This document shows positions 1 to 64,000 of a stretch of DNA of 64,000 nt, one piece after another. Position 1 is the first letter of the stretch. Every line of letters begins with the position of its first letter. The stretch lies in IMG/VR virus record IMGVR_UViG_3300032295_003840, positions 64,001-128,000 of that record. One strand, given 5' to 3'. Source of the DNA: a virus (taxonomy: Duplodnaviria; Caudoviricetes). The notes beneath the pieces are model-generated. The model was not told where the DNA came from. It did no database searches and was given only the letters and a program-made list of their open reading frames with translations. Made by a program: the position numbers and the translations under genes.

Positions 1-692
1 TTGCAAAGCTGATGCCACTCAGTCTTGCTAATATGTATGTGGTTATGCTTATTATAATATCCCAGCAGCTCTGCGTCGGTAGTGCGTTCATCGATTGTAT
101 ATACCGTGGCTGTACCTTCGGCCACAAACCAATGCTCGGCTCGATCCTGATGTCGCTGCATGCTTAATCGTTCGCCAGGATTGACTGTGAGCTCTTTGAC
201 CTTGGTATTGTCACCTACCTCATGCAGTACACGATAATAGCCCCAGGGTCGATCTGTCTTGGGTGCTTTCCATTCTTCCAGGATCCAGCTTGAGCTGTTG
301 GCCTTGTCTTCTCCGCCTACGCCAAATTCAAATACCAGATTGTCATCTTGATAGTCCATTTCAGGAATATTTACTGCGGTACGATCTCCGCCATTGGCAA
401 AAATTAGCTGGGCACTGGGCCACATCAGACGACATTTATGAATGCAGTCCTTGCTGTTGTTGTCATCATCGTTGAACTGCATGACATAATCAACATCTTT
501 CATGGCCTGTATGACCTTGCTGCGTTCAAACCAGGGCATGAAAGGCCGACCCTTTTTACGAGTCAGCCAGGCATCGCTGTTGATGCCTACAATTAATTTG
601 TCGCCCAGACGTCGAGCAGCTCTGATGTAGCTAACATGACCACTGTGCAGAGGATCAAATCCACCAGTAACAATTACAATTTTTTCAGTCAT
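1..692 (-). CDS. HxGH nucleotidyltransferase (cytidylyltransferase/RfaE-like) fused to a C-terminal cupin (mannose-6-phosphate isomerase type II C-terminal-like); 3' end truncated by the window
   Basis: Absent from the ORF track and translated by hand: MTEKIVIVTGGFDPLHSGHVSYI...GINSDAWL.RKKG...ANGGDR...RPWGYY...LSMQRHQDRAEHWFV. The ATG at 692 overlaps the TGA of the upstream gene (ATGA). Confidence 0.85.
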   Translation of the reverse strand, partial: MTEKIVIVTGGFDPLHSGHVSYIRAARRLGDKLIVGINSDAWLTRKKGRPFMPWFERSKVIQAMKDVDYVMQFNDDDNNSKDCIHKCRLMWPSAQLIFANGGDRTAVNIPEMDYQDDNLVFEFGVGGEDKANSSSWILEEWKAPKTDRPWGYYRVLHEVGDNTKVKELTVNPGERLSMQRHQDRAEHWFVAEGTATVYTIDERTTDAELLGYYNKHNHIHISKTEWHQLC

Positions 693-1054
693 GCTGTATA
701 CTCCAGAATTGCACCATTCTCTCCATCCTCAAAGACCTGGATTGTCATGTCGCGACCAGGATAGCGTGCGGCAATGGTCTCAATTAATTCATCGGCAATC
801 ATCTCGCAACTCTTATAGTCGAGCTGCAAAGTATTTTGTTCCCCTGAATACAGTGATTCAAGCCACCTTTTGAATTGAATAAATTCAATGTCTCGGTCGT
901 TGTGCGTGACTGCGATGCGCACCCTGAAATGAAACATATGGCGATGAGGATAACCAAGAAACGAAACATCGGCTAGGGCAGGTTCGGTTAAGGCGGCAGG
1001 ATACTTGTGTATCCCTTCTCTTTGAAAAGTAACTTCAATCCAGCGTTTAATCAT
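689..1054 (-). CDS. queD: QueD-like T-fold protein (6-carboxytetrahydropterin synthase/PTPS-like, phage type)
   Basis: 121 aa with His-rich GIH and HRHMFH motifs, IEF, and SCEMIA (equivalent of PTxENxA); lies in an operon with folE, queE and dpdA. Confidence 0.7.
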   Translation of the reverse strand: MIKRWIEVTFQREGIHKYPAALTEPALADVSFLGYPHRHMFHFRVRIAVTHNDRDIEFIQFKRWLESLYSGEQNTLQLDYKSCEMIADELIETIAARYPGRDMTIQVFEDGENGAILEYTA

Positions 1055-2301
1055 GCGAATAAATCCTCCAGGGTATTGGGCTCAACATATTCTTGCACTG
1101 GTTCTGAATCCATGTAGGGTCCAACGTGCTTCAACCAGTGATCAAAATCCTCAGTAGTCTTAACTGAGTATAAGGCATCAAAGGCATTCCTGTCAAGTCC
1201 TTTGGCAAACTTCAGCACCTCTTGCTGACTCTTGCTGACTCGATCTACCTGTTCGATAAAATTCTTGATAGACGAACTTACATAGGCAACATAGAGCTGC
1301 ATGCTGGGATCGATGCTGCCAAATTTAGTTTCATAGGTACGGCTGCTGTGATTCAGCACATTGTAGAGATCATCTACACTGTACTCAATGAAAGGAAAAT
1401 TACGCTTCATGTCATCCAGCACAATGCGATAGCTGTCGTCAAAGGCACGGGTAAAGGTAAAGGCATAGTCGTTCATGTAGTAACGACCCTGAGTCACGCC
1501 ACTGGTGTGTGTAGTGCTATCATAGCTCATATGCACATCAGCATACATGCCATTCTGAATAAAGATCAGCTGTGGCAGCATTCGATACACACTACCTACT
1601 CCCAGCAAATGCAGGTTACGATGTTCCAGATCTATGGGCAGTTGAGTAAAATAGAATGCACGCTTGATGTCTTCCAGACTGCCTTTGCCCAGCGCGGCCG
1701 CTCCCATGGCTATGCCGCCAATGTGTTTGGTATAACCAGCTGGCAATTCTTCCACGACATACTGAGTCCACTTCATGTATGAGTCATAGTCATTGCCCTG
1801 TGTAATCAACATGGGCTTGGCAGTGGTGCCTTTTTCCAGAAAGAACTCTATTTGTCTTTTAAGGTTCTTGCCAGTTGCACGAGCACAACGCTCAAGATCA
1901 GCACGGTCAAACCTTCGATTGCTAAGATCCAGACGTTCAGACCTACCATTATCAAGAGTGCGTACAGGTATAACATCAAAGCACATAGCCACATCGCTAT
2001 TTTCAGCTTGATTGGCATAGACTTCCTCCTTGAGCTCTTCTGTGATGGTGCGGCCCAGCGTCACCATCTGCAGTCCACCAGAGTCGGCATGGATGTTGTG
2101 TACTAGACCGCGATAATGGGAGCCGCACCAACGGCCAGGTCTCTTCTCAGTATAGGCATTGTACAGTAAACTGATCTTATGATTGTGCTGATCGTTGAGA
2201 CTGCCAAAGGTGCGGGTGAACCAGTCCAGGTTCTGTGGTGCCAGACTTTCTTGATACATCAATTTAAAGTAACTGGTACCACTGGCTACGTATTCAAACA
2301 T
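1051..2301 (-). CDS. dpdA: DpdA-like 7-deazaguanine DNA transglycosylase (TGT fold)
   Basis: TGT-family motifs DSGGLQ, MCFD, TQG, GIAMG, HLLGVG and SYDSTT; no CxCxxC zinc site; clustered with preQ0 pathway genes. Confidence 0.8.
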   Translation of the reverse strand: MFEYVASGTSYFKLMYQESLAPQNLDWFTRTFGSLNDQHNHKISLLYNAYTEKRPGRWCGSHYRGLVHNIHADSGGLQMVTLGRTITEELKEEVYANQAENSDVAMCFDVIPVRTLDNGRSERLDLSNRRFDRADLERCARATGKNLKRQIEFFLEKGTTAKPMLITQGNDYDSYMKWTQYVVEELPAGYTKHIGGIAMGAAALGKGSLEDIKRAFYFTQLPIDLEHRNLHLLGVGSVYRMLPQLIFIQNGMYADVHMSYDSTTHTSGVTQGRYYMNDYAFTFTRAFDDSYRIVLDDMKRNFPFIEYSVDDLYNVLNHSSRTYETKFGSIDPSMQLYVAYVSSSIKNFIEQVDRVSKSQQEVLKFAKGLDRNAFDALYSVKTTEDFDHWLKHVGPYMDSEPVQEYVEPNTLEDLFA

Positions 2302-2302
2302 A

Positions 2303-2806
2303 TTAACTTCCCAGAATTTTTATTAGGTGCTTGGTTTGTGTGATGGCGTCGTCAAGTGCATTATGATATGTTCCTTCACGTTTGTCAATGGGGATGTTGA
2401 CGATGTTCTTCATGGTGCGATAGCAACGATCTTCCCAGGGCAACCAAGGCCGCTTTCTGTCCAGAGCCTTGTAGGCACAGTCCAGGATTACATTATCAAA
2501 ACCAGCACCATTGCCCCAGGTAGGCAAACTCTTGTTGCCATACCAGGCCTCGAAGTTGGTCAGTGCTTCTTCCAGACTTAGATTATCTTTGAGCAAGGCA
2601 GCGCGAGCTTCTTTGCTTTGCTTTTGCCACCACTCCAGGGTGGACTTTTCAAAGTGCAGTCCTGCTTCTTTGCAGGTTGCAGGATCAATGGTGCAGTAAA
2701 AGGTGTCGACGATCTCACCGTCTTGCCATTTAACTGCACCAATGCTGGCAATGGCGGCATTGGGCCTGGTACTGTAGGTCTCCAGGTCAATCATTACGTT
2801 TATCAC
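2303..2806 (-). CDS. DEDDh 3'-5' exonuclease (T4 DexA/DUF5051-like)
   Basis: MIDLET, WGNGAGFD and HNALDDA motifs. Confidence 0.85.
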   Translation of the reverse strand: MINVMIDLETYSTRPNAAIASIGAVKWQDGEIVDTFYCTIDPATCKEAGLHFEKSTLEWWQKQSKEARAALLKDNLSLEEALTNFEAWYGNKSLPTWGNGAGFDNVILDCAYKALDRKRPWLPWEDRCYRTMKNIVNIPIDKREGTYHNALDDAITQTKHLIKILGS

Positions 2807-2807
2807 G

Positions 2808-3014
2808 TTACACCCAGCGCCAGTAGATTGGATGTTCTTTGTCTTCAGGCAATTCGCGATGCTTGATCTTGTTTTGCTGTAACCAGGTACTGAGCAGCAT
2901 TTCTACGCTGCTGCCATGCTGCTTGGCATGCTGCCGTGCCATTTTAGGAATGCCATACCACTTGGCCAGGACCTTGTCCCAGCGACGCTGTACTCGTTGA
3001 CGTTTGTTCTTCAT
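2808..3014 (-). CDS. Small basic hypothetical protein
   Basis: 68 aa packed between neighbours (ATGA overlap upstream, 1-bp gap downstream), with GGAG RBS. Confidence 0.6.
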   Translation of the reverse strand: MKNKRQRVQRRWDKVLAKWYGIPKMARQHAKQHGSSVEMLLSTWLQQNKIKHRELPEDKEHPIYWRWV

Positions 3015-3286
3015 TGTATCTCCTCAAAGATGGTGCTCCAGCGTTGAAGTTTGCTGTACTTGGTGCGGGTAGCATTACGCAAAAATTCAGGGTCTATTAA
3101 TCCATTGCTCTGCATGAGTTCAATCATGCACACCAGATCGCCAACTTCTTCTTCCAGACGTTCACGATTGGTTTTATTGTCATAGGTTTCATCCAGGCCA
3201 AATCTGAATATTTTGCTGATGACCTGACTTACCTCAGCACATTCTTCCTGCGCGATTAGCAGGATTTCGCGTTGTTTATTGTTCAT
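3011..3286 (-). CDS. MazG-like nucleotide pyrophosphohydrolase
   Basis: EECAE...EEVGD acidic motifs of the all-alpha NTP-PPase fold. Confidence 0.8.
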   Translation of the reverse strand: MNNKQREILLIAQEECAEVSQVISKIFRFGLDETYDNKTNRERLEEEVGDLVCMIELMQSNGLIDPEFLRNATRTKYSKLQRWSTIFEEIQ

Positions 3287-3960
3287 TTCATTTTAGCCAC
3301 AATGTCATAAAATTCTTTTTTCAGACTTTTGTCTGTCTGAAACTTGCCGCGCATGATGGCAGTAGTCATGTCGCTCTCATGCTCCTTGACACCGCGATGA
3401 GTCATGCAGTGGTGTTCAGCCTGCACCAGTACAGCTACGCCTTCGGCCTCGGTTTCCTTCTCAATGGCGTCGGCAATCTGCACTGTCATTTCTTCCTGGA
3501 TTTGAGGACGGCTGGCAATCCAATCCGCGATGCGATTGAACTTACTAAGTCCAATGACGTTCTTTCCAGGATAGACTCCGATATAGGCACGCCCCACAAT
3601 ATTTTGGAAGTGATGAGCACACGTAGAGCGGATTGTGATAGGTCCTGTGACGTAGAGTTGATCGTATTCTGTGACATTAGGAAAAGCAGTTACTTTAGGA
3701 GGGTTCTTGTATCGGCCGCCAAAGGTTTCATGAACAAACATCTTGGCCACTCGTCGTGCTGTGTCTTGTGTATTATGATCATTATCAGTGTCAATGATTA
3801 GACTATTTAGTACGCCTTGAAACTGACAGGCTACTTCGTCTACCAGACGTTCGACTTCTTCTTCGGTTTCGATGAAGCCACTGATGTTGTCATTGCTAAA
3901 GTATCGTCCGCCACCATTCTTGATGCGCTCACGAATCACTTCACTGATATTTCTTTCCAT
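3283..3960 (-). CDS. folE: GTP cyclohydrolase I
   Basis: DTARRVAKM, STCAHH, GLSK..R, RPQIQE and HHCMTHRGV motifs; ATG at 3960 follows AAGGA. Confidence 0.97.
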   Translation of the reverse strand: MERNISEVIRERIKNGGGRYFSNDNISGFIETEEEVERLVDEVACQFQGVLNSLIIDTDNDHNTQDTARRVAKMFVHETFGGRYKNPPKVTAFPNVTEYDQLYVTGPITIRSTCAHHFQNIVGRAYIGVYPGKNVIGLSKFNRIADWIASRPQIQEEMTVQIADAIEKETEAEGVAVLVQAEHHCMTHRGVKEHESDMTTAIMRGKFQTDKSLKKEFYDIVAKMK

Positions 3961-3962
3961 GT

Positions 3963-4211
3963 TCAAATCCTTTTAAAAAATTTATCTAGCCATAGTATGA
4001 CATTTTTATACCATCGTGTCAATAGCCTGTCGCGTTTTCTCAGAGTCCAGCTACCATCATGGTTGTCTATCCATTCCAGAGTGTCGCCGATCTTCCAATC
4101 TAAATCACGCAGTATTTCAGAAGGCAAGGGTACTACATAGTCACCAGTCTCATTATCATATTCGACTGTGGCAGTCCAGCTCTTATTTTCCAATGACGTT
4201 TCCAAAGACAT
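3963..4211 (-). CDS. AbrB/MazE/SpoVT-like DNA-binding protein
   Basis: YVVPLPSEILRDLDWKIGDTLEW...GSWTLRK swapped-hairpin pattern. Confidence 0.7.
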   Translation of the reverse strand: MSLETSLENKSWTATVEYDNETGDYVVPLPSEILRDLDWKIGDTLEWIDNHDGSWTLRKRDRLLTRWYKNVILWLDKFFKRI

Positions 4212-5094
4212 AGCAATGATTCCTTGTAGCTATTTGATAACCGCGACGCATGGCCTCCAAACAGATATCAGCAACCGCCGCATTTTCCTGCGAGTCCTTG
4301 GTGGCACCCACAGGCATGATCCAGACGTCAGGACAGTAATAACTGTTCTGACCGAACAATCTTTGCAGTCTATCAACATGGCCATCTAGCTCGGCCCAGT
4401 TGTCCGCACTGCCATTGCAGACAAACTTCAATACACCAGTGCTGAAGGTTTCAGTGACATAGTTAAAAATAACATCGTCTTTGACTGCATCTTTTTCACC
4501 TGCCACGGTCCAGAGTTTAGGACTCATGGCCCAGTGCCAACGACTACCGCCTTCTTGTGCAAATTCTTCGTTGATGAATTCACGCAGATCATCAGTCAGG
4601 GCCTTGGTGGCATTGGTCTCTACTGTGACAGTGCGGGGCAGCTGATCTCGAGCCTTGAGTTCACGCAGGATGGCCAGCATGGCCTTTTGCCACATCATGG
4701 GCTCACCGCCAGTAAAGCAAAGCTGAGTATCCTGACCAGTTACTGGATGAACCCAGTCACCTCGGGGATTGCTGCTATGACGCATCTGATCAATGAGCTT
4801 GTCACAGACCGCGGCAGCGTCGTCATCGTGCGCCAGGTGTTTGTATTTAGCACTCCAGCTGTAGCTAGAGTCACAGCCATGATCCCATACAGGTAAGTCT
4901 TCGATCTTCTTTACCTTGCTGACATCAAAGCTGGCATAAGGCAAGACATAGGTTGCGGGATTGGTTGGATCCATCTGACCAAATCCATTGCATTCTAGAT
5001 TGCATCCAAAGAACCTTAGCCAGACGCTGGGCTTGCCAGCCAACTCGGCCTCGCCTTGAAAACTATAGAAGATTTCTGAGTAACGAATTTTCAT
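4183..5094 (-). CDS. queE: 7-carboxy-7-deazaguanine synthase (radical SAM)
   Basis: EIFYSFQGEA, RFFGCNLEC...GCDS, FTGGEP, ETNAT, SPKL and IMPVG motifs; ATG at 5094 after a GGAG RBS. Confidence 0.93.
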   Translation of the reverse strand: MKIRYSEIFYSFQGEAELAGKPSVWLRFFGCNLECNGFGQMDPTNPATYVLPYASFDVSKVKKIEDLPVWDHGCDSSYSWSAKYKHLAHDDDAAAVCDKLIDQMRHSSNPRGDWVHPVTGQDTQLCFTGGEPMMWQKAMLAILRELKARDQLPRTVTVETNATKALTDDLREFINEEFAQEGGSRWHWAMSPKLWTVAGEKDAVKDDVIFNYVTETFSTGVLKFVCNGSADNWAELDGHVDRLQRLFGQNSYYCPDVWIMPVGATKDSQENAAVADICLEAMRRGYQIATRNHCYVFGNVIGK

Positions 5095-5121
5095 GCCAAC
5101 TCCATTCAAGATAATACTGCC

Positions 5122-5150
5122 AGTATATTATAGTTCAGTGTCAGGGTCAA
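5122..5150 (-). promoter_or_regulatory. sigma70-type promoter of the deazaguanine operon
   Basis: Minus strand TTGACC (5150-5145), 17-bp spacer, TATACT (5127-5122), just upstream of queE. Confidence 0.7.
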
Positions 5151-5703
5151 TAGTTGATTCTTCGTTCTTTTTCTTTTTTATTGCGGCTTTGGTGGCGGGA
5201 CTGACGACCTTTTCGTAATCATAGCCGTCCAGCTGATTTTTGAGATACTCCAGAAACTGATTCTGAAACTCACCGTTGTCCTGTTCCTGTGTAATGAGTT
5301 CATTGAGATCCAGTTGATCGATGTAGCGATACTTGGTCTGCAGCATTTTCTTTTCCTTCTGAATGCGTCTAATGAAGGCAAAGTAGGTAATCTGAGTAAA
5401 GTAGGCAAATGGATTTTTTGACTTGGCAGGATCAAAGTTGTTCACCACAGCCAGACAGTTCTCAATGGCGTCTGAGATCATTTCATCCTTGTAGCTATAA
5501 TTAATGAAGTTCGATTTATAGCTTAGATGGCGAGCGATTTTGATGAAACAGTCACCCAGGTAATTGCTGATGGGCGGTGGTTCGGTGCCAGCGGCTCGGG
5601 CAGTCTGCACGGCTTCGCGATGTTCCAACAATGCAGCCAGAAAGGCCTGATTATCGATATAATGATTGGCCGCAGCCTTGGTGGGTTTTGTCTGTGTTTC
5701 CAT
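5128..5703 (-). CDS. gp55: T4-like late transcription sigma factor
   Basis: HYIDN..FL, NFINYSYKDEMISDAIENCL and NPFAYFTQI..FAFIRRIQKEKK motifs. Confidence 0.96.
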   Translation of the reverse strand: METQTKPTKAAANHYIDNQAFLAALLEHREAVQTARAAGTEPPPISNYLGDCFIKIARHLSYKSNFINYSYKDEMISDAIENCLAVVNNFDPAKSKNPFAYFTQITYFAFIRRIQKEKKMLQTKYRYIDQLDLNELITQEQDNGEFQNQFLEYLKNQLDGYDYEKVVSPATKAAIKKKKNEESTIDPDTEL

Positions 5704-5737
5704 GTTACCTCATTTCAATTTAAATTCATGAATGCTA

Positions 5738-5766
5738 TTGACAGCCATTGACACTGGCTCTATAAT
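5738..5766 (+). promoter_or_regulatory. Perfect-consensus sigma70 promoter oriented antisense to the uvsY-uvsW unit
   Basis: TTGACA (5738-5743), 17-bp spacer, TATAAT (5761-5766) in the intergenic gap upstream of gp55. Confidence 0.75.
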
Positions 5767-5780
5767 CACGGTGTGGTCAG

Positions 5781-6197
5781 TTAATGAACCATTTTATGTT
5801 TGAACTCCTGCAATGCCTGCAGTAACTCTTCATCTTCTTCTGTGAACTGTGCTTCATCGACGACTGCCTGCTGTTCATCTTCCTGACGTTGTTCCTGAAA
5901 GTGTTCCAAGAAGCTTTCATAGCGGATCGCAGCAGCAGGCAACATGGCCGTGATGCTAAAAATATGATCAGCATTGAGTTCAACTTTTTCAGTTTCTCCT
6001 ATGGGCATCATAGGCATCATGCTAATGGTTTCAACCAACTCACCATCTGAATCCAGATATTTAAAACTGTTGAATATTACTGGATTGTTCACAGTAATAA
6101 ATTTTGACGTCATGACATCCTGTGTAGTAATGTCATTGTCAGTGCTGCAGGCCATGAGCTCGCCATTTTTTAATTTTACAGCTTTATAGTAGATCAT
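5781..6197 (-). CDS. Conserved T4-like hypothetical protein between uvsW and gp55 (Sm-like N-terminus)
   Basis: VKLKNGELMA start and acidic tail ending KMVH; ATGA-coupled to uvsW; typical synteny. Confidence 0.7.
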   Translation of the reverse strand: MIYYKAVKLKNGELMACSTDNDITTQDVMTSKFITVNNPVIFNSFKYLDSDGELVETISMMPMMPIGETEKVELNADHIFSITAMLPAAAIRYESFLEHFQEQRQEDEQQAVVDEAQFTEEDEELLQALQEFKHKMVH

Positions 6198-7675
6198 TGT
6201 AGCGGCACCTCGGTTAGTTTGTAATCAAAACCTTCATCGTTGTAGATACGAATTCTTTCTGCCATGTGCAACAGAGTGAAGTTCTTTTTACTCTTGTGGC
6301 TCAGGTCATCTCCAATATCAAACAACTTGCAACGATCCTTGCTGTCCGAAGTTCTCAGACCGCGTCCTATACTCTGCAGGTTTCTAATACGACTTTTGCT
6401 GGGGCTGGCAAAGACAATATTATGCAGGTTCCGTATATTTATACCTGTGGAAAATGTGCCGTAGCTGGCCACAATTATGGCATCTTTTTCCTGCTCAGTA
6501 ATGCGACGAACCTGTTCACGCTGCTCTGTGTCGGTACCGCCATAGACAAAGAACACCTGACGCCCATCGGCTGCACGCGCAGCAATCATCTCATGCAGAG
6601 CCTTGCCATGTTTCTCCACATACTGGAACAGCACCAGTGTGTTGCCTGTCTGAGCCAAGGCCAGATTACGAATAAATCGATTGCGAGCTGGATGCGTTAC
6701 CAGCCAGTCCATTTCTTCCTGATAGGTAAAACTGCGCACTGCCTTACAATCTTCTTCGGAATACTTCATGATTAAGCACTGTATCTCCAGATCCGCCAGC
6801 TGCTGATTTTTAATCAGCGACTTGGTGGTGGTTACTCTGTGTACTGCGCCAAAGATGCCTTCCAAGATCAGCTTATGAGTCTTGCTATCATCCAAGGTAC
6901 CTGTGGTGCCAATGCGATATGCACAGTCAGGCATTTTATTTAGTATGCCAGTCAGACTCTGTGCTTTGAACAGATGTGCTTCATCGCCTATGACTACATC
7001 ATACTTCTCAAAAAACTTTTTCGGTAACTTGTAGAGACTTTGCCAGGTGCTGATGGTGATGTCAAACTCTGCGGCCTTGTCGGCACCAGCATAGATTCTG
7101 TGTACGTGTTCACTGGTGCGCCAGCCATTGGCTGAACTGTAGTCCTGGAAGTCTGAATATAACTGTTCTACCAGACTGGTGGTGGGTACCAGTATTAGTA
7201 TTCTGCGTCCCTGATTTAAATGATAGCGTATCAGTCCATAGATGATTAAACTCTTGCCACTGCCTGTGGGGCTGAGCAGCAAGGCACGATGATGGTGTAT
7301 GGCATGTCGGACTGCGTCGATCTGATAGTCGCGAATGTCTATGGGCTTGCCATGACCCTGCAGATCCAGACTCTGTAAAAACTCCTGCACATCAATATAG
7401 GGCTCGGGCAAAGCCGTGCGCTGATCAACAACTCGGTATTGATTCTGCTCGGCAAATAACTTTACATAGGGTATTAGACCAACATAGAGTTCTTGTCTGA
7501 ACAAATTGAACAGACGTATTTTTCCATCCCAGAGCTTGGCACGAAACTGCGGCATGAAGCGTGCGCCAGGTTGCTCAAAGGTAAAGTAGTCCGACAGTTC
7601 CTGCAGTATGCTGACATCGTCAGAATTGATTCTGCAGTATACCTGATCTTTTTCTAGTATGGTTATTTCAGACAT
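6194..7675 (-). CDS. uvsW: UvsW SF2 RNA-DNA/DNA-DNA helicase
   Basis: WDGKIRL, RDYQ, SPTGSGKS, DEAH, TTGT and QSIGRGLR motifs. Confidence 0.97.
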   Translation of the reverse strand: MSEITILEKDQVYCRINSDDVSILQELSDYFTFEQPGARFMPQFRAKLWDGKIRLFNLFRQELYVGLIPYVKLFAEQNQYRVVDQRTALPEPYIDVQEFLQSLDLQGHGKPIDIRDYQIDAVRHAIHHHRALLLSPTGSGKSLIIYGLIRYHLNQGRRILILVPTTSLVEQLYSDFQDYSSANGWRTSEHVHRIYAGADKAAEFDITISTWQSLYKLPKKFFEKYDVVIGDEAHLFKAQSLTGILNKMPDCAYRIGTTGTLDDSKTHKLILEGIFGAVHRVTTTKSLIKNQQLADLEIQCLIMKYSEEDCKAVRSFTYQEEMDWLVTHPARNRFIRNLALAQTGNTLVLFQYVEKHGKALHEMIAARAADGRQVFFVYGGTDTEQREQVRRITEQEKDAIIVASYGTFSTGINIRNLHNIVFASPSKSRIRNLQSIGRGLRTSDSKDRCKLFDIGDDLSHKSKKNFTLLHMAERIRIYNDEGFDYKLTEVPLQ

Positions 7676-8115
7676 TACATCAATCCATTGGTAAATTTAG
7701 TCCACTCAATGCTGTTCTTGATATCCCAGGTACGGCTATGCAGACTCTTTAAGATACTTTCCAGCTGCACCAGCACAGTTTTAAGATATTCCAGTTTGTC
7801 CTGTGCTGTGATTAAATCTTCGTCGGTCTGCAGGAACTCATCCATTTCATTCTTGATGGGCTTGACTCCCTGGTACTGACCCCAGCCCAGTGCCTCCAGC
7901 TCGTCGCGAGTGAGCTCGCCACGGAAATACCGATACTTGATGCGACGAAGTTTGAGATAGTCTGACTCGGCTTTGCGATGCTGCAGCTTGGCCGACGTCA
8001 ATAGATTGAGATACTTGGCGTGTAGTTCGGGTGTGCGGGCAGCAGCTCGACCCAGATTGGTTTCATCGATCTTGCTGTCCTTGGCCCAGTTTTCTTGTAG
8101 TTCAGTAAGTTTCAT
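7675..8115 (-). CDS. uvsY: UvsY recombination mediator
   Basis: W.KDSKID, P.LHAKYL and RTWDIKNSIEW.KF motifs; adjacent to uvsW. Confidence 0.92.
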   Translation of the reverse strand: MKLTELQENWAKDSKIDETNLGRAAARTPELHAKYLNLLTSAKLQHRKAESDYLKLRRIKYRYFRGELTRDELEALGWGQYQGVKPIKNEMDEFLQTDEDLITAQDKLEYLKTVLVQLESILKSLHSRTWDIKNSIEWTKFTNGLM

Positions 8116-8125
8116 AATAACTCCG

Positions 8126-8152
8126 ATTCAGATACATTCATTATATCTGAAT
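8126..8152. repeat. 9-bp perfect inverted repeat overlapping the uvsY promoter -10/+1 region
   Basis: ATTCAGATA (8126-8134), 9 nt, TATCTGAAT (8144-8152). Confidence 0.8.
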
Positions 8153-8168
8153 TCAGCAAAGATGTCAA
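8140..8168 (-). promoter_or_regulatory. Perfect-consensus sigma70 promoter for uvsY-uvsW
   Basis: Minus strand TTGACA (8168-8163), 17-bp spacer, TATAAT (8145-8140), followed by a GGAG RBS and the uvsY ATG. Confidence 0.85.
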
Positions 8169-8171
8169 TGA

Positions 8172-8744
8172 TTATATAGATTCAATGGTAAACAATTTGT
8201 ATCGGAATGCCGCTATGCCTACAAAGTATTCCATGCCAGCGGTTGTGATGTCGAAGTCCAGAGCTTCGATGCTGATGGGAAACAAATCCTGAAACACCAG
8301 TTTAACTATGGGTAGATTGTCACTGTCCAAGATTAGCAGAGCAGCGTCGCTGAATACATTCTGATAATTTTCTGCATTGTATGAAGTAAATGCCGATGCT
8401 CGACGCAGAGCCTGTGCATACTGATCGCCACTGTAGGGTGTACCCAGTTGTTCGATCCAGGCAGATATTTCCTTGTAGTTGCTCATGTCTTCGTTGATCA
8501 GGAATCTAATGGTAAACTCACCATAGTTAACCTTGTCACCAGGATGTGGTATGTCAACGAAGGGAGTAACCTGCATGGCTGCACCCAGCTGTATGGCTGG
8601 TAGATTGGCGCTCTGACAAGTATAGGTTACATTGGGTGCGCGCGCAATCACAAACTTAAAGCTATTGGGTTTGAGATAGTTGGTGACTGCTGTGTTGGTA
8701 GCAGCGTTGGCTATGGCGGCGTTTAAATCTGATAGTTTACTCAT
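8172..8744 (-). CDS. gp3: Tail completion/sheath stabilizer protein
   Basis: NYL.P..FKF, CQSANLP, PGDKVNY..F.IRFLINE and F.DLFP.S motifs; downstream of gp23. Confidence 0.9.
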   Translation of the reverse strand: MSKLSDLNAAIANAATNTAVTNYLKPNSFKFVIARAPNVTYTCQSANLPAIQLGAAMQVTPFVDIPHPGDKVNYGEFTIRFLINEDMSNYKEISAWIEQLGTPYSGDQYAQALRRASAFTSYNAENYQNVFSDAALLILDSDNLPIVKLVFQDLFPISIEALDFDITTAGMEYFVGIAAFRYKLFTIESI

Positions 8745-8768
8745 GGATGACCTCTAAGGTATTTCCAT

Positions 8769-8776
8769 TATTTATC
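8769..8776 (-). promoter_or_regulatory. gp55-type late promoter for gp3
   Basis: GATAAATA immediately after the gp23 terminator, 25 bp before the gp3 ATG. Confidence 0.75.
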
Positions 8777-8780
8777 TGAT

Positions 8781-8805
8781 AAAAAAGGGGGACCTAAGTC
8801 CCCCT
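8781..8805 (-). terminator. Rho-independent terminator after the major capsid gene
   Basis: Minus strand GGGGGAC-TTAG-GTCCCCC followed by TTTTTT. Confidence 0.92.
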
Positions 8806-8836
8806 CTAAACTGCTCTCTTACCGGAGCCTCAATGA

Positions 8837-10123
8837 TTACATTAGGTTTGTAACCTTGACACGACGGTAGTAGGTGTTGCTGTTGGCGCTCAGGCTAGTG
8901 AATGGGTTGGTTACCATGCCATAGCGTGTCTTGAAGCCAATCTTGGGCTGGAAGGTGCTAGGATCGACCGCACGAACCATCTGCAGAGGAACGTATGGGC
9001 AATAGAACATACCAGCGTCATATGGGTTAGTACCCTTGTAACCAACTACATAGAATTGGTTAGCAGTATTCAGGTTAGCTGAATATGGGTCAACATAGAC
9101 ACGAATCTTACCGTTCAGAACACCAGCAAATGTATTGCCAGTATCGTCAACGTTGAGGTTGGTGCTCAGTGCTGGAGTATAGTCCAGGATACCTGCCATG
9201 CTCAGTGCACTTGCAACGTCTGCGGAGCAAACGATGAAGTTACCTTTACCACGACGTGTTTGCTGAGCAATGTTGTTGGCATCACGTTCGATTTGGAACA
9301 GCAAGCCTTTGAAGCGTTCTACGCTCCAACGACCGTTGGCATCCACATCCAGGTCAAATGTACCGTAGGTTGTGGTGGCACCAGTGTCTGCACCTGGCTT
9401 GGCAGCTGCATACATGGTACGGATAACTTCGCGGTTGATCTCGAACAGGATTTCCTGGCTCAGGATGTTGCTTAGTTCACCTTCGGCATCCAGACCGTGT
9501 ACTGCCTTCAGGTCCTGTGCGAGTTCGACGGTGTACTCAGCTTTCAGAGCACGAGTCTTGGCTGTGACAGTGGTCTTTTCGATGCTGAATGCCATCTGAC
9601 CAAATGCATAGGTGTCGCCCAACTGTTCAGCGTCGCCTGTGGCGATACCAACACCAGTGGTGTATGGGCTGTTAACTGGGTTTGTACCAGCATGTGCAGT
9701 GATGGAGCTACCTGCGAAGTCGGTGTCGGCTTCGTTGAACAGTGCTTCGGTGTTACCCTGGCTGCTGTAGTTTGACTTCATAGCGAAGATCAAACCGGTA
9801 GGACCAGTCATTGGCTGAACGCCGCAGACATCATAGGCCATGAGATTAGGCATGGCACGACGTACCAGGCTAATCAGGATTGGATCGTAACCAGCCATGT
9901 TGGCGTTAGGCGAACCATTGACCTGGCCGCTGAAACCACCGCCGATGGCGTTGGCAGGAGTGGTTTCCCACAGAGCCTGCTTCTCTTCCATCAGGGCTTT
10001 TTCCTGGTTTTCCAGCAGAGTTGCTGTTACAGCACGCTTATAGGCGTCTTTGATTTCGGGCAGAGCATCGTGGTTGATAACTGCTTCCCACTTGTTCTGG
10101 ATTTGTTCGTTTAAATTGAACAT
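8837..10123 (-). CDS. gp23: Major capsid protein
   Basis: LLENQE, YDPILISLVRR, GVQPMTGPTGLIFAM, ELAQDLKAVHGLDAE and FQPKIGFKTRYG motifs. Confidence 0.99.
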   Translation of the reverse strand: MFNLNEQIQNKWEAVINHDALPEIKDAYKRAVTATLLENQEKALMEEKQALWETTPANAIGGGFSGQVNGSPNANMAGYDPILISLVRRAMPNLMAYDVCGVQPMTGPTGLIFAMKSNYSSQGNTEALFNEADTDFAGSSITAHAGTNPVNSPYTTGVGIATGDAEQLGDTYAFGQMAFSIEKTTVTAKTRALKAEYTVELAQDLKAVHGLDAEGELSNILSQEILFEINREVIRTMYAAAKPGADTGATTTYGTFDLDVDANGRWSVERFKGLLFQIERDANNIAQQTRRGKGNFIVCSADVASALSMAGILDYTPALSTNLNVDDTGNTFAGVLNGKIRVYVDPYSANLNTANQFYVVGYKGTNPYDAGMFYCPYVPLQMVRAVDPSTFQPKIGFKTRYGMVTNPFTSLSANSNTYYRRVKVTNLM

Positions 10124-10153
10124 GTTTTTTTCTCCTAAAAGAAACTATATCGT

Positions 10154-10161
10154 TATTTATA
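10154..10161 (-). promoter_or_regulatory. Late promoter for gp23
   Basis: Exact T4 late consensus TATAAATA in the intergenic gap. Confidence 0.85.
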
Positions 10162-10166
10162 AAAAC

Positions 10167-11429
10167 TTATTTCTTGACTGATCTCGAAATGGTCTGAACG
10201 TAACGCTGAATCTGTGCTGGGATATCAGCGGCTGGCTTGTCACCATTCTGCACTGCCTCTTCCAGCATCTTTTCAGGGCTGGTAGGTGTGCCGGCTGGGA
10301 AATAATTTTCCTTGACAACCTTGACCTTCTGTGTGAACAGATCTTCGTTGTCAAATTCAACGCCTTCAAGCAATTTGCCTAGTTTTTCAGCATCAGTAGC
10401 GGTAAGTCCGCGGCTGGCGTGTTCGATGATACGATCGCGCATCACTGCATCCAATTGAGACTTGAGCTCAATGTTGGTGCTAATGGCTTCGTTGAGTTTA
10501 GCCTCGGCATCGTCGACCTTGACAGCCATGTCTTCGAGAACGTCAACCTTGTCCTCGGGTACTTCAAAGTAGTGTTCTTGGAAAAGATTTTTTAGACCAA
10601 GCATAAAGTCTTCGGCAACTTCTGTGCGCAGACCTTTTTCCACGGCAATTTCATTGTCCTGCATCCATTGTTCTACAACATAATTTAGATATGAATCAAC
10701 CTTTTCTACAAGTCCCTCTTTGATAGATTCAATTTCCTTAGCAGCCTGTTCAACAAGCTCTTCGGTAATTTTTTCGATTTCGTTGTTGACACGGCTAATT
10801 ACAGCTGCCTCGAAAATGGCGCTGGCCTGTGTCTTGAACTCTTCACTGAGATTGGTATCGGTGCTGAACACACTGGCGATATCCTTGCGCAGATCTTCCA
10901 GATTCATTTCTACCTTGCGTGGCTCGGTGTTCTGATCTTCCAGATCTTCTTCAGTGATGACTTCGTCGTCGGCATCGGCATCTTCCTTGAAGGGAATCTG
11001 ACCTTCGCCTGGATTGGTGGGCTGCTCAAAAGTACCAGTAGTGCTGGTGCCCTTGCCAGTGGCTACCTTCACAGCAGCATCACGGCTATTGCCCTGACGT
11101 GCCTGTGGCTCACTGTTGCCTTTTTTCAGACTTGAGTCTGGTGTATTGCTGTTCTGACCATGGGGATCGACCTGATTGACATCAGCGTCCTTGCTGTCGC
11201 CCTGCTTGGGATTGCTGGTTTCGCCAGCTGGCTTCTTGATACTGTCATCGCCCTTGACAATGGCCTGACCATTGTGCGGATCAATTTCAGTATACGTGGC
11301 TTTTTGGCTGTCGCCCTGCATATGAGCGTTCATGCCTTCGCCGTCGTCGCTCTTGCCAGCTGCAGCCTCGTTAAGCGCCTTGGATTTTTTAGCTTCCATG
11401 AGCTCGCGGATTTTGGTTTCTAGTGACAT
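10167..11429 (-). CDS. gp22: Prohead core scaffolding protein with long repetitive N-terminal extension
   Basis: LSEEFK..A..IFEAAV, VDSYLNYVVE.W..N..AVE.GLRTE and ENYF motifs; between gp21 and gp23. Confidence 0.93.
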   Translation of the reverse strand: MSLETKIRELMEAKKSKALNEAAAGKSDDGEGMNAHMQGDSQKATYTEIDPHNGQAIVKGDDSIKKPAGETSNPKQGDSKDADVNQVDPHGQNSNTPDSSLKKGNSEPQARQGNSRDAAVKVATGKGTSTTGTFEQPTNPGEGQIPFKEDADADDEVITEEDLEDQNTEPRKVEMNLEDLRKDIASVFSTDTNLSEEFKTQASAIFEAAVISRVNNEIEKITEELVEQAAKEIESIKEGLVEKVDSYLNYVVEQWMQDNEIAVEKGLRTEVAEDFMLGLKNLFQEHYFEVPEDKVDVLEDMAVKVDDAEAKLNEAISTNIELKSQLDAVMRDRIIEHASRGLTATDAEKLGKLLEGVEFDNEDLFTQKVKVVKENYFPAGTPTSPEKMLEEAVQNGDKPAADIPAQIQRYVQTISRSVKK

Positions 11430-11460
11430 TAGTATCTCCTAACCTAAAACGGGTTCGTAT

Positions 11461-11468
11461 TATTTATA
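11461..11468 (-). promoter_or_regulatory. Late promoter for gp22
   Basis: TATAAATA in the intergenic gap. Confidence 0.85.
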
Positions 11469-11475
11469 AAAATCT

Positions 11476-12135
11476 TTAATTCGATAGACGACGCATAAAG
11501 TCATTGAAGACCTGAATCTGCGCTTCGGCTAAATCTTTGCTGCTGGCACGGCGTATTACATTTCGAGCACGGTCAATGTCGCGCTCTACAAAACGGCCTT
11601 CAACCATGACCCACTCTTTGCCTTCCATGATGCCACGTACAAAGGCATCGGGTGCACTGGGATCGGCTACAATGTCGCCTGCAGTTGCCAGATAAAAATC
11701 GTCCTGTACTTCATTGACACCTTCTTTGTTCATAACCAGGCTACCCATGCCGCGGCTTGATACGCCCAACTGAGCACCCTCGTCGATCAAATTCTTTACA
11801 ATGCGTCCCATGGGAGTCTCGGTCATGATCTTGGCACGTCCAACATAGTTGTTGCCGTCTTCCTTGAGACTGGTGATCATGTGGCTGACTCTATCCAGGT
11901 TGATGCCTGGACCATCGGGATGTCCTAGCTCGCCAAAGGCACGCTTGGTCTCAACATATTCTTTGATGTAGCGGTTAACCTCACGCTCCATCACAGGCTT
12001 GCTATACTTGCGCCCGTTTTTATTTACTACCTCGGTCTGCAGGAATGGACCTTCGATGAAATAGGCCTTGCCGCCGTCTTCTTTTTTCTCGGTCAGATAT
12101 TTAACTGACTCTATGGTTTCAGTAATGAGTTTCAT
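11476..12135 (-). CDS. gp21: Prohead core protease
   Basis: MKLITE, NKNGRKY, GELGHP, GVSSRGMGS and DIVADPSAPDAFV motifs. Confidence 0.97.
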   Translation of the reverse strand: MKLITETIESVKYLTEKKEDGGKAYFIEGPFLQTEVVNKNGRKYSKPVMEREVNRYIKEYVETKRAFGELGHPDGPGINLDRVSHMITSLKEDGNNYVGRAKIMTETPMGRIVKNLIDEGAQLGVSSRGMGSLVMNKEGVNEVQDDFYLATAGDIVADPSAPDAFVRGIMEGKEWVMVEGRFVERDIDRARNVIRRASSKDLAEAQIQVFNDFMRRLSN

Positions 12136-12530
12136 TATACCCCCACGTTGGTTTGGGTGCTGGAGAATCCATCGCCTTTGCGCAGATCCAAAATCAGCAT
12201 ACCTGGCATGTTGAAGGTAACATCGATGCTGCTGGTGGCGCCTATGGCCAGTGCTGGAATCTGATTGGAACCAGGAAAGTCGCTGGCGCCGTGTAGATCC
12301 AGCACAACAGTACCTGAACTGCCGCGCTTAATGGTTACGCCGCTCACGGCATCACCAACATTGCAGTAGGCTGCGGCAATGGTTACAGTAAGAGCGCCGC
12401 TGGAAGTTTCTCGGCCTGCACGTAACAATTCAGTAAGAGCAATGCTGGTGGTGTCTGCAGCAGCAGTGGCAACCAGATGCAGCATTGCACGCATGTGATC
12501 GTTTTTAATTAGTGTCTTGGTTAAAGCCAT
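12135..12530 (-). CDS. Hypothetical head-region protein (beta-rich)
   Basis: 131 aa with TAATG overlaps to both neighbours, between gp67 and gp21. Confidence 0.7.
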   Translation of the reverse strand: MALTKTLIKNDHMRAMLHLVATAAADTTSIALTELLRAGRETSSGALTVTIAAAYCNVGDAVSGVTIKRGSSGTVVLDLHGASDFPGSNQIPALAIGATSSIDVTFNMPGMLILDLRKGDGFSSTQTNVGV

Positions 12531-12739
12531 TATTCTTCTCCGTCGTCTTCTAGAAGATGGTCAAAGCTTTCATTGGCTTTGATCTTCTTGGCAATCTCGT
12601 GGCCCTTCATGATGACCTTCTTGGGCAGATCTTGAACAGGGCCTTCGCCATAGCCGTACTTTTTCTTGGCAGCTGCCATGCCTATGGCATACTCGTTATA
12701 CTTGGCGGCTTCACGAATCTGCTTGAACGCTGGCATCAT
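12530..12739 (-). CDS. Small putative internal head/prohead core protein
   Basis: 69 aa with an AGGAG RBS; N-terminal FKQIRE resembles a gp21-cleaved capsid-targeting leader; Lys-rich body. Confidence 0.55.
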   Translation of the reverse strand: MMPAFKQIREAAKYNEYAIGMAAAKKKYGYGEGPVQDLPKKVIMKGHEIAKKIKANESFDHLLEDDGEE

Positions 12740-12893
12740 GTGCTCCTAGTTGTCTGGCTACTTCTTGTTTGCGTTGATCCAGAGCATCGGTAAGTTTGAT
12801 GCTGATCAGATCAGTAAAATTTTGCTGTGCCTCGACATGATTGTCGGTCTGGATGTTGTCCAGCATGTCGCGGATTAGTTGATCGTGTGTCAT
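12711..12893 (-). CDS. gp67-like prohead core protein
   Basis: 60-aa helical ORF right after the portal with a K..DALD.RK.EVA pattern. Confidence 0.7.
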   Translation of the reverse strand: MTHDQLIRDMLDNIQTDNHVEAQQNFTDLISIKLTDALDQRKQEVARQLGAHDASVQADS

Positions 12894-14527
12894 AGTCTGG
12901 CCTTTCTAAGTTCCATGATGTTATTTATGGCAGGGAAAACCGTTTCAATCACAGGGTTTTCTGGGTTATAGGGCATAGGCTGTTGCGGTTGTCCTTGTGG
13001 ACCCTGCAGTGCCTGGCCAGGTTGTTCTTGCTGAGCTGTCAGTTGTTGCTGTAGGTCAGTGTCGTTGGCTATGGCATCTTTCATTTCGTCGACTTCGTCT
13101 TCGGTAAGATGCAGGATCTTGTCATAGACATACTCACGACTAAAGTAAGTACCAACATGTGGAACTATGGTGTTCAGCAGGTCCAGACGATTACGCAGAA
13201 TTTCGCTTTCCTTGGCCTCGGCTGTGTAGCCATCTTGGGTAAACTCATAGTAGATGTCTTCCTTGATTTTATCCCATTCCTCGGCCTTCATGATGCCCTT
13301 GAGCACCAGCTGAGTCTTCAGCAAGTCGTCGAATAGCTCGGCAAACTTTTTGCGAAGTCTGCTAATAAATTTACTGAACTTGAGTTCGTCTCGGGTAATC
13401 TCGGCCTGGCGGCCAAAGTTCATGCCTGTCTCGGGCTTCATGCGGCTCAGTGGTACATTGAGCGACTGATATAATTTGTTCTGAAAATAGTTGATGTCGT
13501 TGATCTCGCCCAGATTCTGGCCGCCATCTAATGTGGTGATCTCTGTGCCTTTGCCGCCTTCACGACGTGGCATCCAGAAGTCTTCCAACATGGACATTGT
13601 TTTCTTCTCGTCACGAACTTCGCCAGTGCTGGCATCATAGGTGACCTTGTTGCGATACTGATTCATGATCGACTTGACATACTGCTCGGCCTTGACCTTG
13701 GGCAGGTTACCAACGTCGATGTAGAAAATTCTGCGCTCGGGTGCGCGTGACATGCGGTAAATCACCAGACTGTCTTCCACCATGCGCAGTTGATTAACTG
13801 TCTTGATGGCTTTGTTTAGATGACTCAGCACCATGTTGCGATCTAAATCCAGCAGTCCACTGGTGCAGTAGGTAATGCTGTCTGGGCTGATGCGCAGTCC
13901 CTGGCTCTGATTGGCAGTGCTGGGCACCGTGGCAATCAGTCCTTTTTCATTGTAGATAAAAAATTCTTCGATGTTGGTGATGAACTCAACACCGGTCTTC
14001 TGATCTTTTTGCTTGTTAATTTTGCGCACTTTTTTGATCTTACGTGGATCAATGTAGCGCAATTCCTGAATGCCCTGCTTGGCATTGGCAGTATTGACAA
14101 TCTTGTGGTAATAGATTCTGCCGTCGATGTACCAGCGTTTAAAAATGTCATGTGCCTTGCTGTTAAAGTCCAGCATCTTCAGCACATTGTCGAACTCTTC
14201 TTCGATTAAATTTTTAACGCTTTTACTAAGCTCGACCTTTTCCAGATCAATTTTAACCACTGCCTCGTCATCCTGTGCTGAGACAGCTTCATTGACAATG
14301 TCTTCAATGGCGCTGTCACAGTCAGGATAGTTACTGGCATCACGATAACGACTGATTAAATCGTTCTCGGTCTTGGCTATGACATCAATGTCAATGTAGG
14401 TGTTGTAGAAGCCACTGACGTTGACCGTGGTTGCGCCTTCGTCGTCAGTAGGAGGTACGAAGCTCTGTCTAGGAGCCTCGTCCTTTTTCTTCTGTATAGT
14501 ATAACCAAATAATGTAAGATCGGCCAT
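12890..14527 (-). CDS. gp20: Portal vertex protein
   Basis: WYIDGR, RAPERRIFYIDVGNLPK.KAEQY, LEDFWMPRREGGKGTEITTL and ITRDELKF motifs; ATG at 14527 preferred over the TTG at 14542. Confidence 0.99.
   Translation of the reverse strand: MADLTLFGYTIQKKKDEAPRQSFVPPTDDEGATTVNVSGFYNTYIDIDVIAKTENDLISRYRDASNYPDCDSAIEDIVNEAVSAQDDEAVVKIDLEKVELSKSVKNLIEEEFDNVLKMLDFNSKAHDIFKRWYIDGRIYYHKIVNTANAKQGIQELRYIDPRKIKKVRKINKQKDQKTGVEFITNIEEFFIYNEKGLIATVPSTANQSQGLRISPDSITYCTSGLLDLDRNMVLSHLNKAIKTVNQLRMVEDSLVIYRMSRAPERRIFYIDVGNLPKVKAEQYVKSIMNQYRNKVTYDASTGEVRDEKKTMSMLEDFWMPRREGGKGTEITTLDGGQNLGEINDINYFQNKLYQSLNVPLSRMKPETGMNFGRQAEITRDELKFSKFISRLRKKFAELFDDLLKTQLVLKGIMKAEEWDKIKEDIYYEFTQDGYTAEAKESEILRNRLDLLNTIVPHVGTYFSREYVYDKILHLTEDEVDEMKDAIANDTDLQQQLTAQQEQPGQALQGPQGQPQQPMPYNPENPVIETVFPAINNIMELRKARL
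12922..12929 (-). promoter_or_regulatory. Late promoter inside the portal 3' end, for the gp67-gp21 genes
   Basis: CATAAATA 29 bp before the gp67-like ATG. Confidence 0.6.
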
Positions 14528-14545
14528 GCCTTGTCCTGTCAAAAA

Positions 14546-15154
14546 TTAAATACCTAAAATACCGCGACCCCGACCAATGGTATTGTTCACGATGTTACCT
14601 ACGCTCAACGATCCGCTCAGGGCTGTGGTATAATGCTGGAACTGGAAGGTGCAGGTATAGGTTTCAATGGTGTCGTTGTCACCATAGTTCAGTGCAATCT
14701 CCGATAAGTCTACGGGGAAGGCGCTGGCCAGGGTGTAGATCTTCAGAGGATTGTTGTTGCGATCCAGCTGGGTTACTGAAATGTTGACCTGATATTCACG
14801 TGGATTGGTGATACCGTTGTTGTTGACTAGTCCGTTCATGCCGTTCATCCAGGCTTCTAAACTGTTGCGAATGTTGAAGCTGACGTCGTTCATGATGGTT
14901 ACTGTCCAGGGAGCAAAAGTTCGCTCGCCGGCAAATTTGACCTCACGGCCACGATACTGAACAATGGTTGGGTTGACTACGCTGCCTGGTAAGCTGGTTG
15001 CGCTGCACAGGAACGCTGCCTGTGGTGTTGCAGCGCCGCCAGTGGGAACATAACCAGGAAAGTTCAGAGCCACGAAAAACTGATTGGCGCGTGCACCGCC
15101 ACCAATCATCGCGGCCTTGAACTGATCAACGTTAAAAATTGATCTTTCTGCCAT
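14546..15154 (-). CDS. gp19: Tail tube protein
   Basis: GGARANQF, YRGR.VK.AGERTF..WTVT.MND and QLDR motifs. Confidence 0.96.
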   Translation of the reverse strand: MAERSIFNVDQFKAAMIGGGARANQFFVALNFPGYVPTGGAATPQAAFLCSATSLPGSVVNPTIVQYRGREVKFAGERTFAPWTVTIMNDVSFNIRNSLEAWMNGMNGLVNNNGITNPREYQVNISVTQLDRNNNPLKIYTLASAFPVDLSEIALNYGDNDTIETYTCTFQFQHYTTALSGSLSVGNIVNNTIGRGRGILGI

Positions 15155-15179
15155 TTTTTATTCTCCTGTTAAAAACCTA

Positions 15180-17111
15180 TTAAGCGCCAACTTCTTCGAA
15201 ACTTACGCTGCTGCGTGTTGCCACGAAGTTCAGGGTAATGAAGTTGATGCTCTTGTTGGGCTTGATGTAAATGTCGGCTACAAATTCGTTGCGGTCAACG
15301 ACTTCGCCAGTGTTGTTGGTCTCATCGCAGACAACACGGAAGTCAGTGATACCACGACGGCCCTGTACGTCACGCAGGAATGGCTCAACCAGACTGACAA
15401 ACTGTGCACGAGTGAATCCATCGTTGAATTCAAACAGCTGGAACTTGGCAGCGGTTGCAATGGCTTTTTCCAGGACAATGAACAGTCTACGTACATTGAT
15501 GCGATCAAATGCGCTGGGCTTCTGTGTGCAGGTCTTGTCGCCGAACAGCACTGTGCCCAGACCAGGCTGTGTTACCACAGGGTTGATCTGATTGCGATAC
15601 AGGTTGTCACGGTCGGTCTTGTTGGGACTCCAGTTTAGCTTGACCAGGTTCTTGACCTGACCGCGTGTATAACCGCCAGGGCTATACCAGGGTTCAGTGG
15701 TCTCGTCGGTACGAACGCAAACACCAGCAGTGTCGGCAGCCAAGGGTACATAGCGGTACACATCATTGTAGCGATCGTACTGATATTTCCAGCCGCTGTC
15801 CATGACAGCAAATGTTGAGTCTTTGTTGAAATTGGCGAGACGATCATTGACAACCGCAGTAGCTGTCAGCAGATTGGCCGAGGTTGGACTGGTGAATACC
15901 AGGCAATCACGACGCACTTCGGCTACATTGTCAACAACATAGCGTGCAGTAGCATTGTCAGCACTGACACCAACCACAGGAATTAGACTTACGTCAAACA
16001 ATTCGGCATTGGCCAGCTTGGCATATTCGGCCTGCAGCAAACCATCGGTGGGTGTGCTGGCAACGCCGCCGCTGAAGCTGCGAGTCTGAACCTGGCTCAT
16101 TAGATTGAAGCCTGTGCCGTCGGTGGGGATGACACTTTCCCAGGTCACACTGTTGGCTGCGCTGCTGGTGGTCAGTGCAGTCTTGCTACCGTAGCGAATC
16201 CAGGCACTGCCCAGATTGATGTAGTTGCGATAGTATAGGTTAGTGCCATCGGTGCTGCGTGCATCGGTGCCCTTGCTCAGACCCTGATGCTTTTCCAGTA
16301 TGGTTCCTGCAGTACCAGTAATACCACCGTCTTCGTCAACAACTATGACATGAAGTTCGTCATAGATTGTGGCAGTGGCTGCGGTTACGCCGGCCTTCTC
16401 CAGAGCGAAGCGGGTATGTGTTGGGCGGCTTTCAACTTCTTGCCAGAATTCCCAGAGCATGGTAGCACTGGTTGTGCTGGCTTCGGTGATGGCGTTGTTG
16501 ACAAATGCAACAGTGGTTGCGCCGCTGGCTGCGTCAGCAGTAAGTTTAAAGCGATAGGCTACGCCACTGTAGATGACTTCTAACCAGCTGCCCTTGGGTG
16601 CTGGACGAGTCAGTGCCGACACAACTGCACCTGTGGTGTAGATTGTGCTGATTGCGCTGAGCTGTACAGTGAACTGATAGCTGTTGTAATCGCAGACGCT
16701 GACCTTGAGATTGTCACCCAGGGTGCCTGCGAAACGAGCCACATATTCGGTGCCAGTCAGGGTTGGTGCTGTATAGCCACGATCACCATTGTAGTGATCA
16801 TCATTGTCAATGCGAACTGCTGAACCCAGAGCAACGCTGTTGCGTGCTGAGTCGCTGATAATACGGTTAACCTGCAGGTTGTTGCCGTAGCTCAGGAAGT
16901 TGGCTGCAGTAAACCAGTATTTAAAGTTGTTGTCGTCGGGACGGCCAAATACTTCGTACAGCGTTTTTTCGCTGTCAACTGTGACGAATTCCTTGGCAGG
17001 GCCCCAGTTAAAGTGTCCCACGAAGGCGCCAGCTGTGGTGGCAACCTGGGGAACAAATAGGCTAACGTCGCGCTCTTGAACTAATACGTTAGGCGAAACT
17101 TGAAAAGGCAT
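15180..17111 (-). CDS. gp18: Contractile tail sheath protein
   Basis: FQVSP.V.V.E.D, WGP, YDRYND, LFGDKT, SAFDRINVRRLF and IKP.KSINFI.LNF motifs. Confidence 0.98.
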   Translation of the reverse strand: MPFQVSPNVLVQERDVSLFVPQVATTAGAFVGHFNWGPAKEFVTVDSEKTLYEVFGRPDDNNFKYWFTAANFLSYGNNLQVNRIISDSARNSVALGSAVRIDNDDHYNGDRGYTAPTLTGTEYVARFAGTLGDNLKVSVCDYNSYQFTVQLSAISTIYTTGAVVSALTRPAPKGSWLEVIYSGVAYRFKLTADAASGATTVAFVNNAITEASTTSATMLWEFWQEVESRPTHTRFALEKAGVTAATATIYDELHVIVVDEDGGITGTAGTILEKHQGLSKGTDARSTDGTNLYYRNYINLGSAWIRYGSKTALTTSSAANSVTWESVIPTDGTGFNLMSQVQTRSFSGGVASTPTDGLLQAEYAKLANAELFDVSLIPVVGVSADNATARYVVDNVAEVRRDCLVFTSPTSANLLTATAVVNDRLANFNKDSTFAVMDSGWKYQYDRYNDVYRYVPLAADTAGVCVRTDETTEPWYSPGGYTRGQVKNLVKLNWSPNKTDRDNLYRNQINPVVTQPGLGTVLFGDKTCTQKPSAFDRINVRRLFIVLEKAIATAAKFQLFEFNDGFTRAQFVSLVEPFLRDVQGRRGITDFRVVCDETNNTGEVVDRNEFVADIYIKPNKSINFITLNFVATRSSVSFEEVGA

Positions 17112-17167
17112 GGTATTCTCCTTGGATATAAACCTTCAACGTCGAACCAAAAATTCGGGATCACCTT

Positions 17168-17175
17168 TATTTATA
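17168..17175 (-). promoter_or_regulatory. Late promoter for gp18-gp19-gp20
   Basis: TATAAATA in the intergenic gap upstream of gp18. Confidence 0.85.
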
Positions 17176-17186
17176 ATTATCTGTAT

Positions 17187-18875
17187 TTAGAGCCAGTTCG
17201 TTGAGGGTTTTTGAACAGTCCATAGATCTCCAGCTTCCAGGAACTGCTCGGGTTTTTCATCTTCACGCCCATCGGCAATAAAGCCAAAGGGTGTGAGTTC
17301 TTCTTCGATTTGTCGAATCTGATTTTCGTACATGGTGGTACGAATATTCATGTTGGTTAAATCACGAAAATATGGATTGGTTGTCAGCCAGGCAAACAAC
17401 ACCAGCGTCATCACCATGTCATCGTGATATCCTTCGTCGGCACTGTAGCTGCCCTTGTTGTCCTCGACGAAGGTTGAGAATTCTGAGATTACGTCGCTGT
17501 CCCAGATCAGCAGACGCTGTCCTTCCACCAGAGTCTTGAGCTGACTGCAGCCCACGCGCTTGACCTTTTTATCGGTGCGCACGCCTGACTGTATGGTGCG
17601 TCCAGCAAAACCACCGCTCACAACCTGCCCCTTGGCTGAGTCACGGCTAATCCAGAGCATGTTTTCATATTCCAATTCATGATACAGGATGTCGGCAACC
17701 TGTTGTCCATTGTCATTGATTTCCACCATGATGTGAGCATTGTTATAGTTGCGAGCCACGGTGTGAATCATGGTGGGATACAGCATGGGGCTGAGCTTGT
17801 TGTTGCGATACTTGGCCACCAGGCGATAGGGACTTTCAGTGACATCAATTACAGCAAAGGCATGATAATCGCCGCCCACACCGCGGCTGGTGTCCACGGT
17901 TATGACATAGGCGTTGTCGGGTTTGGTGACCTTGCCCTCGGCATCGCGCTCGCCACGCACAGGCTCTTCATAGACATCCAGATAGTCACGACTGTAGATG
18001 GGTTTCTTGGCGCTGAATCGACTCAATGTGTCGGCATCCAGCAAGGTATAGCTGGAACCCAGGAAGTTACACAGAACCTCCTGTGTAAATTTAACGTCGC
18101 CCAGAATAGCCTTTTGTTCATTGGCCCAGCGTTCATCGCGACCAGGTATGGCTGTGTAGGGTATGAACAGGTTCACAAAGTCATTGTTGCCCTGTTCGGC
18201 ATCGTTCCAGAACTTCCAGAAGTGATTGTAGCCCAGAGGGGTTGATGACATCAGCACCTTGGTGGTCTCACCGGCCATGATGGTCGGATAAGTGGCTGTG
18301 AAGAACTCTTCGGCTATGTTGTTGGGTATGATGGCGGCTTCGTCGATGTACAACCAGTTCACGGACTTACCACGGATACCAGATGCGGCGGTGGCTGCGG
18401 TAAATACCTTGCTCCCGTTCTCTAATTCTATCGAACCTTTGTTCCATTCTTTGACGCCTTGTTGCAGCCACATGGGCAGATGTTCATACATGTTCTGATA
18501 TCGACTCATGACCTCCCGAGCCGCTGCAGCTTTGTTGGCCAAGATGGCCACGGTCTTGTTGTCCTGGAATAACGTGTACCAGAGAATGCAGGCAGCCGAC
18601 GTAATAGTCTTGCCCTGCTGACGGCCTTCCATCAGTATAACCTTGCGGTTGTTCAGGATGACGTTGACTTTTTCTTTCTGGCATTCATAGAGCTTGAAGG
18701 GTACCAGACCCTTGTCCAGACTTACAATCTTGCAGTAGCTCTCTATGAAGTAGACAGGGTCTTCAATGCAATGAGCAATTTCTTCGATGTGCCAGGGTTC
18801 AAAATCAAAGGCAAATCCAATCTGCTTTAGATTGCTGTTGCCATTATAACTTGGACGTGTTCGGCGCAGTAGCAT
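17187..18875 (-). CDS. gp17: Terminase large subunit
   Basis: YNGNSNLK, Walker A RQQGKT, Walker B YIDEAA, SSTP.G, and nuclease motifs VDTSRG and HDD.VM. Confidence 0.98.
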   Translation of the reverse strand: MLLRRTRPSYNGNSNLKQIGFAFDFEPWHIEEIAHCIEDPVYFIESYCKIVSLDKGLVPFKLYECQKEKVNVILNNRKVILMEGRQQGKTITSAACILWYTLFQDNKTVAILANKAAAAREVMSRYQNMYEHLPMWLQQGVKEWNKGSIELENGSKVFTAATAASGIRGKSVNWLYIDEAAIIPNNIAEEFFTATYPTIMAGETTKVLMSSTPLGYNHFWKFWNDAEQGNNDFVNLFIPYTAIPGRDERWANEQKAILGDVKFTQEVLCNFLGSSYTLLDADTLSRFSAKKPIYSRDYLDVYEEPVRGERDAEGKVTKPDNAYVITVDTSRGVGGDYHAFAVIDVTESPYRLVAKYRNNKLSPMLYPTMIHTVARNYNNAHIMVEINDNGQQVADILYHELEYENMLWISRDSAKGQVVSGGFAGRTIQSGVRTDKKVKRVGCSQLKTLVEGQRLLIWDSDVISEFSTFVEDNKGSYSADEGYHDDMVMTLVLFAWLTTNPYFRDLTNMNIRTTMYENQIRQIEEELTPFGFIADGREDEKPEQFLEAGDLWTVQKPSTNWL

Positions 18876-19299
18876 CGATTATGTTCTCATTCTTAGATCT
18901 CAGAGCCTTGAGCAGCTCGTTGGTGGATCCAGCAAATACTATGTTGTTCTGTGTACCAATCTGCTGTGGCTTGGCTTCCTCAGGATCACGCAGGTCTTTA
19001 CGAGCCTTTTGCAGCGCCAGCAGATCCTTGGCAGTCTCGGCCACGGTCTTGATTAATTGTCCAGTGACTTCATAGGCACGGGGATGATCGCTCTGACGTG
19101 CTACATCGATCATGCCATCCAAGGCCTGTTCGCCCTTGGTGATTAGATTACGCAGGGTAGTGCGTGCCTGATCAAAATCGTCGTCGACATTGTTGGCTGT
19201 GACTACGGCAGGCAGGGCCGCATCAACGCGAGCCGGCAGAGCCGATGGCACAGTATTAAATTTGCTGTCCAGCGCCGCAAAGACATCTTTATCTTGCAA
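18844..19299 (-). CDS. gp16: Terminase small subunit
   Basis: DDF..AR..L, HPRAYEV.GQL and NN..F.GST.EL motifs. Confidence 0.95.
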   Translation of the reverse strand: MQDKDVFAALDSKFNTVPSALPARVDAALPAVVTANNVDDDFDQARTTLRNLITKGEQALDGMIDVARQSDHPRAYEVTGQLIKTVAETAKDLLALQKARKDLRDPEEAKPQQIGTQNNIVFAGSTNELLKALRSKNENIIDATAPNTSKL

Positions 19300-21094
19300 T
19301 TGTAAACCCTCGTGTATCCCAACCCAGGAACGCCGGTGTTCCGGTGCTAGCCAAGGGCTGACCAGCCATGTTTTGTCCAGCTATGGCATAGCGTATGATG
19401 GCACCCGAGGTTGATCCCCATACTGTGGAGCCTGCTACAATGTTATCAGGGATCAGTTCATTGCCAGGAGACACTGTCAACATTTTGGTGTGTATAGAGG
19501 TCACACTGGCCACAGTATCTTTGACAACCTGAGTTGGTCCATTGGTTGGGCCTGAATTTATGTTGGCTCCATAGGCCGTGGCATTGGAGCTGGCCCAGGG
19601 TTCGCCAAAGAACACCACGGCATTGGTGATCAGAGTGGTGTTGTGAATTACATTGATCTCAGCAGTAATGCCAGGCAATGGTGGTATGGCTCGGATCAAT
19701 ATTGAACTGTACAGTGCTGCGTTGGCAGTAGTAGCCACCGAGGACAGCAGCAGACCCTGATGTGAGAGCAGACTGTCCACAGTAAGTTTAGTGAACGACG
19801 TTGTTTCAACCGACGATGAATGATTGGGGCCGGCGCCAGTGTTGGCATAGCTGAGTCGCAGTACATTGCCGCCAGCGTTGGTGGTTACAAAGGGTAGTGG
19901 ATCTATACTGGTGTTCAGAGTTCTAAAACAGCCCAGTCTGCGCACTACTCGGTACGCACTGCCGCCCTGAGCGCTGGCCAGTTTGCTTTCAGTTATAGAG
20001 TAGCTCGACGAATTTGTGGCAACAATGTCTGCGCCGCCAGTGCCTTCATCGACTATGAGATACACATAGTACCAGGTACCAGTGTTAATGGTATCCAAGC
20101 TGGCCTGACCATTGGTTGCGGTCCAAGTACCTGCATTGTCCCAGGCTCTGGACATTTCAACAGTAGCCGCCACAAAAGAACGAACTTCAGTGCTGGTCAC
20201 CACAGTAGCACCAGTAACACTGAAACTATAATGTACAGCTGCGCCTGGGCTAACAACTAAACGCAGTGGAGTTCCTCGGATATTATAGGTCAATCCACTG
20301 ATGAAGTCAGGAAAGAATCTGCCGTCGATGCTGACTGATCGGTTTTCCGACAATGCGCCACCACCGGATACTCCGCGTGCTCCAGTAACAGTGCTGGTAC
20401 CATTGGCAAACCCACGACGCGATATGGCTTCCTGTACAAAGCCGCTGTGTACAATGGTGCCGCTGCTATCGCTGGGAGACTTATAGTCGTCGCTGTTGAT
20501 GATAGGGGTACGATATAATATAATGCCTGACGATCCAGTGCTGATCATCATGCTGCTGACGCCACTTTCTTCGGCGTTGTTTCTGAATACAGTCAGACCG
20601 TCTATGCCACCGATTGCCACACCACGATTGGTGATGGCCAGACTGGTGGCCTGTGCATTGCCCATGCCAAAAAACCAGGCACCACGGGTAGCCGCAGTGG
20701 ACCCTGTGGTGGTAGCAGCCATGCGCCACATACGACGGCCATTGAAAATCATTTCCAGCGAATTGGGGATGCTGGTGTATTCTTCGTCAGTACCAGCTTT
20801 GCCTGTGTTGTTGGTTAAAATCAGTACTGAACTACCATTGCCAGACAAGGTCTTGAGCATGGTGCTGGAGCTGGGTATGAACTGATTGTTGATGGGACTC
20901 CAGCCCAGCATGTCTCCCACAGCAGGCGCACCAATCAAGGGTGTGCCCAGATCAATGCGCAGTGAGCCCGTGGCCGATCCTGCTAACTGTGTATAGAGTT
21001 CAGAAAAATTAGCGTTGATCTTGGTACCACCGGCATACAGACTATCGCCATCGTTGTTGTTGGGTGTTCCAAGAAAGATTGTTTGCAATGCCAT
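19289..21094 (-). CDS. Fibre-like virion protein with gp9/gp10-type N-terminal attachment motif
   Basis: N-terminal GTPNNNDGDSLYAGGTKINANFSELY; fibre-type GVSGGGALS..RSVSID; WYYVYLI...RRLG distal domain. Confidence 0.65.
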   Translation of the reverse strand: MALQTIFLGTPNNNDGDSLYAGGTKINANFSELYTQLAGSATGSLRIDLGTPLIGAPAVGDMLGWSPINNQFIPSSSTMLKTLSGNGSSVLILTNNTGKAGTDEEYTSIPNSLEMIFNGRRMWRMAATTTGSTAATRGAWFFGMGNAQATSLAITNRGVAIGGIDGLTVFRNNAEESGVSSMMISTGSSGIILYRTPIINSDDYKSPSDSSGTIVHSGFVQEAISRRGFANGTSTVTGARGVSGGGALSENRSVSIDGRFFPDFISGLTYNIRGTPLRLVVSPGAAVHYSFSVTGATVVTSTEVRSFVAATVEMSRAWDNAGTWTATNGQASLDTINTGTWYYVYLIVDEGTGGADIVATNSSSYSITESKLASAQGGSAYRVVRRLGCFRTLNTSIDPLPFVTTNAGGNVLRLSYANTGAGPNHSSSVETTSFTKLTVDSLLSHQGLLLSSVATTANAALYSSILIRAIPPLPGITAEINVIHNTTLITNAVVFFGEPWASSNATAYGANINSGPTNGPTQVVKDTVASVTSIHTKMLTVSPGNELIPDNIVAGSTVWGSTSGAIIRYAIAGQNMAGQPLASTGTPAFLGWDTRGFTIAR

Positions 21095-21107
21095 GTCTGT
21101 ATCCTAG

Positions 21108-21866
21108 TTAAAATGTACTCTCATCGGAAGTACTGACGAAATCAAAGTCATCCGACGGTGTAGCAGTCAGTGGATTGGTTGTCTCGGTATATTTAGCCAA
21201 TTGGTTTTCCAGCTCAGGATCGTTGAACACATTGGCTATGGCGCTGCGAATTATGGTCTGACGCTCTATGGGTCCATAGTAGTAGAGCTTCAGAGTAAAG
21301 GTATAGGTCCAGATTATGGTGCGCCGTCCCTGTACCTCGCCTTCGAAGTCATCCTGGAAACTTACACTGTTTAAGATGATGGGTAGATCGTGTTTGATGT
21401 TCAGCTCAGGAATATAGTTTACAGTGACATTGAAATCAGGATTAAAGGCAGGCGCAATTTGTTCAAAGATCTGCAGGCCATCGTCCTGATTTTTAGCATA
21501 GGCGTAGAGATTCACAGTCAGGTTATAGGGTGTGGGACCATAGACACGTTTAGCCTGAGTCTGTCCTGTGACCGCACTGGTGGGATTCATGTTGTTGATT
21601 TTTCTGGCACCGTCATACTCAAAGGCTATGACTTCAAAACTTAGCCGTGGTAGTATGACCTGCTGTCTGACAACATCGGCATCGGGCAGTTGTGCTATGC
21701 GAGTCAGCATCTTGTTCTTGGGAGCATAGGCCAAGGGTACGCGCAGACTCTGCACAACATTGCCTGCAGCATCTCGGCGTCGAATCTGCAGGTTGTTGAA
21801 CATTACGCCAAAGGCTATGATGGCCTTGCGTGTTATGCTGTGATAGAATACTTTGTTTTCAAACAT
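21108..21866 (-). CDS. gp15: Proximal tail sheath stabilizer/tail terminator
   Basis: FYH..TRK...AFG..FN, VPLAYAPK, LPRLSFE and DGLQIFEQI.P.F.P motifs. Confidence 0.96.
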   Translation of the reverse strand: MFENKVFYHSITRKAIIAFGVMFNNLQIRRRDAAGNVVQSLRVPLAYAPKNKMLTRIAQLPDADVVRQQVILPRLSFEVIAFEYDGARKINNMNPTSAVTGQTQAKRVYGPTPYNLTVNLYAYAKNQDDGLQIFEQIAPAFNPDFNVTVNYIPELNIKHDLPIILNSVSFQDDFEGEVQGRRTIIWTYTFTLKLYYYGPIERQTIIRSAIANVFNDPELENQLAKYTETTNPLTATPSDDFDFVSTSDESTF

Positions 21867-22636
21867 TATCGTGTCACCACTTCACCAAAGGGATTGATGG
21901 TTGAGAAATCCAGGATCTCCAGTGCCTCGTTGCTGAAATCTTCGTTGTCGCTCAGCACATCCTGACCCTTGACAGTGTAGCCTTCGAACAACAACTGGCC
22001 AGTGTCGCTGTCCAGCCAGGCCGGTGTATCCAGCAGCAGACGACTTCCGTCTTCCAACACCAATCCGTAGAGATCGGTGTCCTGACTCAGCTGATCTTCT
22101 ATGGCATCGACTTCGGCTATGCCAGTATCGAACCGCTCTGAGCTGTACTGGTAGAGTTCACAGTAGAGTTTATAGACGTAGAGTTTGCCCAGCTGATAGA
22201 ATGGGTCCTTGGTTTCTACCTTTTTAACTTCAAAGTAACTCTTGGTCAAGGGCAGATAGATTAAATCGCCTTCGGCTGGACGATTGGGCAGGGGTATGGA
22301 ATTGCTGCGGCCCTTGCCTACAACATCTTCCCAGCGACCACGAACCAGCACAAAGGTGGCTGTTTCACGCAGCTCAATGCCAAATTTGGACATGAGTTCG
22401 CCTTCGCCGCCAAACCCATCGACATTCTCCAGATACATTTCCAGGGGCAGAGCATTGTCAAACTTGCTCAGTGTATCGTCGGCAAAGAAGGTGTCTTCAT
22501 TGACTTCGGTGCGGGGCAGATAGTAGACATCGAATCCATAGATCTTGATGCTCTCTGTGATCAGACTTTCTATGAGTCGTTGTTCACTGGTACGGCCTCC
22601 AGGTACGCCACTTTGAAAATAAAAGTTGGTGGCCAT
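21866..22636 (-). CDS. gp14: Neck protein
   Basis: EQ.L.E.L..ESIKIYG.DVYYLPR, SKFG, RP.EGDLIY, FYQLGK and DFS..NPFG motifs. Confidence 0.96.
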   Translation of the reverse strand: MATNFYFQSGVPGGRTSEQRLIESLITESIKIYGFDVYYLPRTEVNEDTFFADDTLSKFDNALPLEMYLENVDGFGGEGELMSKFGIELRETATFVLVRGRWEDVVGKGRSNSIPLPNRPAEGDLIYLPLTKSYFEVKKVETKDPFYQLGKLYVYKLYCELYQYSSERFDTGIAEVDAIEDQLSQDTDLYGLVLEDGSRLLLDTPAWLDSDTGQLLFEGYTVKGQDVLSDNEDFSNEALEILDFSTINPFGEVVTR

Positions 22637-22639
22637 GTA

Positions 22640-23383
22640 TTATCCCACCATGAAGTTGGGCGGCTCTACATAGGTGCTCTGCATCTCAGTTTCCAGATAA
22701 CGAATTTCTTCTATAGCCTCGTCATAGATTTTCTGACCATTGAGTGTGACGCCACCAGGCATCTGTATGCCTTCGAACTTTTTAAGATTGGCACCCCACT
22801 GACGTTTGATCAGAGCCGTGGCATAGCGTTTCAAGAAGCGATCATTGTAGACATCGGTATAGGTATTGGGGTTCAGTATCTTGTAGGCTTCCACCAGAAT
22901 AAACTCACCCTCGCTGATGTCGGTTTGCCAGCCCATGTCAATGTGCAGACGATTCTGATGTCGCTGGAATCTGAAACTCTTGCTGCCCACCAGCAGCTGA
23001 TCAATCAAGGATAGCTGTTGTTTGACCTGCTCATAGTAGATGATCGACGTGTTCAGCAGATCAAACATATCATTGAGACGCAGCTGATAGCGTATGTCCC
23101 ACATATAGGCCTGACCAGTGTTGATGGCACTGAAGGGCAGCACTCGAACTACACCTATGATGCTGTCGTCCAGATCAATGTAGGTATTGGTCTGGTTGCT
23201 GCTAGTGACCTGATGTTTCAGGTAAATGCGCTCTATGGCATCATAGTGATAGTCCTGATAGTACTGAAACGCTTCGTCGATGCGATCGCTGACCTGATCG
23301 TCATCGACGTTGACTTCCAACACAGGATGCCCCAGCTCTCTGAGGCAATAGTCTATGAGTCCCTGTCTGCTACTTACCGTCAT
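22640..23383 (-). CDS. gp13: Neck protein
   Basis: LIDYCLR.LG.PV.EVNV and Y.TALIKRQWG.NL.KF.G..MPGGVT.NG motifs. Confidence 0.97.
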   Translation of the reverse strand: MTVSSRQGLIDYCLRELGHPVLEVNVDDDQVSDRIDEAFQYYQDYHYDAIERIYLKHQVTSSNQTNTYIDLDDSIIGVVRVLPFSAINTGQAYMWDIRYQLRLNDMFDLLNTSIIYYEQVKQQLSLIDQLLVGSKSFRFQRHQNRLHIDMGWQTDISEGEFILVEAYKILNPNTYTDVYNDRFLKRYATALIKRQWGANLKKFEGIQMPGGVTLNGQKIYDEAIEEIRYLETEMQSTYVEPPNFMVG

Positions 23384-23392
23384 GGTTTCTCC

Positions 23393-26329
23393 TTAGGCCT
23401 GTGCTTCGGTCCAGCTTAGACGCATGTTGGAAATAATTGCTGGTCCGGCATTTTGATTTCTAAGCACAATGGTCAGCATGTCTGGTCCGTTGGGAAAGCC
23501 CGGTGTCTTGGCACTGCCTGGGCCACTGACAATGCTGTTACCTAAGTCACGAACGTTGCTGATGTCATAGTTGTCGGCACCAGTCGAGGTAACGAAACCA
23601 AAGATCTGTTCACCACCAGTAACAGTGGTTGTATTGCCAGTATGGTCAATGATCTGTGCCAGACTACCTGAACCAATCTGAGTAACAATGCTGGTTATAC
23701 CCCAGACGGTGGGAAACACTGGTGCGGTACTTCCACCAAAGACCGTGGGATTAAGAACACCCAGAACCTGAATCGAGGTATTACACACCAGACCCAGGCC
23801 CCGCATCTGCAGCTGCATGCGGTTTACAATTTCTCGTACGCCAAATTGTCCAGCAATGCTGTTGTCCACACTGGGTGCCAGACGTATGCTCAGCACGGCA
23901 ATGCTGGTGTTGGCTGCAATTGTAGTCAAAGATGTCAGTCGTGTATAAGCAAAAACAATGCTGCGGTCATCGTCATAGCCACCGTCCATGATTACACTGG
24001 TGCCCCAGTGCATTACTGTTGGTGCGCAGTTACATTCAATGTAGGTTACACTGCACTGTGAACTATTGCTTACTGCACCGCCTTCGTATTCTGTGGGAAC
24101 AAAGGTCAGGTTGCTGGTTGATCCACCCACCAGACGACGACTTAGTTGTTTCAGAGTCCAGGTACTGGCAATCGACGTATTGGCTTCCTTGCCTGAATAG
24201 GTCATGACTTCCACATTGGCGCCCTGCTGTACCAGAATTCTACCGTCATTGGGCCAGTAGGTTGCATCGCTGACCACCATCTGAACATCTCCAGATCCTA
24301 AACTCACACCCGGTGTGGCCACGTTATTGCTGACCAGCTTGGTATAGGGGCCGACGTTGAATACTTCGTAGCGAGCCGGCAGGTTACCAGATCGCATGTA
24401 GGCCTGATTGTTGACGTTGTTGTTGGCAATCTTATGGCAATAGACTACATCGCCATTGGTCATGCGCCAGCCAAATCTAACGAAACCTGCACCATACCAG
24501 GTATAGTCAATGTAGGCCATCTGCATTTTGCCAATGTCCAGATTATAACCACTGGGACCCGACCCATCGCAACGATCCAGGTTCCAGCTGCTCTGTGGTA
24601 TGCGCAGATTCTGCGTTACATTGACTCGGAGGCCTGCAGCAGTGTCGCCACGATAGGGTGGAGCAATCTCCATGCTGGTGGCAGTGTCTATGGCAGTAAC
24701 CTGAAAACTTGATCCACGGATCACAATGTTGTCGCCCACCACTAGCTGTTTATGAAACTTGGTGTTTAAACCAGTGACTGTGGTTGAGCCACTGGTGGCT
24801 GTCACTGTACCAAAAAGCTCTTTGATGCTCTGACGGCGTACTGCGAACAAAGTCTGACCATCGTATTCATAGTAGAAACCATTCTGAGCATCGAACATAC
24901 CAACTCTAGACGACGCACCCTTCCAGTTCTTTACAGTGATCTGAGCATTGGTGCCGCCAGGATTGGTGTCAGTGCTGGCCTGTGCTACGTTGTAGGTCAG
25001 TGTACGGCTGGTGGCAACCGAAGTAGTCACGCTCTGCACAACAAAGGTACCATTGTAGGGGTTGGTGGAACCCAGATTGGTTTCCACGCCTTCGACCACA
25101 ATGCTGACACCGCTGAGCAGCGACAGGGTTTGCTGTGTAGTAACACTGACCGATGTTCCAACCGCAGTTATGGTATTGATGTCAAAGTGTGAGCAGAACT
25201 TGGTGCCGGTACTCATGGCCAGGCCCTTGCCTGACTGATAACGGAAGTAGCGTCGAGTCTGACGTATGGCTGACACACCTTCCTGAATATTGTTGGTGCT
25301 GATCAGAACACCGCCGTCGCCGGCTCGATGCACAAAGGTTGCCTCGGGGCGTGGCATGAACATGGCATTGCCCAGTGTGGGCGAAGTAGCACCAGTCTGA
25401 ACATTCAGGGTAAGATAGCGGAAGCTAGTGGCGGTGGGGACGTCGTAGACACTCCAGTTACCATTGATGGTGGTTGTGGTAGCTGAGTTAACCAGGATTG
25501 GCGATCCAGGCATCAATCCATGTTTACCTGTGGTGTTCACAGTCACCATGCTGCCCGACAACGCAGAGTTAGTAGCAGCATTGTCTGACGCCACGGTGGA
25601 TACAATGAAACGCATTGGTACATTGTTGATGTCGTAGTTGTAGCCTGCCTGTACTATGCTGGCACTGGTGTAGACGCTGCCGTTGATCTGACCCTTGCCA
25701 ATGTAGGTAAAGTTTGTTGTCGTAGAGCTGACAATGGCAAACACGCCCTCGGCGTCCAGGTTGCTGGTGTAGCTTACGTTGACCAGATCACTGGTGACCA
25801 AACCATGGGCACCAACTGTGGTGACCGTGATTAAAGATCTGGGTGTCTGGTTACCGCCACTGATACCACCGGTGGTGACGTTCAGGCTGTTGGCACCGCC
25901 GCGATAGAAGTAGCCAGGATAGTTCTGCAGCAGGCTTAGGCTTTCCCATTTAATGGGCTGCAGGCCAAATTCAAAGTCAGTGTCGATCAGACTTTCTGGC
26001 GCAGCAACTCGCAGTTTATTGGCAGGATCCTGCAGCACTTCTATGGGCGCAAAACGCTCGTCGGCAACATCCTCCATGATCATTATGGGATCGGATGCAT
26101 TCATGCTGGTGGTGTTGTAGGCCAGAGTAAACTGCGTGCCTGTGCTGCTGAACGGACAGGTATAGCTGGCCAGTGTTAGATCTGGATCGCTAAAGTTATA
26201 GAGTACAGTGTTACTGGTAACATTGACCACCAACAGCAACTGTTCCCTGCTGATGATACGATTGGGAATCGTTATGGTTTTGGTTGCGGGGTCAAATGTA
26301 TAGTATTCACTTAAAATGCGTTTCGCCAT
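23393..26329 (-). CDS. Large beta-rich virion structural/fibre protein
   Basis: 978 aa; KLRV..PESLIDTDFEFGLQP.KWE, RQTRRYFRYQSGKG, YTWYGAG and HWGTSVIMDG motifs recalled from T4-like structural proteins; lies immediately before gp13. Confidence 0.75.
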   Translation of the reverse strand: MAKRILSEYYTFDPATKTITIPNRIISREQLLLVVNVTSNTVLYNFSDPDLTLASYTCPFSSTGTQFTLAYNTTSMNASDPIMIMEDVADERFAPIEVLQDPANKLRVAAPESLIDTDFEFGLQPIKWESLSLLQNYPGYFYRGGANSLNVTTGGISGGNQTPRSLITVTTVGAHGLVTSDLVNVSYTSNLDAEGVFAIVSSTTTNFTYIGKGQINGSVYTSASIVQAGYNYDINNVPMRFIVSTVASDNAATNSALSGSMVTVNTTGKHGLMPGSPILVNSATTTTINGNWSVYDVPTATSFRYLTLNVQTGATSPTLGNAMFMPRPEATFVHRAGDGGVLISTNNIQEGVSAIRQTRRYFRYQSGKGLAMSTGTKFCSHFDINTITAVGTSVSVTTQQTLSLLSGVSIVVEGVETNLGSTNPYNGTFVVQSVTTSVATSRTLTYNVAQASTDTNPGGTNAQITVKNWKGASSRVGMFDAQNGFYYEYDGQTLFAVRRQSIKELFGTVTATSGSTTVTGLNTKFHKQLVVGDNIVIRGSSFQVTAIDTATSMEIAPPYRGDTAAGLRVNVTQNLRIPQSSWNLDRCDGSGPSGYNLDIGKMQMAYIDYTWYGAGFVRFGWRMTNGDVVYCHKIANNNVNNQAYMRSGNLPARYEVFNVGPYTKLVSNNVATPGVSLGSGDVQMVVSDATYWPNDGRILVQQGANVEVMTYSGKEANTSIASTWTLKQLSRRLVGGSTSNLTFVPTEYEGGAVSNSSQCSVTYIECNCAPTVMHWGTSVIMDGGYDDDRSIVFAYTRLTSLTTIAANTSIAVLSIRLAPSVDNSIAGQFGVREIVNRMQLQMRGLGLVCNTSIQVLGVLNPTVFGGSTAPVFPTVWGITSIVTQIGSGSLAQIIDHTGNTTTVTGGEQIFGFVTSTGADNYDISNVRDLGNSIVSGPGSAKTPGFPNGPDMLTIVLRNQNAGPAIISNMRLSWTEAQA

Positions 26330-26332
26330 GAA

Positions 26333-27547
26333 TCAATCTCCTAGGACTATGCTGTTGGCTGAGAATGGATAACGTTTTTTCTTTTGCCTTGATGCGGACC
26401 GATTATTTATCCGTATTTCTGCAGACTGTCGCGACTCAATGCCGCGATAAAAAATAATTCTGCTGCCCGATACCCTATAGGTATAGGTTCGTTCAGCCGT
26501 GTAGTCTACTATCCAAGGACCCAGCGTAGTTGTTTGTGGAACAGCAGCCCGATAATGTCTATTACCAATGCTGACTGTAAGATCTTTGTTGTCAGTATAA
26601 TGCACGCCTTCGGTGATGGCTACCTGATCGTCTCGTAGCGTGAACATGCGCTGAGCATTGTTGAACTGATCGGCAATATCGTCCAGCACAGTCACCGTGG
26701 CTCCAAAGCCTGCCACGACATTGCTGGTCACCGTACTGGTTACTGAATTGGCAACTATGCTGCTGCCTGTGACGCTGGTGATTAACTGGGTTGGAACATA
26801 GATGCCGTTGAACCAGGTAATGTTACCAACACTACCAGCATGAGCAACCGTAACGTCTCTATTAGCACCCGAGCTATTTTGTACGTAGATTTCAAAGTAA
26901 TCGGTGCTGCCATTGGCGTAGGCCAGAGCACTGACCTGCATGGCAAAGAAACTGGTAGCGGGCCAACCAGTTGCATTATACCCACGGTGATACTCAGAAC
27001 CATTCTTATAAAGAATAATCATTGCCTCGCTGCTGCCCATGTTGTCCATGCGGACCGTGGCATTGAGCTGATAATATCCAGTTACTGTGGGAGTAAATCT
27101 TGAGTTAGCAAAGTTGCCATTGTTGTCCCATTCTTCGTTCTGGAACAGCACCTTTTGTTGTTGCCCATTTGCCAGTATAGTCTGCTGAATGCTGCTATCA
27201 GGATAGGCACTGAAGGTGGGATAGGTGGTTGTACCAGTGTTGACCGTGCTGGTCACAGTAGCACTTACTGTGCTGATCACAGTACTGGTTACTGTGCTGC
27301 TGACATTGGTTACACTGGGAGTTACCGGAGTCCAAGCGGAGCCGCTCCAGGTCAGAGCCTGACCAGTTGTGGGTGTTGCCGAGCTGACTGCGTTGCCACG
27401 CAGTTTGGTGACGACAGGGGCACTGGTGCCGCCCCCCAGATCGCCGCCGAGCTCAATCTTTAGTAAATTGAGCTGGCGGAAATTATCATCGAGTTCACTG
27501 TTGGTAAGCGGCGAGCCCTTGTCTATACGCAGTGTTATACTGGCCAT
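26333..27547 (-). CDS. Fibre protein with C1q-like domain
   Basis: N-terminal ITLR..KGSPLTN.ELD.NF; GQALTWSGSAW fibre motif; FSAY...VLF..E.WD....F..SRFTP.V.GYYQ C1q/TNF-like pattern flanked by Ser/Thr-rich linkers. Confidence 0.7.
   Translation of the reverse strand: MASITLRIDKGSPLTNSELDDNFRQLNLLKIELGGDLGGGTSAPVVTKLRGNAVSSATPTTGQALTWSGSAWTPVTPSVTNVSSTVTSTVISTVSATVTSTVNTGTTTYPTFSAYPDSSIQQTILANGQQQKVLFQNEEWDNNGNFANSRFTPTVTGYYQLNATVRMDNMGSSEAMIILYKNGSEYHRGYNATGWPATSFFAMQVSALAYANGSTDYFEIYVQNSSGANRDVTVAHAGSVGNITWFNGIYVPTQLITSVTGSSIVANSVTSTVTSNVVAGFGATVTVLDDIADQFNNAQRMFTLRDDQVAITEGVHYTDNKDLTVSIGNRHYRAAVPQTTTLGPWIVDYTAERTYTYRVSGSRIIFYRGIESRQSAEIRINNRSASRQKKKRYPFSANSIVLGD
26404..26411 (-). promoter_or_regulatory. 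Late promoter for the 978-aa gene
   Basis: GATAAATA 75 bp before the ATG at 26329. Confidence 0.6.
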
Positions 27548-27565
27548 GTGGCTGCCCCATTATAA

Positions 27566-28117
27566 TTAGGAGATTGTAATGGTCCAGGTGATCTGCAGCG
27601 TATCGTCGTTACCTTTGTTGACAGCATTGAAGGTTGTGCGGCAAAGCATGGTACCACCAGAAGCCTGAGTATTGGAGCTGTTGAAAATGCCAGCTTCAGT
27701 AATGGCTGTGGTGTTGCTGGTGTTGGTGCGCTGTGGATTGTTTACACCAAATGTAGACACATAGGTAACAATACCAGTTGAGAAGCTGCTGGTGGTCAGG
27801 CTTGCGCGGCTATAGGCGAAGATATCGCCACCCACGGCAACTTCGGCTGTAAGGCTGGTGTCAGCGTTGGCAGCAGCAGTAGTGCTGGTACCAATGCCCA
27901 TGTGCGACATGCAGCTGGTCAGTGTGCTAGTGCTGCGGTTGTCGGCAGCCAGGCCAGCCACACTGTTGGGACCAACCATGCGTGTGGCAATATAGGTTTT
28001 ACCAGACTGTACTACTAGGTTGGGAATGTAGCGACTGTCCTTGATTTCGCCGTCGGGACCGATGAGTTTAATGTCAACGCTACCACGAAGCTTTTGTGTA
28101 TCTTCGTATTTAGTCAT
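27566..28117 (-). CDS. Conserved virion structural protein (TEAGIFN family)
   Basis: NLVV..G, MSHMGIG, ITEAGIFN and MLCRTTF..VNKG..DTLQITW.I motifs; AGGAG RBS. Confidence 0.75.
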   Translation of the reverse strand: MTKYEDTQKLRGSVDIKLIGPDGEIKDSRYIPNLVVQSGKTYIATRMVGPNSVAGLAADNRSTSTLTSCMSHMGIGTSTTAAANADTSLTAEVAVGGDIFAYSRASLTTSSFSTGIVTYVSTFGVNNPQRTNTSNTTAITEAGIFNSSNTQASGGTMLCRTTFNAVNKGNDDTLQITWTITIS

Positions 28118-28131
28118 TTAGTGCTCCTTAT

Positions 28132-31100
28132 TTAAGAAAATGATCGCGATGCGCCAACATAGTCGTTCTCAAGATATTCTATGTCAACGTAGTCTGTCAT
28201 GCGTAGAGATCCATTACTGACCATAGTATTTATATTTCCGAACGGGTCAAGATCGCCCTGCGGGTCGATCAGTGTGTCTTCCAGAGTTCGGAACAGCAGG
28301 TTGCTAATGGTAACAGCGTCTGAGGCCAGCAGATCTTCACGACGGGGCTGGGTCAGCAGATAGTTAAAACGACTTTCTGTGGAAAGACTAAGTTCAACAG
28401 GACGTTTATAGTTAGCGAATCTGCGCTGATCGTCTGAAATTACTATGTTTTGAGTGGTCAGTATTATAATGGGCGGAACAATGCCTGTTCCGCCGCCACC
28501 AGCTCCTCGGCCCAAGCTACCGCTATAGGCGCCGCCTCCACCACCGCCAGCACCGCCCCCAGAACCCGGAGAACCGGCGGTGCTGTCATTGTTAGGAACA
28601 CCGGTATTGCCAGTATCTGCATTACCACCGGCACCACCGTTGCCACTATAACCGCCAGCGCCACCGCCGCCACCGCCTGAATAGGTAGCTGTACGATTAC
28701 CACCGTTGCCGCCATTGCCACCGCCCTGACCAACGTAATTGCCGCCAGTTCCTCCTGCAATGCCGTTGGCGCCACCACCGCCTTTTACAGTTGTAATGCT
28801 GCTAAAATAACTGTCACCTCCAGAATTTTGCACTGAGAATAGTCCAGCTCTACCAACCTGAACTGTGTAGGTGTTGCCTAGCCCCACAGGCACAACAGCC
28901 CAGCCTAAACCTCCGCCACCGCCACCTCTGCCGCCATTGTCCTGCCCCGCTCCACCGCCACCGACACAGATAGCTACAACTATGCCATTTACAGTGGAAA
29001 CCCAAGATGTGACAAAATTTGTTGTGGCCGCAGCCGATGTGGTAAATGTTATAGAAGAGTCTGTACCATTGGCATTTTTCCAATACAGATGTACTACACC
29101 AACACCGGCATCGCCGAGGCCTCGGCCGAGGCCATCGGCACCGCCGCCACCGCCACCGTAGGTACCGCCAGCACTGCTGGTAGTACCATTGGCACCACTA
29201 GATCCACCAGCACCTGGATCTGGTAAAGCCAATGAGGTACCGCGTGCACCACCAGCACCCGATGCGCCACCTGCCGCAATATATGAAATTTCCACCAAAG
29301 GCGTTTTAAGAAAATCTAGACTGATGCGTTCCTGAGCATCGCCGCTGAATCTGATTGTGCCATAGCGCTGACCTATGCGTACAATGTCAGTAGTACTGGT
29401 GGCTGCTATGGTTACGCCGCTTACAGTGACATTGGCGCCTTGCTTGGCTCTCAGGCTGAAGTCAAAGCTAGTTCTTTCTAAATCATTGCCGCTAACACGA
29501 GCCCCAAAAGTGCCACCGCCAAAGCCTATGACCACAGCCACAGAAGAAATTCGTTTTCCTACAGTAAAGAAGCTGCGCTCTTCGTTGGCACTGCGCTGAT
29601 CGTAGTCAATGCCAGCTCGTAGTGTAATACTGCTAATGGGTTTGCTGATGTCAAATCTGATGCGTTCCTGAGCATCGCCACTGAAACGAATTACACCATA
29701 TCGTTGTCCTACTCGTACGTTGTCACTGGTGCTGCTAGCAGCAATGGTCACACCGCTTACAGTGACATTGGCGCCCTGTTTGGCCAACAGACTAAAGTCA
29801 AAGGCAGTACGTTCCAGGGGCGAGCCCGTGACACGAATACCCAGAGCGGGTACAATGCCTGCTGTTAAACTATCACGCTCCAGCAGAGTGGCGCGATAGG
29901 TCAGTCCGTCGAAGGTCTGCAGGAAGTCATCGGGTATGACGCTGTCGCCGATGCGCTTGGTGATGCTGAACACCAGACGTTCCAGCACATTGCCACGTGC
30001 CTGGTCTACCCCGCTGCCTGCTCTGATGTTGATGCTGCTGATGGCCTTGTTGACATTCAGGCTAATACGCTCCTGGGCATCGCCGCTGAATCTAATGATG
30101 CCAAACTGCTGACCAACGCGTAGGGTATCACTGGTGCTGCTGGCCGCCACGGTAACACCACTCACCGTGACATTGGCGCCCTGCTTGGCACGCAGTGTAA
30201 AGTTAAAACTGGTGCGTTCTAGATCGTCGCCACTGACACGCAGGCCCGGCGCCGCAGTACCAAAGCCAATCTGAACTGGATGTGTTGCAGGATTGCCTGC
30301 ATCGGCACGAGCCAGCATGGTGATGCTGAACGCCAGACGTTCCAGCTCATTGCCCCGTGCCTGGTCTATGTCAATGCCAGCCTTGACATCATCGGTTTTA
30401 TTCAGACCAACCAATTTAGCTGTGCGATCCAATATGATTGGCTGATCAGTCAGACTCTTGGTAATATCGAAGAAACGTGAGTCTGCAGTAGGCTGTATTT
30501 CTCGGAATAGTTTGGTGCCGTCATAGGTCAGACCGTCTGTGACTAGACTGTAGGAATCTTCTACACTGACAGTATCAGTCAAGGTTGCAGGAATCAGCAG
30601 CTTGGCTATGCGGTCCAGCGCCGGTGTTTCCAGTTCAAAATTACGCTTGTAGTCAGTGATGCTGGTCCAGAGATCTATGACACCAACAGCATCACGATCC
30701 TGTGCAGACTGTGACAACAGCACCGATGAATCTCTGACACCAGTATAGCCTATGACAGTGACCGTGGTTTCATAGGATGTAGAATATTCAGTGTTTAGAA
30801 CACGGAAATTGGTAAACGCAGCAAAGGGCGATGACCCTAGTTCATCATCGGCATTCTGACGGAATCGAACCAGTACACTCGCCTGACGTTGTGCCGGCGT
30901 TAGAACAATGGTCTTGGTTGTATAACTGGTACCACTGTATGGCGAACTACTGGTATCAAAAATCGTTGTTGTTGTGTCACCTATTGTAACACTAAATGAC
31001 GGTGAGCCGTCATGACCTGAAACTCGCCAATCAAAACTAATGGCTGTGGCATTGCGCAGATCCAGTAAATTGCTGTCAATGTAGCGTGATTCACCCTGAA

Positions 31101-34100
31101 AGATGCCTGGCGTACGGTAAGTAAAATAGTTTCCAAAGTCATCTGTACTAACCGTACCAAACCGATCACTGGTAGACAAAAACAAGGTGGATCCAGTCCA
31201 GTTATTGCCCGTGGTAACTGAACTCATGTAACCATCGGTCTGCAGAGTGACATAGTATGGTGTTACAATGGTCTGCACCGATGTACTGAACTGCGAAGGA
31301 ACCAGAGATTCTATGGTCTTGACCAGCAGACTTCCAGCCACACTGCGTCGTGCAGACTTGTTGATGTTGAATGCAGTACGTTCTAGATCGTCGCCACTGA
31401 CACGTTGCCCAAAGTTGTCGGCACCAAAGCCTACAACAATGTTCACAGAACTAATGGGTTTGATCAGAGTAAACCGTTCAGCATCCAACGGCGGTGCTGC
31501 CTCTTCAAATACACGATTCACTGAAATTAGACGACGCCAGGTGTCCACAGTACCCACTCGGTCGGTATCGGAACTGGTGTAGGTCAGCGCCACGGAACTG
31601 TCCAGCGGATGGGCTGTGCCTGTAAATACTGTGCTGGTTGTCACCGACGTTACAGTAACAACTGAAGTTACAGTCAACAATGAAACTTCGGCTACACCAT
31701 AGTTGTCGGTTGTGCCGCCGCTGGAGGCAAACTGCACCAGACGTATTCTGGTGGGGCTGAACAACAATGCTATGCTGGTCAGTGTCCAGCTGTCAGTGGT
31801 TAATAAATTAACCGTGGTTGCCGTAACCCAGGTGCCAGTCGACGATGACAGATACTGCAATACCAGTTGTTCGCCACTCAGATCAGGAGTTTCGCCACCG
31901 TTGGTGCCGTTACCAGCTATGTGCCTGAAGGCTATACTGGCAATCCCAGTACTGAAACTCTTGGTGGTCAGAGTACGTGTAGTAGCAGTGTCAAAGAAGT
32001 AGTGTGCATAGGTGGCAAACCCACCGGTAGCGCCCGAGCCCGTGCCGGCCCCGCGGTTGCGTATACCTATGCCCGAGGCCCAGATGTTACTGTTGGTGAA
32101 TACACCGGCGCTGGTGGTCAGCGTAGCAATGTTGGTGTCTGACGTTGTGACCTGACCTGAAGTAGTAGCAACACTGGTTGTAAACACCAGGCTCGTGGTG
32201 CCTGTTGAGCCGTCAGTGTCTTTGAAGTTGATGGTGTATTGCTGTCCAGCTCGGGCAGATTTGACCACATCATAGCGCGTGGCACTGGGCAGCTCGGCAC
32301 CGCGCGGAGTAGGTCGATTGCTGACACTGGTGGTAAAGCTGGTAAAACTTGTGTCCGCTATAAACAAGGTAGTGCGTAATACACTGCTTACAGTAGTGTT
32401 TAATTCAATGCCCACCAGCGTACTGGTGCCCGAAGTAGTAGTACCAGGCACCAAAGCACTCCGTATGGGTACAGCATTGTCAACAAACACAGAGCCTGTG
32501 GTAGAAGTGCTGGAACTCCAGGTATCAGCGTCGGTACTGGTCCAGACTATGGGAACACCGGCGCTGAGTTCACCAATAACAACAAATCTGGAAAGACTGG
32601 TGTCCCAGAATATACCCTGTGGAACTGCCGATCCCGTCAGAGTAGAACTAAACCAGGTATTCAGACTCGTTGTTCTCCAGACCGGTCCTCCACTGGCAGG
32701 ATAGACAAAAACAAATTGACCAGCACCATGTGTCAGGAAATTGTTGTCAAGGTATGAACTTGAAATTTCGCCGGGCCAGCCTGGGAAATCATTGCCCACA
32801 TTGGTAAAAAATGTGCCGATAGACACTGAGCTGTTAAGAAACCAGGTTTGACCGTCAAGATTGACCAGTACTGTATAGCCTGTGCCGCTTGGCAGGGCAC
32901 CGCTGGCTACGCCTGCGGGATAATCGCCAGTGAGCGCCAAACCGCCGGGACCAATGTGAGTAGTACCCGCATTCCAGGTGGTAAGCTGGTTGTTGGAGTA
33001 ATCATAGCGCCAGCTATATTGTGTGGAACCTTTACCTGAAGGCGGAATGCTTCGACGATGAAATGCTATGAATATACGACGATTGTTATCCCAGTGAGGT
33101 AAATAGTATTGTGTACCATTGACGTTTATTGCGGCCGCAGCACTGGCCCAGCTAGCACCCTGATCTGTACTCTTAAATGGACCTACGGTGGCGCTCATAA
33201 GAGCTATGGAGGTATTGCCCACCAGGCCGTCGCTGGCAAATTTGTAAACGCTATTACCAAAATTAATCGGTGACCAGGTTGTTCCCGTGTTGGTAGAACG
33301 CACACCCCAGCTGCTATCACTTCGACTTATAACAAACACGCTGGTGGTCAGTGCAGCCAGGTCGTACCAGTTCGTGGTGTTAGATACTATAGTAGGGCGC
33401 GTAGGTGCACTTAGTCTGGCGCTTATTTGCGCAGTAATACTGGATGCTACCGACGTTGAAACCCGTTCAAAGTTAGTACGCAGATCAATGAGATCGGCTT
33501 CGCGGCGGCGGGCAGCGTGTGCTCGACGTACCGAGTCGGTCTGCTCTACGGTTTCACGGAGTACTTTGGTCAGGCTATAAAATTCGGCATCGGGTATGAA
33601 ACCAATGGTAAGTGGAGTTCTGTTGCCAACATAGATTTCAAACAATGCATAGTTGTCACCGAATTCGGTGGGCGAGCCAGTCTGACGCCAGCGCCATATA
33701 GTAGACGAAGTCTTGGAAGCCACTGGCATGGTAATGCTGGTGGTACGCCAGTTGGCACCGTCGGGCCAGAGCGTGGCACCAGCCCAGATTGTGGCTGTGG
33801 TGGTGAAGCTGGTGCCCAGATCAGTACTGTATTCCAGTATGAGATTTTCGCCAGCCTCGGGTCGATCACCACCATTGGAAGTATTGCCAGCTATGAAACT
33901 AAAGATGACGTTGTCGCCCGTGGTTGTATCCAGCGGCACAGTGGCCAGCCAACGTGAACCCAGACCAGAAAACAGTACATAATTGCCGCCTGCGGGTTCG
34001 CCTGTGCCCAGACCATCGCTGGGTATGGCAGGAGCATAGAAGCCATCGAACTGACTAGCCGCAGTACCACTGCTGGTCACGGCAACATTGGATGTGACCG

Positions 34101-35997
34101 ACGTCGCCGAGAACAACTGGGAGCCGGCAAAGTTTGTTCCCAGCTCTCTGTTGTAGAGCAGATCCTGCGGACTATCAATATAGACTGTGACATAACCAAC
34201 ACGATCAGCAAAACTCAGTCCAGGTTGCAGAGAAATTAAATCTGCGGGTTGATCCAGAGCATCTTCTACTAAAAAGAAACGATTAAAGATCTTGGAAAAA
34301 ACATCGTCGATGATTTCATCGTCTTCAAATACGCGCTGTGCATTGAATAGTCTGGAAAATACATCGGTGCTCAGCGTGTCATCGGTTTTGTTCAAACCAT
34401 AGTTATAGGTAATGCCGTCGAACACACCGGCCAGATCTTCGGTAATGGCAGTGTCGGCCAGATTTTTAACAACGGCTAGTCTGGAGAAATCCTGCAGATC
34501 ATTGGCATCGGACAATACCTTGTTCAGTAACTTGCTGGTCTGATCCTCGGTGATTTGGTCTTCGAATTTTGTCAGGCCAATGCCTAGCTGACTTGCGTCC
34601 TGAATAGTCTGTGCATCCGCCAGATTGACCAGTTTAAATACCACGGCCAATATTACATCCAAGAACTCCACAGAATCCGCTGCAGCAAATTTATTCAACC
34701 GCAATGCGGTACGATCTTCAGACAGCTCGGCGTCTTCGAACACACGGCTAGTTACTGTGGTGCGAATCAGTTCATCCTGCAATGTCTGTACATCGCGTAT
34801 ACCCTGACCAATGAATAGTTGTTTTTGATCCGACGCAATCACAACGTCGACGTTGTTTGGTAAGCCGAAGCCCAAACTTAGCCGTGCAATGTCCAGCAGA
34901 CTAACAAAGTCTGGATCCAGAGTTCTGAAATAATTTGTAGCCGATCTAAAATTATCTGTGGCAAAAACTTCAAAGGAACGTGACAATCCATAGCTATAGG
35001 TAATGCCGTCAAATACACCGGCCAGATCCTGAGGCACAACAAAGTCCGCCAGATTCTTAACAATGTCTTGGATTAGACGATCAGCAAAGTCTGTCTGATC
35101 AGCCAGCCCCTTGCCAGGTATTCGGCTGGTCTGATCCTGGATTATTACGGCATCGGCCTTGGTTATGGATACTGCTTTGAACAGTTGATCCAGAGTAACA
35201 ACATCGTCAAATTTACCAAGTAAGCTACTTAATGTGGTGCGGTCTGCAAAGGCAATGCTGTCTTGTTTTAACAGCTCGGCGCGCAGTGCAACATTGTCAA
35301 TTTCTGCCACGGCATCGGCCAGCACCTTGCTCAGACTAAACACAGGATCTTCTTGTGCCGAAGTCTCATCAAACAGTGCCTTGCCTATGTCAAAACTTTC
35401 CAGATCAGTGATCTGTACTGCATGCTGGAACAGACGACCAAATGTCACCAGAATTCTGGACACGTCGGTGGCCAGCAATGAATCAAATATATTGAGGCCT
35501 GGTTCCAGGCTAGGTAGATCTCGGGCACTGACCAGGTCTGTGGGCAGAGGTTTGTCTAGTCGCAACGCAGTACGACTCTGCATCAGTGCTGCGTCTTCAA
35601 ATACTCGGAAGGCACGGATCAGTAGACGCAGACGATCGTCGGTGGCCTGCACAAATTCATTGAAGCCCTTGCCAGGCACCAGGAAGGCATCGTCATCGGT
35701 GACCGATACCGCATCATCAAAAAATCTGCCGCGAATAAACAGCAGCAATGGACTGTCTACTGGCAACAGGTATTCGGCAAACACCTGCACACCGCTGACT
35801 GTATCGGAATAGACAATACGATCAATGACACGACGCACCAGCTCGGCACGTTTTACCAGTACGTTGTTGTCACGTAGCTCAGGTGTTATCTGAGTCTTGT
35901 TGATGACTGTCTTGGTGAATAGTTGTGAGCCACTCTGAAGCTCGGCCAGAGTGACCAGACTTGAACCGCTGCGTGTTATCCGATTGATTTTTGCCAT
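28132..35997 (-). CDS. Giant repetitive fibre/adhesin-like virion protein (18-aa repeat backbone; reelin-like, Asp-box and Gly-rich inserts)
   Basis: Uninterrupted 2621-aa ORF with K/R-x-L/F-x-D-x5-D periodicity, Asp-box SxDxGxxW motifs and a Gly-rich C-terminal domain; lies in the structural block. Confidence 0.8.
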   Translation of the reverse strand: MAKINRITRSGSSLVTLAELQSGSQLFTKTVINKTQITPELRDNNVLVKRAELVRRVIDRIVYSDTVSGVQVFAEYLLPVDSPLLLFIRGRFFDDAVSVTDDDAFLVPGKGFNEFVQATDDRLRLLIRAFRVFEDAALMQSRTALRLDKPLPTDLVSARDLPSLEPGLNIFDSLLATDVSRILVTFGRLFQHAVQITDLESFDIGKALFDETSAQEDPVFSLSKVLADAVAEIDNVALRAELLKQDSIAFADRTTLSSLLGKFDDVVTLDQLFKAVSITKADAVIIQDQTSRIPGKGLADQTDFADRLIQDIVKNLADFVVPQDLAGVFDGITYSYGLSRSFEVFATDNFRSATNYFRTLDPDFVSLLDIARLSLGFGLPNNVDVVIASDQKQLFIGQGIRDVQTLQDELIRTTVTSRVFEDAELSEDRTALRLNKFAAADSVEFLDVILAVVFKLVNLADAQTIQDASQLGIGLTKFEDQITEDQTSKLLNKVLSDANDLQDFSRLAVVKNLADTAITEDLAGVFDGITYNYGLNKTDDTLSTDVFSRLFNAQRVFEDDEIIDDVFSKIFNRFFLVEDALDQPADLISLQPGLSFADRVGYVTVYIDSPQDLLYNRELGTNFAGSQLFSATSVTSNVAVTSSGTAASQFDGFYAPAIPSDGLGTGEPAGGNYVLFSGLGSRWLATVPLDTTTGDNVIFSFIAGNTSNGGDRPEAGENLILEYSTDLGTSFTTTATIWAGATLWPDGANWRTTSITMPVASKTSSTIWRWRQTGSPTEFGDNYALFEIYVGNRTPLTIGFIPDAEFYSLTKVLRETVEQTDSVRRAHAARRREADLIDLRTNFERVSTSVASSITAQISARLSAPTRPTIVSNTTNWYDLAALTTSVFVISRSDSSWGVRSTNTGTTWSPINFGNSVYKFASDGLVGNTSIALMSATVGPFKSTDQGASWASAAAAINVNGTQYYLPHWDNNRRIFIAFHRRSIPPSGKGSTQYSWRYDYSNNQLTTWNAGTTHIGPGGLALTGDYPAGVASGALPSGTGYTVLVNLDGQTWFLNSSVSIGTFFTNVGNDFPGWPGEISSSYLDNNFLTHGAGQFVFVYPASGGPVWRTTSLNTWFSSTLTGSAVPQGIFWDTSLSRFVVIGELSAGVPIVWTSTDADTWSSSTSTTGSVFVDNAVPIRSALVPGTTTSGTSTLVGIELNTTVSSVLRTTLFIADTSFTSFTTSVSNRPTPRGAELPSATRYDVVKSARAGQQYTINFKDTDGSTGTTSLVFTTSVATTSGQVTTSDTNIATLTTSAGVFTNSNIWASGIGIRNRGAGTGSGATGGFATYAHYFFDTATTRTLTTKSFSTGIASIAFRHIAGNGTNGGETPDLSGEQLVLQYLSSSTGTWVTATTVNLLTTDSWTLTSIALLFSPTRIRLVQFASSGGTTDNYGVAEVSLLTVTSVVTVTSVTTSTVFTGTAHPLDSSVALTYTSSDTDRVGTVDTWRRLISVNRVFEEAAPPLDAERFTLIKPISSVNIVVGFGADNFGQRVSGDDLERTAFNINKSARRSVAGSLLVKTIESLVPSQFSTSVQTIVTPYYVTLQTDGYMSSVTTGNNWTGSTLFLSTSDRFGTVSTDDFGNYFTYRTPGIFQGESRYIDSNLLDLRNATAISFDWRVSGHDGSPSFSVTIGDTTTTIFDTSSSPYSGTSYTTKTIVLTPAQRQASVLVRFRQNADDELGSSPFAAFTNFRVLNTEYSTSYETTVTVIGYTGVRDSSVLLSQSAQDRDAVGVIDLWTSITDYKRNFELETPALDRIAKLLIPATLTDTVSVEDSYSLVTDGLTYDGTKLFREIQPTADSRFFDITKSLTDQPIILDRTAKLVGLNKTDDVKAGIDIDQARGNELERLAFSITMLARADAGNPATHPVQIGFGTAAPGLRVSGDDLERTSFNFTLRAKQGANVTVSGVTVAASSTSDTLRVGQQFGIIRFSGDAQERISLNVNKAISSINIRAGSGVDQARGNVLERLVFSITKRIGDSVIPDDFLQTFDGLTYRATLLERDSLTAGIVPALGIRVTGSPLERTAFDFSLLAKQGANVTVSGVTIAASSTSDNVRVGQRYGVIRFSGDAQERIRFDISKPISSITLRAGIDYDQRSANEERSFFTVGKRISSVAVVIGFGGGTFGARVSGNDLERTSFDFSLRAKQGANVTVSGVTIAATSTTDIVRIGQRYGTIRFSGDAQERISLDFLKTPLVEISYIAAGGASGAGGARGTSLALPDPGAGGSSGANGTTSSAGGTYGGGGGGADGLGRGLGDAGVGVVHLYWKNANGTDSSITFTTSAAATTNFVTSWVSTVNGIVVAICVGGGGAGQDNGGRGGGGGGLGWAVVPVGLGNTYTVQVGRAGLFSVQNSGGDSYFSSITTVKGGGGANGIAGGTGGNYVGQGGGNGGNGGNRTATYSGGGGGGAGGYSGNGGAGGNADTGNTGVPNNDSTAGSPGSGGGAGGGGGGAYSGSLGRGAGGGGTGIVPPIIILTTQNIVISDDQRRFANYKRPVELSLSTESRFNYLLTQPRREDLLASDAVTISNLLFRTLEDTLIDPQGDLDPFGNINTMVSNGSLRMTDYVDIEYLENDYVGASRSFS
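28227..28234 (-). promoter_or_regulatory. Late promoter inside the 3' end of the 2621-aa gene
   Basis: TATAAATA 110 bp before the ATG at 28117. Confidence 0.6.
29310..30400 (-). repeat. Degenerate intragenic tandem repeats
   Basis: AKQGANVTVSGVT.AA.ST.D..R.GQ..G.IRFSGDAQERI occurs three times; DNA blocks gtgacattggcgcc and gcatcgcc(g/a)ctgaa recur near 29330-29440, 29660-29780 and 30070-30190. Confidence 0.9.
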
Positions 35998-36001
35998 TGC
36001 A

Positions 36002-36340
36002 TCACCGTGTGACGCGTGGCGTCACGGTTACTATACCCTCAACAGCCCGAGTTTTTACACCCGTGGAGCTGTTGGTGATCAGTACATCGTAGACATATCT
36101 CCCGTATTTTAACGCAGCACTGGTGGTGCTTGACATGGTTAAAACCAGTTCACCATTGCTTGGAATAGGCATGCTTACAGCAAAAACCGCACTGGCAGTG
36201 GTGCTATCATAACTACGCCGAACCTGAGCAGTGGCACCATAGTTGGTCAGGTTCAGTGGTTCGGTGTTGGTGCTGTATAATTTAATTACAGCCTCGAAGT
36301 CTGCACCCTGGTCTATGGTAAGATTTGTAGTTATGGCCAT
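36002..36340 (-). CDS. Small Ig-like/BppU-N-like structural protein
   Basis: NLTIDQGADF, LNLTNY...AQVRR, GRYVYDV and R.VEG.V.V.P.VTR motifs. Confidence 0.8.
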   Translation of the reverse strand: MAITTNLTIDQGADFEAVIKLYSTNTEPLNLTNYGATAQVRRSYDSTTASAVFAVSMPIPSNGELVLTMSSTTSAALKYGRYVYDVLITNSSTGVKTRAVEGIVTVTPRVTR

Positions 36341-36343
36341 GGT

Positions 36344-36571
36344 TTACTTTTCCAGCAATCTGATTAGCAAATTCTTTATATCGGCGATGTCCGATTCCAT
36401 GTTATTTATTCTGGTTTCCATGGTGTCGACCTTTTCACGCTGCTGCTGTCGATGCTGTTTAATTTTAACATAGCGTTCATAGGCCTCGGCATCGACATCG
36501 ATGACTGCGCCGCCGCGAGTGCGGCGCAGTTCCTCGTAACCAGCAATTCGTTGTGTTTCATTATTATGCAT
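36344..36571 (-). CDS. Conserved small coiled-coil protein
   Basis: L.R..GAVI.....Y..Y followed by a heptad C-terminus; typical position after VrlC-like genes; start uncertain (36571 or 36577). Confidence 0.7.
   Translation of the reverse strand: MHNNETQRIAGYEELRRTRGGAVIDVDAEAYERYVKIKQHRQQQREKVDTMETRINNMESDIADIKNLLIRLLEK
36403..36410 (-). promoter_or_regulatory. Late promoter for the 112-aa and 2621-aa genes
   Basis: AATAAATA 63 bp before the ATG at 36340. Confidence 0.6.
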
Positions 36572-39500
36572 GGGCAATGATCCTCAAACTACGGAATGAA
36601 GGATAACGCGCTCCATTGGTGGTCTTCAGCACAATCTTGACCTGGAACGAAGTAAAGGGCGGCAAATCGCGAGGATTACCTCCGACATCAAAGTCAGTGA
36701 TATCGATCTGTATCTCACTGTAGACACCACGTTGTTCTTCTTTGTTGAAGTTTGGCAACGGAGTGAATTCAACCCAGGGCTTGTTCTTAAATTCTTCACC
36801 GGGCGAACCAATCTTATAATATACATCGATGTCAGCTGCACTGGGTATGTTGGCATCCAGCAGCATCTTGATGCTGGTTGCTGGGTTCTCCAGATTGATT
36901 TTCTTGGTAATATATTTGCTGATCGCCGTTGCACCACCAAAGGAACGCTCATCGACAAATTCACGCACAGTGTAGATGTCAATGCTGTCACCTGCGCCAA
37001 TGCTGGTCAAGTTGGCATCCACAAAGATTGTGGATCCATCTTCACTGACGTCTTTGACACGCACACCAGTGCTGGTGCTGTTGTTGCCTGCTATGCTGCT
37101 GCCCGACACTATAATAAAGGTTCCGGGTGCAACATTGTTAAACAACTCTTGTGTTGTAGACACAATGGCTTCATTGACACCATCAAAGGATATGGTTGTG
37201 TCATTGAGAACAATTTCTTCATAGTCCACAAACTGTGTTGAACCAGTGAACGGTGTACCAATGGCTGGCAATATGGTTGGCATGCGATTGGCACGTGTGG
37301 GCGAATCAATGCGCCACTGCCAGGTACGAACACTGAGGTTGCTGAGATCAATCAATGGACTGATCGCATCGTTGTTGCTGGTCAGAGTAAATGTACCAAC
37401 AAAACTTTCTTTCCAGGTTGTGGCACCTGTACCACCGCCAATGGTGGCACCGGCAGCACGAGCATATTCATTGGGCTGGCTCAACACAATCTTGGGGTCG
37501 TTCATGAAGTTAGTAGTACTGAAGTCCAACTTCTGACTGGTGCGTGTATAAACCTGACCTGAATTTCCAGGCAGGCTGCTGTCATAGGTAAAGCCTCCGG
37601 TCTGATCTGCTTCGAAGGTCAGACTTGTTTCCTGGAAATTCAGCACCTTGCTGGCCGGTGTGGCGACATGATATAGCTGGTTATAGGTGGCTATTACATC
37701 GCTGCCGCCTCCCATAACTGCACTCACACCAGTGGTGGCCTGCGGTCCCAGATTGGCTGGAGTAGTTACCTGCACAACATAGTAATCATGGCCAATGGTG
37801 TCATTGACACTGACTGTCAGCGGAGTATCGGTTTCCAGAACAATGTCCTGAGTGCTGACATCGGTACCAAAAATTTCTCCTACAGGTATGCCATTCATTG
37901 TAATGGAACTGTTGGCTGAATACTGCTGATACCAGTACTTGCTGGCCAGTCGCACTTTATCGCCTGGAGCATGACCATGATTAAGCTGACGAATGCGGAT
38001 CTTGTTGCTGCCATGCACAAACATCATGGGATCATCGGACAGAGGTTCGCCTGGCAATACCTTGTTCACCACCTTAACAACACCAGTGTTGTTGAAGTTG
38101 AATACTGCGCGGTTCATGACAAACTTCATGTCAGTGAGCTGGTCCTCGGTCCACAGAGTTCCATCCTGTGATTTAAAGAAGCTGCCCAGCGTTGCCTGAC
38201 GGTTATAAGTTCTGGTCGGTGATGTGCTGAGATCGGCCTGACCCAGTGTGGCTGTCCATACCCGATACTTTGACGTATCTGATCTCAAGATGAACGCATA
38301 GTTCTTGTTGGGCAACAGGTAAATAGGATTCCTAAAGGTAAACTTGGTTGGTGTTCTGCCTGTGGTGGCATCAACAAGAATCTCACTGGGGAATTTAATT
38401 ATTTCTGATCCAGGTATGAGCTCACCAGAACCGTCGGGACGTCCAGTTGCATCGCAGGGACGCATCTCCATGGTTACTGGTGCAGTTTCATTGGTGGGTT
38501 TTGAATGGAAGAACACATCAATGTCAGTAATGAATGCACCGTTGGTGAACTGATCTGGTAACTTGAAGCTTTGTGCAATGGGGTCATAGGGACGCACACT
38601 AAAGCTACGTTGTGTGGTATAGGTTCTCTGGATGGTTATCTCAATACCACGTGTAGTATAGGTAGCATCAGCACGACTATTCCATTCATCGGGATCGTTT
38701 TCTGGACTGTCTGTAATGATGATCTTCTTCTCACCAGACAAGAACTTCACCAGATCGCTGTTGGGCAAATCAAAGGTAGCGCAGATAACACCGTCGGCGT
38801 CACTGTACAGGTTGCCCTGATCGTCGCTGGTCTGCATTTGCGACAAGAACGATGTGCTGGCCAGATTCTTGGGATCGTTCTGGTCCACTGCCACGTAGAA
38901 TACGCCAGGATAGGCATAGCTACGATCATTGTTGACCAAGGGTCTGCCCAACATGAATCCGCGACTCATGGTGCCATGGCAGTTTACACAGTACAATGTA
39001 GTGTTCTTCTGATATACAGCTACACCGCTGCCCTGATAGGCACCACTGGCATAATGATAAATTGATCTACCAGTTTCAAAGGCCTTGCGATAGGCCGCGC
39101 CGCGAGCAGACTGTGGCAGACGCAGCTCTTCCTGCTTGGGCACAATGGTTCTACGAACATACTGATACAGCTGTTGAGCGACCAGACTACTGCCCTTGCC
39201 TTTGCCGTTTCTTTGTCTGACGTAGATAATCTTCCAGGGCTCATTGACAAAGCGACTCTCATACAGTGTACGCCACTTGGCCCACTGGTTACGGTCTGCC
39301 AAGGGCACTGTGAAGTTCAGATTGGGTACAGAGTCAAAGGTGAATCGCATGGCACCCTGTACGTAGTCTCCCACAAACTCATCGTCAAAATACACATAGT
39401 GTTTGGTGTTGGGCAGCAAACCACGCGCCACCATCAATATGGTGTTGGCGCGGCAGAATGGATTGACTCGGGAAGAAACTTCCTGATTCAATACCAATGG

Positions 39501-42500
39501 GATACTTCGTACTTCTACCTGTATAGGACGTCGTTCTCCAGTGGCTCGTAGTCTGGCTACTGCAGCATTGACATCGGCCTGTGTAAAGTTCTGACTGTCT
39601 GCAGTCGCCACAGTTTTGTCAATGGTTGTTGTTGATTCCCAGATGTCACTGTCTGGTGACAGAGTCAGTTTGCCCAGGAAGTTGGCGTCCAGGAACGGCG
39701 CCACACTGATCGATGTAGTGGCCATGGTCTGCTGCAGAATCACGCTGGTAGTATAATTCAGCGTAATGGCGTCGCCTGTGATTCTATAATTGTCCAGGGC
39801 ACGCGCAGCAATCACTGGATCCTGTTCCAAGCCGCTGACCACGGCACCACTGAAGTTAATCTTTTCTACAAGATCAAAATCGCGCAGAGCCACAGCAGGA
39901 TTCAGTGTCTTGGAAACAGTTTCATTGCTGAAATTTGAATCGCTTTCAAGTTCACAACCGCTGTTGTCTACAAAATTATCAACAAAGAAACCAGTCTTGT
40001 AGCGTTCCAGAGTAGGATCGGCATTGTCACGAATCTGCAGGTTCTTGGTATTGGTTTCCAGCAGACTCAGCGACCCAATTTCTTCCAGAGCAGTAATACG
40101 TTTGTCCATGCCACCGATGTCGGCCATGGTGTAGCGACGATATTCTTTTCGGCTCTGTGTCACGAAAGGTGCTTCACTGCCACGTGTATAGGGTTCCAGC
40201 GTCAGCGAATACATGTGCAGACTGGTGCTGTCCTGAGCAATTTCTGGATCACGTGGCGATGTAGACGGTGCCGATGGAATGTTGTAGAAACGTGCTCGGC
40301 GATCCAGCATGATGACTTCTTTGCGACCCAGATAGTAGCTTAGGTCAGTCTGGAAGTTGCTGTCAAACCGCGGAGGATTGTTGCCTATCAGCAGATTGCT
40401 ATCGCCGTCAATTCTGGCACGGAAGTCCAGGAAGTCATTGAGGCTAAGTCCGCGATAGTCTGGTGTCTGCTCATAGGGAACCTGCAGACGGTTATAACTT
40501 TGTGCTGAGAAGAAGTCTCCCAGACCATGTTCAAAATAGTCGTACCAGACCTTGATGCTGCCAATGGGCACGGCCTGGCCAGGAAGAATTCTTAATTTTC
40601 CTAGATCATACATGTTGGGACGCTGACCGTCATCCAGGGTATACTTGGCAGTTACATCCAGCGCCGAGGCCTGCACTGCTTCGGTCCAGGTGGTTACAAA
40701 GCTAGTAGACATCAGTATTTTGTTCACACGATAGATGTCTGAATTGCTCAGAGTCAGGACACTCAGAGTAGCTTCTGAACTACCCAGATAGGTGTCTGTG
40801 GCATCGAAGGTCAGAGTCTTGGATTTAACGCCGCCCAGCACCGATGCACTGACCGCAGTACGCAGCACAGGATAGATTACACGAACTCGATCGCTCTGGA
40901 AGGGCTGATCCACAATCAGCTGATATTCAACGTCGCTGTTGCCAGGTACAACATCGATTACAGTAGCTGGTCGCTGCAGATTACCAACAGCGTCTTCGGC
41001 TACTATGAAGGAACTGGGCTGCAGGCTGGCCAGCTGTTCTGTGTTCAGTGTACCGCTGGCACCTGCCAGGGTAATGGTTACGCCGGTCTGGCTAATAACA
41101 CCATCGACCTGCTGAGTTTGATAGACATAGTAACTGTTGTCTGTCATGTTGTTCAGAGCATCGGCAACCTTGAACAGCAGACTATTGTTCTCGGTTTCAT
41201 AGAAACCATTGGTAATTTTTAGCAAGGGGAACTGTGCAGTGGTGCCAGTAATGCTTTCATCCATGCTGATACCGAACGCTACACTGTTGCTGCTAATGTG
41301 TGTAATGAAGATGCGTTTGTCGTTGATTTTAACCAGATCGTTTTCACGCAGTTCCTGGGTAAATTTAGCAGTGCTGTCACCAACAATGCGCAGTGCGGTG
41401 TGTACTGCGGCTGTGCCAGTACTGCCATTGTAGTCCAGCAACTGATACTGGCCTGACAGACGACGTGCATTGATGCCCAGAGCAAAACTGTCAAACACCT
41501 CGGTGGCAAAGCTGGCAGCCACACCAGTATACCAGGTACCATAGGGCGATGAAATGGTAACACTGGTGCTGGCATTGATCAATGACAGGCTGGTATAGGC
41601 AGTCAGGCTAGTAGTGGCAAACTCCACATTCATGCGATTTTCATTGATGGCTCGACGCTGTCTGGTGGCATAGCTTTGGTTGGCTGTACCCAGATAGATG
41701 ACCTGGTTGTCCAGAGTCTCGGTCTGGAATCTGGTGGACGTGCCAGTGCCAATGCCAAACACCGTACCCTGATTTACACGCACATAGGCGCTGGTCGATG
41801 CATCGGCCGGTGTGCCGCCTGCCTGTGGTACAGGATTGGCGCCAGTGCCACGCAACAGAACCACTATACCCGAACCTGCACTAATTACTGGTATATTACC
41901 GCCTACCAATGTAAGACCCTGACCATCAACACCCCAGGCTACCACCATGTAGGAACTTAGATTGCCTGCTTCGGCATAGCCACCATTGGCTGATTGATAT
42001 CTAAATGGTTGAATACGCAGGTTTTGGAACTGAGAAGCGTCACGGTAATTATATCCGCCCTCGGGTGGATGTGGATCGGTTTCTCTGAAATACGGAGCAC
42101 CACCAAAAGTACCTGCCAGGTTGGTGTTGCCAGCTGCGCTCCAGGGAATACCTGTGAGTGCATCGCAGAAGGCAACAACGCTGCCAATGCTGAGCTGCGA
42201 GCTAAAACCACCCCAGCCAGCGGCCCCAGTTGGAGCAGTAACATTGAAATAAACCGAGTTATTGCTGACAGTACCTGCGCCAATGGTAAGACCACTCAGA
42301 GCTCGGTTGGTCAGCAAACCTGTTGTGTTCAGTGAGCGCAGTACACCTGTGGTGCTGCCCACATAGGTACTCCAACCTGTGGAAACATAGCGATTGAACA
42401 CTGGGCCACCAATTACAGTCAGTGCAGTATTGCTGAGGATGCGTGAAACTGTCCAGCTACTTGTTACAGCGTTGCTGCTGCTGGCAATGGTAATGGTTTC

Positions 42501-44489
42501 GCCAACCAGTAACTCTCTGGTGAACGCTGTGTTTACACCGCGTACTGTGAGATTAGAGCTGGCATAGGTACGCGAAGTTGCGCCTGTGCTGGCCTGATAA
42601 TATGCACCAATGCCTGAATAAAAATTTCCATAGCCAACATAGGCCAGACCAGTTGTGCTGCTGTTGCCAAAACTTTGCCATAGTGCGTTGCGATTGCCAC
42701 CCTGACCAAAGTACAGAGTTGTACCAGGATTGCCAAAGCCATTGAGCAGATTTTCGGGGTCAAGACTTGGACTTAGATTGGGAATGAACTGTACAGCACC
42801 GCTGAGCTGAACATAGCTGCTGCCACCGCTGTCAGGACCAACATAGCGCATACCGCCAGTATGTTCGTAGCTTTTGGTTAGCACCGAACCTGCAGGATCA
42901 GGCACCAGAACCAGGTTGACGTCACGCTCGAAACTCTTGTTGCTGTTCATTACAATGTCGCTGAAACCAATCTTCAATGCACCCTGCGTGCCACCATCGA
43001 TGTAGATGATGCGTCCAGTACCCACCTTGTTGCCGTAGCCAATGGGTATAGTAGTGTCGCCAATGATGCGATCATAGAATTCTACAATGGGACCGGCGCT
43101 GACATTGGGCAGACCCAGAGTCTGTTGTGGGTCAAAGTAGGCATAGTTGCCAATGTTGGTGGCAATGGCCCGATTATTTTCAGCGCGTGTGTCGCGTGAT
43201 TTGTCGATACGCAACGCTGTGCTGTTGAGTTTATCAATCTTGAAACCCTGAATATAGGCACGTCCTGCACCAAAGGTCAGCACCAGCTGACTGCTGTTGC
43301 CCAGCGTGGTTACACTGGTGCCGACGTCGTAGTAGCCCTGGTTGCCCGCGGGGCGAGCAATGTAACGCCAGCGCACCGAACCATCGCTTAAACTCTGAGT
43401 TTCATTGTAGGTGGCAAACTCTGTGGGTTCGGTACCGTTGCCCGAGATGCCGGACTGAATGCAGACAAAATAACGTGTGGTGGATGCGTTAACGCGAACA
43501 TAATCACCTACCTGATACTCAGTGTTGGCCAGCCAGGTGCCGCGATTGTTGCTGCGGCTTTCACGTATGTCAAAGTCAAAGTTACGAACTACATAGTTAC
43601 CGCTTTCATCGAAGGTTCGTTCGGCCAGAGCTTCTTCCAGAATATTGTATTGCGATCCATTGATGAGCTGCTGCACTTCGCCGCTTTCGATGCGAATAAG
43701 TTCAAAGAAGTTTTCAGCGGCTTCTTCTAATCCAAGCTTGATAAAATCTGTGCTAATTTTATAGCGATCTGCACCCGGTGCAGCAACGTTGCTGGTACCT
43801 GCAGCATTATCCAGCAGACTAATATCTTCCTGATAGGTGGCAATTGATTCGGTATACTGAATACCAATTCGGCAATTGATGTTGGCTATGGCACTGACGT
43901 ATTTTTCTACAACCACCACAGTCTTGGGCACTGTGACAAAATAGCCGCCCAGATAGTACACACCGGCCTGCTGTGCTGCTATGGCGCTGCGTCCAGTGAC
44001 ATTATCGCCGCCCTGCACTGTCATGGTATAGTTGTTGTTGCCCTTGACATACAGTGTAGCATTGGCAGCAAATGTTTTTTCGTTGTTGCCAAAGTCGTCC
44101 TGATTGCCGCGTGTGTAGAGAATAACCAGTGTAATGGGATCGCCCGTGGCCGTGGCAGCGACGGCCTTGAGCACCGTGGCTTCGACTCCGCTGTCGCCAG
44201 TACTGTTGGTAATGACCTGATCTTCCAACCAGGTCAGATCCTCACCCAGCAGGTTGGTGCTGGCCAGCTTGACAAAACTTACTTTGTCATTGTAGTTGAC
44301 CTGACCAGGGATGACCATGCTGCCATCTTTGAATACGTGATTACCAAATTTGGTGACCTGATTCTGCAGTATGGTCTGCAGCTGGTTAAGCTCACGAGTC
44401 TGAACAGCTACACCGGGCTTGAACAGCACCTTGTAGTACTGTTTGTCCTCGTCAAAGTCGTCAAAATACGGTGCCTGATTGAAATTCAT
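36564..44489 (-). CDS. VrlC-like/DUF4815 large virion structural protein
   Basis: N..PYFDDFD..K.YYKVLF.PG.AVQ.REL.QLQ.ILQ.Q N-terminus; RTFDESG.Y, RYTM.DIG, K.GF.VDNF, DPIAQSF, GS.FKSQ and LR.IA C-terminus. Confidence 0.9.
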   Translation of the reverse strand: MNFNQAPYFDDFDEDKQYYKVLFKPGVAVQTRELNQLQTILQNQVTKFGNHVFKDGSMVIPGQVNYNDKVSFVKLASTNLLGEDLTWLEDQVITNSTGDSGVEATVLKAVAATATGDPITLVILYTRGNQDDFGNNEKTFAANATLYVKGNNNYTMTVQGGDNVTGRSAIAAQQAGVYYLGGYFVTVPKTVVVVEKYVSAIANINCRIGIQYTESIATYQEDISLLDNAAGTSNVAAPGADRYKISTDFIKLGLEEAAENFFELIRIESGEVQQLINGSQYNILEEALAERTFDESGNYVVRNFDFDIRESRSNNRGTWLANTEYQVGDYVRVNASTTRYFVCIQSGISGNGTEPTEFATYNETQSLSDGSVRWRYIARPAGNQGYYDVGTSVTTLGNSSQLVLTFGAGRAYIQGFKIDKLNSTALRIDKSRDTRAENNRAIATNIGNYAYFDPQQTLGLPNVSAGPIVEFYDRIIGDTTIPIGYGNKVGTGRIIYIDGGTQGALKIGFSDIVMNSNKSFERDVNLVLVPDPAGSVLTKSYEHTGGMRYVGPDSGGSSYVQLSGAVQFIPNLSPSLDPENLLNGFGNPGTTLYFGQGGNRNALWQSFGNSSTTGLAYVGYGNFYSGIGAYYQASTGATSRTYASSNLTVRGVNTAFTRELLVGETITIASSSNAVTSSWTVSRILSNTALTVIGGPVFNRYVSTGWSTYVGSTTGVLRSLNTTGLLTNRALSGLTIGAGTVSNNSVYFNVTAPTGAAGWGGFSSQLSIGSVVAFCDALTGIPWSAAGNTNLAGTFGGAPYFRETDPHPPEGGYNYRDASQFQNLRIQPFRYQSANGGYAEAGNLSSYMVVAWGVDGQGLTLVGGNIPVISAGSGIVVLLRGTGANPVPQAGGTPADASTSAYVRVNQGTVFGIGTGTSTRFQTETLDNQVIYLGTANQSYATRQRRAINENRMNVEFATTSLTAYTSLSLINASTSVTISSPYGTWYTGVAASFATEVFDSFALGINARRLSGQYQLLDYNGSTGTAAVHTALRIVGDSTAKFTQELRENDLVKINDKRIFITHISSNSVAFGISMDESITGTTAQFPLLKITNGFYETENNSLLFKVADALNNMTDNSYYVYQTQQVDGVISQTGVTITLAGASGTLNTEQLASLQPSSFIVAEDAVGNLQRPATVIDVVPGNSDVEYQLIVDQPFQSDRVRVIYPVLRTAVSASVLGGVKSKTLTFDATDTYLGSSEATLSVLTLSNSDIYRVNKILMSTSFVTTWTEAVQASALDVTAKYTLDDGQRPNMYDLGKLRILPGQAVPIGSIKVWYDYFEHGLGDFFSAQSYNRLQVPYEQTPDYRGLSLNDFLDFRARIDGDSNLLIGNNPPRFDSNFQTDLSYYLGRKEVIMLDRRARFYNIPSAPSTSPRDPEIAQDSTSLHMYSLTLEPYTRGSEAPFVTQSRKEYRRYTMADIGGMDKRITALEEIGSLSLLETNTKNLQIRDNADPTLERYKTGFFVDNFVDNSGCELESDSNFSNETVSKTLNPAVALRDFDLVEKINFSGAVVSGLEQDPVIAARALDNYRITGDAITLNYTTSVILQQTMATTSISVAPFLDANFLGKLTLSPDSDIWESTTTIDKTVATADSQNFTQADVNAAVARLRATGERRPIQVEVRSIPLVLNQEVSSRVNPFCRANTILMVARGLLPNTKHYVYFDDEFVGDYVQGAMRFTFDSVPNLNFTVPLADRNQWAKWRTLYESRFVNEPWKIIYVRQRNGKGKGSSLVAQQLYQYVRRTIVPKQEELRLPQSARGAAYRKAFETGRSIYHYASGAYQGSGVAVYQKNTTLYCVNCHGTMSRGFMLGRPLVNNDRSYAYPGVFYVAVDQNDPKNLASTSFLSQMQTSDDQGNLYSDADGVICATFDLPNSDLVKFLSGEKKIIITDSPENDPDEWNSRADATYTTRGIEITIQRTYTTQRSFSVRPYDPIAQSFKLPDQFTNGAFITDIDVFFHSKPTNETAPVTMEMRPCDATGRPDGSGELIPGSEIIKFPSEILVDATTGRTPTKFTFRNPIYLLPNKNYAFILRSDTSKYRVWTATLGQADLSTSPTRTYNRQATLGSFFKSQDGTLWTEDQLTDMKFVMNRAVFNFNNTGVVKVVNKVLPGEPLSDDPMMFVHGSNKIRIRQLNHGHAPGDKVRLASKYWYQQYSANSSITMNGIPVGEIFGTDVSTQDIVLETDTPLTVSVNDTIGHDYYVVQVTTPANLGPQATTGVSAVMGGGSDVIATYNQLYHVATPASKVLNFQETSLTFEADQTGGFTYDSSLPGNSGQVYTRTSQKLDFSTTNFMNDPKIVLSQPNEYARAAGATIGGGTGATTWKESFVGTFTLTSNNDAISPLIDLSNLSVRTWQWRIDSPTRANRMPTILPAIGTPFTGSTQFVDYEEIVLNDTTISFDGVNEAIVSTTQELFNNVAPGTFIIVSGSSIAGNNSTSTGVRVKDVSEDGSTIFVDANLTSIGAGDSIDIYTVREFVDERSFGGATAISKYITKKINLENPATSIKMLLDANIPSAADIDVYYKIGSPGEEFKNKPWVEFTPLPNFNKEEQRGVYSEIQIDITDFDVGGNPRDLPPFTSFQVKIVLKTTNGARYPSFRSLRIIAHA

Positions 44490-44505
44490 TTTTTACCTTT
44501 GAGTC

Positions 44506-45939
44506 TTAGAAATTAACTACAATATTTATTTTCTCGTTTTGATTCAAATTGCGTGTAACCGGAGCACGATAATCCAGATACAATAATTCACCGCTGTAGT
44601 GCTGCAGCTCAGGTGCAACACTGGTAATGCTGCTGACTGCTTCGCTGTAGCCTGTGCCAGCAATGACGTCACCAGCAGCGATTTGTTTTAGACGCAGAGT
44701 ATTTGATGTATCAATGCGACTCAGTTCTGTTGCAGAAACAACGCTGGTATCGCTGGCCACGGGCTGAATAAACTGCAGTCTGGTGGTGCTGGCGCTTTGG
44801 AATACTGCCAGCACTGACGCACCCGCGGTGTTGCTTAGCAAGATGTCGTTGGTGGGCGCTGTAGTAGCAGTGCTGGTCATGACCAGGGTTCGTGCAACAC
44901 GCACAGTATCTGCCACGGCAACTGTGGTGGTGGTATAGGCGGCTGACAATGTCTGATACACCAGAGGATTTTTAATCAGAGCCACGGTGCGGAAATCCTG
45001 ATTTACTGGAACGTCTTCGCCCTGATAGGCCTGTACACTGCCAACAATCATGACATTGTGCGCATTGCATTCTGAAACTAGGTTGCTGGCATGGCCACCG
45101 GTGGGTGCAATAATGGCTACGGCACTGGCCTGAGACACCACTGACGCTGCGCTGAATTGAATCTTGGCCCAGGTATAACCCGATCCTGGATCCAGTATGG
45201 TGACACCTGCAATGGCACCAGCACTGGTCACTGCCACAGCCTGGGCACCAGACCCATCGCCATAGATGACCACGGTTGGATTGCTGCTGTAGCTACCACC
45301 CCCGGTGACCAGTATGACATCCAGACCCAGTCGATTGCTGACCGAACTAACAGTGCTGGGCACTGGTATGTAGTTGGCTGTAACAAAGTCTGCGTCGCCT
45401 GCAGTAATGGTGTACATGTATTTCCAGATATAGCCATCGGCCGTGGTCTGGGGTGCAAAGCTGGTCGACGTTGGCGCAACGGTGCTGAGAACGCCTGTGG
45501 TAAAGGTGGCATTGGCACCATTGTACAGACACTTGTAGACCGAACTGTTGCTGGTAACATAGACAATCATGTTGCTTTCGCTTAGATTGAATTTACCCGT
45601 GGCAGTTGATTGGGCTGTGCTGATGTCATGCCGATACATGTCATAGCGCGTGCCACTGATCCAGTTGTTTCTGGCTGTGCAGAGTCGAACATCGCCGGCG
45701 GTTACCCGCACTGCTGCCATGGCATCGCGCCATAGATTGTGTTCATTGATGTAGTTGTCTGTGGGCGTCGGAGGCTGCACATCGCTGGTGACTTGTCCGC
45801 TCTGAGCTGTGAAGTTTGCGCTCAGTGTATTATTCCAGCTCTGCGGGCGTGCCAGCATCATGTAGATGCTGTCTATGGCAAATCTGGTGGCGAAACCGCT
45901 GGCAGCGGCTACGCGAAATTTGCTGGTTACTATGGCCAT
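44506..45939 (-). CDS. gp8: Baseplate wedge subunit
   Basis: AIVT.KFR, R.NW.SG..YDMY, VYKCL.N, DGYIWKYMYTI and SGE.LY.D.R..VTR...Q.E motifs. Confidence 0.93.
   Translation of the reverse strand: MAIVTSKFRVAAASGFATRFAIDSIYMMLARPQSWNNTLSANFTAQSGQVTSDVQPPTPTDNYINEHNLWRDAMAAVRVTAGDVRLCTARNNWISGTRYDMYRHDISTAQSTATGKFNLSESNMIVYVTSNSSVYKCLYNGANATFTTGVLSTVAPTSTSFAPQTTADGYIWKYMYTITAGDADFVTANYIPVPSTVSSVSNRLGLDVILVTGGGSYSSNPTVVIYGDGSGAQAVAVTSAGAIAGVTILDPGSGYTWAKIQFSAASVVSQASAVAIIAPTGGHASNLVSECNAHNVMIVGSVQAYQGEDVPVNQDFRTVALIKNPLVYQTLSAAYTTTTVAVADTVRVARTLVMTSTATTAPTNDILLSNTAGASVLAVFQSASTTRLQFIQPVASDTSVVSATELSRIDTSNTLRLKQIAAGDVIAGTGYSEAVSSITSVAPELQHYSGELLYLDYRAPVTRNLNQNEKINIVVNF
44523..44530 (-). promoter_or_regulatory. 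Late promoter for the VrlC-like gene
   Basis: AATAAATA 34 bp before the ATG at 44489. Confidence 0.6.
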
Positions 45940-45964
45940 GTTGAATCCTTGAATTGTACTAGTT

Positions 45965-45972
45965 TATTTATC
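45965..45972 (-). promoter_or_regulatory. Late promoter for gp8
   Basis: GATAAATA in the intergenic gap. Confidence 0.75.
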
Positions 45973-45975
45973 GGT

Positions 45976-48900
45976 TTAACTGGTGCCTATGACACTGATA
46001 TTTAAAAAGTCTGATGCCAGACTCTGCCAACTACCAGTCAGTCCTGTGCCTATGTCAATGCTGATGCTGGTGGACTGACTGCTGCTGATCAGCAGGGTAA
46101 ATCTGCTGAAGGTTCCAGACCGTTTGACGTTGTAGGGAACCCAGATCCAGCTGGCAGTGCTGGTGACATCACCATGTGATACTGTGTTGCTGCTGATGCT
46201 GTTGCTGCTGTTCAGATATACTGATCCACGATATAGCTGGGTTCGGCCCTGTGCAATGTCCTTGTGATTTCTTTGTACTTCATCGTCGAATCCAACTACA
46301 AAGGTTCCTGTCGACGAAACTGCAATGGTCAGCTGGTTCAGAACTTCGTCGGCGCTGTCGGCCAGATCCTTGGTCCAGGTTACCAGCAGCAGTACACTGC
46401 TGCCCGCTGCGACGCTGATGCTGGTGCTGAGCAGCGTGGTGCTGGTGCCCAGCGTCAGATTCGATGTAGTGTGATACAGTTCTCTGATCTGAGTATAATC
46501 TACATTGGCATCCTGTACTATCAGGCTTTCATCGTTGCTGATGGTGGCACCGGCCTTGTCAAAGCTGGCTCCACCAGGACGTCCCAGTGCTCGTGGTGGC
46601 TCGAATCCTCGAATTCTGCGGAAACTTGTTGCTGTGGAACTCAGCAGAGCTGCTCGTATGGCCAGGCTGCTGACTATCAGGGTATTGTTATCAACAATGC
46701 TGATTACACGCAGCAGTTGCCCGCTGACATCCAGATAGCCAGTGCGTCGATCACTGAAATCAAATTCTGTGACTTCTTCGAAGACCTTTGTGGCTTCGCT
46801 AACCGTAACCGAGGTTGCAATGAACTGCGTGCCAGTTCCTACTATGGTGAGCTGACTGCAGTTGGCTGGGAATATACAGGCCATGGGAACATTGAAGAAA
46901 TTGCCAGTAATTGCCGAACCAGTCACCAGTATAGATGAATCACTGAAAATACGCAGCACAGTAAAACTGCTGGTCTCTACAATCTCGTTATTTTCATCCA
47001 ATGTATCCAATACAACGGTAAGATCGTCTAGTCGAGTGCCATAGCCATTGCCCTGATCGTCTGTGCCTGGCAACCCATCGGTGGCCCAGCGTGTATTCAA
47101 TGATGTGTTGACAATGTTGTCGTCTGCACCATAGATCAGATAACCAGTCTGGCCGTCAATGGTAGTAGTGCGCGGTGTGGCAAATGTGGCTGTCTTGCCA
47201 GTAATGTTGGCATAGATGCCGCCTCCGCTGACCTGAACGTCGTTGTCGTTGTTTACAGACACAATGGTGAATCTGCGATCTGCCTGCAGACCAGCTACAG
47301 TGGTGGATATTGTAATTGGTGCATTGAATCGGCTAGCACCAACAACGTTGCGCAACACCAGGCTGGTGTCACTCGGCACAGATTCAATGGCAAGTGCGCG
47401 TCGAGATACTCCAGAGCCAGCTCCGCCGCCCCAGACACGATTGCTGGTGCTGCTCCAGGCCGCAGTGACAGTCAGGGTAGTCTGATTAATCACACTATTA
47501 ACGGTTCTTGTCTCGACAAAATTTAATTGAACATTGCTCAATGATACATCATACAGACCATAGCTGGTGGTGCCACCAGTGCTATAGCTGTTGATGCTGG
47601 CCTGATAGGGCACCGATGTAACCGTACCCACGGGTCTGAGAACCAAATACTGATCTCCAAATATTGTTCGACGTCGTGGATCTTCGTCCACGTAGTAGTC
47701 TTCCAGCACCGTGGCTCCGGCCTGAGTACTGCGCACTGGCACTCGCACAACACTGCCGCTGGACAAAACGTTGCGATTATTGGACCGGGTTTCCGTGGGT
47801 ATTGCTACAACGTTTATAAAGTTAATCAGATACTCACTGAGTCGCTGAGCTGCATTGCTGGTCTGAGTAGTAAAACTTTTTTGCCAGATCAACCAGGTCA
47901 CCGATGTATTTTCTGTAGTTGTTATGTTTGCCGTGATTTCAAATGCATTGCCATAGTTACTGGTCATGCCATGCGGAAACGTTGCATTGGTTGGGGTCAC
48001 CAATGCGCCCCAGCGAGTCCAGCCCAGTGCACTGGGAGTCTGACCTGCAGTAGGTGGCTGAGGATTGGGATTGGTGCTGTACCAGGCTTCCAAGTCCTGG
48101 CCAGTAAACACTGGTGCCAGCTCATTGTTGTAGTAACTGCTTGTGCCAACACCGCTGGATCCAGCGAATCCGCTTACATTCAGCCTATGTGTTCTGCCAT
48201 ACACTGGCACGGTCTGTAAAAATCTGCTGTGCACCGTGGCACTGCTGCCATAGCTGAACAGAATGCCAAATGCGGTTGTTCGATTATCATAATTGCCGAA
48301 CCAACCGCTGCTAATAGTACCATAACGAGTACTGGTTTTTCTTATGTCCAGTGTTGGATTGGGGTTGCGATTCAAACTGGTAGCATTGTAACCATCCTGA
48401 GGATAGCGAGCAATCACGCCAGTGCTGGTGCCAATAAGGTTGGTATCAAAGACAACATAGCTAAGAAAGAATGTATTATCAATAACAAGTCTGGCGTTAT
48501 TGCCAATGTTGTAGTAAAACGCTCTTGCTGTGTATGATGTGGTCGGATTGAAAATATCTCCTTGGATGGCGTTCCAGGAACGCAGCAGTAGTCTGGAGTT
48601 ACTGGTACCAGGTATGCTGGTGGTTATCGCCACACTGCTTGGAATTCTAGAAAAATTTACACGCAGGGTAGATGAGTCGTTGAACGCAATCCGCCCATCG
48701 GAAAAAATCAGTGTAGCCAGACCCGTGCGGGTTGATATACCGCTAACATCCGGAGGATAGAATTCAGACCATTCCAGGCTAGTAGCCCAAACTGGGTTGC
48801 TGGTATTGTAGGTACCAGTAGCATAGTTATATCTGGCATACGCCGCGCCTGGATTGCCATTGTCTGTGGATACATCACCACCTCTGAATATAACAGGACT

Positions 48901-51900
48901 GGCACTGTTTTCAGGAAAGCTTACTTCCCATTTTTGATTTGATGGTTGAGTAATATAAGCCTGTGTAAAAAATGGATATACACGTAGTTCGGGGTTAGAA
49001 AAATTAGCTGTAACTAGTCCTGCAGTCACAGGAACATAGTAACCAGAATTCTGATCATAGACGTTGGGTGGAATATTATAAGTAGTATTATAACTGCGGG
49101 TATAGCTTACTCCGTCTTGATTTTCAGAAGACACAAGTAAACCAAAATAATTGCCGTAGGTGAGCCGTTCATAGGAAAACCCATAGACGTTATAGAATGT
49201 CGCTGGATTCTGAGCAGGATGACCAAAATGTACGGTTATACTGCTCAGATCTGACTCTTTGAATTCCAGTTCAAAGATATACTTTGAATTGCCTGCAGTA
49301 ACAGTGCTGGTCTGCCAGTCGCCTTCGAATCTTACAATGTGACTTCGATTGGGTGCAGTACCCACGGTGGCCGAGTATATACGCTGCACCGAAGTTACAT
49401 CGTTGTATTCTTGAGTGGAATAATTATAATCGAAAAACCCTGGATATAAATAGCCAGGATCATAGAGGCCTAAACCCTCCTGACCGGCAAAACTGGTAAG
49501 TCCATCGGTATCACGTGGCGTATTGAATACTATATATGCACGATTTGAGACATGAATCGATGTAACTACTGTCCTACCAACCCAGATAGTCCAGGGTAAA
49601 GTCACACTAAAATAACCATTGATCAGTGTTCCACTGGTGGGTGTGGTCAGTGCAGTGCCCAGTGCAGCAGCGCCTCGAATAGTCTGGGTAGTCTGAGCAA
49701 CAAAACCAAAAGCAATTGTTGCCCCCGTACCGGCTCGACCCTTGCGTCCATTGTAGTGTATGGTGTAGTAACGGTTGGGCGCAGTACCAGAAACTCCATG
49801 ATGCACAGAATCCAGTCTGTTTTCCACCGATGGAAAAACGCCTATGAAGGGTCCAGTATGGAAAGGCCTAAAAACTCCGAGGAAACTCGATGGAACGCTG
49901 GTGTCGCTGGCTACGAATCCACTGGCATGAACATAGAGCTTGGTGGTCGATGTATTCAGTATCTGCACAGGAAACGGCAAGGGTATGTCGTAGCGTGTGC
50001 TGCGATCAGTTCCAAATGCAGTGGTACTGATGGCCGAATAGTTGCTGGTGGTCAGCGTAAAGGACAGCGTTGTTCCCGAAATTGTAGTGCCCAGAGATAG
50101 ACTGGTCTGAAATTCCCAGCTTTCCAGAACTGCTGGTATGCTGGTAACCTGTGACCAACGACCAAACAAGGGCTTGGTAACTGTCAAACTAGCAGAAACG
50201 GGATAGATTTCACTGAGTAAAAAACTGTTGATGCCAACAACACTGGTGCTGCCCGAGGTAAAGGTAAGATCGCCAGCAAGTGCCAGATTGTCCAGATAGA
50301 TTCGGGGCTCGGGTTGACCGTCTTCAATGGCAGGTATCGTGGTTTCAGCTGTAATGCCAGCGCTGGTGTTGACATTGGTAATCAGCAGATCTCGGCGAAA
50401 ACGTGTATTGACTCCGCTTACATAGATAAAGTAGTCTGGGGCAACAGGAGTCTGTGCAGCTATGGTCACAGTTCCTGTCACAGGAAGTTCTTGTATGGTC
50501 AGCACCGCAGGATAGAAATTATATTCTGCAGTCTGTGCAATATTGCGTCCAGAAAATCTCCACCAGGTCTGTAGACTCGAAGGTATCAGTTCCGAAGAAA
50601 ACTGCGTGCCTGTACCAGTAAAGGTAATTTCATCGCCGCCGGCCTGCTGCACTGCATTGATGGTGCCAGTGATGCTGGTCACGGGTGCGCTATAACGAAC
50701 AAAATCGCGATAGAACAATCCAACGCCTGGTATGCTGTATCTCAAAGTCTGTCCTGTGGTCACAGGCACATCAACAGTTCCAGTGATGCTGGTAAAGGCA
50801 AATGATTCCTGAAAGACTGTGGCGCCGTCAATGGCACCCTGCAGAGCAAAGGTAACATTTTCGCCGCCATAGCTAAAGGCTGGATCAAAAACCACAGCAC
50901 CGGCCGATGTAGTGGCGCTGGTACCGGTTCTGAAATTGGCCAGACGGTCCCAGGTAACACCAGGCACCAGATAAAAACTATTGGACGAAGTAAATAGTCG
51001 TACCTCGCTGACGATCTGATTGGACTGCGAAAACTGTGTAGTAGAACTCACAGCCATGCTGGTTGAATTGTCCAGCAAAATTTCACCAAAAAGATTTCTG
51101 CCCGTGGGGTGTAGTTGTTCCAGCACGGCATCCTGCCAGCGACTCAGATCGGTGCGCGTACGTATCACATAGCTAAACTTTTGCCAGTAGATGCTGTCCT
51201 GTATGACCTGATCTGAACTCAGCAGACTGGCACTGCCACGCTGACGACCCGGCAGTGTTTCTAACTCGTTGGTGTTAAGTACTGTTATAGTGCTGCTGAC
51301 ATTGTTGGCATGATCATAGTATACGCCAGTAATGGTTTCTGAACTGTTAAAGGTTCCGATCAGACTTCGATTCTGCAGACGCAGATCCCAGGCGCCATAG
51401 GTGTTGACAACTTCTTCGACAATGGCCGTGGCATTGCTGCTGTTGCCTGTGATTTCAACTGCAGTCAATTGTCTGGGGTTGCCAGTGACGGCATTGACAC
51501 GCAGTTTCTTTTCAACATACCAGTCAGCATCGGACGGTCTAAAAAGCTGCTCGCCTGGTAATTTTATGGTGATTTCATCGTCAAAGAATGCGCGGAAGAA
51601 GAATTTAAAACTTTCTTCGCTGCCTCGACTACGATAAAAATCGCGAAAATGTTTGACCAATATGGTGCGATCCAGTGCCGAGGTCTGTGGCAGATTGGGA
51701 GCATAGATTGACATAAACTTCGTGGCCAGACTGCTGGCCGTGGTGTCGATGTCAACGTTGAGTTGAACATTTTGAATTATGCTCTGCGGATTGCCTTCTT
51801 GTTCCAGCCACTCAAAATATTTGGTGACGAACACAACAAACAACGGATAAAATTCCTGAACATAGTCAGGAATCTGCGCTGGCAGCAGATCAGAAACTTT

Positions 51901-51915
51901 TTTATCTAGGCTCAT
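45976..51915 (-). CDS. gp7: Baseplate wedge initiator (gp7-like) with very large multi-domain insertion
   Basis: N-terminal QIP.YV...YP.F..F...YFEWLE, FY.SRGS..S..FFFR and IQDS.YWQ.FSYVI...HP.G..FGE motifs; between gp6 and gp8. Confidence 0.8.
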   Translation of the reverse strand: MSLDKKVSDLLPAQIPDYVQEFYPLFVVFVTKYFEWLEQEGNPQSIIQNVQLNVDIDTTASSLATKFMSIYAPNLPQTSALDRTILVKHFRDFYRSRGSEESFKFFFRAFFDDEITIKLPGEQLFRPSDADWYVEKKLRVNAVTGNPRQLTAVEITGNSSNATAIVEEVVNTYGAWDLRLQNRSLIGTFNSSETITGVYYDHANNVSSTITVLNTNELETLPGRQRGSASLLSSDQVIQDSIYWQKFSYVIRTRTDLSRWQDAVLEQLHPTGRNLFGEILLDNSTSMAVSSTTQFSQSNQIVSEVRLFTSSNSFYLVPGVTWDRLANFRTGTSATTSAGAVVFDPAFSYGGENVTFALQGAIDGATVFQESFAFTSITGTVDVPVTTGQTLRYSIPGVGLFYRDFVRYSAPVTSITGTINAVQQAGGDEITFTGTGTQFSSELIPSSLQTWWRFSGRNIAQTAEYNFYPAVLTIQELPVTGTVTIAAQTPVAPDYFIYVSGVNTRFRRDLLITNVNTSAGITAETTIPAIEDGQPEPRIYLDNLALAGDLTFTSGSTSVVGINSFLLSEIYPVSASLTVTKPLFGRWSQVTSIPAVLESWEFQTSLSLGTTISGTTLSFTLTTSNYSAISTTAFGTDRSTRYDIPLPFPVQILNTSTTKLYVHASGFVASDTSVPSSFLGVFRPFHTGPFIGVFPSVENRLDSVHHGVSGTAPNRYYTIHYNGRKGRAGTGATIAFGFVAQTTQTIRGAAALGTALTTPTSGTLINGYFSVTLPWTIWVGRTVVTSIHVSNRAYIVFNTPRDTDGLTSFAGQEGLGLYDPGYLYPGFFDYNYSTQEYNDVTSVQRIYSATVGTAPNRSHIVRFEGDWQTSTVTAGNSKYIFELEFKESDLSSITVHFGHPAQNPATFYNVYGFSYERLTYGNYFGLLVSSENQDGVSYTRSYNTTYNIPPNVYDQNSGYYVPVTAGLVTANFSNPELRVYPFFTQAYITQPSNQKWEVSFPENSASPVIFRGGDVSTDNGNPGAAYARYNYATGTYNTSNPVWATSLEWSEFYPPDVSGISTRTGLATLIFSDGRIAFNDSSTLRVNFSRIPSSVAITTSIPGTSNSRLLLRSWNAIQGDIFNPTTSYTARAFYYNIGNNARLVIDNTFFLSYVVFDTNLIGTSTGVIARYPQDGYNATSLNRNPNPTLDIRKTSTRYGTISSGWFGNYDNRTTAFGILFSYGSSATVHSRFLQTVPVYGRTHRLNVSGFAGSSGVGTSSYYNNELAPVFTGQDLEAWYSTNPNPQPPTAGQTPSALGWTRWGALVTPTNATFPHGMTSNYGNAFEITANITTTENTSVTWLIWQKSFTTQTSNAAQRLSEYLINFINVVAIPTETRSNNRNVLSSGSVVRVPVRSTQAGATVLEDYYVDEDPRRRTIFGDQYLVLRPVGTVTSVPYQASINSYSTGGTTSYGLYDVSLSNVQLNFVETRTVNSVINQTTLTVTAAWSSTSNRVWGGGAGSGVSRRALAIESVPSDTSLVLRNVVGASRFNAPITISTTVAGLQADRRFTIVSVNNDNDVQVSGGGIYANITGKTATFATPRTTTIDGQTGYLIYGADDNIVNTSLNTRWATDGLPGTDDQGNGYGTRLDDLTVVLDTLDENNEIVETSSFTVLRIFSDSSILVTGSAITGNFFNVPMACIFPANCSQLTIVGTGTQFIATSVTVSEATKVFEEVTEFDFSDRRTGYLDVSGQLLRVISIVDNNTLIVSSLAIRAALLSSTATSFRRIRGFEPPRALGRPGGASFDKAGATISNDESLIVQDANVDYTQIRELYHTTSNLTLGTSTTLLSTSISVAAGSSVLLLVTWTKDLADSADEVLNQLTIAVSSTGTFVVGFDDEVQRNHKDIAQGRTQLYRGSVYLNSSNSISSNTVSHGDVTSTASWIWVPYNVKRSGTFSRFTLLISSSQSTSISIDIGTGLTGSWQSLASDFLNISVIGTS

Positions 51916-53759
51916 GTATTAGTTCCTATGGTATTGATTCTAATACCATTATCCAAGGCAGCCACTGAATCATTGGTTGAATCGTCCAGCAGCAAAATTT
52001 CATTGTAGGTAGGACGAATGTCATCGTCGGTTTCTTGTTGCTCAATATTTATTCTCACGCTGGAGACTTGTCCAACATAGCCCACTATCTGCAGGGTATT
52101 GATGTTCATGGCACCCGTGGCATAGTTAACTGTGCCAATGTTTTGTTCTATCACAGCACCGTTGGACATGTCAATCAATTGCAGAACTCCAGTGCCCAGA
52201 GGATTGGGCGGCATCTCATTGGGCTGATCATGAATTTCCACGGTATAAGACACGGCTTCTTTGGTGGTTACAAATCTGGTGCTGCGTACTGTTCCTGGAT
52301 TGATCCTCACAGGAAACAGCACTGGCCCAGTAAATACGTCGGTGCCAATGTTGGGCGTGATGCGTTTCTGCAGACGTTTAATGATGTTGATGCTGAGCAG
52401 ACTATCGTCAACATCCATGAGCTGTTCATGCAGCTGTGATTCATAGTAGACCTGATTAAAACGTCGCAGATTGGCTTCAATAAAACTATTAATCTTGTTG
52501 TTGATCAACACGCTGATCTGCTGAGCACTGCGATTGGTTCGGGCTGTGCTGTAGCGTGCAGTAATTAAAAATCCAATGTAGGTATAGCTGGGATCAACAA
52601 AAGCATGTCGCATGGTAACCAGACTATGCGGCTGCAGTATGTCTCGAATAATTCTGTTCTTTTCGTCGGTGGTCAGTACATAGCCAGTTTTAGGTGCAAT
52701 GCTGATGTAGACGATACCATATTCTGGCGGACTGTTGCGCTCGCCGCCCCAGACATTGACACTGCGTGCCGCTGGCAGTTCTCTGAGTATCAGATTGGCA
52801 TAGTCTTGTTCTGTCACAGCACGATTCTGTGATGTATAGGAACTCAGTGCATTGAATCGTATGTCGTCGATGCTTTCTCGATCCAGTCCACCCACGGGTT
52901 TGCTGACAGTGGCAACGCTGCGATCGCCTGAACTTTCTCCGCCTATGGTCGACGTGTTCCAACTCAACGACAGATTACCAGGAACGTTGCCCACTGCACC
53001 GTCGCTGACCAGATAAGAAATTTTAACAACGTCGCTGGCGCTGAGATTTTTACCAATGACATCATCACCAAAATAAATCTGATAGAATCCTTCGGTATTT
53101 TCTTCCAGGAAGAATACATTGGTGGTTGCAGTAATGTTGACAATGTTGTCAGCCGCAGTAAATGTCTGACTGAAACTGCTGGTGCCAGAGTATTGCACAG
53201 CAACCTGTATGCTGCGGGTGTCTACATTCTGATTGGGGATCACATACTTGTTGGCCGGAGAGCTGGTGGCACCCACGGTGTAGTAATACTCCAAAGCTCG
53301 ACCCTGATATAATTTTACATTCTCAAAGGTATAGACACCGTCCACTGGTGTAGCCACATAGGATTCTATGGTATAAAAGGGCAGGGTAACAGAGTCAACC
53401 ACTGTGTTGAATAGTTTGTATCGATCCAAGGTTACAAACGACGGCGTATTGGGTACATTTTGCAGTGTAATATTCACCAAGGCTTCGGCACTGCGTGCAG
53501 ATCTGGGTGTGTAGCTTAGCTGTTTGGCCAGGCTTACAACACTGGCACGTTTCAAGGCTGTATCAATGAATATCTCGTTGCCCACCATGTTGGCCAACAC
53601 AGCATTGTAGTGCGTGTTGTAGGCCAGCAGATCTACCAGAACGCTGAGGTTACTGGCATCAAAATCATAGTCAGTAAAGGCGCTCTGAGATCTCAGATAA
53701 TCTTTTAGATTCTCCTTGATGGTATCAAAATCTAGTTCGGTTACTCTGATGTTGGCCAT
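51912..53759 (-). CDS. gp6: Baseplate wedge subunit
   Basis: LDFD.IK.NL..YL, FTDYDF, LAYNTHY, Y.I.FGD..IG, Q.RAVT..DY and WGGE...PP.YG motifs. Confidence 0.97.
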   Translation of the reverse strand: MANIRVTELDFDTIKENLKDYLRSQSAFTDYDFDASNLSVLVDLLAYNTHYNAVLANMVGNEIFIDTALKRASVVSLAKQLSYTPRSARSAEALVNITLQNVPNTPSFVTLDRYKLFNTVVDSVTLPFYTIESYVATPVDGVYTFENVKLYQGRALEYYYTVGATSSPANKYVIPNQNVDTRSIQVAVQYSGTSSFSQTFTAADNIVNITATTNVFFLEENTEGFYQIYFGDDVIGKNLSASDVVKISYLVSDGAVGNVPGNLSLSWNTSTIGGESSGDRSVATVSKPVGGLDRESIDDIRFNALSSYTSQNRAVTEQDYANLILRELPAARSVNVWGGERNSPPEYGIVYISIAPKTGYVLTTDEKNRIIRDILQPHSLVTMRHAFVDPSYTYIGFLITARYSTARTNRSAQQISVLINNKINSFIEANLRRFNQVYYESQLHEQLMDVDDSLLSINIIKRLQKRITPNIGTDVFTGPVLFPVRINPGTVRSTRFVTTKEAVSYTVEIHDQPNEMPPNPLGTGVLQLIDMSNGAVIEQNIGTVNYATGAMNINTLQIVGYVGQVSSVRINIEQQETDDDIRPTYNEILLLDDSTNDSVAALDNGIRINTIGTNT

Positions 53760-54148
53760 TATCGTACTCTGGTAAATGAGGTTGTAAACACACCGGGCTC
53801 ATTGGTGTTGCGTATGCGATATTCTATCTGCACAAACATTTCATTGGCATCGGTGGCAGTAACTTGAACAAAGGTCAGTTCCACGCGTGGTTCAAATTTG
53901 GTTATGGCATCGCGTATAGCTCGTTCAGCTATGGTAAGACTTAGCGCATCGTTGGGCTCAAACAACAAATTGTGAATCTGACATCCTAACTCTGGGGCAA
54001 AGGGTCGCTCATAGTGTCGGGTATGTATTAGATTGCGCAAGGCTCCGCGTATGGCATTGTCGTCACTCTTGGTGGCGACGTCACGTGTACGTGGAGTCAG
54101 CGAAAACGCTGCATCTAGGTCGGTATAGCTTCGGGATTTTCTGGCCAT
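53759..54148 (-). CDS. gp25: Baseplate wedge subunit
   Basis: Y.DLD, AI...L.NL..T..YERPF.P.LG and FEPRV motifs. Confidence 0.96.
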   Translation of the reverse strand: MARKSRSYTDLDAAFSLTPRTRDVATKSDDNAIRGALRNLIHTRHYERPFAPELGCQIHNLLFEPNDALSLTIAERAIRDAITKFEPRVELTFVQVTATDANEMFVQIEYRIRNTNEPGVFTTSFTRVR

Positions 54149-54153
54149 TTTAT

Positions 54154-54161
54154 TATTTATC
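54154..54161 (-). promoter_or_regulatory. Late promoter predicted to start transcription at the gp25 ATG
   Basis: GATAAATA-ATAAA-ATG. Confidence 0.7.
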
Positions 54162-54447
54162 CTCCGCAGAACACATTGGTTGAACCTTCTGCCACGGCAG
54201 TGCAGGCTGTTATGGCATCGCCTACTCGACCTGCGCCCTTGCCATTGACCCGCACAGTACTGGATCCTGCAGTTATGGGTGCAGCATGACCAGGGCAGGG
54301 CGACCCAGGCAACAGATGTGCTGTATTGTTGTCACCCTGACGACTCCAGGGTCTGCCATTGACACGCACATTGGGCGAGCCCTGAGCTCTAGTCATTCCC
54401 GAACAATGTGCAATGTCGGCATCGCCAACTCGGGTTGCAGCAGGCAT
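54157..54447 (-). CDS. PAAR spike-tip protein (gp5.4-like)
   Basis: MPAATRVGD, GS..V.VNG, H...C..H, RVGD and GS.NVF.G motifs. Confidence 0.95.
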   Translation of the reverse strand: MPAATRVGDADIAHCSGMTRAQGSPNVRVNGRPWSRQGDNNTAHLLPGSPCPGHAAPITAGSSTVRVNGKGAGRVGDAITACTAVAEGSTNVFCGG

Positions 54448-54456
54448 GTGTTCTCC

Positions 54457-54660
54457 TTATTGGCCGCGCTCTCGGCGCATGAGTTCTTGAAATCGTGGAT
54501 ACCACTTTTCAATCTCTTCATGCTGTGCTTCGGTGTGCGGCGGATCGGGTATGTTGGGATTAAATTTAATCACATGATCAATTTTTTGTGGGATGTCTTC
54601 CCAACGGTTAACGGTCATTATTTTACCATTAACCATTACTGTGAATTCTGATTTTTTCAT
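54457..54660 (-). CDS. Conserved small hypothetical protein between gp5 and PAAR
   Basis: DIP..IDHVIKF.P.IP.PPHT..QH.EI..W pattern; ATG at 54660 overlaps the gp5 stop (ATGA). Confidence 0.7.
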   Translation of the reverse strand: MKKSEFTVMVNGKIMTVNRWEDIPQKIDHVIKFNPNIPDPPHTEAQHEEIEKWYPRFQELMRRERGQ

Positions 54661-57452
54661 GGTCGGCTCAGATCGCATAAGTAGAGTTTTAACTGTCCAT
54701 CGCCCGTGGTTGCAATCTTATGATCCATGAAGGTAGCAACCTTGGGATATCCTCTGGGTCCATTTACTGGCAATGCTGCACGATTACCATTGGGATTGAA
54801 ACTGCAATGCACCCAGCCCTGGAACACTCCGCTGAATGTTCCATATTCCAGCAGCAGCTGATCATAGGCTACATTGTCGCGAATCCACAGGGCAGCATCA
54901 TATAGATTTGGTGCGGCTTTTCCGCCACCAAACTGCATGTCGGCGGCCAGGCCCTCACCATGCTGTGCCTCGCCAGGTCCTATGCGGAACACACTGGTCA
55001 GGCTCATCTGTGGGAAACGCTTCTTGATGGGTTCCAGCACATTGACACATAGTCCACGCAGGTTGTCCAGTATCTGTGCCTTGGTCAATCCATTGGCTGT
55101 GGGTATGCTGCTCTTGAAGAAAGCGCGCGCCTGGGTCGCCGTGGCAATATGCGATGGCAGAATATCGCCCAGAGTATAATTGGCACTGAGCTGTATGCTC
55201 AGTGGGAACTCCCGATAGCTATTGAACTCGCCGATCTTGTAGGGTGTGGGTGGTACAATGATGGCAATTTTGGTGTCAGATCGTTTGCAACCAGCACGGG
55301 CAATCTCTTTACCACGGTCTACTTCTTCCTGAGTCTTCTTACCAGCAGCCACGTCTTTTTCCTGCTTTAGTGGATCGTCGCCGGCATCGCCAGAGCTACG
55401 GTCATCTGTATCCTGAGTACATTCAACACGATCTAGATCTACGGGTTTGTTGTTCGTGGGTGTGGCTGTGCTCAGCACTTCCAGACCTGAGTCGGCAGCC
55501 GACGCAGATTTGCCATCGTTAAAGTCAATGATGCTGCCATCCAGTGCCATGCTTCCACCGGACTTGATGTTCATGCTATTGCTGGCCTGCAGAAACATGC
55601 TGCCGCCGGCCTTGACATGAAAGTCCTGTTGCGCTTCCATGTAGATGTTCTTGGCCTGAGTCTTAAGATTGCCTGCCACGTTCAGTACTGCATCGTTTTT
55701 AACATTGATGGTGGTGTTGCCCCAGACTTCCACATCCAGTGTGTCGCGTATGAACACCTTGGCAGCATTTTCTACAGTAATGTCATAGCCGCCTTTGATG
55801 TAGACGTGATTGTTTCGGACATAGATGCCGTAGTGGTCGCCCTGTACGTGCTGATGATAGGTTCCGTTTTCGTCAATTTCCACAAAGGTACCAGTGCGGT
55901 GATACATGTGCAGACGCTGGTGTGCGGGTGTGTCATCCATTTCAATGACATGACCGCTTTCGCTTTCCACGACATGGTTATAGGGATACTTGCCGCAGAA
56001 TGCTGGCTTGGGTTCACTCCAGCTACCACCATTGGCTGTGTCGACACTTACAACACGATTTCTTTCCTTGGCCTCTACAATGGTGCCCGAGGTATCGCCT
56101 GTGGCCAATTTATTGGTGTCGGGACGATCAGTATAATCACAGGTAGGATATACACTGTTGGGATCTTTAAAGGCATCGGGACTGCCCAGCTTGGGATCGT
56201 TCAGAGTCTCAGTAGGCGGTGTTGTCTGAGGATCGGGCTGCGCAGTATTGGGTTTGGCCTGATCTGGCGGACGTGACGCAGGCTGACCCAGAAGTTCAGC
56301 AACCCTGGTACCATTGGGGCTGGCACCCACAGTATAAGGAGGTGTAAAACTATTAACTATGCCCAGAATTTTTACGCCATAGCTAAATCTGCGAATATCA
56401 CCGCCACCACCCACCATGCTGGTAACCAATACATTGGCATCGGCCTGGTTCGTCGGTGGGTAATTTATACCTGTCAACCTCTGAGCAGTACCAGAATCTA
56501 TGGACAGTCTCATGAATGCCGCTGTAGCTTGTGCGGCATTGTCTGGGTCCAACAACAGGTCAGGATTGCTGACAAATCGTTCATCACCATAGGCCAGTTT
56601 ACTGAGTCTGCTGTACAGGCTTTTACCTGTGAATTGTATGAAACCACGTCCACGATATTTAAAACCATCGCCAACCTGAAAGTGCTTGAATCCTTCGGGC
56701 TTTGATCTGTCTGCACAGGTCACGCCATACATGTAATCAAAAAATTGTATGTCATTTTGGCTTACGCGTTCCCATTCTTCTGGGGAAAGTATTGCGCATC
56801 GTCGTTGTCCAAATACTTCGAGAATGCGAGGAAATTTTGTACCGCGATAACTGATTTCTGCCTTGGTGGTTCCACCGGCTTCTTTGAGAGCATTACCAAT
56901 GACCGCTGCCACAAAGTAATGATTGGTTATACCCTGTCGCTTGCAGGCCAGCACAATTTTTTCTAAATTTTCCTGTATCTTTTGATTTGTTGGTGCAGGC
57001 TTGGCTACAACTGAATTGTTCTGATCGGTTCGCACCGGATTGCCGCTGCCATCGCTGACCACGTTGCCGCTGCCATCACGCAGCACGTTGTTGTCACCTT
57101 TTGACTGATTGGCTTCCTGTGCACCACAGGCACGTGTCTTGTCGGGTAATCCACCCATGGTGCCCATGATCATGGGCTGCTGTTTGTCACGACCATCCAG
57201 GAAGAATCCAACTACCCAGCTGCCTTCTAAGGGCCCAACTGGTGAGGATCCTTTGCCGCTGACACCTGCACTGGTGATGCTCTGCATGGGTATGGCCCAG
57301 GGCAGATCGCCTGTGGGCAGAACTTCTTTGTTGTCGATGTGATAGCCTAAAATGCGCACACGGCAACGTCCCAGTTTTTCTGGATCTTCGCGATCTTCAA
57401 CGACGCCGATCCACCAATAAAATCCGTCACGTCCAAAAATATTATCGTTCAT
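54657..57452 (-). CDS. gp5: Baseplate hub/central spike with GH19 and peptidase M15-like domains
   Basis: OB-fold WWIGVVEDR.DP.KLGR.RVR and LPWA; GH19 GDG.KYRGRG.IQ.TG; YPYNHV.E.ESGH..E.DDTP spike; C-terminal H-x6-D...WVH. Confidence 0.95.
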   Translation of the reverse strand: MNDNIFGRDGFYWWIGVVEDREDPEKLGRCRVRILGYHIDNKEVLPTGDLPWAIPMQSITSAGVSGKGSSPVGPLEGSWVVGFFLDGRDKQQPMIMGTMGGLPDKTRACGAQEANQSKGDNNVLRDGSGNVVSDGSGNPVRTDQNNSVVAKPAPTNQKIQENLEKIVLACKRQGITNHYFVAAVIGNALKEAGGTTKAEISYRGTKFPRILEVFGQRRCAILSPEEWERVSQNDIQFFDYMYGVTCADRSKPEGFKHFQVGDGFKYRGRGFIQFTGKSLYSRLSKLAYGDERFVSNPDLLLDPDNAAQATAAFMRLSIDSGTAQRLTGINYPPTNQADANVLVTSMVGGGGDIRRFSYGVKILGIVNSFTPPYTVGASPNGTRVAELLGQPASRPPDQAKPNTAQPDPQTTPPTETLNDPKLGSPDAFKDPNSVYPTCDYTDRPDTNKLATGDTSGTIVEAKERNRVVSVDTANGGSWSEPKPAFCGKYPYNHVVESESGHVIEMDDTPAHQRLHMYHRTGTFVEIDENGTYHQHVQGDHYGIYVRNNHVYIKGGYDITVENAAKVFIRDTLDVEVWGNTTINVKNDAVLNVAGNLKTQAKNIYMEAQQDFHVKAGGSMFLQASNSMNIKSGGSMALDGSIIDFNDGKSASAADSGLEVLSTATPTNNKPVDLDRVECTQDTDDRSSGDAGDDPLKQEKDVAAGKKTQEEVDRGKEIARAGCKRSDTKIAIIVPPTPYKIGEFNSYREFPLSIQLSANYTLGDILPSHIATATQARAFFKSSIPTANGLTKAQILDNLRGLCVNVLEPIKKRFPQMSLTSVFRIGPGEAQHGEGLAADMQFGGGKAAPNLYDAALWIRDNVAYDQLLLEYGTFSGVFQGWVHCSFNPNGNRAALPVNGPRGYPKVATFMDHKIATTGDGQLKLYLCDLSRP

Positions 57453-58803
57453 TGACCTTTTCCTTGCGATATGAGTCTTTGACCAGTTCCATGATCATCA
57501 TGTGTTTTTGTAGGGTTATTTTATGCCGTATGGCAGTTACCAGATAGAATCCACTGAACAACGGATCGCCACCGGTCTTGGAGGTGTCGCTCTGATCTCT
57601 GGGGCTGGCATCAGGGTAGTGTAGATACACCACTGATCCTACCTCGGCATCAGTGCGACCTGGTACGGTTATGACAACTTTAAAATTGCCCAATTCATTG
57701 ATAGTACTGACTCGGCGTGGCAGAGTCTTGTCAATAATGTTGTTGGCATTGGTTTCCAGATCATTGAACAGTTTTTCGTGCTTGGGATAGAACTGTGTCA
57801 GACTGCTGGGACCGCGCAGAGTAACATCGGAAAACGGAGCCTGGCCACCGCCGTTGATGTCTTCCAGATGTTTGTATTCTTTGTAGCTGGCTACATGATC
57901 ATAGTCAATGACTTCATATTTTCTGGACAAGATGTCCAGAGTAATCAGACGATTGGCATAGTATCCATTGTGCGTATTTTTAAAGGCATTGAAGGTTTCT
58001 ACAACTTCCAATTCTTCGACCTTGCTATAATCGCGTTCAACGTCTTTGCGATATTCTTCGCGTTTTTGATCACCAGTAAGGTTGGCGGGAACATAGTTAT
58101 ATTCGCGATAGATTAACTTGTCCTGTGCGGCTATATCAATGATGGCTTCGACATTGGCAAAATAAAAGGCCTGAGTAGTTTCATAGAACAAATACGACGG
58201 AGCCTTGAGGTTGCGTGGCAGAGTACGAGCCGCCAACCAGTTGATGCAGTGTGTGGCGTGCCAGCCTGGACTGGTAAAGGATATTTCGTTGTCGGTTTCG
58301 CCAACAATGACCAAGGGTGTAACATCTTCGTCATTGCCCGAGTTTCGGGGCACGGCCAGACGATCTTTGTAGATCTGTGTTACTATGTCTGATACTGGAC
58401 CACGGAAATGTGAATATACTGGTGCCAGCATGTCAATGAACAACTCAGTGCTGCAGAAGTGCAGAATATAGCTCTGTGTGTTGGTGTCCCTGATCATCAT
58501 GCGATTGGTGATGCTGTAGACTTTGAAGGTCTTGTAGATACGCTGATTTAACTGCGGTGTGCGTATCTGCAGACGAATGTACTCGTTGCCTACAATGGGG
58601 AACTTGCCAACAAAGTTGCCAGCGTCAATCAGCAGAATGTTGCCATATAGACCGTTTTTAAACATGTCTTCAAAGATGTTGATCTCGCCCACCAGCTGAA
58701 AGACGCTGAGCTCTTCGTTGTTCTCTTTGATTATAACAACTTCAACGACATTGACATCACCAGCAGTCTGTATGCCTTCTGGTGAATTTGCACTAGTTGC
58801 CAT
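57442..58803 (-). CDS. Baseplate hub protein (gp27-like)
   Basis: I.IFED, P..GNE, Y.LHFCS.E, YLFYET, I.VPG...VG and SG.YLVTAIRH motifs; between gp53 and gp5. Confidence 0.8.
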   Translation of the reverse strand: MATSANSPEGIQTAGDVNVVEVVIIKENNEELSVFQLVGEINIFEDMFKNGLYGNILLIDAGNFVGKFPIVGNEYIRLQIRTPQLNQRIYKTFKVYSITNRMMIRDTNTQSYILHFCSTELFIDMLAPVYSHFRGPVSDIVTQIYKDRLAVPRNSGNDEDVTPLVIVGETDNEISFTSPGWHATHCINWLAARTLPRNLKAPSYLFYETTQAFYFANVEAIIDIAAQDKLIYREYNYVPANLTGDQKREEYRKDVERDYSKVEELEVVETFNAFKNTHNGYYANRLITLDILSRKYEVIDYDHVASYKEYKHLEDINGGGQAPFSDVTLRGPSSLTQFYPKHEKLFNDLETNANNIIDKTLPRRVSTINELGNFKVVITVPGRTDAEVGSVVYLHYPDASPRDQSDTSKTGGDPLFSGFYLVTAIRHKITLQKHMMIMELVKDSYRKEKVNER

Positions 58804-59293
58804 TTAGTAATCCAGTAAGATTATTAATAAAGACTGGTAAAAATTCAGGTTTAATTACGCTGATGCGACGCTTGGCTTCATTGATAGCCTCTTCGTACTG
58901 AAAATAACTTACCGGAGTTTTAGAACCAGCATAGCTGCTGTGCACTACATCGCCATCGGAATTGATATAGTGTTTGACAGCGTCGACGTTTGCAATGCTG
59001 TATTTGCGTTTAACAAAGGCAATCAGTTCTTTGTTGCCCAATGGCCAATCAAATCTGGGATCCAGTATGTTGTTGGTCAGCAAAATAACCCAATGATAGT
59101 AACTTTCATTGTAGAATTTATCGGCCACGATTTCCGGAGTTTCGCCGTCTAGAACATCGTAGTCATCATAGAAGGTACTGGTCTGCAGATTTGCGTCAAA
59201 GGATCGTACACGCCGAAAAATGTCGGCAATCTGAAAACTGGTCTTTCCATCGTCCAGACTATAATGTATTACAGGAAATGATTTGAAGTACAT
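58793..59293 (-). CDS. gp53: Baseplate wedge subunit (LysM-like)
   Basis: MYF..FP...Y, DGETPE.VA.K.Y....HWVILL.N and YE...NE.KR.I motifs. Confidence 0.95.
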   Translation of the reverse strand: MYFKSFPVIHYSLDDGKTSFQIADIFRRVRSFDANLQTSTFYDDYDVLDGETPEIVADKFYNESYYHWVILLTNNILDPRFDWPLGNKELIAFVKRKYSIANVDAVKHYINSDGDVVHSSYAGSKTPVSYFQYEEAINEAKRRISVIKPEFLPVFINNLTGLLNGN

Positions 59294-59294
59294 A

Positions 59295-60452
59295 TCAGAA
59301 TCCTTGGTTGATGCGTTCTTTGGTCATTGTTTCTAGTTCAACGAATCTCAGCTTCATGTTGATTTCAGTAGCATAGCCACTTCTAAAACTACCAAATTGC
59401 TGACCGCCATAGTCCACGGTCATGTTTTGCAGAACACAGGTGCTGATATTGAACAACGTAGGATTGGGTACGTCGTTGAAATAATAAACTATGTTGAACT
59501 GACTGGGATAGACATAGAACAGTCCTCCAGTGGATAGTTCTGGATGCATGTGAAACTTGAATGCCTGAATAATTTGCCAGACCTTTTCAGACTCTTTGCC
59601 ACTGCGCGGAACAAACTTGTAATTAAAGTCAAAGGTTCTGGGTTCCACATTCTTAAAAATTTGCTCACGAAATGGATTCATGGCTGTACCAGTACCCAGA
59701 GATGCCATGGCTTTAAGATCTATCTCTGACGCTCCTATGGCATTGGTAACGCCAGCTGGAATTTGAGCAAGATTAAGTAACATTGCTCGGGCAGCTTCAC
59801 CACCGGCATCCAACGCACCACTATCAATGGCCGACGTACCACCAGCTAAAAATCCTGCTAGGCTACCCATGTCCTGTTGTTGATAGTTTACACCATAGCT
59901 TACACTGGGTCTTTCCTGTACTGCCAGCATGATGGCGTCTGAAATTCTAAAAGTTTTATCAGGCTCAAAATAATTGGCTGCTATGGCACCCGTGGCAGCA
60001 CCAACGAAGCCGCCGCCTATGGTGCCAATGGTACGTACTGCGCTGGGAACATTTTTAGAAAACAGTCCAGTCAATTTACTGATTGCACTGGCACCAACCT
60101 TGGCACCAACATAGGCAGCGGCGCCAGTTAAAACTGCGTTGCTAGCAGTACCAAGTCTGTCTGTGGGAAGAGATTGTTCATCGGCTCGATTGACTTCCAG
60201 AGTTGTATAGCTGGCCTTGTATTTGCTTTTGCCGCGTATGTTGATGAAGAACCCAACATAGTGTTTCATGTCTGGAGCAACGCTGGTATTTTCGGGGTAC
60301 ATGTATTTGTTGACGTTGTATTTAAATATAGCGCCCGCTGTTCCTGTGACCTGCCCGCCCGAGGCATTTAATCTGGTGGCATTGGCCTGATTGGCACTGT
60401 AGATGCCATTGACCTGTCCGCCCTGTGCATTGCTTGGTGGTGCTGTAGCCAT
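59295..60452 (-). CDS. gp48: Baseplate tail tube cap
   Basis: NP..EQIF.....R.F.F.YKF.PRS..E...V..II..FK.HM.P and CVL....VDY motifs. Confidence 0.92.
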   Translation of the reverse strand: MATAPPSNAQGGQVNGIYSANQANATRLNASGGQVTGTAGAIFKYNVNKYMYPENTSVAPDMKHYVGFFINIRGKSKYKASYTTLEVNRADEQSLPTDRLGTASNAVLTGAAAYVGAKVGASAISKLTGLFSKNVPSAVRTIGTIGGGFVGAATGAIAANYFEPDKTFRISDAIMLAVQERPSVSYGVNYQQQDMGSLAGFLAGGTSAIDSGALDAGGEAARAMLLNLAQIPAGVTNAIGASEIDLKAMASLGTGTAMNPFREQIFKNVEPRTFDFNYKFVPRSGKESEKVWQIIQAFKFHMHPELSTGGLFYVYPSQFNIVYYFNDVPNPTLFNISTCVLQNMTVDYGGQQFGSFRSGYATEINMKLRFVELETMTKERINQGF

Positions 60453-60457
60453 AAATA
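60450..60457 (+). promoter_or_regulatory. Late promoter for gp4, overlapping the gp48 start codon
   Basis: CATAAATA; its CAT is the reverse complement of the gp48 ATG. Confidence 0.7.
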
Positions 60458-60482
60458 GTTTTGCTCCGTTATTTTAGTTTCT

Positions 60483-60935
60483 ATGTATACTCGCCAGACC
60501 TACAAAGGACGTTATCGCGTCATCAATGCCAGCAAATATGTTGGCAATCCCACACAGGTTGTTTATCGCAGTCTGTGGGAACTAAAGTTCATGAAGTGGT
60601 GCGACAACAATTCCGCTGTGTTGGAATGGGGTAGCGAAGAGATCATTATACCTTATTTATCGCCTGTGGACCAGAGAATCCATAGATATTTCGTGGATTT
60701 CTATGTCAAAATACGCAGTCAGGATGGCAAAGAACAACGCTATCTCATAGAGATCAAACCCGCCAAGTTTGTTCGACAGCCTGAAAAGCCCAAGCGCATG
60801 ACGCCGCGGTTCATCGATGAAGTTCGTACCTGGGGTATCAACCAGAGCAAATGGAAGTCAGCCACAGAGTTCTGTGAAAGTCGGGGCTGGCGCTTCATGA
60901 TACTTACAGAAAACGATTTGAATTTAGATAAATAA
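60483..60935 (+). CDS. gp4: Head completion nuclease (TnsA-like PD-(D/E)xK fold)
   Basis: KY.G.P..V.YRS.WE..FM.WCD, WGSEE..IPY, HRYF.DF, IEIKP, N..KW..A and F.ILTE motifs. Confidence 0.95.
   Translation: MYTRQTYKGRYRVINASKYVGNPTQVVYRSLWELKFMKWCDNNSAVLEWGSEEIIIPYLSPVDQRIHRYFVDFYVKIRSQDGKEQRYLIEIKPAKFVRQPEKPKRMTPRFIDEVRTWGINQSKWKSATEFCESRGWRFMILTENDLNLDK
60654..60661 (-). promoter_or_regulatory. Candidate late promoter for the gp48-gp53-gp27-gp5 unit, inside gp4
   Basis: Minus strand GATAAATA about 200 bp before the gp48 ATG. Confidence 0.5.
60927..60934 (+). promoter_or_regulatory. Late promoter predicted to start transcription at the gp2 ATG
   Basis: GATAAATA-ACGCT-ATG. Confidence 0.7.
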
Positions 60936-60939
60936 CGCT

Positions 60940-61512
60940 ATGGCGAACTACAATCCCTTTAAAAATCTCACGGTACGTGCTGGGGATATCGAGCGCAGCG
61001 TGAACTGGTATCAGTCACAGGTCAAGAATCTGCGGGGTCTGAACAGCAACGTCAGCAACATGATGGGCGGGTCAGCTGGCATGCGCAGTCGAGTCTATCC
61101 TGGCGGACTCTATATGTTCTACTACGATGCCAAGCACAAGGACACCTTACCCTACTGGGATCAGATGCCCCTGGTGTTTCCCTTCAGCACAGTCAAGGGC
61201 GGGTTCCATGGACTGAACCTGCACTACCTGCCCTATGGTGCGCGCTTCAAACTCATGGGAGCTCTGCTGGAGGTAACGCACAAGCATACTGATCCCAAGA
61301 TGCGTGCTCAGATCAGCTGGAACATCCTGAATTCAGGATCCAAGTTTCCAGGCGTAGGCGCCTGTGTAAAGCATTACCTAAACGATCATGTCAGGAGTCG
61401 TTTCATGGACATACCACATGATCAGTGGCTGGCTGCCAGCATGATGCCCATAGAAAAATTCCAGGGCGCCAGCAAAGAAGCTGTCTGGCGAGACAGCAGA
61501 AAACATATCTAA
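60940..61512 (+). CDS. gp2: DNA end protector protein
   Basis: YMFYYDAKHK.TLPYWD..PL, GLNLHYLP, KHYL..HV.S and VW.DS motifs. Confidence 0.95.
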   Translation: MANYNPFKNLTVRAGDIERSVNWYQSQVKNLRGLNSNVSNMMGGSAGMRSRVYPGGLYMFYYDAKHKDTLPYWDQMPLVFPFSTVKGGFHGLNLHYLPYGARFKLMGALLEVTHKHTDPKMRAQISWNILNSGSKFPGVGACVKHYLNDHVRSRFMDIPHDQWLAASMMPIEKFQGASKEAVWRDSRKHI

Positions 61513-61521
61513 GGAACCGCC

Positions 61522-62346
61522 ATGGCAACAAGCAGCAACAGAATTTTTTCAAATGTCAGCCCAAATCCAGTAAATAGCGACGGCACACGCGAGGGCTATG
61601 TGTTGATGCCCAAGGCCAAGTATAAACTTGACGACATACTGGCCGAAGTTGGCGGTCGTGGCATGGCCAAGGCCAATCGTTTCGAAGTGTTTATTACTGC
61701 GCCACCGTGTTTATATGACTATACTGTCAATGAAACCATAAGCCAACAAAACACTGGCGGCAGATATCGAACACAGAACATGATCAACCATGATGGTGTG
61801 GCCAAACGACTCAGTGTATTCTGTGAAAGCGCCAGTCTACCACCCACCAGAATTATTACTACACGACAGCAGATTTTTGGACCGCCCAGTTTCCATCCCA
61901 TAGGCGCAGACTACGGTGGTGACAACCTTAGCCTTACCTTTGCTCTGGATAAATGGTACACCATGAAAGAGTTCTTTGATATCTGGGTAGACAGCATTGT
62001 GGGAAGAAACAATGGTCTGGTAAGCTATTCCTCAGATTATCTTTCACAGGGCATGACCATTTCACAACTGGACGAAGAAGATCGAACACATTATACCGCA
62101 GTATTTGAAGATGTGTTTCCCATAGCTGTGAACCCCATACAACTGGACAGCAGCATGAGCAACACTGTAAGTAAAATGTCGGTAACCTTCTGTTATCGTC
62201 GTTGGAGAAATATCAGCATGACTGTCAATGATAGACCAGTAACACAACGCGCTGAAACGGTCCGTACTGGTTTTAATGATCGCAGACAGCCTTCTAATAA
62301 AATCGGAGCTGTTGCGGGTTCAGGTTACAAATTTCCTGGACTTTGA
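61522..62346 (+). CDS. gp54: Baseplate tail tube initiator (gp19 paralogue)
   Basis: G.A..NRFEV, CES.SLP, F..W...I, I.QLD, FP..V...L and VTF.YR.W motifs. Confidence 0.8.
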   Translation: MATSSNRIFSNVSPNPVNSDGTREGYVLMPKAKYKLDDILAEVGGRGMAKANRFEVFITAPPCLYDYTVNETISQQNTGGRYRTQNMINHDGVAKRLSVFCESASLPPTRIITTRQQIFGPPSFHPIGADYGGDNLSLTFALDKWYTMKEFFDIWVDSIVGRNNGLVSYSSDYLSQGMTISQLDEEDRTHYTAVFEDVFPIAVNPIQLDSSMSNTVSKMSVTFCYRRWRNISMTVNDRPVTQRAETVRTGFNDRRQPSNKIGAVAGSGYKFPGL

Positions 62347-62363
62347 ACTACAAGGAGAATTGA

Positions 62364-63059
62364 ATGTCTTTACCATTATTTACTACACCCAAGCACAGAG
62401 TTCGTCTGCCCAGCAATGGAGCCGATGTTGAGTTTCGTCCATTCCTAGTCAAGGAACAGAAACTGTTGCTCATGGCTACCAATGGCAGTCCTGAACAGCA
62501 GGCACATGCACTCAACGAAGTTATCAATGCCTGCACCTTTGGCAAGGTCAATGCGCAGACACTACCAGCCTATGACGCAGAATTTTTGTTTTTAAATATT
62601 CGTGCACAGAGTGTAGGAGAAACTGTGAATGTGGTCATGACCTGCAGCTGTGAAGCCAAGCAGGATGCCAAGCTCGATGTCACTGCCATCAAGGTAGACA
62701 AGTCGGAACGACATCGCGACATCATTGAAGTTGACAAAAATCTCAGCATACAGATGCGCTATCCTACTCTGCTAGAACTACAGGGCATTGACGGCAGCAA
62801 CGATGTAGACAACATCATTGGGCTGATTGCCGGCAGCATAGACAGCATCTGGGAAGGCGAAGAAAAATTCGATGCCCGAGATTATAGCAACGCAGATCTG
62901 GTAGAGTTTGTAGAAAATCTCAACCCAGCTACGCTGGAAAAACTAGAAGAGTTCTTTGCCACCATGCCCGTGCTGCGTCATACCATGGACTGGGACTGCA
63001 AAGAATGCGGAAAACACAACACTGTTGTCATGGAGGGCATGAACAGTTTTTTCGCCTAG
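62364..63059 (+). CDS. gp26: Baseplate hub assembly protein
   Basis: M.LP, FRPFLVKE.KLLL, D.E.LFL.IR..SVGE, CxC and CxxC, M.YP, FF.TMP.L and EG..SFF motifs. Confidence 0.92.
   Translation: MSLPLFTTPKHRVRLPSNGADVEFRPFLVKEQKLLLMATNGSPEQQAHALNEVINACTFGKVNAQTLPAYDAEFLFLNIRAQSVGETVNVVMTCSCEAKQDAKLDVTAIKVDKSERHRDIIEVDKNLSIQMRYPTLLELQGIDGSNDVDNIIGLIAGSIDSIWEGEEKFDARDYSNADLVEFVENLNPATLEKLEEFFATMPVLRHTMDWDCKECGKHNTVVMEGMNSFFA
63047..63053 (+). promoter_or_regulatory. Candidate -1 programmed ribosomal frameshift heptamer T TTT TTC
   Basis: In-phase X XXY YYZ heptamer just before the gp26 stop; the -1 frame is the gp51 frame. Confidence 0.6.
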
Positions 63060-63244
63060 TCCTTTCTCATGAAAGTTTGTTTGGTTATTATCAGACAAAT
63101 TTTAATTTAATGCAGTACCATAAGTACAGTTTGTCTGAATTGGAAGATATGTTGCCATGGGAAAGGGAAATTTATATCATGTTGTTGGTAAAACACCTAG
63201 AAGAAGAGAATCAACGTTTACAACAACAGCAAGGAGGCCGATGA
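63047..63244 (+). CDS. gp51: gp51-like baseplate hub assembly catalyst, probably translated as a gp26 frameshift extension (alternative ATG at 63110)
   Basis: LSHESL..YY.TNF.LMQ.HKYSL.ELE.M.PWEREIY...L...LEEEN pattern. Confidence 0.8.
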   Translation, partial: FFRLVLSHESLFGYYQTNFNLMQYHKYSLSELEDMLPWEREIYIMLLVKHLEEENQRLQQQQGGR

Positions 63245-63579
63245 TGGCAACAGCAGGAACTAGCAAAGAAGATTGGATGCAGAATAAATGGCGTCCAGCC
63301 ATGGGATGGATGTACATGATCTGCTGTCTGGCAGACTTCGTAATTTTCCCAATCATGTTTACCATTGTACAATTCTGGGAAACTCAGGCGGCCAACGACG
63401 CATTCCGTCAGTGGATGCCCATCACTCTGCAGAATGGCGGGTTCTTCCACATCGCCATGGGTGGTGTTCTGGGTGTGGCAGCTTTTGGTCGTACCAAGGA
63501 AAAGCTGGCCACCACCGAAGCACAAAGCAAGAACAACAACGATGACGACGACAATCGCGTCTATACACCCAAAGAGTAA
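63241..63579 (+). CDS. Holin-like membrane protein (3TM/GTA holin family)
   Basis: W...WRP.MGW.Y...C..DF..FP followed by hydrophobic segments ending LG..A.GRT.EK; AAGGAGG RBS. Confidence 0.7.
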   Translation: MMATAGTSKEDWMQNKWRPAMGWMYMICCLADFVIFPIMFTIVQFWETQAANDAFRQWMPITLQNGGFFHIAMGGVLGVAAFGRTKEKLATTEAQSKNNNDDDDNRVYTPKE

Positions 63580-63582
63580 ACC

Positions 63583-64000
63583 ATGGCCAAGAAATCCGCA
63601 CCCCTGTCACTAGAAGAACTTCTGGAAGGCCAGAAGCAAATGCTGACGGCCAGCAATCTCACCGAGGAACAGCGCAAGCGAGCCGAGGATCAGATTGCCA
63701 AGCTGGAAGAACTGCGTGCTGCTACAACCAAAACGCAGGATATACAGCAGGAGGTGCTGGATCAAAGTCGAGTTATGACCAAAGCCAAGGGTGACTCTAA
63801 AAATGTTACCCTTGGCGATGTGCGCAACGAACTCAAAGAACTACGCAAAGACATCAAGGCCGATCCAAATCGACGGCCCTTGCCACGACCCAAATCAGAC
63901 GACGTCATCGATGTAGATGTCAAAGAGGTCAGCGGCAAAAAGGACAACAAAGAACGCATTCAGAAGCTCACCGACATTGGTGCCACCTTGGGTGAGAAAG
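63583..64000 (+). CDS. Probable tape measure/baseplate hub protein (gp29-like), 5' part only
   Basis: Hand translation MAKKSAPLSLEELLEGQKQML... stays open to the window end; coiled-coil-like; follows gp26/gp51. Confidence 0.5.
   Translation, partial: MAKKSAPLSLEELLEGQKQMLTASNLTEEQRKRAEDQIAKLEELRAATTKTQDIQQEVLDQSRVMTKAKGDSKNVTLGDVRNELKELRKDIKADPNRRPLPRPKSDDVIDVDVKEVSGKKDNKERIQKLTDIGATLGEK

What the first reader, a model, noticed from the sequence alone, without database searches (positions are those of the whole stretch)
28132..35997. Giant modular display protein: repeat backbone with a reusable insertion socket
Seen: an ~18-aa K/R-x-L/F-x-D-x5-D backbone runs through the protein and resumes after every interruption. 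At an equivalent point after (K/R/L)-x-A-(R/K) the chain carries either a short insert (AKQG-ANVTVSGVT.AA.ST.D three times; ARADAGNPATHP) or a whole domain between S/T/V-rich strands (KSARAG...DSSV.L.....D.D.VG..D.W and KSARRS...DSSV.L.....D.D.VG..D.W). Passengers are three reelin-like modules, an Asp-box propeller-like region (about 32510-33320) and a Gly-rich domain (about 28480-29280). Inference: a filament that displays interchangeable binding modules along its length instead of a single tip adhesin. I do not know this architecture from characterised phage fibres.
Basis: partly seen in the sequence, partly recalled or inferred. Interest (0 to 1): 0.78.

Follow-up and report, generated by a model that had tools for sequence, protein, structure and literature searches.

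The report
Giant phage fibre with plug-in sockets
A 2,621-residue tail-region protein of an uncultured T4-like aquatic phage has a repeat scaffold with small hairpin units, and each hairpin tip is either bare or carries a whole ~200-residue lectin-like domain; close relatives fill different hairpins with different domains, which shows how such a phage could re-tool its host-binding surface.

Summary
The ORF at 28132-35997 (- strand, 2,621 aa) is real. It lies between gp8 and gp13 in a T4-like structural gene block of a 167-kb IMG/VR virus.

- An 18-aa repeat is significant in the N-terminal third. Its core recurs after most interruptions.
- Two reelin-like modules sit between a KSAR(A/R)(G/S) entry motif and a DSSV...VG..D.W return motif.

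Orthologue comparison is the main result. In 16 family proteins this entry/return pair occurs 35 times. The tip is 2-8 aa in 28 cases and 190-206 aa in 7, with nothing in between.
- In two 72-74%-identical orthologues, socket 1 is empty.
- In the same two orthologues, socket 2 holds the module type that this protein carries in socket 1.

So the "reusable socket" reading holds for the reelin-like modules.

It does not hold elsewhere.
- The propeller and the Gly-rich domain are in-line modules, not socket passengers.
- The AKQG and ARAD "short inserts" could not be shown to be equivalent to sockets.

Both ends of the protein are conserved and the middle varies. Both AlphaFold jobs failed (pLDDT about 34), so fibre shape, oligomer state, virion location and glycan binding remain inference.

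Verdict: a new variant of modular phage adhesion proteins.

The parts
28132..35997 (-). Whole ORF, 2,621 aa (P0001), including the stop codon
35713..35997 (-). Conserved N-terminal region, aa 1-95. Identity is 76-96% in close orthologues and 34-45% in distant ones. Presumed virion-attachment end.
34237..35793 (-). Array of about 23 A-type units of 17-20 aa (h-x-D-x5-D/E pattern), aa 69-587
33598..34197 (-). Module R1, reelin-subrepeat-B-like beta-sandwich, aa 601-800. A module occupies this position in all 16 family proteins examined.
   Evidence: Pfam PF21471 E=9e-16; PDB reelin E=1e-12 with the family profile
32293..33357 (-). Asp-box/BNR-like propeller-like module, aa 881-1235, joined in line and not in a socket
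   Evidence: all weak but concordant
32206..32274 (-). Socket 1 entry element (KSARAG type), aa 1242-1264
31603..32205 (-). Socket 1 passenger: reelin-like module R2 with its own S/T/V-rich strands, aa 1265-1465. Absent at this site in P0002 and P0003.
31528..31602 (-). Socket 1 return element (DSSV...VG..D.W), aa 1466-1490
31303..31371 (-). Socket 2 entry element (KSARRS type), aa 1543-1565
30733..31302 (-). Socket 2 passenger: divergent reelin-like module M3, aa 1566-1755. P0002 and P0003 carry an R2-type module here instead.
30658..30732 (-). Socket 2 return element, aa 1756-1780
29302..30396 (-). Array of B-type units (29-41 aa) and three 49-aa AKQG units, aa 1868-2232. Each unit ends in an A-like core (R-h-S-G-D-x-x-E-R).
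28447..29301 (-). Glycine-rich domain (35% Gly), aa 2233-2517. Absent from P0002, P0004, P0005 and P0006. Placed mid-protein in P0003.
28135..28446 (-). Conserved C-terminal region, aa 2518-2621. The last ~45 aa are nearly invariant in P0001-P0009, and the same motif was detected in most of the wider family.
36002..36340 (-). Upstream 112-aa ORF matching phrog_3304, annotated as tail fibre assembly. Possible fibre chaperone.
   Evidence: E=6e-28

Best explanation
SHOWN
- The gene encodes a giant modular structural protein of a T4-like aquatic myovirus whose host is unknown. It lies in the variable block between baseplate gp8 and neck gp13.
- Its N-terminal ~95 aa and C-terminal ~45 aa are conserved.
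- Between them, a scaffold of short repeats (18-aa A units, and 30-49-aa B units that end in an A-like core) carries compact modules. These are three reelin-subrepeat-B-like sandwiches, a BNR-like propeller-like region and a glycine-rich domain.
- One scaffold unit behaves as a socket. It has an entry part (F-x-h-x-K-x-A-K/R-x-G, then a strand ending KT-I-D) and a return part (Q-S-S-V strand, then D-x-D-x-V-G-x-h-D-x-F/W).
- The turn between the two parts is either 2-8 aa or a complete ~200-aa reelin-like module.
- Orthologues differ in which sockets are filled and with which module clade.

INFERRED
- The entry and return parts form a beta-hairpin, and the module projects sideways from its tip.
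- Modules are gained, lost and moved by recombination, helped by their shared S/T/V-rich edge strands and by repeated DNA within the gene.
- The protein is a baseplate-attached fibre.
- The modules are glycan binders, so the fibre gives lateral, multivalent and easily re-tooled adsorption to the host surface.
For: CONTEXT
- The gene order is gp5, gp6, gp7, gp8, a DUF4815 giant, a fibre-assembly-like small ORF, the target, a virion structural protein, gp13-15, gp17, gp18, gp20.
- Synteny is conserved in IMG/VR loci L002-L008.

SOCKET
- Exact junctions in P0001 against P0002 and P0003.
- 35 entry/return pairs in 16 proteins. Tips are 2-8 aa in 28 cases and 190-206 aa in 7.
- Six other proteins scanned in the same run gave no HMM hits. 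They include two unrelated giants that carry A-type repeats.
- P0004 has a ~195-aa block at socket 1 that P0005 lacks. The downstream flank is 89% identical and the upstream flank 72%.

MODULE TREE
- The P0001 socket-1 module groups with the P0002/P0003 socket-2 modules (support 100/99).
- The P0001 socket-2 module groups with those of P0004 and P0005 (98/96).

ENDS AND MIDDLE
- Ends are conserved and the middle varies. Orthologue lengths run from 1,684 to 3,363 aa.

MODULE TYPES
- All recognisable modules are lectin-type or fibre-tip-type: PF21471, and in relatives CBM_4_9, Laminin_G_3 and Gly_rich_2.

DNA REPEATS
- Repeats inside the gene include a 29-nt pair at 97% identity.
Against: - There is no structural support. 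Two AlphaFold2 jobs gave mean pLDDT 34.8 and 33.5, so the hairpin geometry, the extended shape and any trimer state are unproven.
- No similarity was found to any characterised tail fibre. Pfam, PHROGs, PDB and 50,697 phage records matched only the reelin-like domain.
- Virion location rests on gene position alone.
- Only 7 filled sockets were seen, all in one sub-clade (P0001-P0005), and all carry reelin-like modules.
- The direction of change (insertion or deletion) is not resolved.
- The host is unknown. No psbA was found above cut-off, and the portal is only 55% identical to Melnitz and Synechococcus phages.
Confidence: 0.7

Rival explanations
1. The sockets are scars rather than plug-in sites. 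The ancestor carried modules everywhere. 'Empty' hairpins are what remains after modules were deleted by recombination between their S/T/V-rich edges. On this view there is loss only, with no reusable insertion.
For: - The modules carry similar low-complexity edge strands that could drive deletion.
- The direction of change was not resolved.
- All filled sockets lie in one sub-clade.
Against: - The same module clade sits in socket 1 in P0001 and in socket 2 in P0002 and P0003. Socket 2 holds two different clades. Both require relocation or replacement, not just loss.
- Empty sockets are well conserved in distant lineages that have no filled one: 28 copies with tips uniformly 2-8 aa.
Confidence: 0.15
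2. It is an ordinary tip-adhesin fibre. The C-proximal glycine-rich domain is the real receptor binder, as in S16 gp38 or Pam3 gp24. The other modules are accessory or structural spacers.
For: - Glycine-rich domains are the receptor-recognising tips of Pam3 gp24 and S16 gp38 (PMC9608196).
- Here the domain lies near the C-terminus.
Against: - The domain is absent from P0002, P0004, P0005 and P0006, and lies mid-protein in P0003.
- It is followed by a 104-aa C-terminal region that is the most conserved part of the family.
- It has no sequence match to any PDB chain.
Confidence: 0.1
3. The apparent module shuffling is an artefact of metagenome assembly across repeated, low-complexity DNA.
For: - The gene contains internal DNA repeats.
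- One IMG/VR orthologue is split over two frames, and another has stops in all frames.
Against: - P0002 (ENA) and P0003 (NCBI/JGI) come from different sources and are only 85% identical over their first ~1,650 aa, yet show the same socket states.
- All the ORFs stay open.
- The junctions fall at the same few residues of the hairpin tip each time.
Confidence: 0.05

Closest known systems
'Evolved' Dit/Tal and neck-passage proteins of lactococcal and streptococcal siphophages, which carry inserted carbohydrate-binding modules (PMC6669499; PMC9437275)
   Same: Virion tail proteins in which whole sugar-binding modules are inserted into a structural framework. The modules are present in some phages and absent in close relatives, which gives several binding modules per adhesion device.
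   Different: - There is no sequence relation.
- Those are small baseplate proteins of siphophages of Gram-positive bacteria.
- Here the host is a 2,600-aa repeat scaffold in a T4-like myovirus, with a repeated dedicated hairpin unit, several sockets per chain, and relocation of one module clade between sockets.
Reelin subrepeat B (PF21471; PDB 2ddu, 3a7q), and reelin-like domains in gp7 and virion structural proteins of Synechococcus phages S-RIM8 and S-RIM50
   Same: Module R1 passes the Pfam cut-off and the PDB profile search. The only tblastn matches in cultured phages are these domains, at 38-45% identity.
   Different: In those phages the domain sits in other proteins. No cultured phage has the N-terminal region, the repeats, the sockets or the C-terminal region.
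Glycine-rich receptor-binding tips of tail fibre adhesins (Pam3 gp24, S16 gp38; PMC9608196), and Pfam Gly_rich_2 (PF21722)
   Same: A domain with many GGGxGG-type motifs interspersed with beta strands, inside a phage tail-region protein.
   Different: - There is no PDB sequence match.
- The Pfam score is below cut-off for this copy (18.4 against 24.3).
- The domain is not terminal, and it is optional and mobile among orthologues.
T4 fibres encoded in the same genomic slot (gp10, gp11, gp12, wac)
   Same: The gene position between gp8 and gp13. The conserved N-terminus is consistent with baseplate attachment.
   Different: - There is no detectable homology.
- It is five or more times longer than gp12 (my own recollection of T4 gp12 as about 527 aa).
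- The C-terminus is conserved rather than variable.
Giant repeat adhesins of bacteria, such as RTX ice-binding adhesin MpIBP (from my own knowledge, not tested here)
   Same: A long repeat extender with several different ligand-binding modules.
   Different: Those modules are clustered near one end and joined in line. They are bacterial, not viral, and there is no hairpin-tip insertion.

Membership tests
Reelin_subrepeat-B (PF21471) | Score above the Pfam gathering cut-off (27 bits) | tested here: met
   R1 (aa 666-791) scores 58.2 bits on the segment alone and 80.7 on the whole protein. The profile search against PDB finds reelin at E=1.3e-12.
Reelin_subrepeat-B (PF21471), modules R2 and M3 | Score above the Pfam gathering cut-off (27 bits) | tested here: not met
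   R2 scores 22.5 bits and M3 13.5 bits. Both link to R1-type modules through the family's own HMM and the module tree. P0004's M3-type module scores E=6.5e-23. P0001's own M3 scores only 9.2 bits.
BNR/Asp-box beta-propeller (PF02012, PF15902, GH74-like) | Repeated S-x-D-x-G-x-T-W boxes at blade spacing, and a family HMM match above cut-off | tested here: inconclusive
   There are 2 strict and about 4 degenerate boxes between aa 889 and 1160. Sortilin-Vps10 scores 16.4 bits against a cut-off of 33. GH74 gives E=0.27. ESM look-alikes of BNR type score 0.90-0.94 with low recognition. The AF2 model is unusable.
Gly_rich_2 (PF21722) | Score above the gathering cut-off (24.3 bits) | tested here: inconclusive
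   This copy scores 18.4 bits. P0009's copy scores 59.5 bits and is about 54% identical to this one over ~199 aa, uncorrected for composition.
PGII-lattice fibre-tip adhesins (S16 gp38, Pam3 gp24) | Sequence or structural similarity to the solved glycine-rich tip domains | tested here: not met
   phmmer of aa 2235-2520 against PDB gave no match at E up to 10. The fold could not be tested.
T4-type tail fibres (gp12, gp34-37) or other named tail fibre families | A match to a tail fibre family in Pfam or PHROGs | tested here: not met
   The only hits are PF21471 and phrog_4474 (function unknown).
Trimeric fibre | Extended, parallel, homo-trimeric shaft | not testable with these tools
   Only monomer AF2 was available, and both jobs failed.
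Virion structural protein | Detected in purified particles | not testable with these tools
   The only evidence is gene position within the baseplate-to-neck block.

The most novel reading that the evidence does not exclude
The hairpin unit is a dedicated and evolvable plug-in site. Reelin-like cassettes, each with its own S/T/V-rich adaptor strands, move between sockets of one fibre and between phages without disturbing the scaffold. The fibre is held at both conserved ends and binds the host surface sideways through a changeable set of lectin modules. This would be a natural domain-insertion display scaffold, and a host-range mechanism distinct from tip swapping.
Probability: 0.35. Interest if true: 0.8.

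Novelty: new variant of a known kind. Interest (0 to 1): 0.66.

Why it matters
Host range in tailed phages is usually explained by exchange of the distal tip of a fibre. Here the ends are fixed, and variation happens at defined internal hairpins that accept or lose whole domains.

If the inference holds, three things follow.
- It gives a second, cassette-like route to new adsorption specificities in abundant aquatic T4-like phages.
- It explains why the gp8-gp13 block holds such long and variable genes.
- It offers a natural scaffold whose sockets tolerate ~200-aa inserts, which is of interest for engineering phage or protein display.

The family is rare. A search with the N-terminal 600 aa found 102 representative proteins among 1.84 billion at E of 0.001 or better, and only about 16 of them share the N-terminus. 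It is absent from cultured phage records, so nothing about it has been tested.

Tried and rejected
STRUCTURE
- Two AlphaFold2 jobs (aa 41-1240 and 1422-2621, each with a 16-row alignment) gave mean pLDDT 34.8 and 33.5. I drew no structural conclusion and ran no fold search on them.

I could not fetch the DNA of P0002-P0005, and so could not map breakpoints or check those assemblies.
I redid it from coordinates.

SEARCHES THAT FOUND NOTHING
- Megablast of the gene and of 17 kb of flank against phage records found nothing.
- tblastn of the whole protein found only reelin-like domains.
- tblastn of the C-terminal 67 aa found nothing credible.
- The first IMG/VR scan, with a single sequence, found nothing. 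The scan with an alignment found 7 loci.
- A PDB search of the Gly-rich domain gave no hits.
- PHROGs on four other giant proteins that carry A-type repeats gave no named family.
- Papers on cyanophage plus reelin: none. DUF4815 papers were uninformative.

TESTS THAT CAME OUT NEGATIVE OR INCONCLUSIVE
- BLASTP against nine other ORFs in the window, including the adjacent ones, found no paralogy.
- Pairwise alignment of an empty socket against the AKQG and ARAD units was not significant (z from -1.4 to 1.5).
- Profile-profile comparison of AKQG units against sockets was marginal. I therefore dropped the claim that AKQG units are 'short inserts in the same socket'.
- A plain HMM of the 18-aa unit run through hmmsearch was too weak outside the N-terminal third, so I replaced it with an iterated matrix. 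That matrix may drift towards the B-unit cores.
Full report
WHAT IS THERE

The finding's coordinates are exactly one ORF: 28132-35997 on the minus strand, 2,621 aa, with no internal stop. The window is part of a 166.9-kb IMG/VR virus record estimated 92% complete.

On the same strand lie, in order:
- gp5 (54657-57452), gp6 and a 1,979-aa gp7-like protein;
- gp8 (44506-45939);
- a 2,641-aa DUF4815/phrog_358 protein (36564-44489);
- a 112-aa ORF matching a 'tail fibre assembly' PHROG (36002-36340);
- the target;
- ORFs of 183 aa and 404 aa;
- a 978-aa 'virion structural protein';
- then gp13, gp14, gp15, gp17, gp18 and gp20.

So the gene occupies the slot where T4 has gp9-gp12 and wac.

The phage is not close to any cultured one. 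Megablast finds nothing. The portal is 55% identical to Methylophilales phage Melnitz and to Synechococcus myoviruses. No psbA scores above cut-off. I therefore call the host unknown.

CHECKING THE OBSERVATION

Similarity autocorrelation peaks at lag 18 in aa 81-350 (z=5.3) and at 19-20 in aa 351-620 (z=3.9).

An iterated position matrix tiles 23 units from aa 69 to 587. It then finds units after module R1 (809), after socket 1 (1493), after socket 2 (1783, 1826, 1845), at 2012, and as the C-terminal core of every longer unit between 1868 and 2232. There are two caveats:
- The C-terminal half is built of 30-49-aa units that only end in an A-like core.
- No unit lies between the propeller and socket 1, or after the Gly-rich domain.

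The six x-A-(R/K) sites are all present, and each follows an F/Y-x-h-x unit end. The KSARAG...DSSV and KSARRS...DSSV brackets are at aa 1242-1490 and 1543-1780.

Evidence for each module:
- R1 is a clear Reelin_subrepeat-B domain (E=9e-16). The family profile hits reelin structures at 1e-12.
- R2 is just below the Pfam cut-off.
- M3 is weak by itself. Its clade-mate in P0004 matches the family's own module HMM at 6.5e-23.
- The propeller call rests on several weak, concordant signals.
- The Gly-rich domain is 35% glycine. It matches phrog_4474 and resembles a relative's Gly_rich_2 domain that passes Pfam.

THE DECISIVE COMPARISON

A search of 5.8 billion proteins gave nine relatives. A full HMMER scan of 1.84 billion representatives with the first 600 aa gave 102 hits, of which about 16 share the N-terminus.

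IMG/VR gave seven loci. Wherever the contig reaches that far, they show the same flanking genes (DUF4815 giant upstream, 978-aa protein downstream).

Orthologue lengths range from 1,684 to 3,363 aa. Even so, the first ~95 aa and the last ~45 aa are conserved throughout. The C-terminal core is 53-84% identical even in the most distant members.

P0002 and P0003 are 72-74% identical to the query over aa 1-1289. At socket 1 their entry and return elements are nearly letter-for-letter the same as here, but they are separated by six residues instead of 201. At socket 2 the flanks again match, with 71-92% identity on the return side. There they carry a module 69-73% identical to the query's socket-1 module, where the query has M3.

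P0004 and P0005 differ by one ~195-aa block at socket 1. The sequence downstream of it is 89% identical and the sequence upstream 72%.

I built HMMs of the entry and return elements from coordinates and scanned 22 proteins. They mark 35 entry/return pairs in 16 family members. The tip lengths are 2-8 aa in 28 pairs and 190-206 aa in 7, with none in between. The HMMs gave no hits in the six other proteins scanned, two of which are unrelated giants carrying A-type repeats.

A maximum-likelihood tree of 30 modules supports movement of modules:
- The query's socket-1 module groups with the socket-2 modules of P0002 and P0003 (100/99).
- The query's M3 groups with the socket-2 modules of P0004 and P0005 (98/96, on a long branch).
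- The first module site after the A array holds R1-type modules in some lineages and R2-type modules in others.

So the same socket takes different passengers, and the same passenger clade sits in different sockets.

- All seven filled sockets carry reelin-like modules.
- The propeller, the Gly-rich domain and several further reelin-like modules in relatives are joined in line, through other junctions. The CBM_4_9 and Laminin_G_3 domains of relatives also lie outside any detected entry/return pair.
- The Gly-rich domain is mobile as well. It lies before the C-terminal region here and mid-protein in P0003, and it is absent in P0002, P0004, P0005 and P0006. It is not in a socket.
- The 49-aa AKQG units share only the entry motif with sockets. 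Profile-profile alignment covers ~20 columns with a score of 18.5-20.9, against at most 17.1 for 30 column shuffles. Pairwise tests are not significant, and no AKQG unit is filled in any of the 16 proteins.
- The ARAD unit reads as an ordinary B unit with a short N-terminal extension, and it is conserved in P0003.

MECHANISM

Shown:
- a repeat scaffold with conserved ends;
- a recurrent two-part unit whose turn is either minimal or a whole module;
- gain, loss and relocation of modules among close relatives;
- repeated DNA within the gene that could serve recombination.

Inferred:
- the unit is a beta-hairpin with the module at its tip;
- the protein is an extended fibre attached to the baseplate;
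- the modules bind host glycans, giving lateral multivalent adsorption that can be re-tooled by cassette exchange.

The inference rests on gene position, on the lectin-type nature of every recognisable module in the family, and on the adjacent assembly-factor-like ORF.

Both AlphaFold2 jobs failed (mean pLDDT 34.8 and 33.5), so none of the geometry is supported by a model. ESM-Atlas look-alikes of the scaffold are all unnamed viral proteins.

COMPARISON WITH WHAT IS KNOWN

- The nearest concept is the 'evolved' Dit/Tal and neck-passage proteins of lactococcal and streptococcal phages. In those, carbohydrate-binding modules are inserted into tail proteins and vary between relatives (PMC6669499, PMC9437275). 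That relation is an analogy, not homology.
- Glycine-rich receptor-binding tips are known from Pam3 gp24 and S16 gp38 (PMC9608196), but no sequence link was found.
- Reelin-like domains occur in other structural proteins of Synechococcus phages.
- I found no paper describing this family, a repeated hairpin socket, or fibres with both ends conserved and internal cassette exchange. These searches cover open-access text only.

VERDICT

It is narrower than claimed, because only reelin-like cassettes use the socket. It is also structurally and functionally unproven.

I class it as a new variant of a known kind (modular phage adhesion proteins) and score interest at 0.66.

Noticed in passing
window 36564-44489 (-): The neighbouring 2,641-aa protein (DUF4815, phrog_358) is conserved upstream of the target in all IMG/VR loci. 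It shares no detectable similarity with the target. Its function is unknown.
   Followed up: partly
window 36002-36340 (-): A 112-aa ORF between the two giants matches phrog_3304, 'L-shaped tail fiber protein assembly' (E=6e-28). It may be a chaperone for one of them.
   Followed up: no
window 30212-30240 and 31376-31404: A 29-nt direct repeat at 97% identity encodes the R-V-S-G-D-D-L-E-R core of two B units that lie 1.2 kb apart on either side of socket 2. It is a candidate substrate for intragenic recombination.
   Followed up: no
L005:9974-15041: The IMG/VR orthologue is split into two overlapping ORFs (801 and 925 aa) in different frames. This is either a frameshift or an assembly error. 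L007 shows stops in all three forward frames over its matched part.
   Followed up: partly
P0010 (2,456 aa): This unrelated giant protein consists almost entirely of tandem copies of the glycine-rich domain. About a dozen stretches match aa 2233-2520 of the target.
   Followed up: partly
P0013, P0014 (4,442 and 3,988 aa): Other giant metagenomic proteins carry 21-23 stretches of the A-type 18-aa repeat. They have different N-termini, no sockets and no PHROG match. The scaffold repeat is therefore wider than this family.
   Followed up: partly
G000:C1:55249-55605: The only Photo_RC (psbA-type) signal in the 167-kb genome is 15.3 bits, below the cut-off. The phage may not be a typical marine cyanophage.
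   Followed up: no
window aa 329, 526 and 2029 of the ORF (F-D-G-I/L-T-Y): A special A-type unit ending in F-D-G-(I/L)-T-Y recurs three times here, with a 79%-identical 85-nt DNA repeat at 34393 and 34984. It recurs at matching places in nearly all family members. Its role is unknown.
   Followed up: no

Follow-up and report, generated by a model that had tools for sequence, protein, structure and literature searches.

Identity and organization of the gp7 gene

The analysed window, a 64,000-nucleotide stretch of viral DNA, carries on its minus strand the gene for a 1979-residue protein (P0001), the gp7 subunit of the baseplate wedge in a T4-like phage. Residues 69-123 match the Pfam family PF23786 (Baseplate_wedge) with 37.7 bits (cut-off 27), and the protein also matches the PHROG baseplate wedge families with E-values of 1e-29 to 1e-44. 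The surrounding genes were identified as gp5, gp6 and gp8, giving an order of gp5, gp6, gp7 and gp8 that is likewise present in locus L002. The gene, its direct neighbours and its two conserved ends are given below; residue i of P0001 corresponds to window coordinate 51915-3(i-1).

51912-53759: gp6, adjoining gp7
45976-51915, minus strand: gp7-like baseplate wedge gene (P0001, 1979 residues), from the open reading frame list and its translation
50968-51915, minus strand: conserved wedge core, residues 1-316, 75-87% identical among homologues
45979-46608, minus strand: conserved C-terminal domain, residues 1770-1979, 63-72% identical among homologues
44506-45939: gp8, adjoining gp7

In the T4 baseplate, gp7 is located in a six-fold ring beside gp6 and gp8, where a wedge subunit of this type forms a core bundle with two copies of gp6 and connects the inner part of the baseplate with the periphery that senses the host. 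P0001 has the N-terminal wedge core and the position between gp6 and gp8 in common with T4 gp7 and its relatives in PF23786, such as that of the Caulobacter phage Cr30 (35% identity over residues 1-200, E 2e-36), and in all of them large peripheral domains are added to the core. The placement of these domains differs, however. The core of P0001 is intact and continuous at the N-terminus, with all of the extra domains, some 1,660 residues, following it, whereas it aligns with two separate segments of Cr30 gp7, residues 1-198 and 680-764, the latter protein having approximately 480 residues inserted inside the core; in the T4-type profile phrog_964, unlike in P0001, the core is placed late. Beyond residue ~316, P0001 has no match in any phage record, and no family match was found for the C-terminal domain, which is kept even in the divergent homologue P0019.

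Distribution of the repeat halves

The initial annotation proposed that a small repeated module is split within gp7, with several first halves in a row followed, after a long intervening region, by several second halves, each module being inserted into a loop of the previous one. All seven motif strings on which the proposal was based are present in the gp7 reading frame where claimed, namely GTGTQF (G434 at 50616), GVNTRF (G501 at 50415), GINSF (G561 at 50235), YYVDED (at ~47697), TVNSVINQTTLTV (at 47505), AIESVPSDTSLVL (at 47391) and TIVSVNNDNDVQV (at 47268). The repeat motifs are conserved in about 25 metagenomic gp7 homologues, which all have one common architecture.

Separate first-half and second-half profiles were built from 53 homologues of the intact module in another protein of the window (reading frame 23393-26329). 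Across 19 gp7 homologues, the first-half profile matches only at residues ~435, ~510, ~555 and ~1695, and the second-half profile only at ~1485, ~1515, ~1560, ~1650 and ~1740; the four first-half matches in P0001 compare with 0.18 per shuffled P0001 sequence. With these outside profiles, first halves followed by second halves sort as proposed, although three details of the proposal were wrong. The GINSF unit is not a lone first half, as residues 548-606 include a second half of their own; the YYVDED...DQYLVL stretch does not resemble the second half (probability <1%) and lies within a locally folded stretch of AlphaFold2 model 1; and two further modules downstream had been missed, at residues 1575-1672 and, with both halves, at 1684-1760. 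Only a first half is detectable in two of the units and only a second half in two or three, and these are arranged in bracket order.

Units upstream and downstream of the variable region

The following units precede the variable region.

50476-50673, minus strand: F1, residues 415-480, a clear first half (hairpin and GTGTQF) with a 34-residue tail
50275-50475, minus strand: F2, residues 481-547, a clear first half (GVNTRF) with a tail
50098-50274, minus strand: F3, residues 548-606, a complete small barrel module

In hhalign, F3 covers 53 of the 60 columns of the outside module profile (probability 95%, E 2.4e-8). Comparison of tails or heads alone with the half-profiles gave nothing above the column-shuffle null, even for the F3 tail (7/60), and an anchored shuffle test was used in its place, in which the F3 tail scored above 49 of 50 column shuffles. 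F1 reaches a probability of 62% against the outside profile, confident in the first half only, and in the anchored test no second half was detectable in the tail of either F1, where no score was gained, or F2. The tails nevertheless have three conserved hydrophobic stretches each, and a loop in the F2 tail carries a 10-residue deletion in three homologues. The two units, 66 and 67 residues long, tile head to tail and align with each other over their full length (66 columns), compared with about 60 residues for a whole module; the F1 tail also aligns with the second half of F3, at low confidence. In AlphaFold2 model 1, the pLDDT is 25-35 for F1 and F2 and 52-72 for F3.

S1-S4, I1 and I2 are found downstream.

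47455-47769, minus strand: S1 and S2, residues 1383-1487, a stretch with local folding whose last element is the hairpin TVNSVINQTTLTV
47212-47454, minus strand: S3 and S4, residues 1488-1568, two hairpins of the second-half type
46900-47193, minus strand: I1, residues 1575-1672, a module with an insert of ~27 residues after the first half
46636-46866, minus strand: I2, residues 1684-1760, a complete module with an insert of ~20 residues after GTGTQF

The pLDDT of S1 and S2 is 52-79 with the upstream sequence present versus ~45 when the chain is cut at residue 1435. The second-half match at ~1485 belongs to S2 and those at ~1515 and ~1560 to S3 and S4, and the three units recur with a period of 35-46 residues and a conserved hairpin in each. 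A local first half, GTVTSV...TGGTTSY, can be picked out in this stretch by eye only, without statistical support. No first half is detectable in S3 or S4, and including the heads of S2-S4 does not raise the match to the module profile in the anchored test. The S3 head contains strongly conserved Trp and Ser/Thr residues. By hhalign, S3 resembles S4 (83%) and S4 resembles I1 (87%). S3 and S4 have a pLDDT of 25-37 in the long model, and their hairpins one of 52-62 in the short model. An alternative, local reading of S3-S4 has a hairpin, GASRF, a strand and a hairpin in canonical order within 62 residues, and the GASRF-type motif is absent from the three most divergent homologues. The S3 hairpin together with S4, or residues 1427-1490, were also considered as whole modules, and were set aside with hhalign alignments that were co-linear but of low confidence.

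I2 matches the outside profile with a probability of 93% (E 3.5e-7), none of 50 shuffles did as well in the anchored test, and in VIA its model resembles small barrels of phage tail tips and baseplates (8ck1_A, Z 6.6; 8rk3_o, Z 6.0; 8iyk_J, Z 5.0). I1 is predicted to form a barrel across residues 1581-1683 in model 2 that matches tail-tip barrels (VIA, Z 4.5-5.2), and the homologue P0020 has GISTGF at the position aligned with the first half of I1.

A variable cassette with a jelly-roll domain

The two arrays of units enclose a variable region.

47812-50013, minus strand: variable cassette, residues ~635-1368, with two GTAPNR beta-sandwich-like domains, a hypervariable stretch and a jelly roll
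47800-48534, minus strand: jelly roll similar to reelin subrepeats and carbohydrate-binding modules (CBM), residues ~1128-1372, from VIA-align on model 1

Conservation along the chain is V-shaped, both ends being conserved and the middle hypervariable, with identity to homologues falling to 18-34% within residues 800-1150; the homologues P0018 and P0019 have a different and larger middle than P0001. The GC content of the cassette is 0.464 versus 0.50 next door, and residues 735-915 are common to cellular subtilase, RCC1 and LamG proteins. The jelly roll, modelled mostly with a pLDDT of 64-86, superimposes on 2e26_A with Z 12.2 (rmsd 2.8, 141 residues aligned) and on 6a48_A with Z 11.9, and is also similar to many CBM, MAM and lectin chains with Z 8-10. 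Foldseek on the long model gave only weak jelly-roll matches. The hypervariable middle between conserved ends, together with the lectin/CBM-like jelly roll, makes a binding cassette built into gp7 plausible. The receptor-binding appendage within gp7 that had been suggested at the outset thereby gains some support, as a putative glycan-binding region.

Pairing of the repeat halves

No single gp7 unit has a Pfam or PHROG match, the whole gp7 family profile matches no PDB sequence, and the ESM Atlas yielded no useful look-alike. Comparison of the units with the two internal complete modules by hhalign recovered short motifs only, even for complete against complete, and had no power. Shorter gp7 orthologues were not found in the databases searched, the short matches being contig-end fragments such as P0034.

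The profile matches are consistent with halves that open one after another and are then closed in the opposite order, but F3 closes locally, and the innermost proposed pair, that of residue 561 with residue 1471, is therefore contradicted by both the hhalign and the anchored shuffle results. What could remain of the nesting is two levels, in which residues 415-446 would close with ~1524-1566 and 481-513 with ~1488-1522 across about 1,000 residues. The loop after GxGTxF would then accommodate F3, the cassette, S1 and S2 as an insert, and the chain would run out and back, forming a stiff arm that carries an exchangeable lectin cassette at the far end. Such an arrangement, which appears somewhat unlikely, is consistent with several observations. 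First, the matches to the outside-family half-profiles separate cleanly, first halves preceding second halves, and the missing halves have left no trace in the F1 and F2 tails or the S3 and S4 heads. Next, the loop after GxGTxF accepts inserts in both I1 and I2, the wedge core of Cr30 gp7 is itself split, and conservation is V-shaped along the chain. In the two AlphaFold2 models of P0001 parts (mean pLDDT 51.9 and 51.6), moreover, exactly F1, F2, S3 and S4 fail to fold, residues 415-547 and 1488-1568 being unfolded (pLDDT 25-37) or hairpins only, while the complete modules fold with pLDDT 58-79. Finally, the nested pairing was the best of six matchings in both the mirror-tree and the mutual-information block tests, a weak signal from 15-17 related sequences. 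The residual distance correlation of F1 with S4 is 0.46 and reciprocally best, and F2 and S3 are reciprocal best blocks in mutual information, although their residual correlation is -0.09. Nested barrels are documented in Si3 of the cyanobacterial RNA polymerase beta' subunit, where four of eight sandwich-barrel hybrid motifs (SBHMs) are reported to draw on elements that lie far apart in the chain (PMC10895346). If the gp7 nest is real, it would be built in the same way, but from another fold family and with no more than two proposed levels.

On the other side, the distant halves did not fold together when both outer regions were present in one AlphaFold2 chain, in a low-confidence model. The nest also leaves no role for the 34-residue tails with their conserved hydrophobic stretches, the third pair of the original proposal fails, and the numbers of orphan first and second halves are equal only on the assumption, taken from low-confidence models, that S2 and I1 close locally.

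The orphan halves might also be completed in other ways, by strands contributed by an adjacent copy of gp7 or by a different protein of the baseplate, or by S2-S4 forming one continuous sheet-like domain with a 40-residue period. This is considered unlikely, although the regular hairpin repeat in S2-S4 and the conserved Trp and Ser/Thr residues of the S3 head are in its favour, a six-stranded barrel would not fit into units of 38-45 residues, and the six-fold ring of the T4 baseplate places gp7 beside gp6 and gp8. Against it, AlphaFold2 predicts only separate hairpins.

With moderate confidence, the most likely reading is that of barrels folding consecutively along the chain, and a plain barrel chain fits slightly better than joining across 1,000 residues. 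F3, the supposed innermost first half, is a whole module, and I1 and I2 are whole modules with small local inserts only. F1 and F2 have the length of one module, with hydrophobic stretches in their tails as needed for strands 3-5, the elements of S3-S4 (hairpin, GASRF, strand, hairpin) come in canonical order, and S2 depends on the sequence adjacent upstream. The order of the elements and the unit lengths also fit a fully local reading. Against consecutive barrels, the F1 and F2 tails and the S2-S4 heads do not score, three homologues have lost the GASRF-type motif, F1, F2, S3 and S4 stay at low pLDDT as incomplete units would, and the bracket-like succession of two orphan first halves and then two orphan second ones would have to be a coincidence; in addition, the nested pairing ranks first of six in both covariation measures.

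In the consecutive arrangement, the appended part of gp7 would be a chain of small six-stranded beta-barrels, kin of a ~60-residue N-terminal domain of tail fibres. Three or four barrels would lie at residues 376-606, followed by the fast-evolving and slightly AT-richer beta-sandwich cassette at ~635-1368, four more barrel units at 1383-1760 and the conserved end domain at 1770-1979. Residues 415-480 and 481-547 would then be whole barrels with second halves diverged beyond detection, and the hairpins at 1505-1563 one local barrel or short local units.

Relationship to tail-fibre barrels and the role of gp7

The N-terminal beta-barrel domain of tail fibres (phrog_1980, phrog_2712 and phrog_24607) is among the closest known counterparts of the gp7 units. 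F3 and I2 align with the family profile over the whole domain and follow its layout of a hairpin, GxGTxF, a strand and a closing hairpin within ~60 residues, whereas F1, F2, S2, S3 and S4 each have one half detectable. The family has a weak match to residues 7-67 of the F2-pyocin side fibre (PDB 25ve_A), and no gp7 unit matches the PHROG models directly. In contrast to the fibres, where the domain is at the start of the protein, in gp7 it is repeated inside a wedge protein and several copies have one recognisable half. Homology to the repeat of the gp7-like protein of the cyanophage S-SSM5 was considered and rejected, as that is a different module with units of the GxGY...P type; no credible match was obtained, the first-half profile scoring once, at 0.9 bits, and the second-half and whole-module profiles not at all.

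Within the protein, the cassette would be the portion exposed to the host. Its anchoring to the baseplate, and the docking of other virion proteins, would fall to the conserved flanks and the end domain. No gp9-gp12 were recognisable among five genes scanned downstream of gp8. The presence in gp7 of a lectin-like and hypervariable cassette flanked by conserved arrays of barrels suggests that host recognition may in this phage be partly built into the wedge itself, and if the outer barrels do close across 1,000 residues, this would account for how a large cassette can be replaced while leaving the arm undisturbed.

Gene identity and relatives

The whole region lies inside one ORF, the gp7-like gene P0001, with the following neighbours:

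45976-51915, minus strand: gp7-like gene P0001, 1979 aa
54657-57452: neighbouring gp5
51912-53759: neighbouring gp6
44506-45939: neighbouring gp8
23393-44489: five scanned genes downstream of gp8, encoding 2641, 2621, 183, 404 and 978 aa
Neighbouring DUF4815 protein, 2641 aa

Pfam Baseplate_wedge PF23786 matches P0001 residues 69-123 (37.7 bits) and PHROG baseplate wedge families match its N-terminal ~300 residues, which, together with the gp5, gp6 and gp8 neighbours, identifies P0001 as the gp7 homologue in a T4-like phage. The five scanned genes gave no Pfam or PHROG match to the gp9, gp10, gp11 or gp12 families; the 2621-aa protein among them matches reelin subrepeat-B (PF21471, E 1e-22). 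In the phage collection, relatives were found only for the first ~300 residues (22-35% identity), including proteins of Desulfovibrio, Ochrobactrum, Pseudomonas pf16 and Caulobacter Cr30 phages and of cyanophages. Among 5.8 billion and 1.84 billion proteins searched, ~25 true homologues were found, all metagenomic; those of full length span 1953-2028 aa, and two that are divergent and cut at the N-terminus span 2127-2161 aa.

Sorting of the module halves

As an independent reference, the intact module of ORF 23393-26329 (residues 505-575) was used, which belongs to a widespread ~60-aa tail-fibre N-terminal domain (phrog_1980, E 2.9e-11; phrog_2712; phrog_24607) and weakly matches the F2-pyocin side fibre 25ve_A. 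This canonical barrel domain (24620-24850, minus strand) is placed mid-chain in a 978-aa "virion structural protein" (phrog_5838) and not at the start of a fibre. Whole-module, first-half and second-half profiles were built from 53 homologues of the reference. Across 19 gp7 homologues, first-half matches occur only at residues ~435, ~510, ~555 and ~1695, and second-half matches only at ~1485, ~1515, ~1560, ~1650 and ~1740; P0001 itself has four first-half matches, as against 0.18 per shuffled sequence. Given these positions and this background, the sorting into first halves followed by second halves is real and conserved, and the seven motif strings of the initial annotation were all found in place, although the annotation had partly misread them.

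First, the unit F3 (548-606), which had been taken for a lone first half, aligns with the full length of the outside profile (probability 95%, E 2.4e-8, 53 of 60 columns). In an anchored test, with the first half fixed and the tail columns shuffled 50 times, its real tail scored better than 49 of the 50 shuffles (50 of 50 for the positive control I2), so F3 closes locally. Next, the stretch YYVDED...DQYLVL does not resemble the second half it was thought to be, and AlphaFold2 folds it locally (pLDDT 52-77). Finally, two further modules had been missed. I2 (1684-1760) is a complete module in which ~20 aa are inserted after GTGTQF, and I1 (1575-1672) forms a barrel over 1581-1683 in the shorter of two AlphaFold2 models, with VIA matching tail-tip barrels at Z 4.5-5.2; its first half reads GISTGF in the homologue P0020. 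After these corrections, only a first half is detectable in F1 (415-480) and F2 (481-547), and only a second half in S2, S3 and S4 (1429-1568).

Nested or consecutive barrels

The distant halves had been proposed to nest across ~830 aa, and the innermost pair of that nest is contradicted by the local closure of F3. The long AlphaFold2 model (residues 405-1600, 22 aligned sequences) reached a mean pLDDT of 51.9 and pTM of 0.37, with F1 and F2 (405-536) and S3 and S4 (1490-1600) at pLDDT 25-37, F3 at 52-72 and the S2 hairpin at 58-79. In the short model (1435-1775, 27 sequences, mean pLDDT 51.6), S3 and S4 are one hairpin each and nothing more (52-62), while I1 reaches 57-67, I2 65-69 and S2 falls to about 45. 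Whole modules thus fold at this alignment depth, whereas the four orphan units F1, F2, S3 and S4 do not; this fits incomplete units with partners missed by AlphaFold2 and, just as well, divergent units that are beyond its reach.

A remaining two-level nest, F1 with S4 and F2 with S3, appears rather unlikely. Nested matching ranks best of six in both covariation measures, a weak signal from 15-17 related sequences: F1-S4 is a reciprocal best with a residual distance correlation of 0.46, the value for F2-S3 being -0.09, and in the mutual-information block test F2-S3 is reciprocal best and the best partner of S4 is F1. Placing both regions in one chain (405-1600) leaves the orphan units unfolded. 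Variants without paired halves were not found among the relatives, which all share the architecture, short matches being contig-end fragments. The nest as a whole is unproven.

The units seem somewhat more probably to be consecutive barrels that close locally. F1 and F2 (66 and 67 aa) are each about one whole module long and tile head-to-tail, the G closing one F unit being the first residue of the next; their mutual alignment covers all 66 columns, and three conserved hydrophobic stretches lie in each tail, matching the need for strands 3-5. The F1 tail also aligns to the second half of F3 at low confidence. Towards the C-terminus, 62 aa contain in canonical order the hairpin of S3, GASRF, a short strand and the hairpin of S4, and 1429-1487 can be read as GTVTSV, TGGTTSY, a strand and a hairpin; both readings are without statistical support, and the GASRF-type motif is absent from the three most divergent homologues. 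Other solutions, such as a neighbouring subunit contributing strands or one continuous sheet with a 40-aa period, are quite unlikely.

Nested barrels are known from the Si3 insertion of cyanobacterial RNA polymerase, where four of eight SBHMs are assembled from distant chain parts (PMC10895346). The repeat of the cyanophage S-SSM5 gp7-like protein is a different, GxGY...P-type unit; against the profiles built from the reference module, the protein gave a single first-half match of 0.9 bits, which is not credible, and no second-half or whole-module match.

A variable cassette in gp7

Identity to P0001 among the homologues is 75-87% over residues 1-350 and 55-64% across the N-terminal barrels, drops to 18-34% at 800-1150 and is back at 60-72% nearer the C-terminus. 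Two divergent homologues, P0018 and P0019, retain 313-595 and 1168-1977 around a different, larger middle, with a ~330-aa glycine-rich insert immediately after F3 (~50080-50100, after residue ~606). A jelly roll spans ~1128-1372 in the long model; it resembles reelin subrepeats (2e26_A, Z 12.2, rmsd 2.8, 141 aligned), and numerous CBM, MAM and lectin domains score Z 8-10. This reelin/CBM-like jelly roll (47800-48534) has 245 residues, of which ~141-148 align, and a ~80-aa low-confidence stretch (~1136-1212) resembles an insert in the fold. Residues ~735-915 (49171-49713) are found again in cellular subtilases, an RCC1-repeat protein and a LamG protein; no Pfam family was found for this beta-sandwich-like domain, whose cellular counterparts are secreted multi-domain proteins.

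In Cr30 gp7 (L001:5998-8301), residues 2-198 (E 2e-36) and 680-764 (E 3e-8) correspond to P0001 residues 1-196 and 232-316, respectively. About 480 aa containing extra domains interrupt its wedge core, whereas in P0001 the core is continuous (50968-51915) and the extra domains follow it. Domain insertion, in Cr30 at another site, is thus a trait of the gp7 family, with relatives placing peripheral domains at differing points of the chain.

Given the variable middle, the jelly-roll matches and the conserved flanks, gp7 looks to carry an exposed, exchangeable cassette that resembles a binding module. This supports the proposal that gp7 itself includes a binding appendage, which is reasonable as regards the cassette, with its lectin/CBM-like fold and hypervariable middle, while the rigid arm is unproven: conserved ends around a variable middle would be expected for an arm that runs out and back, and equally for a scaffold bound to the baseplate that carries a side branch.
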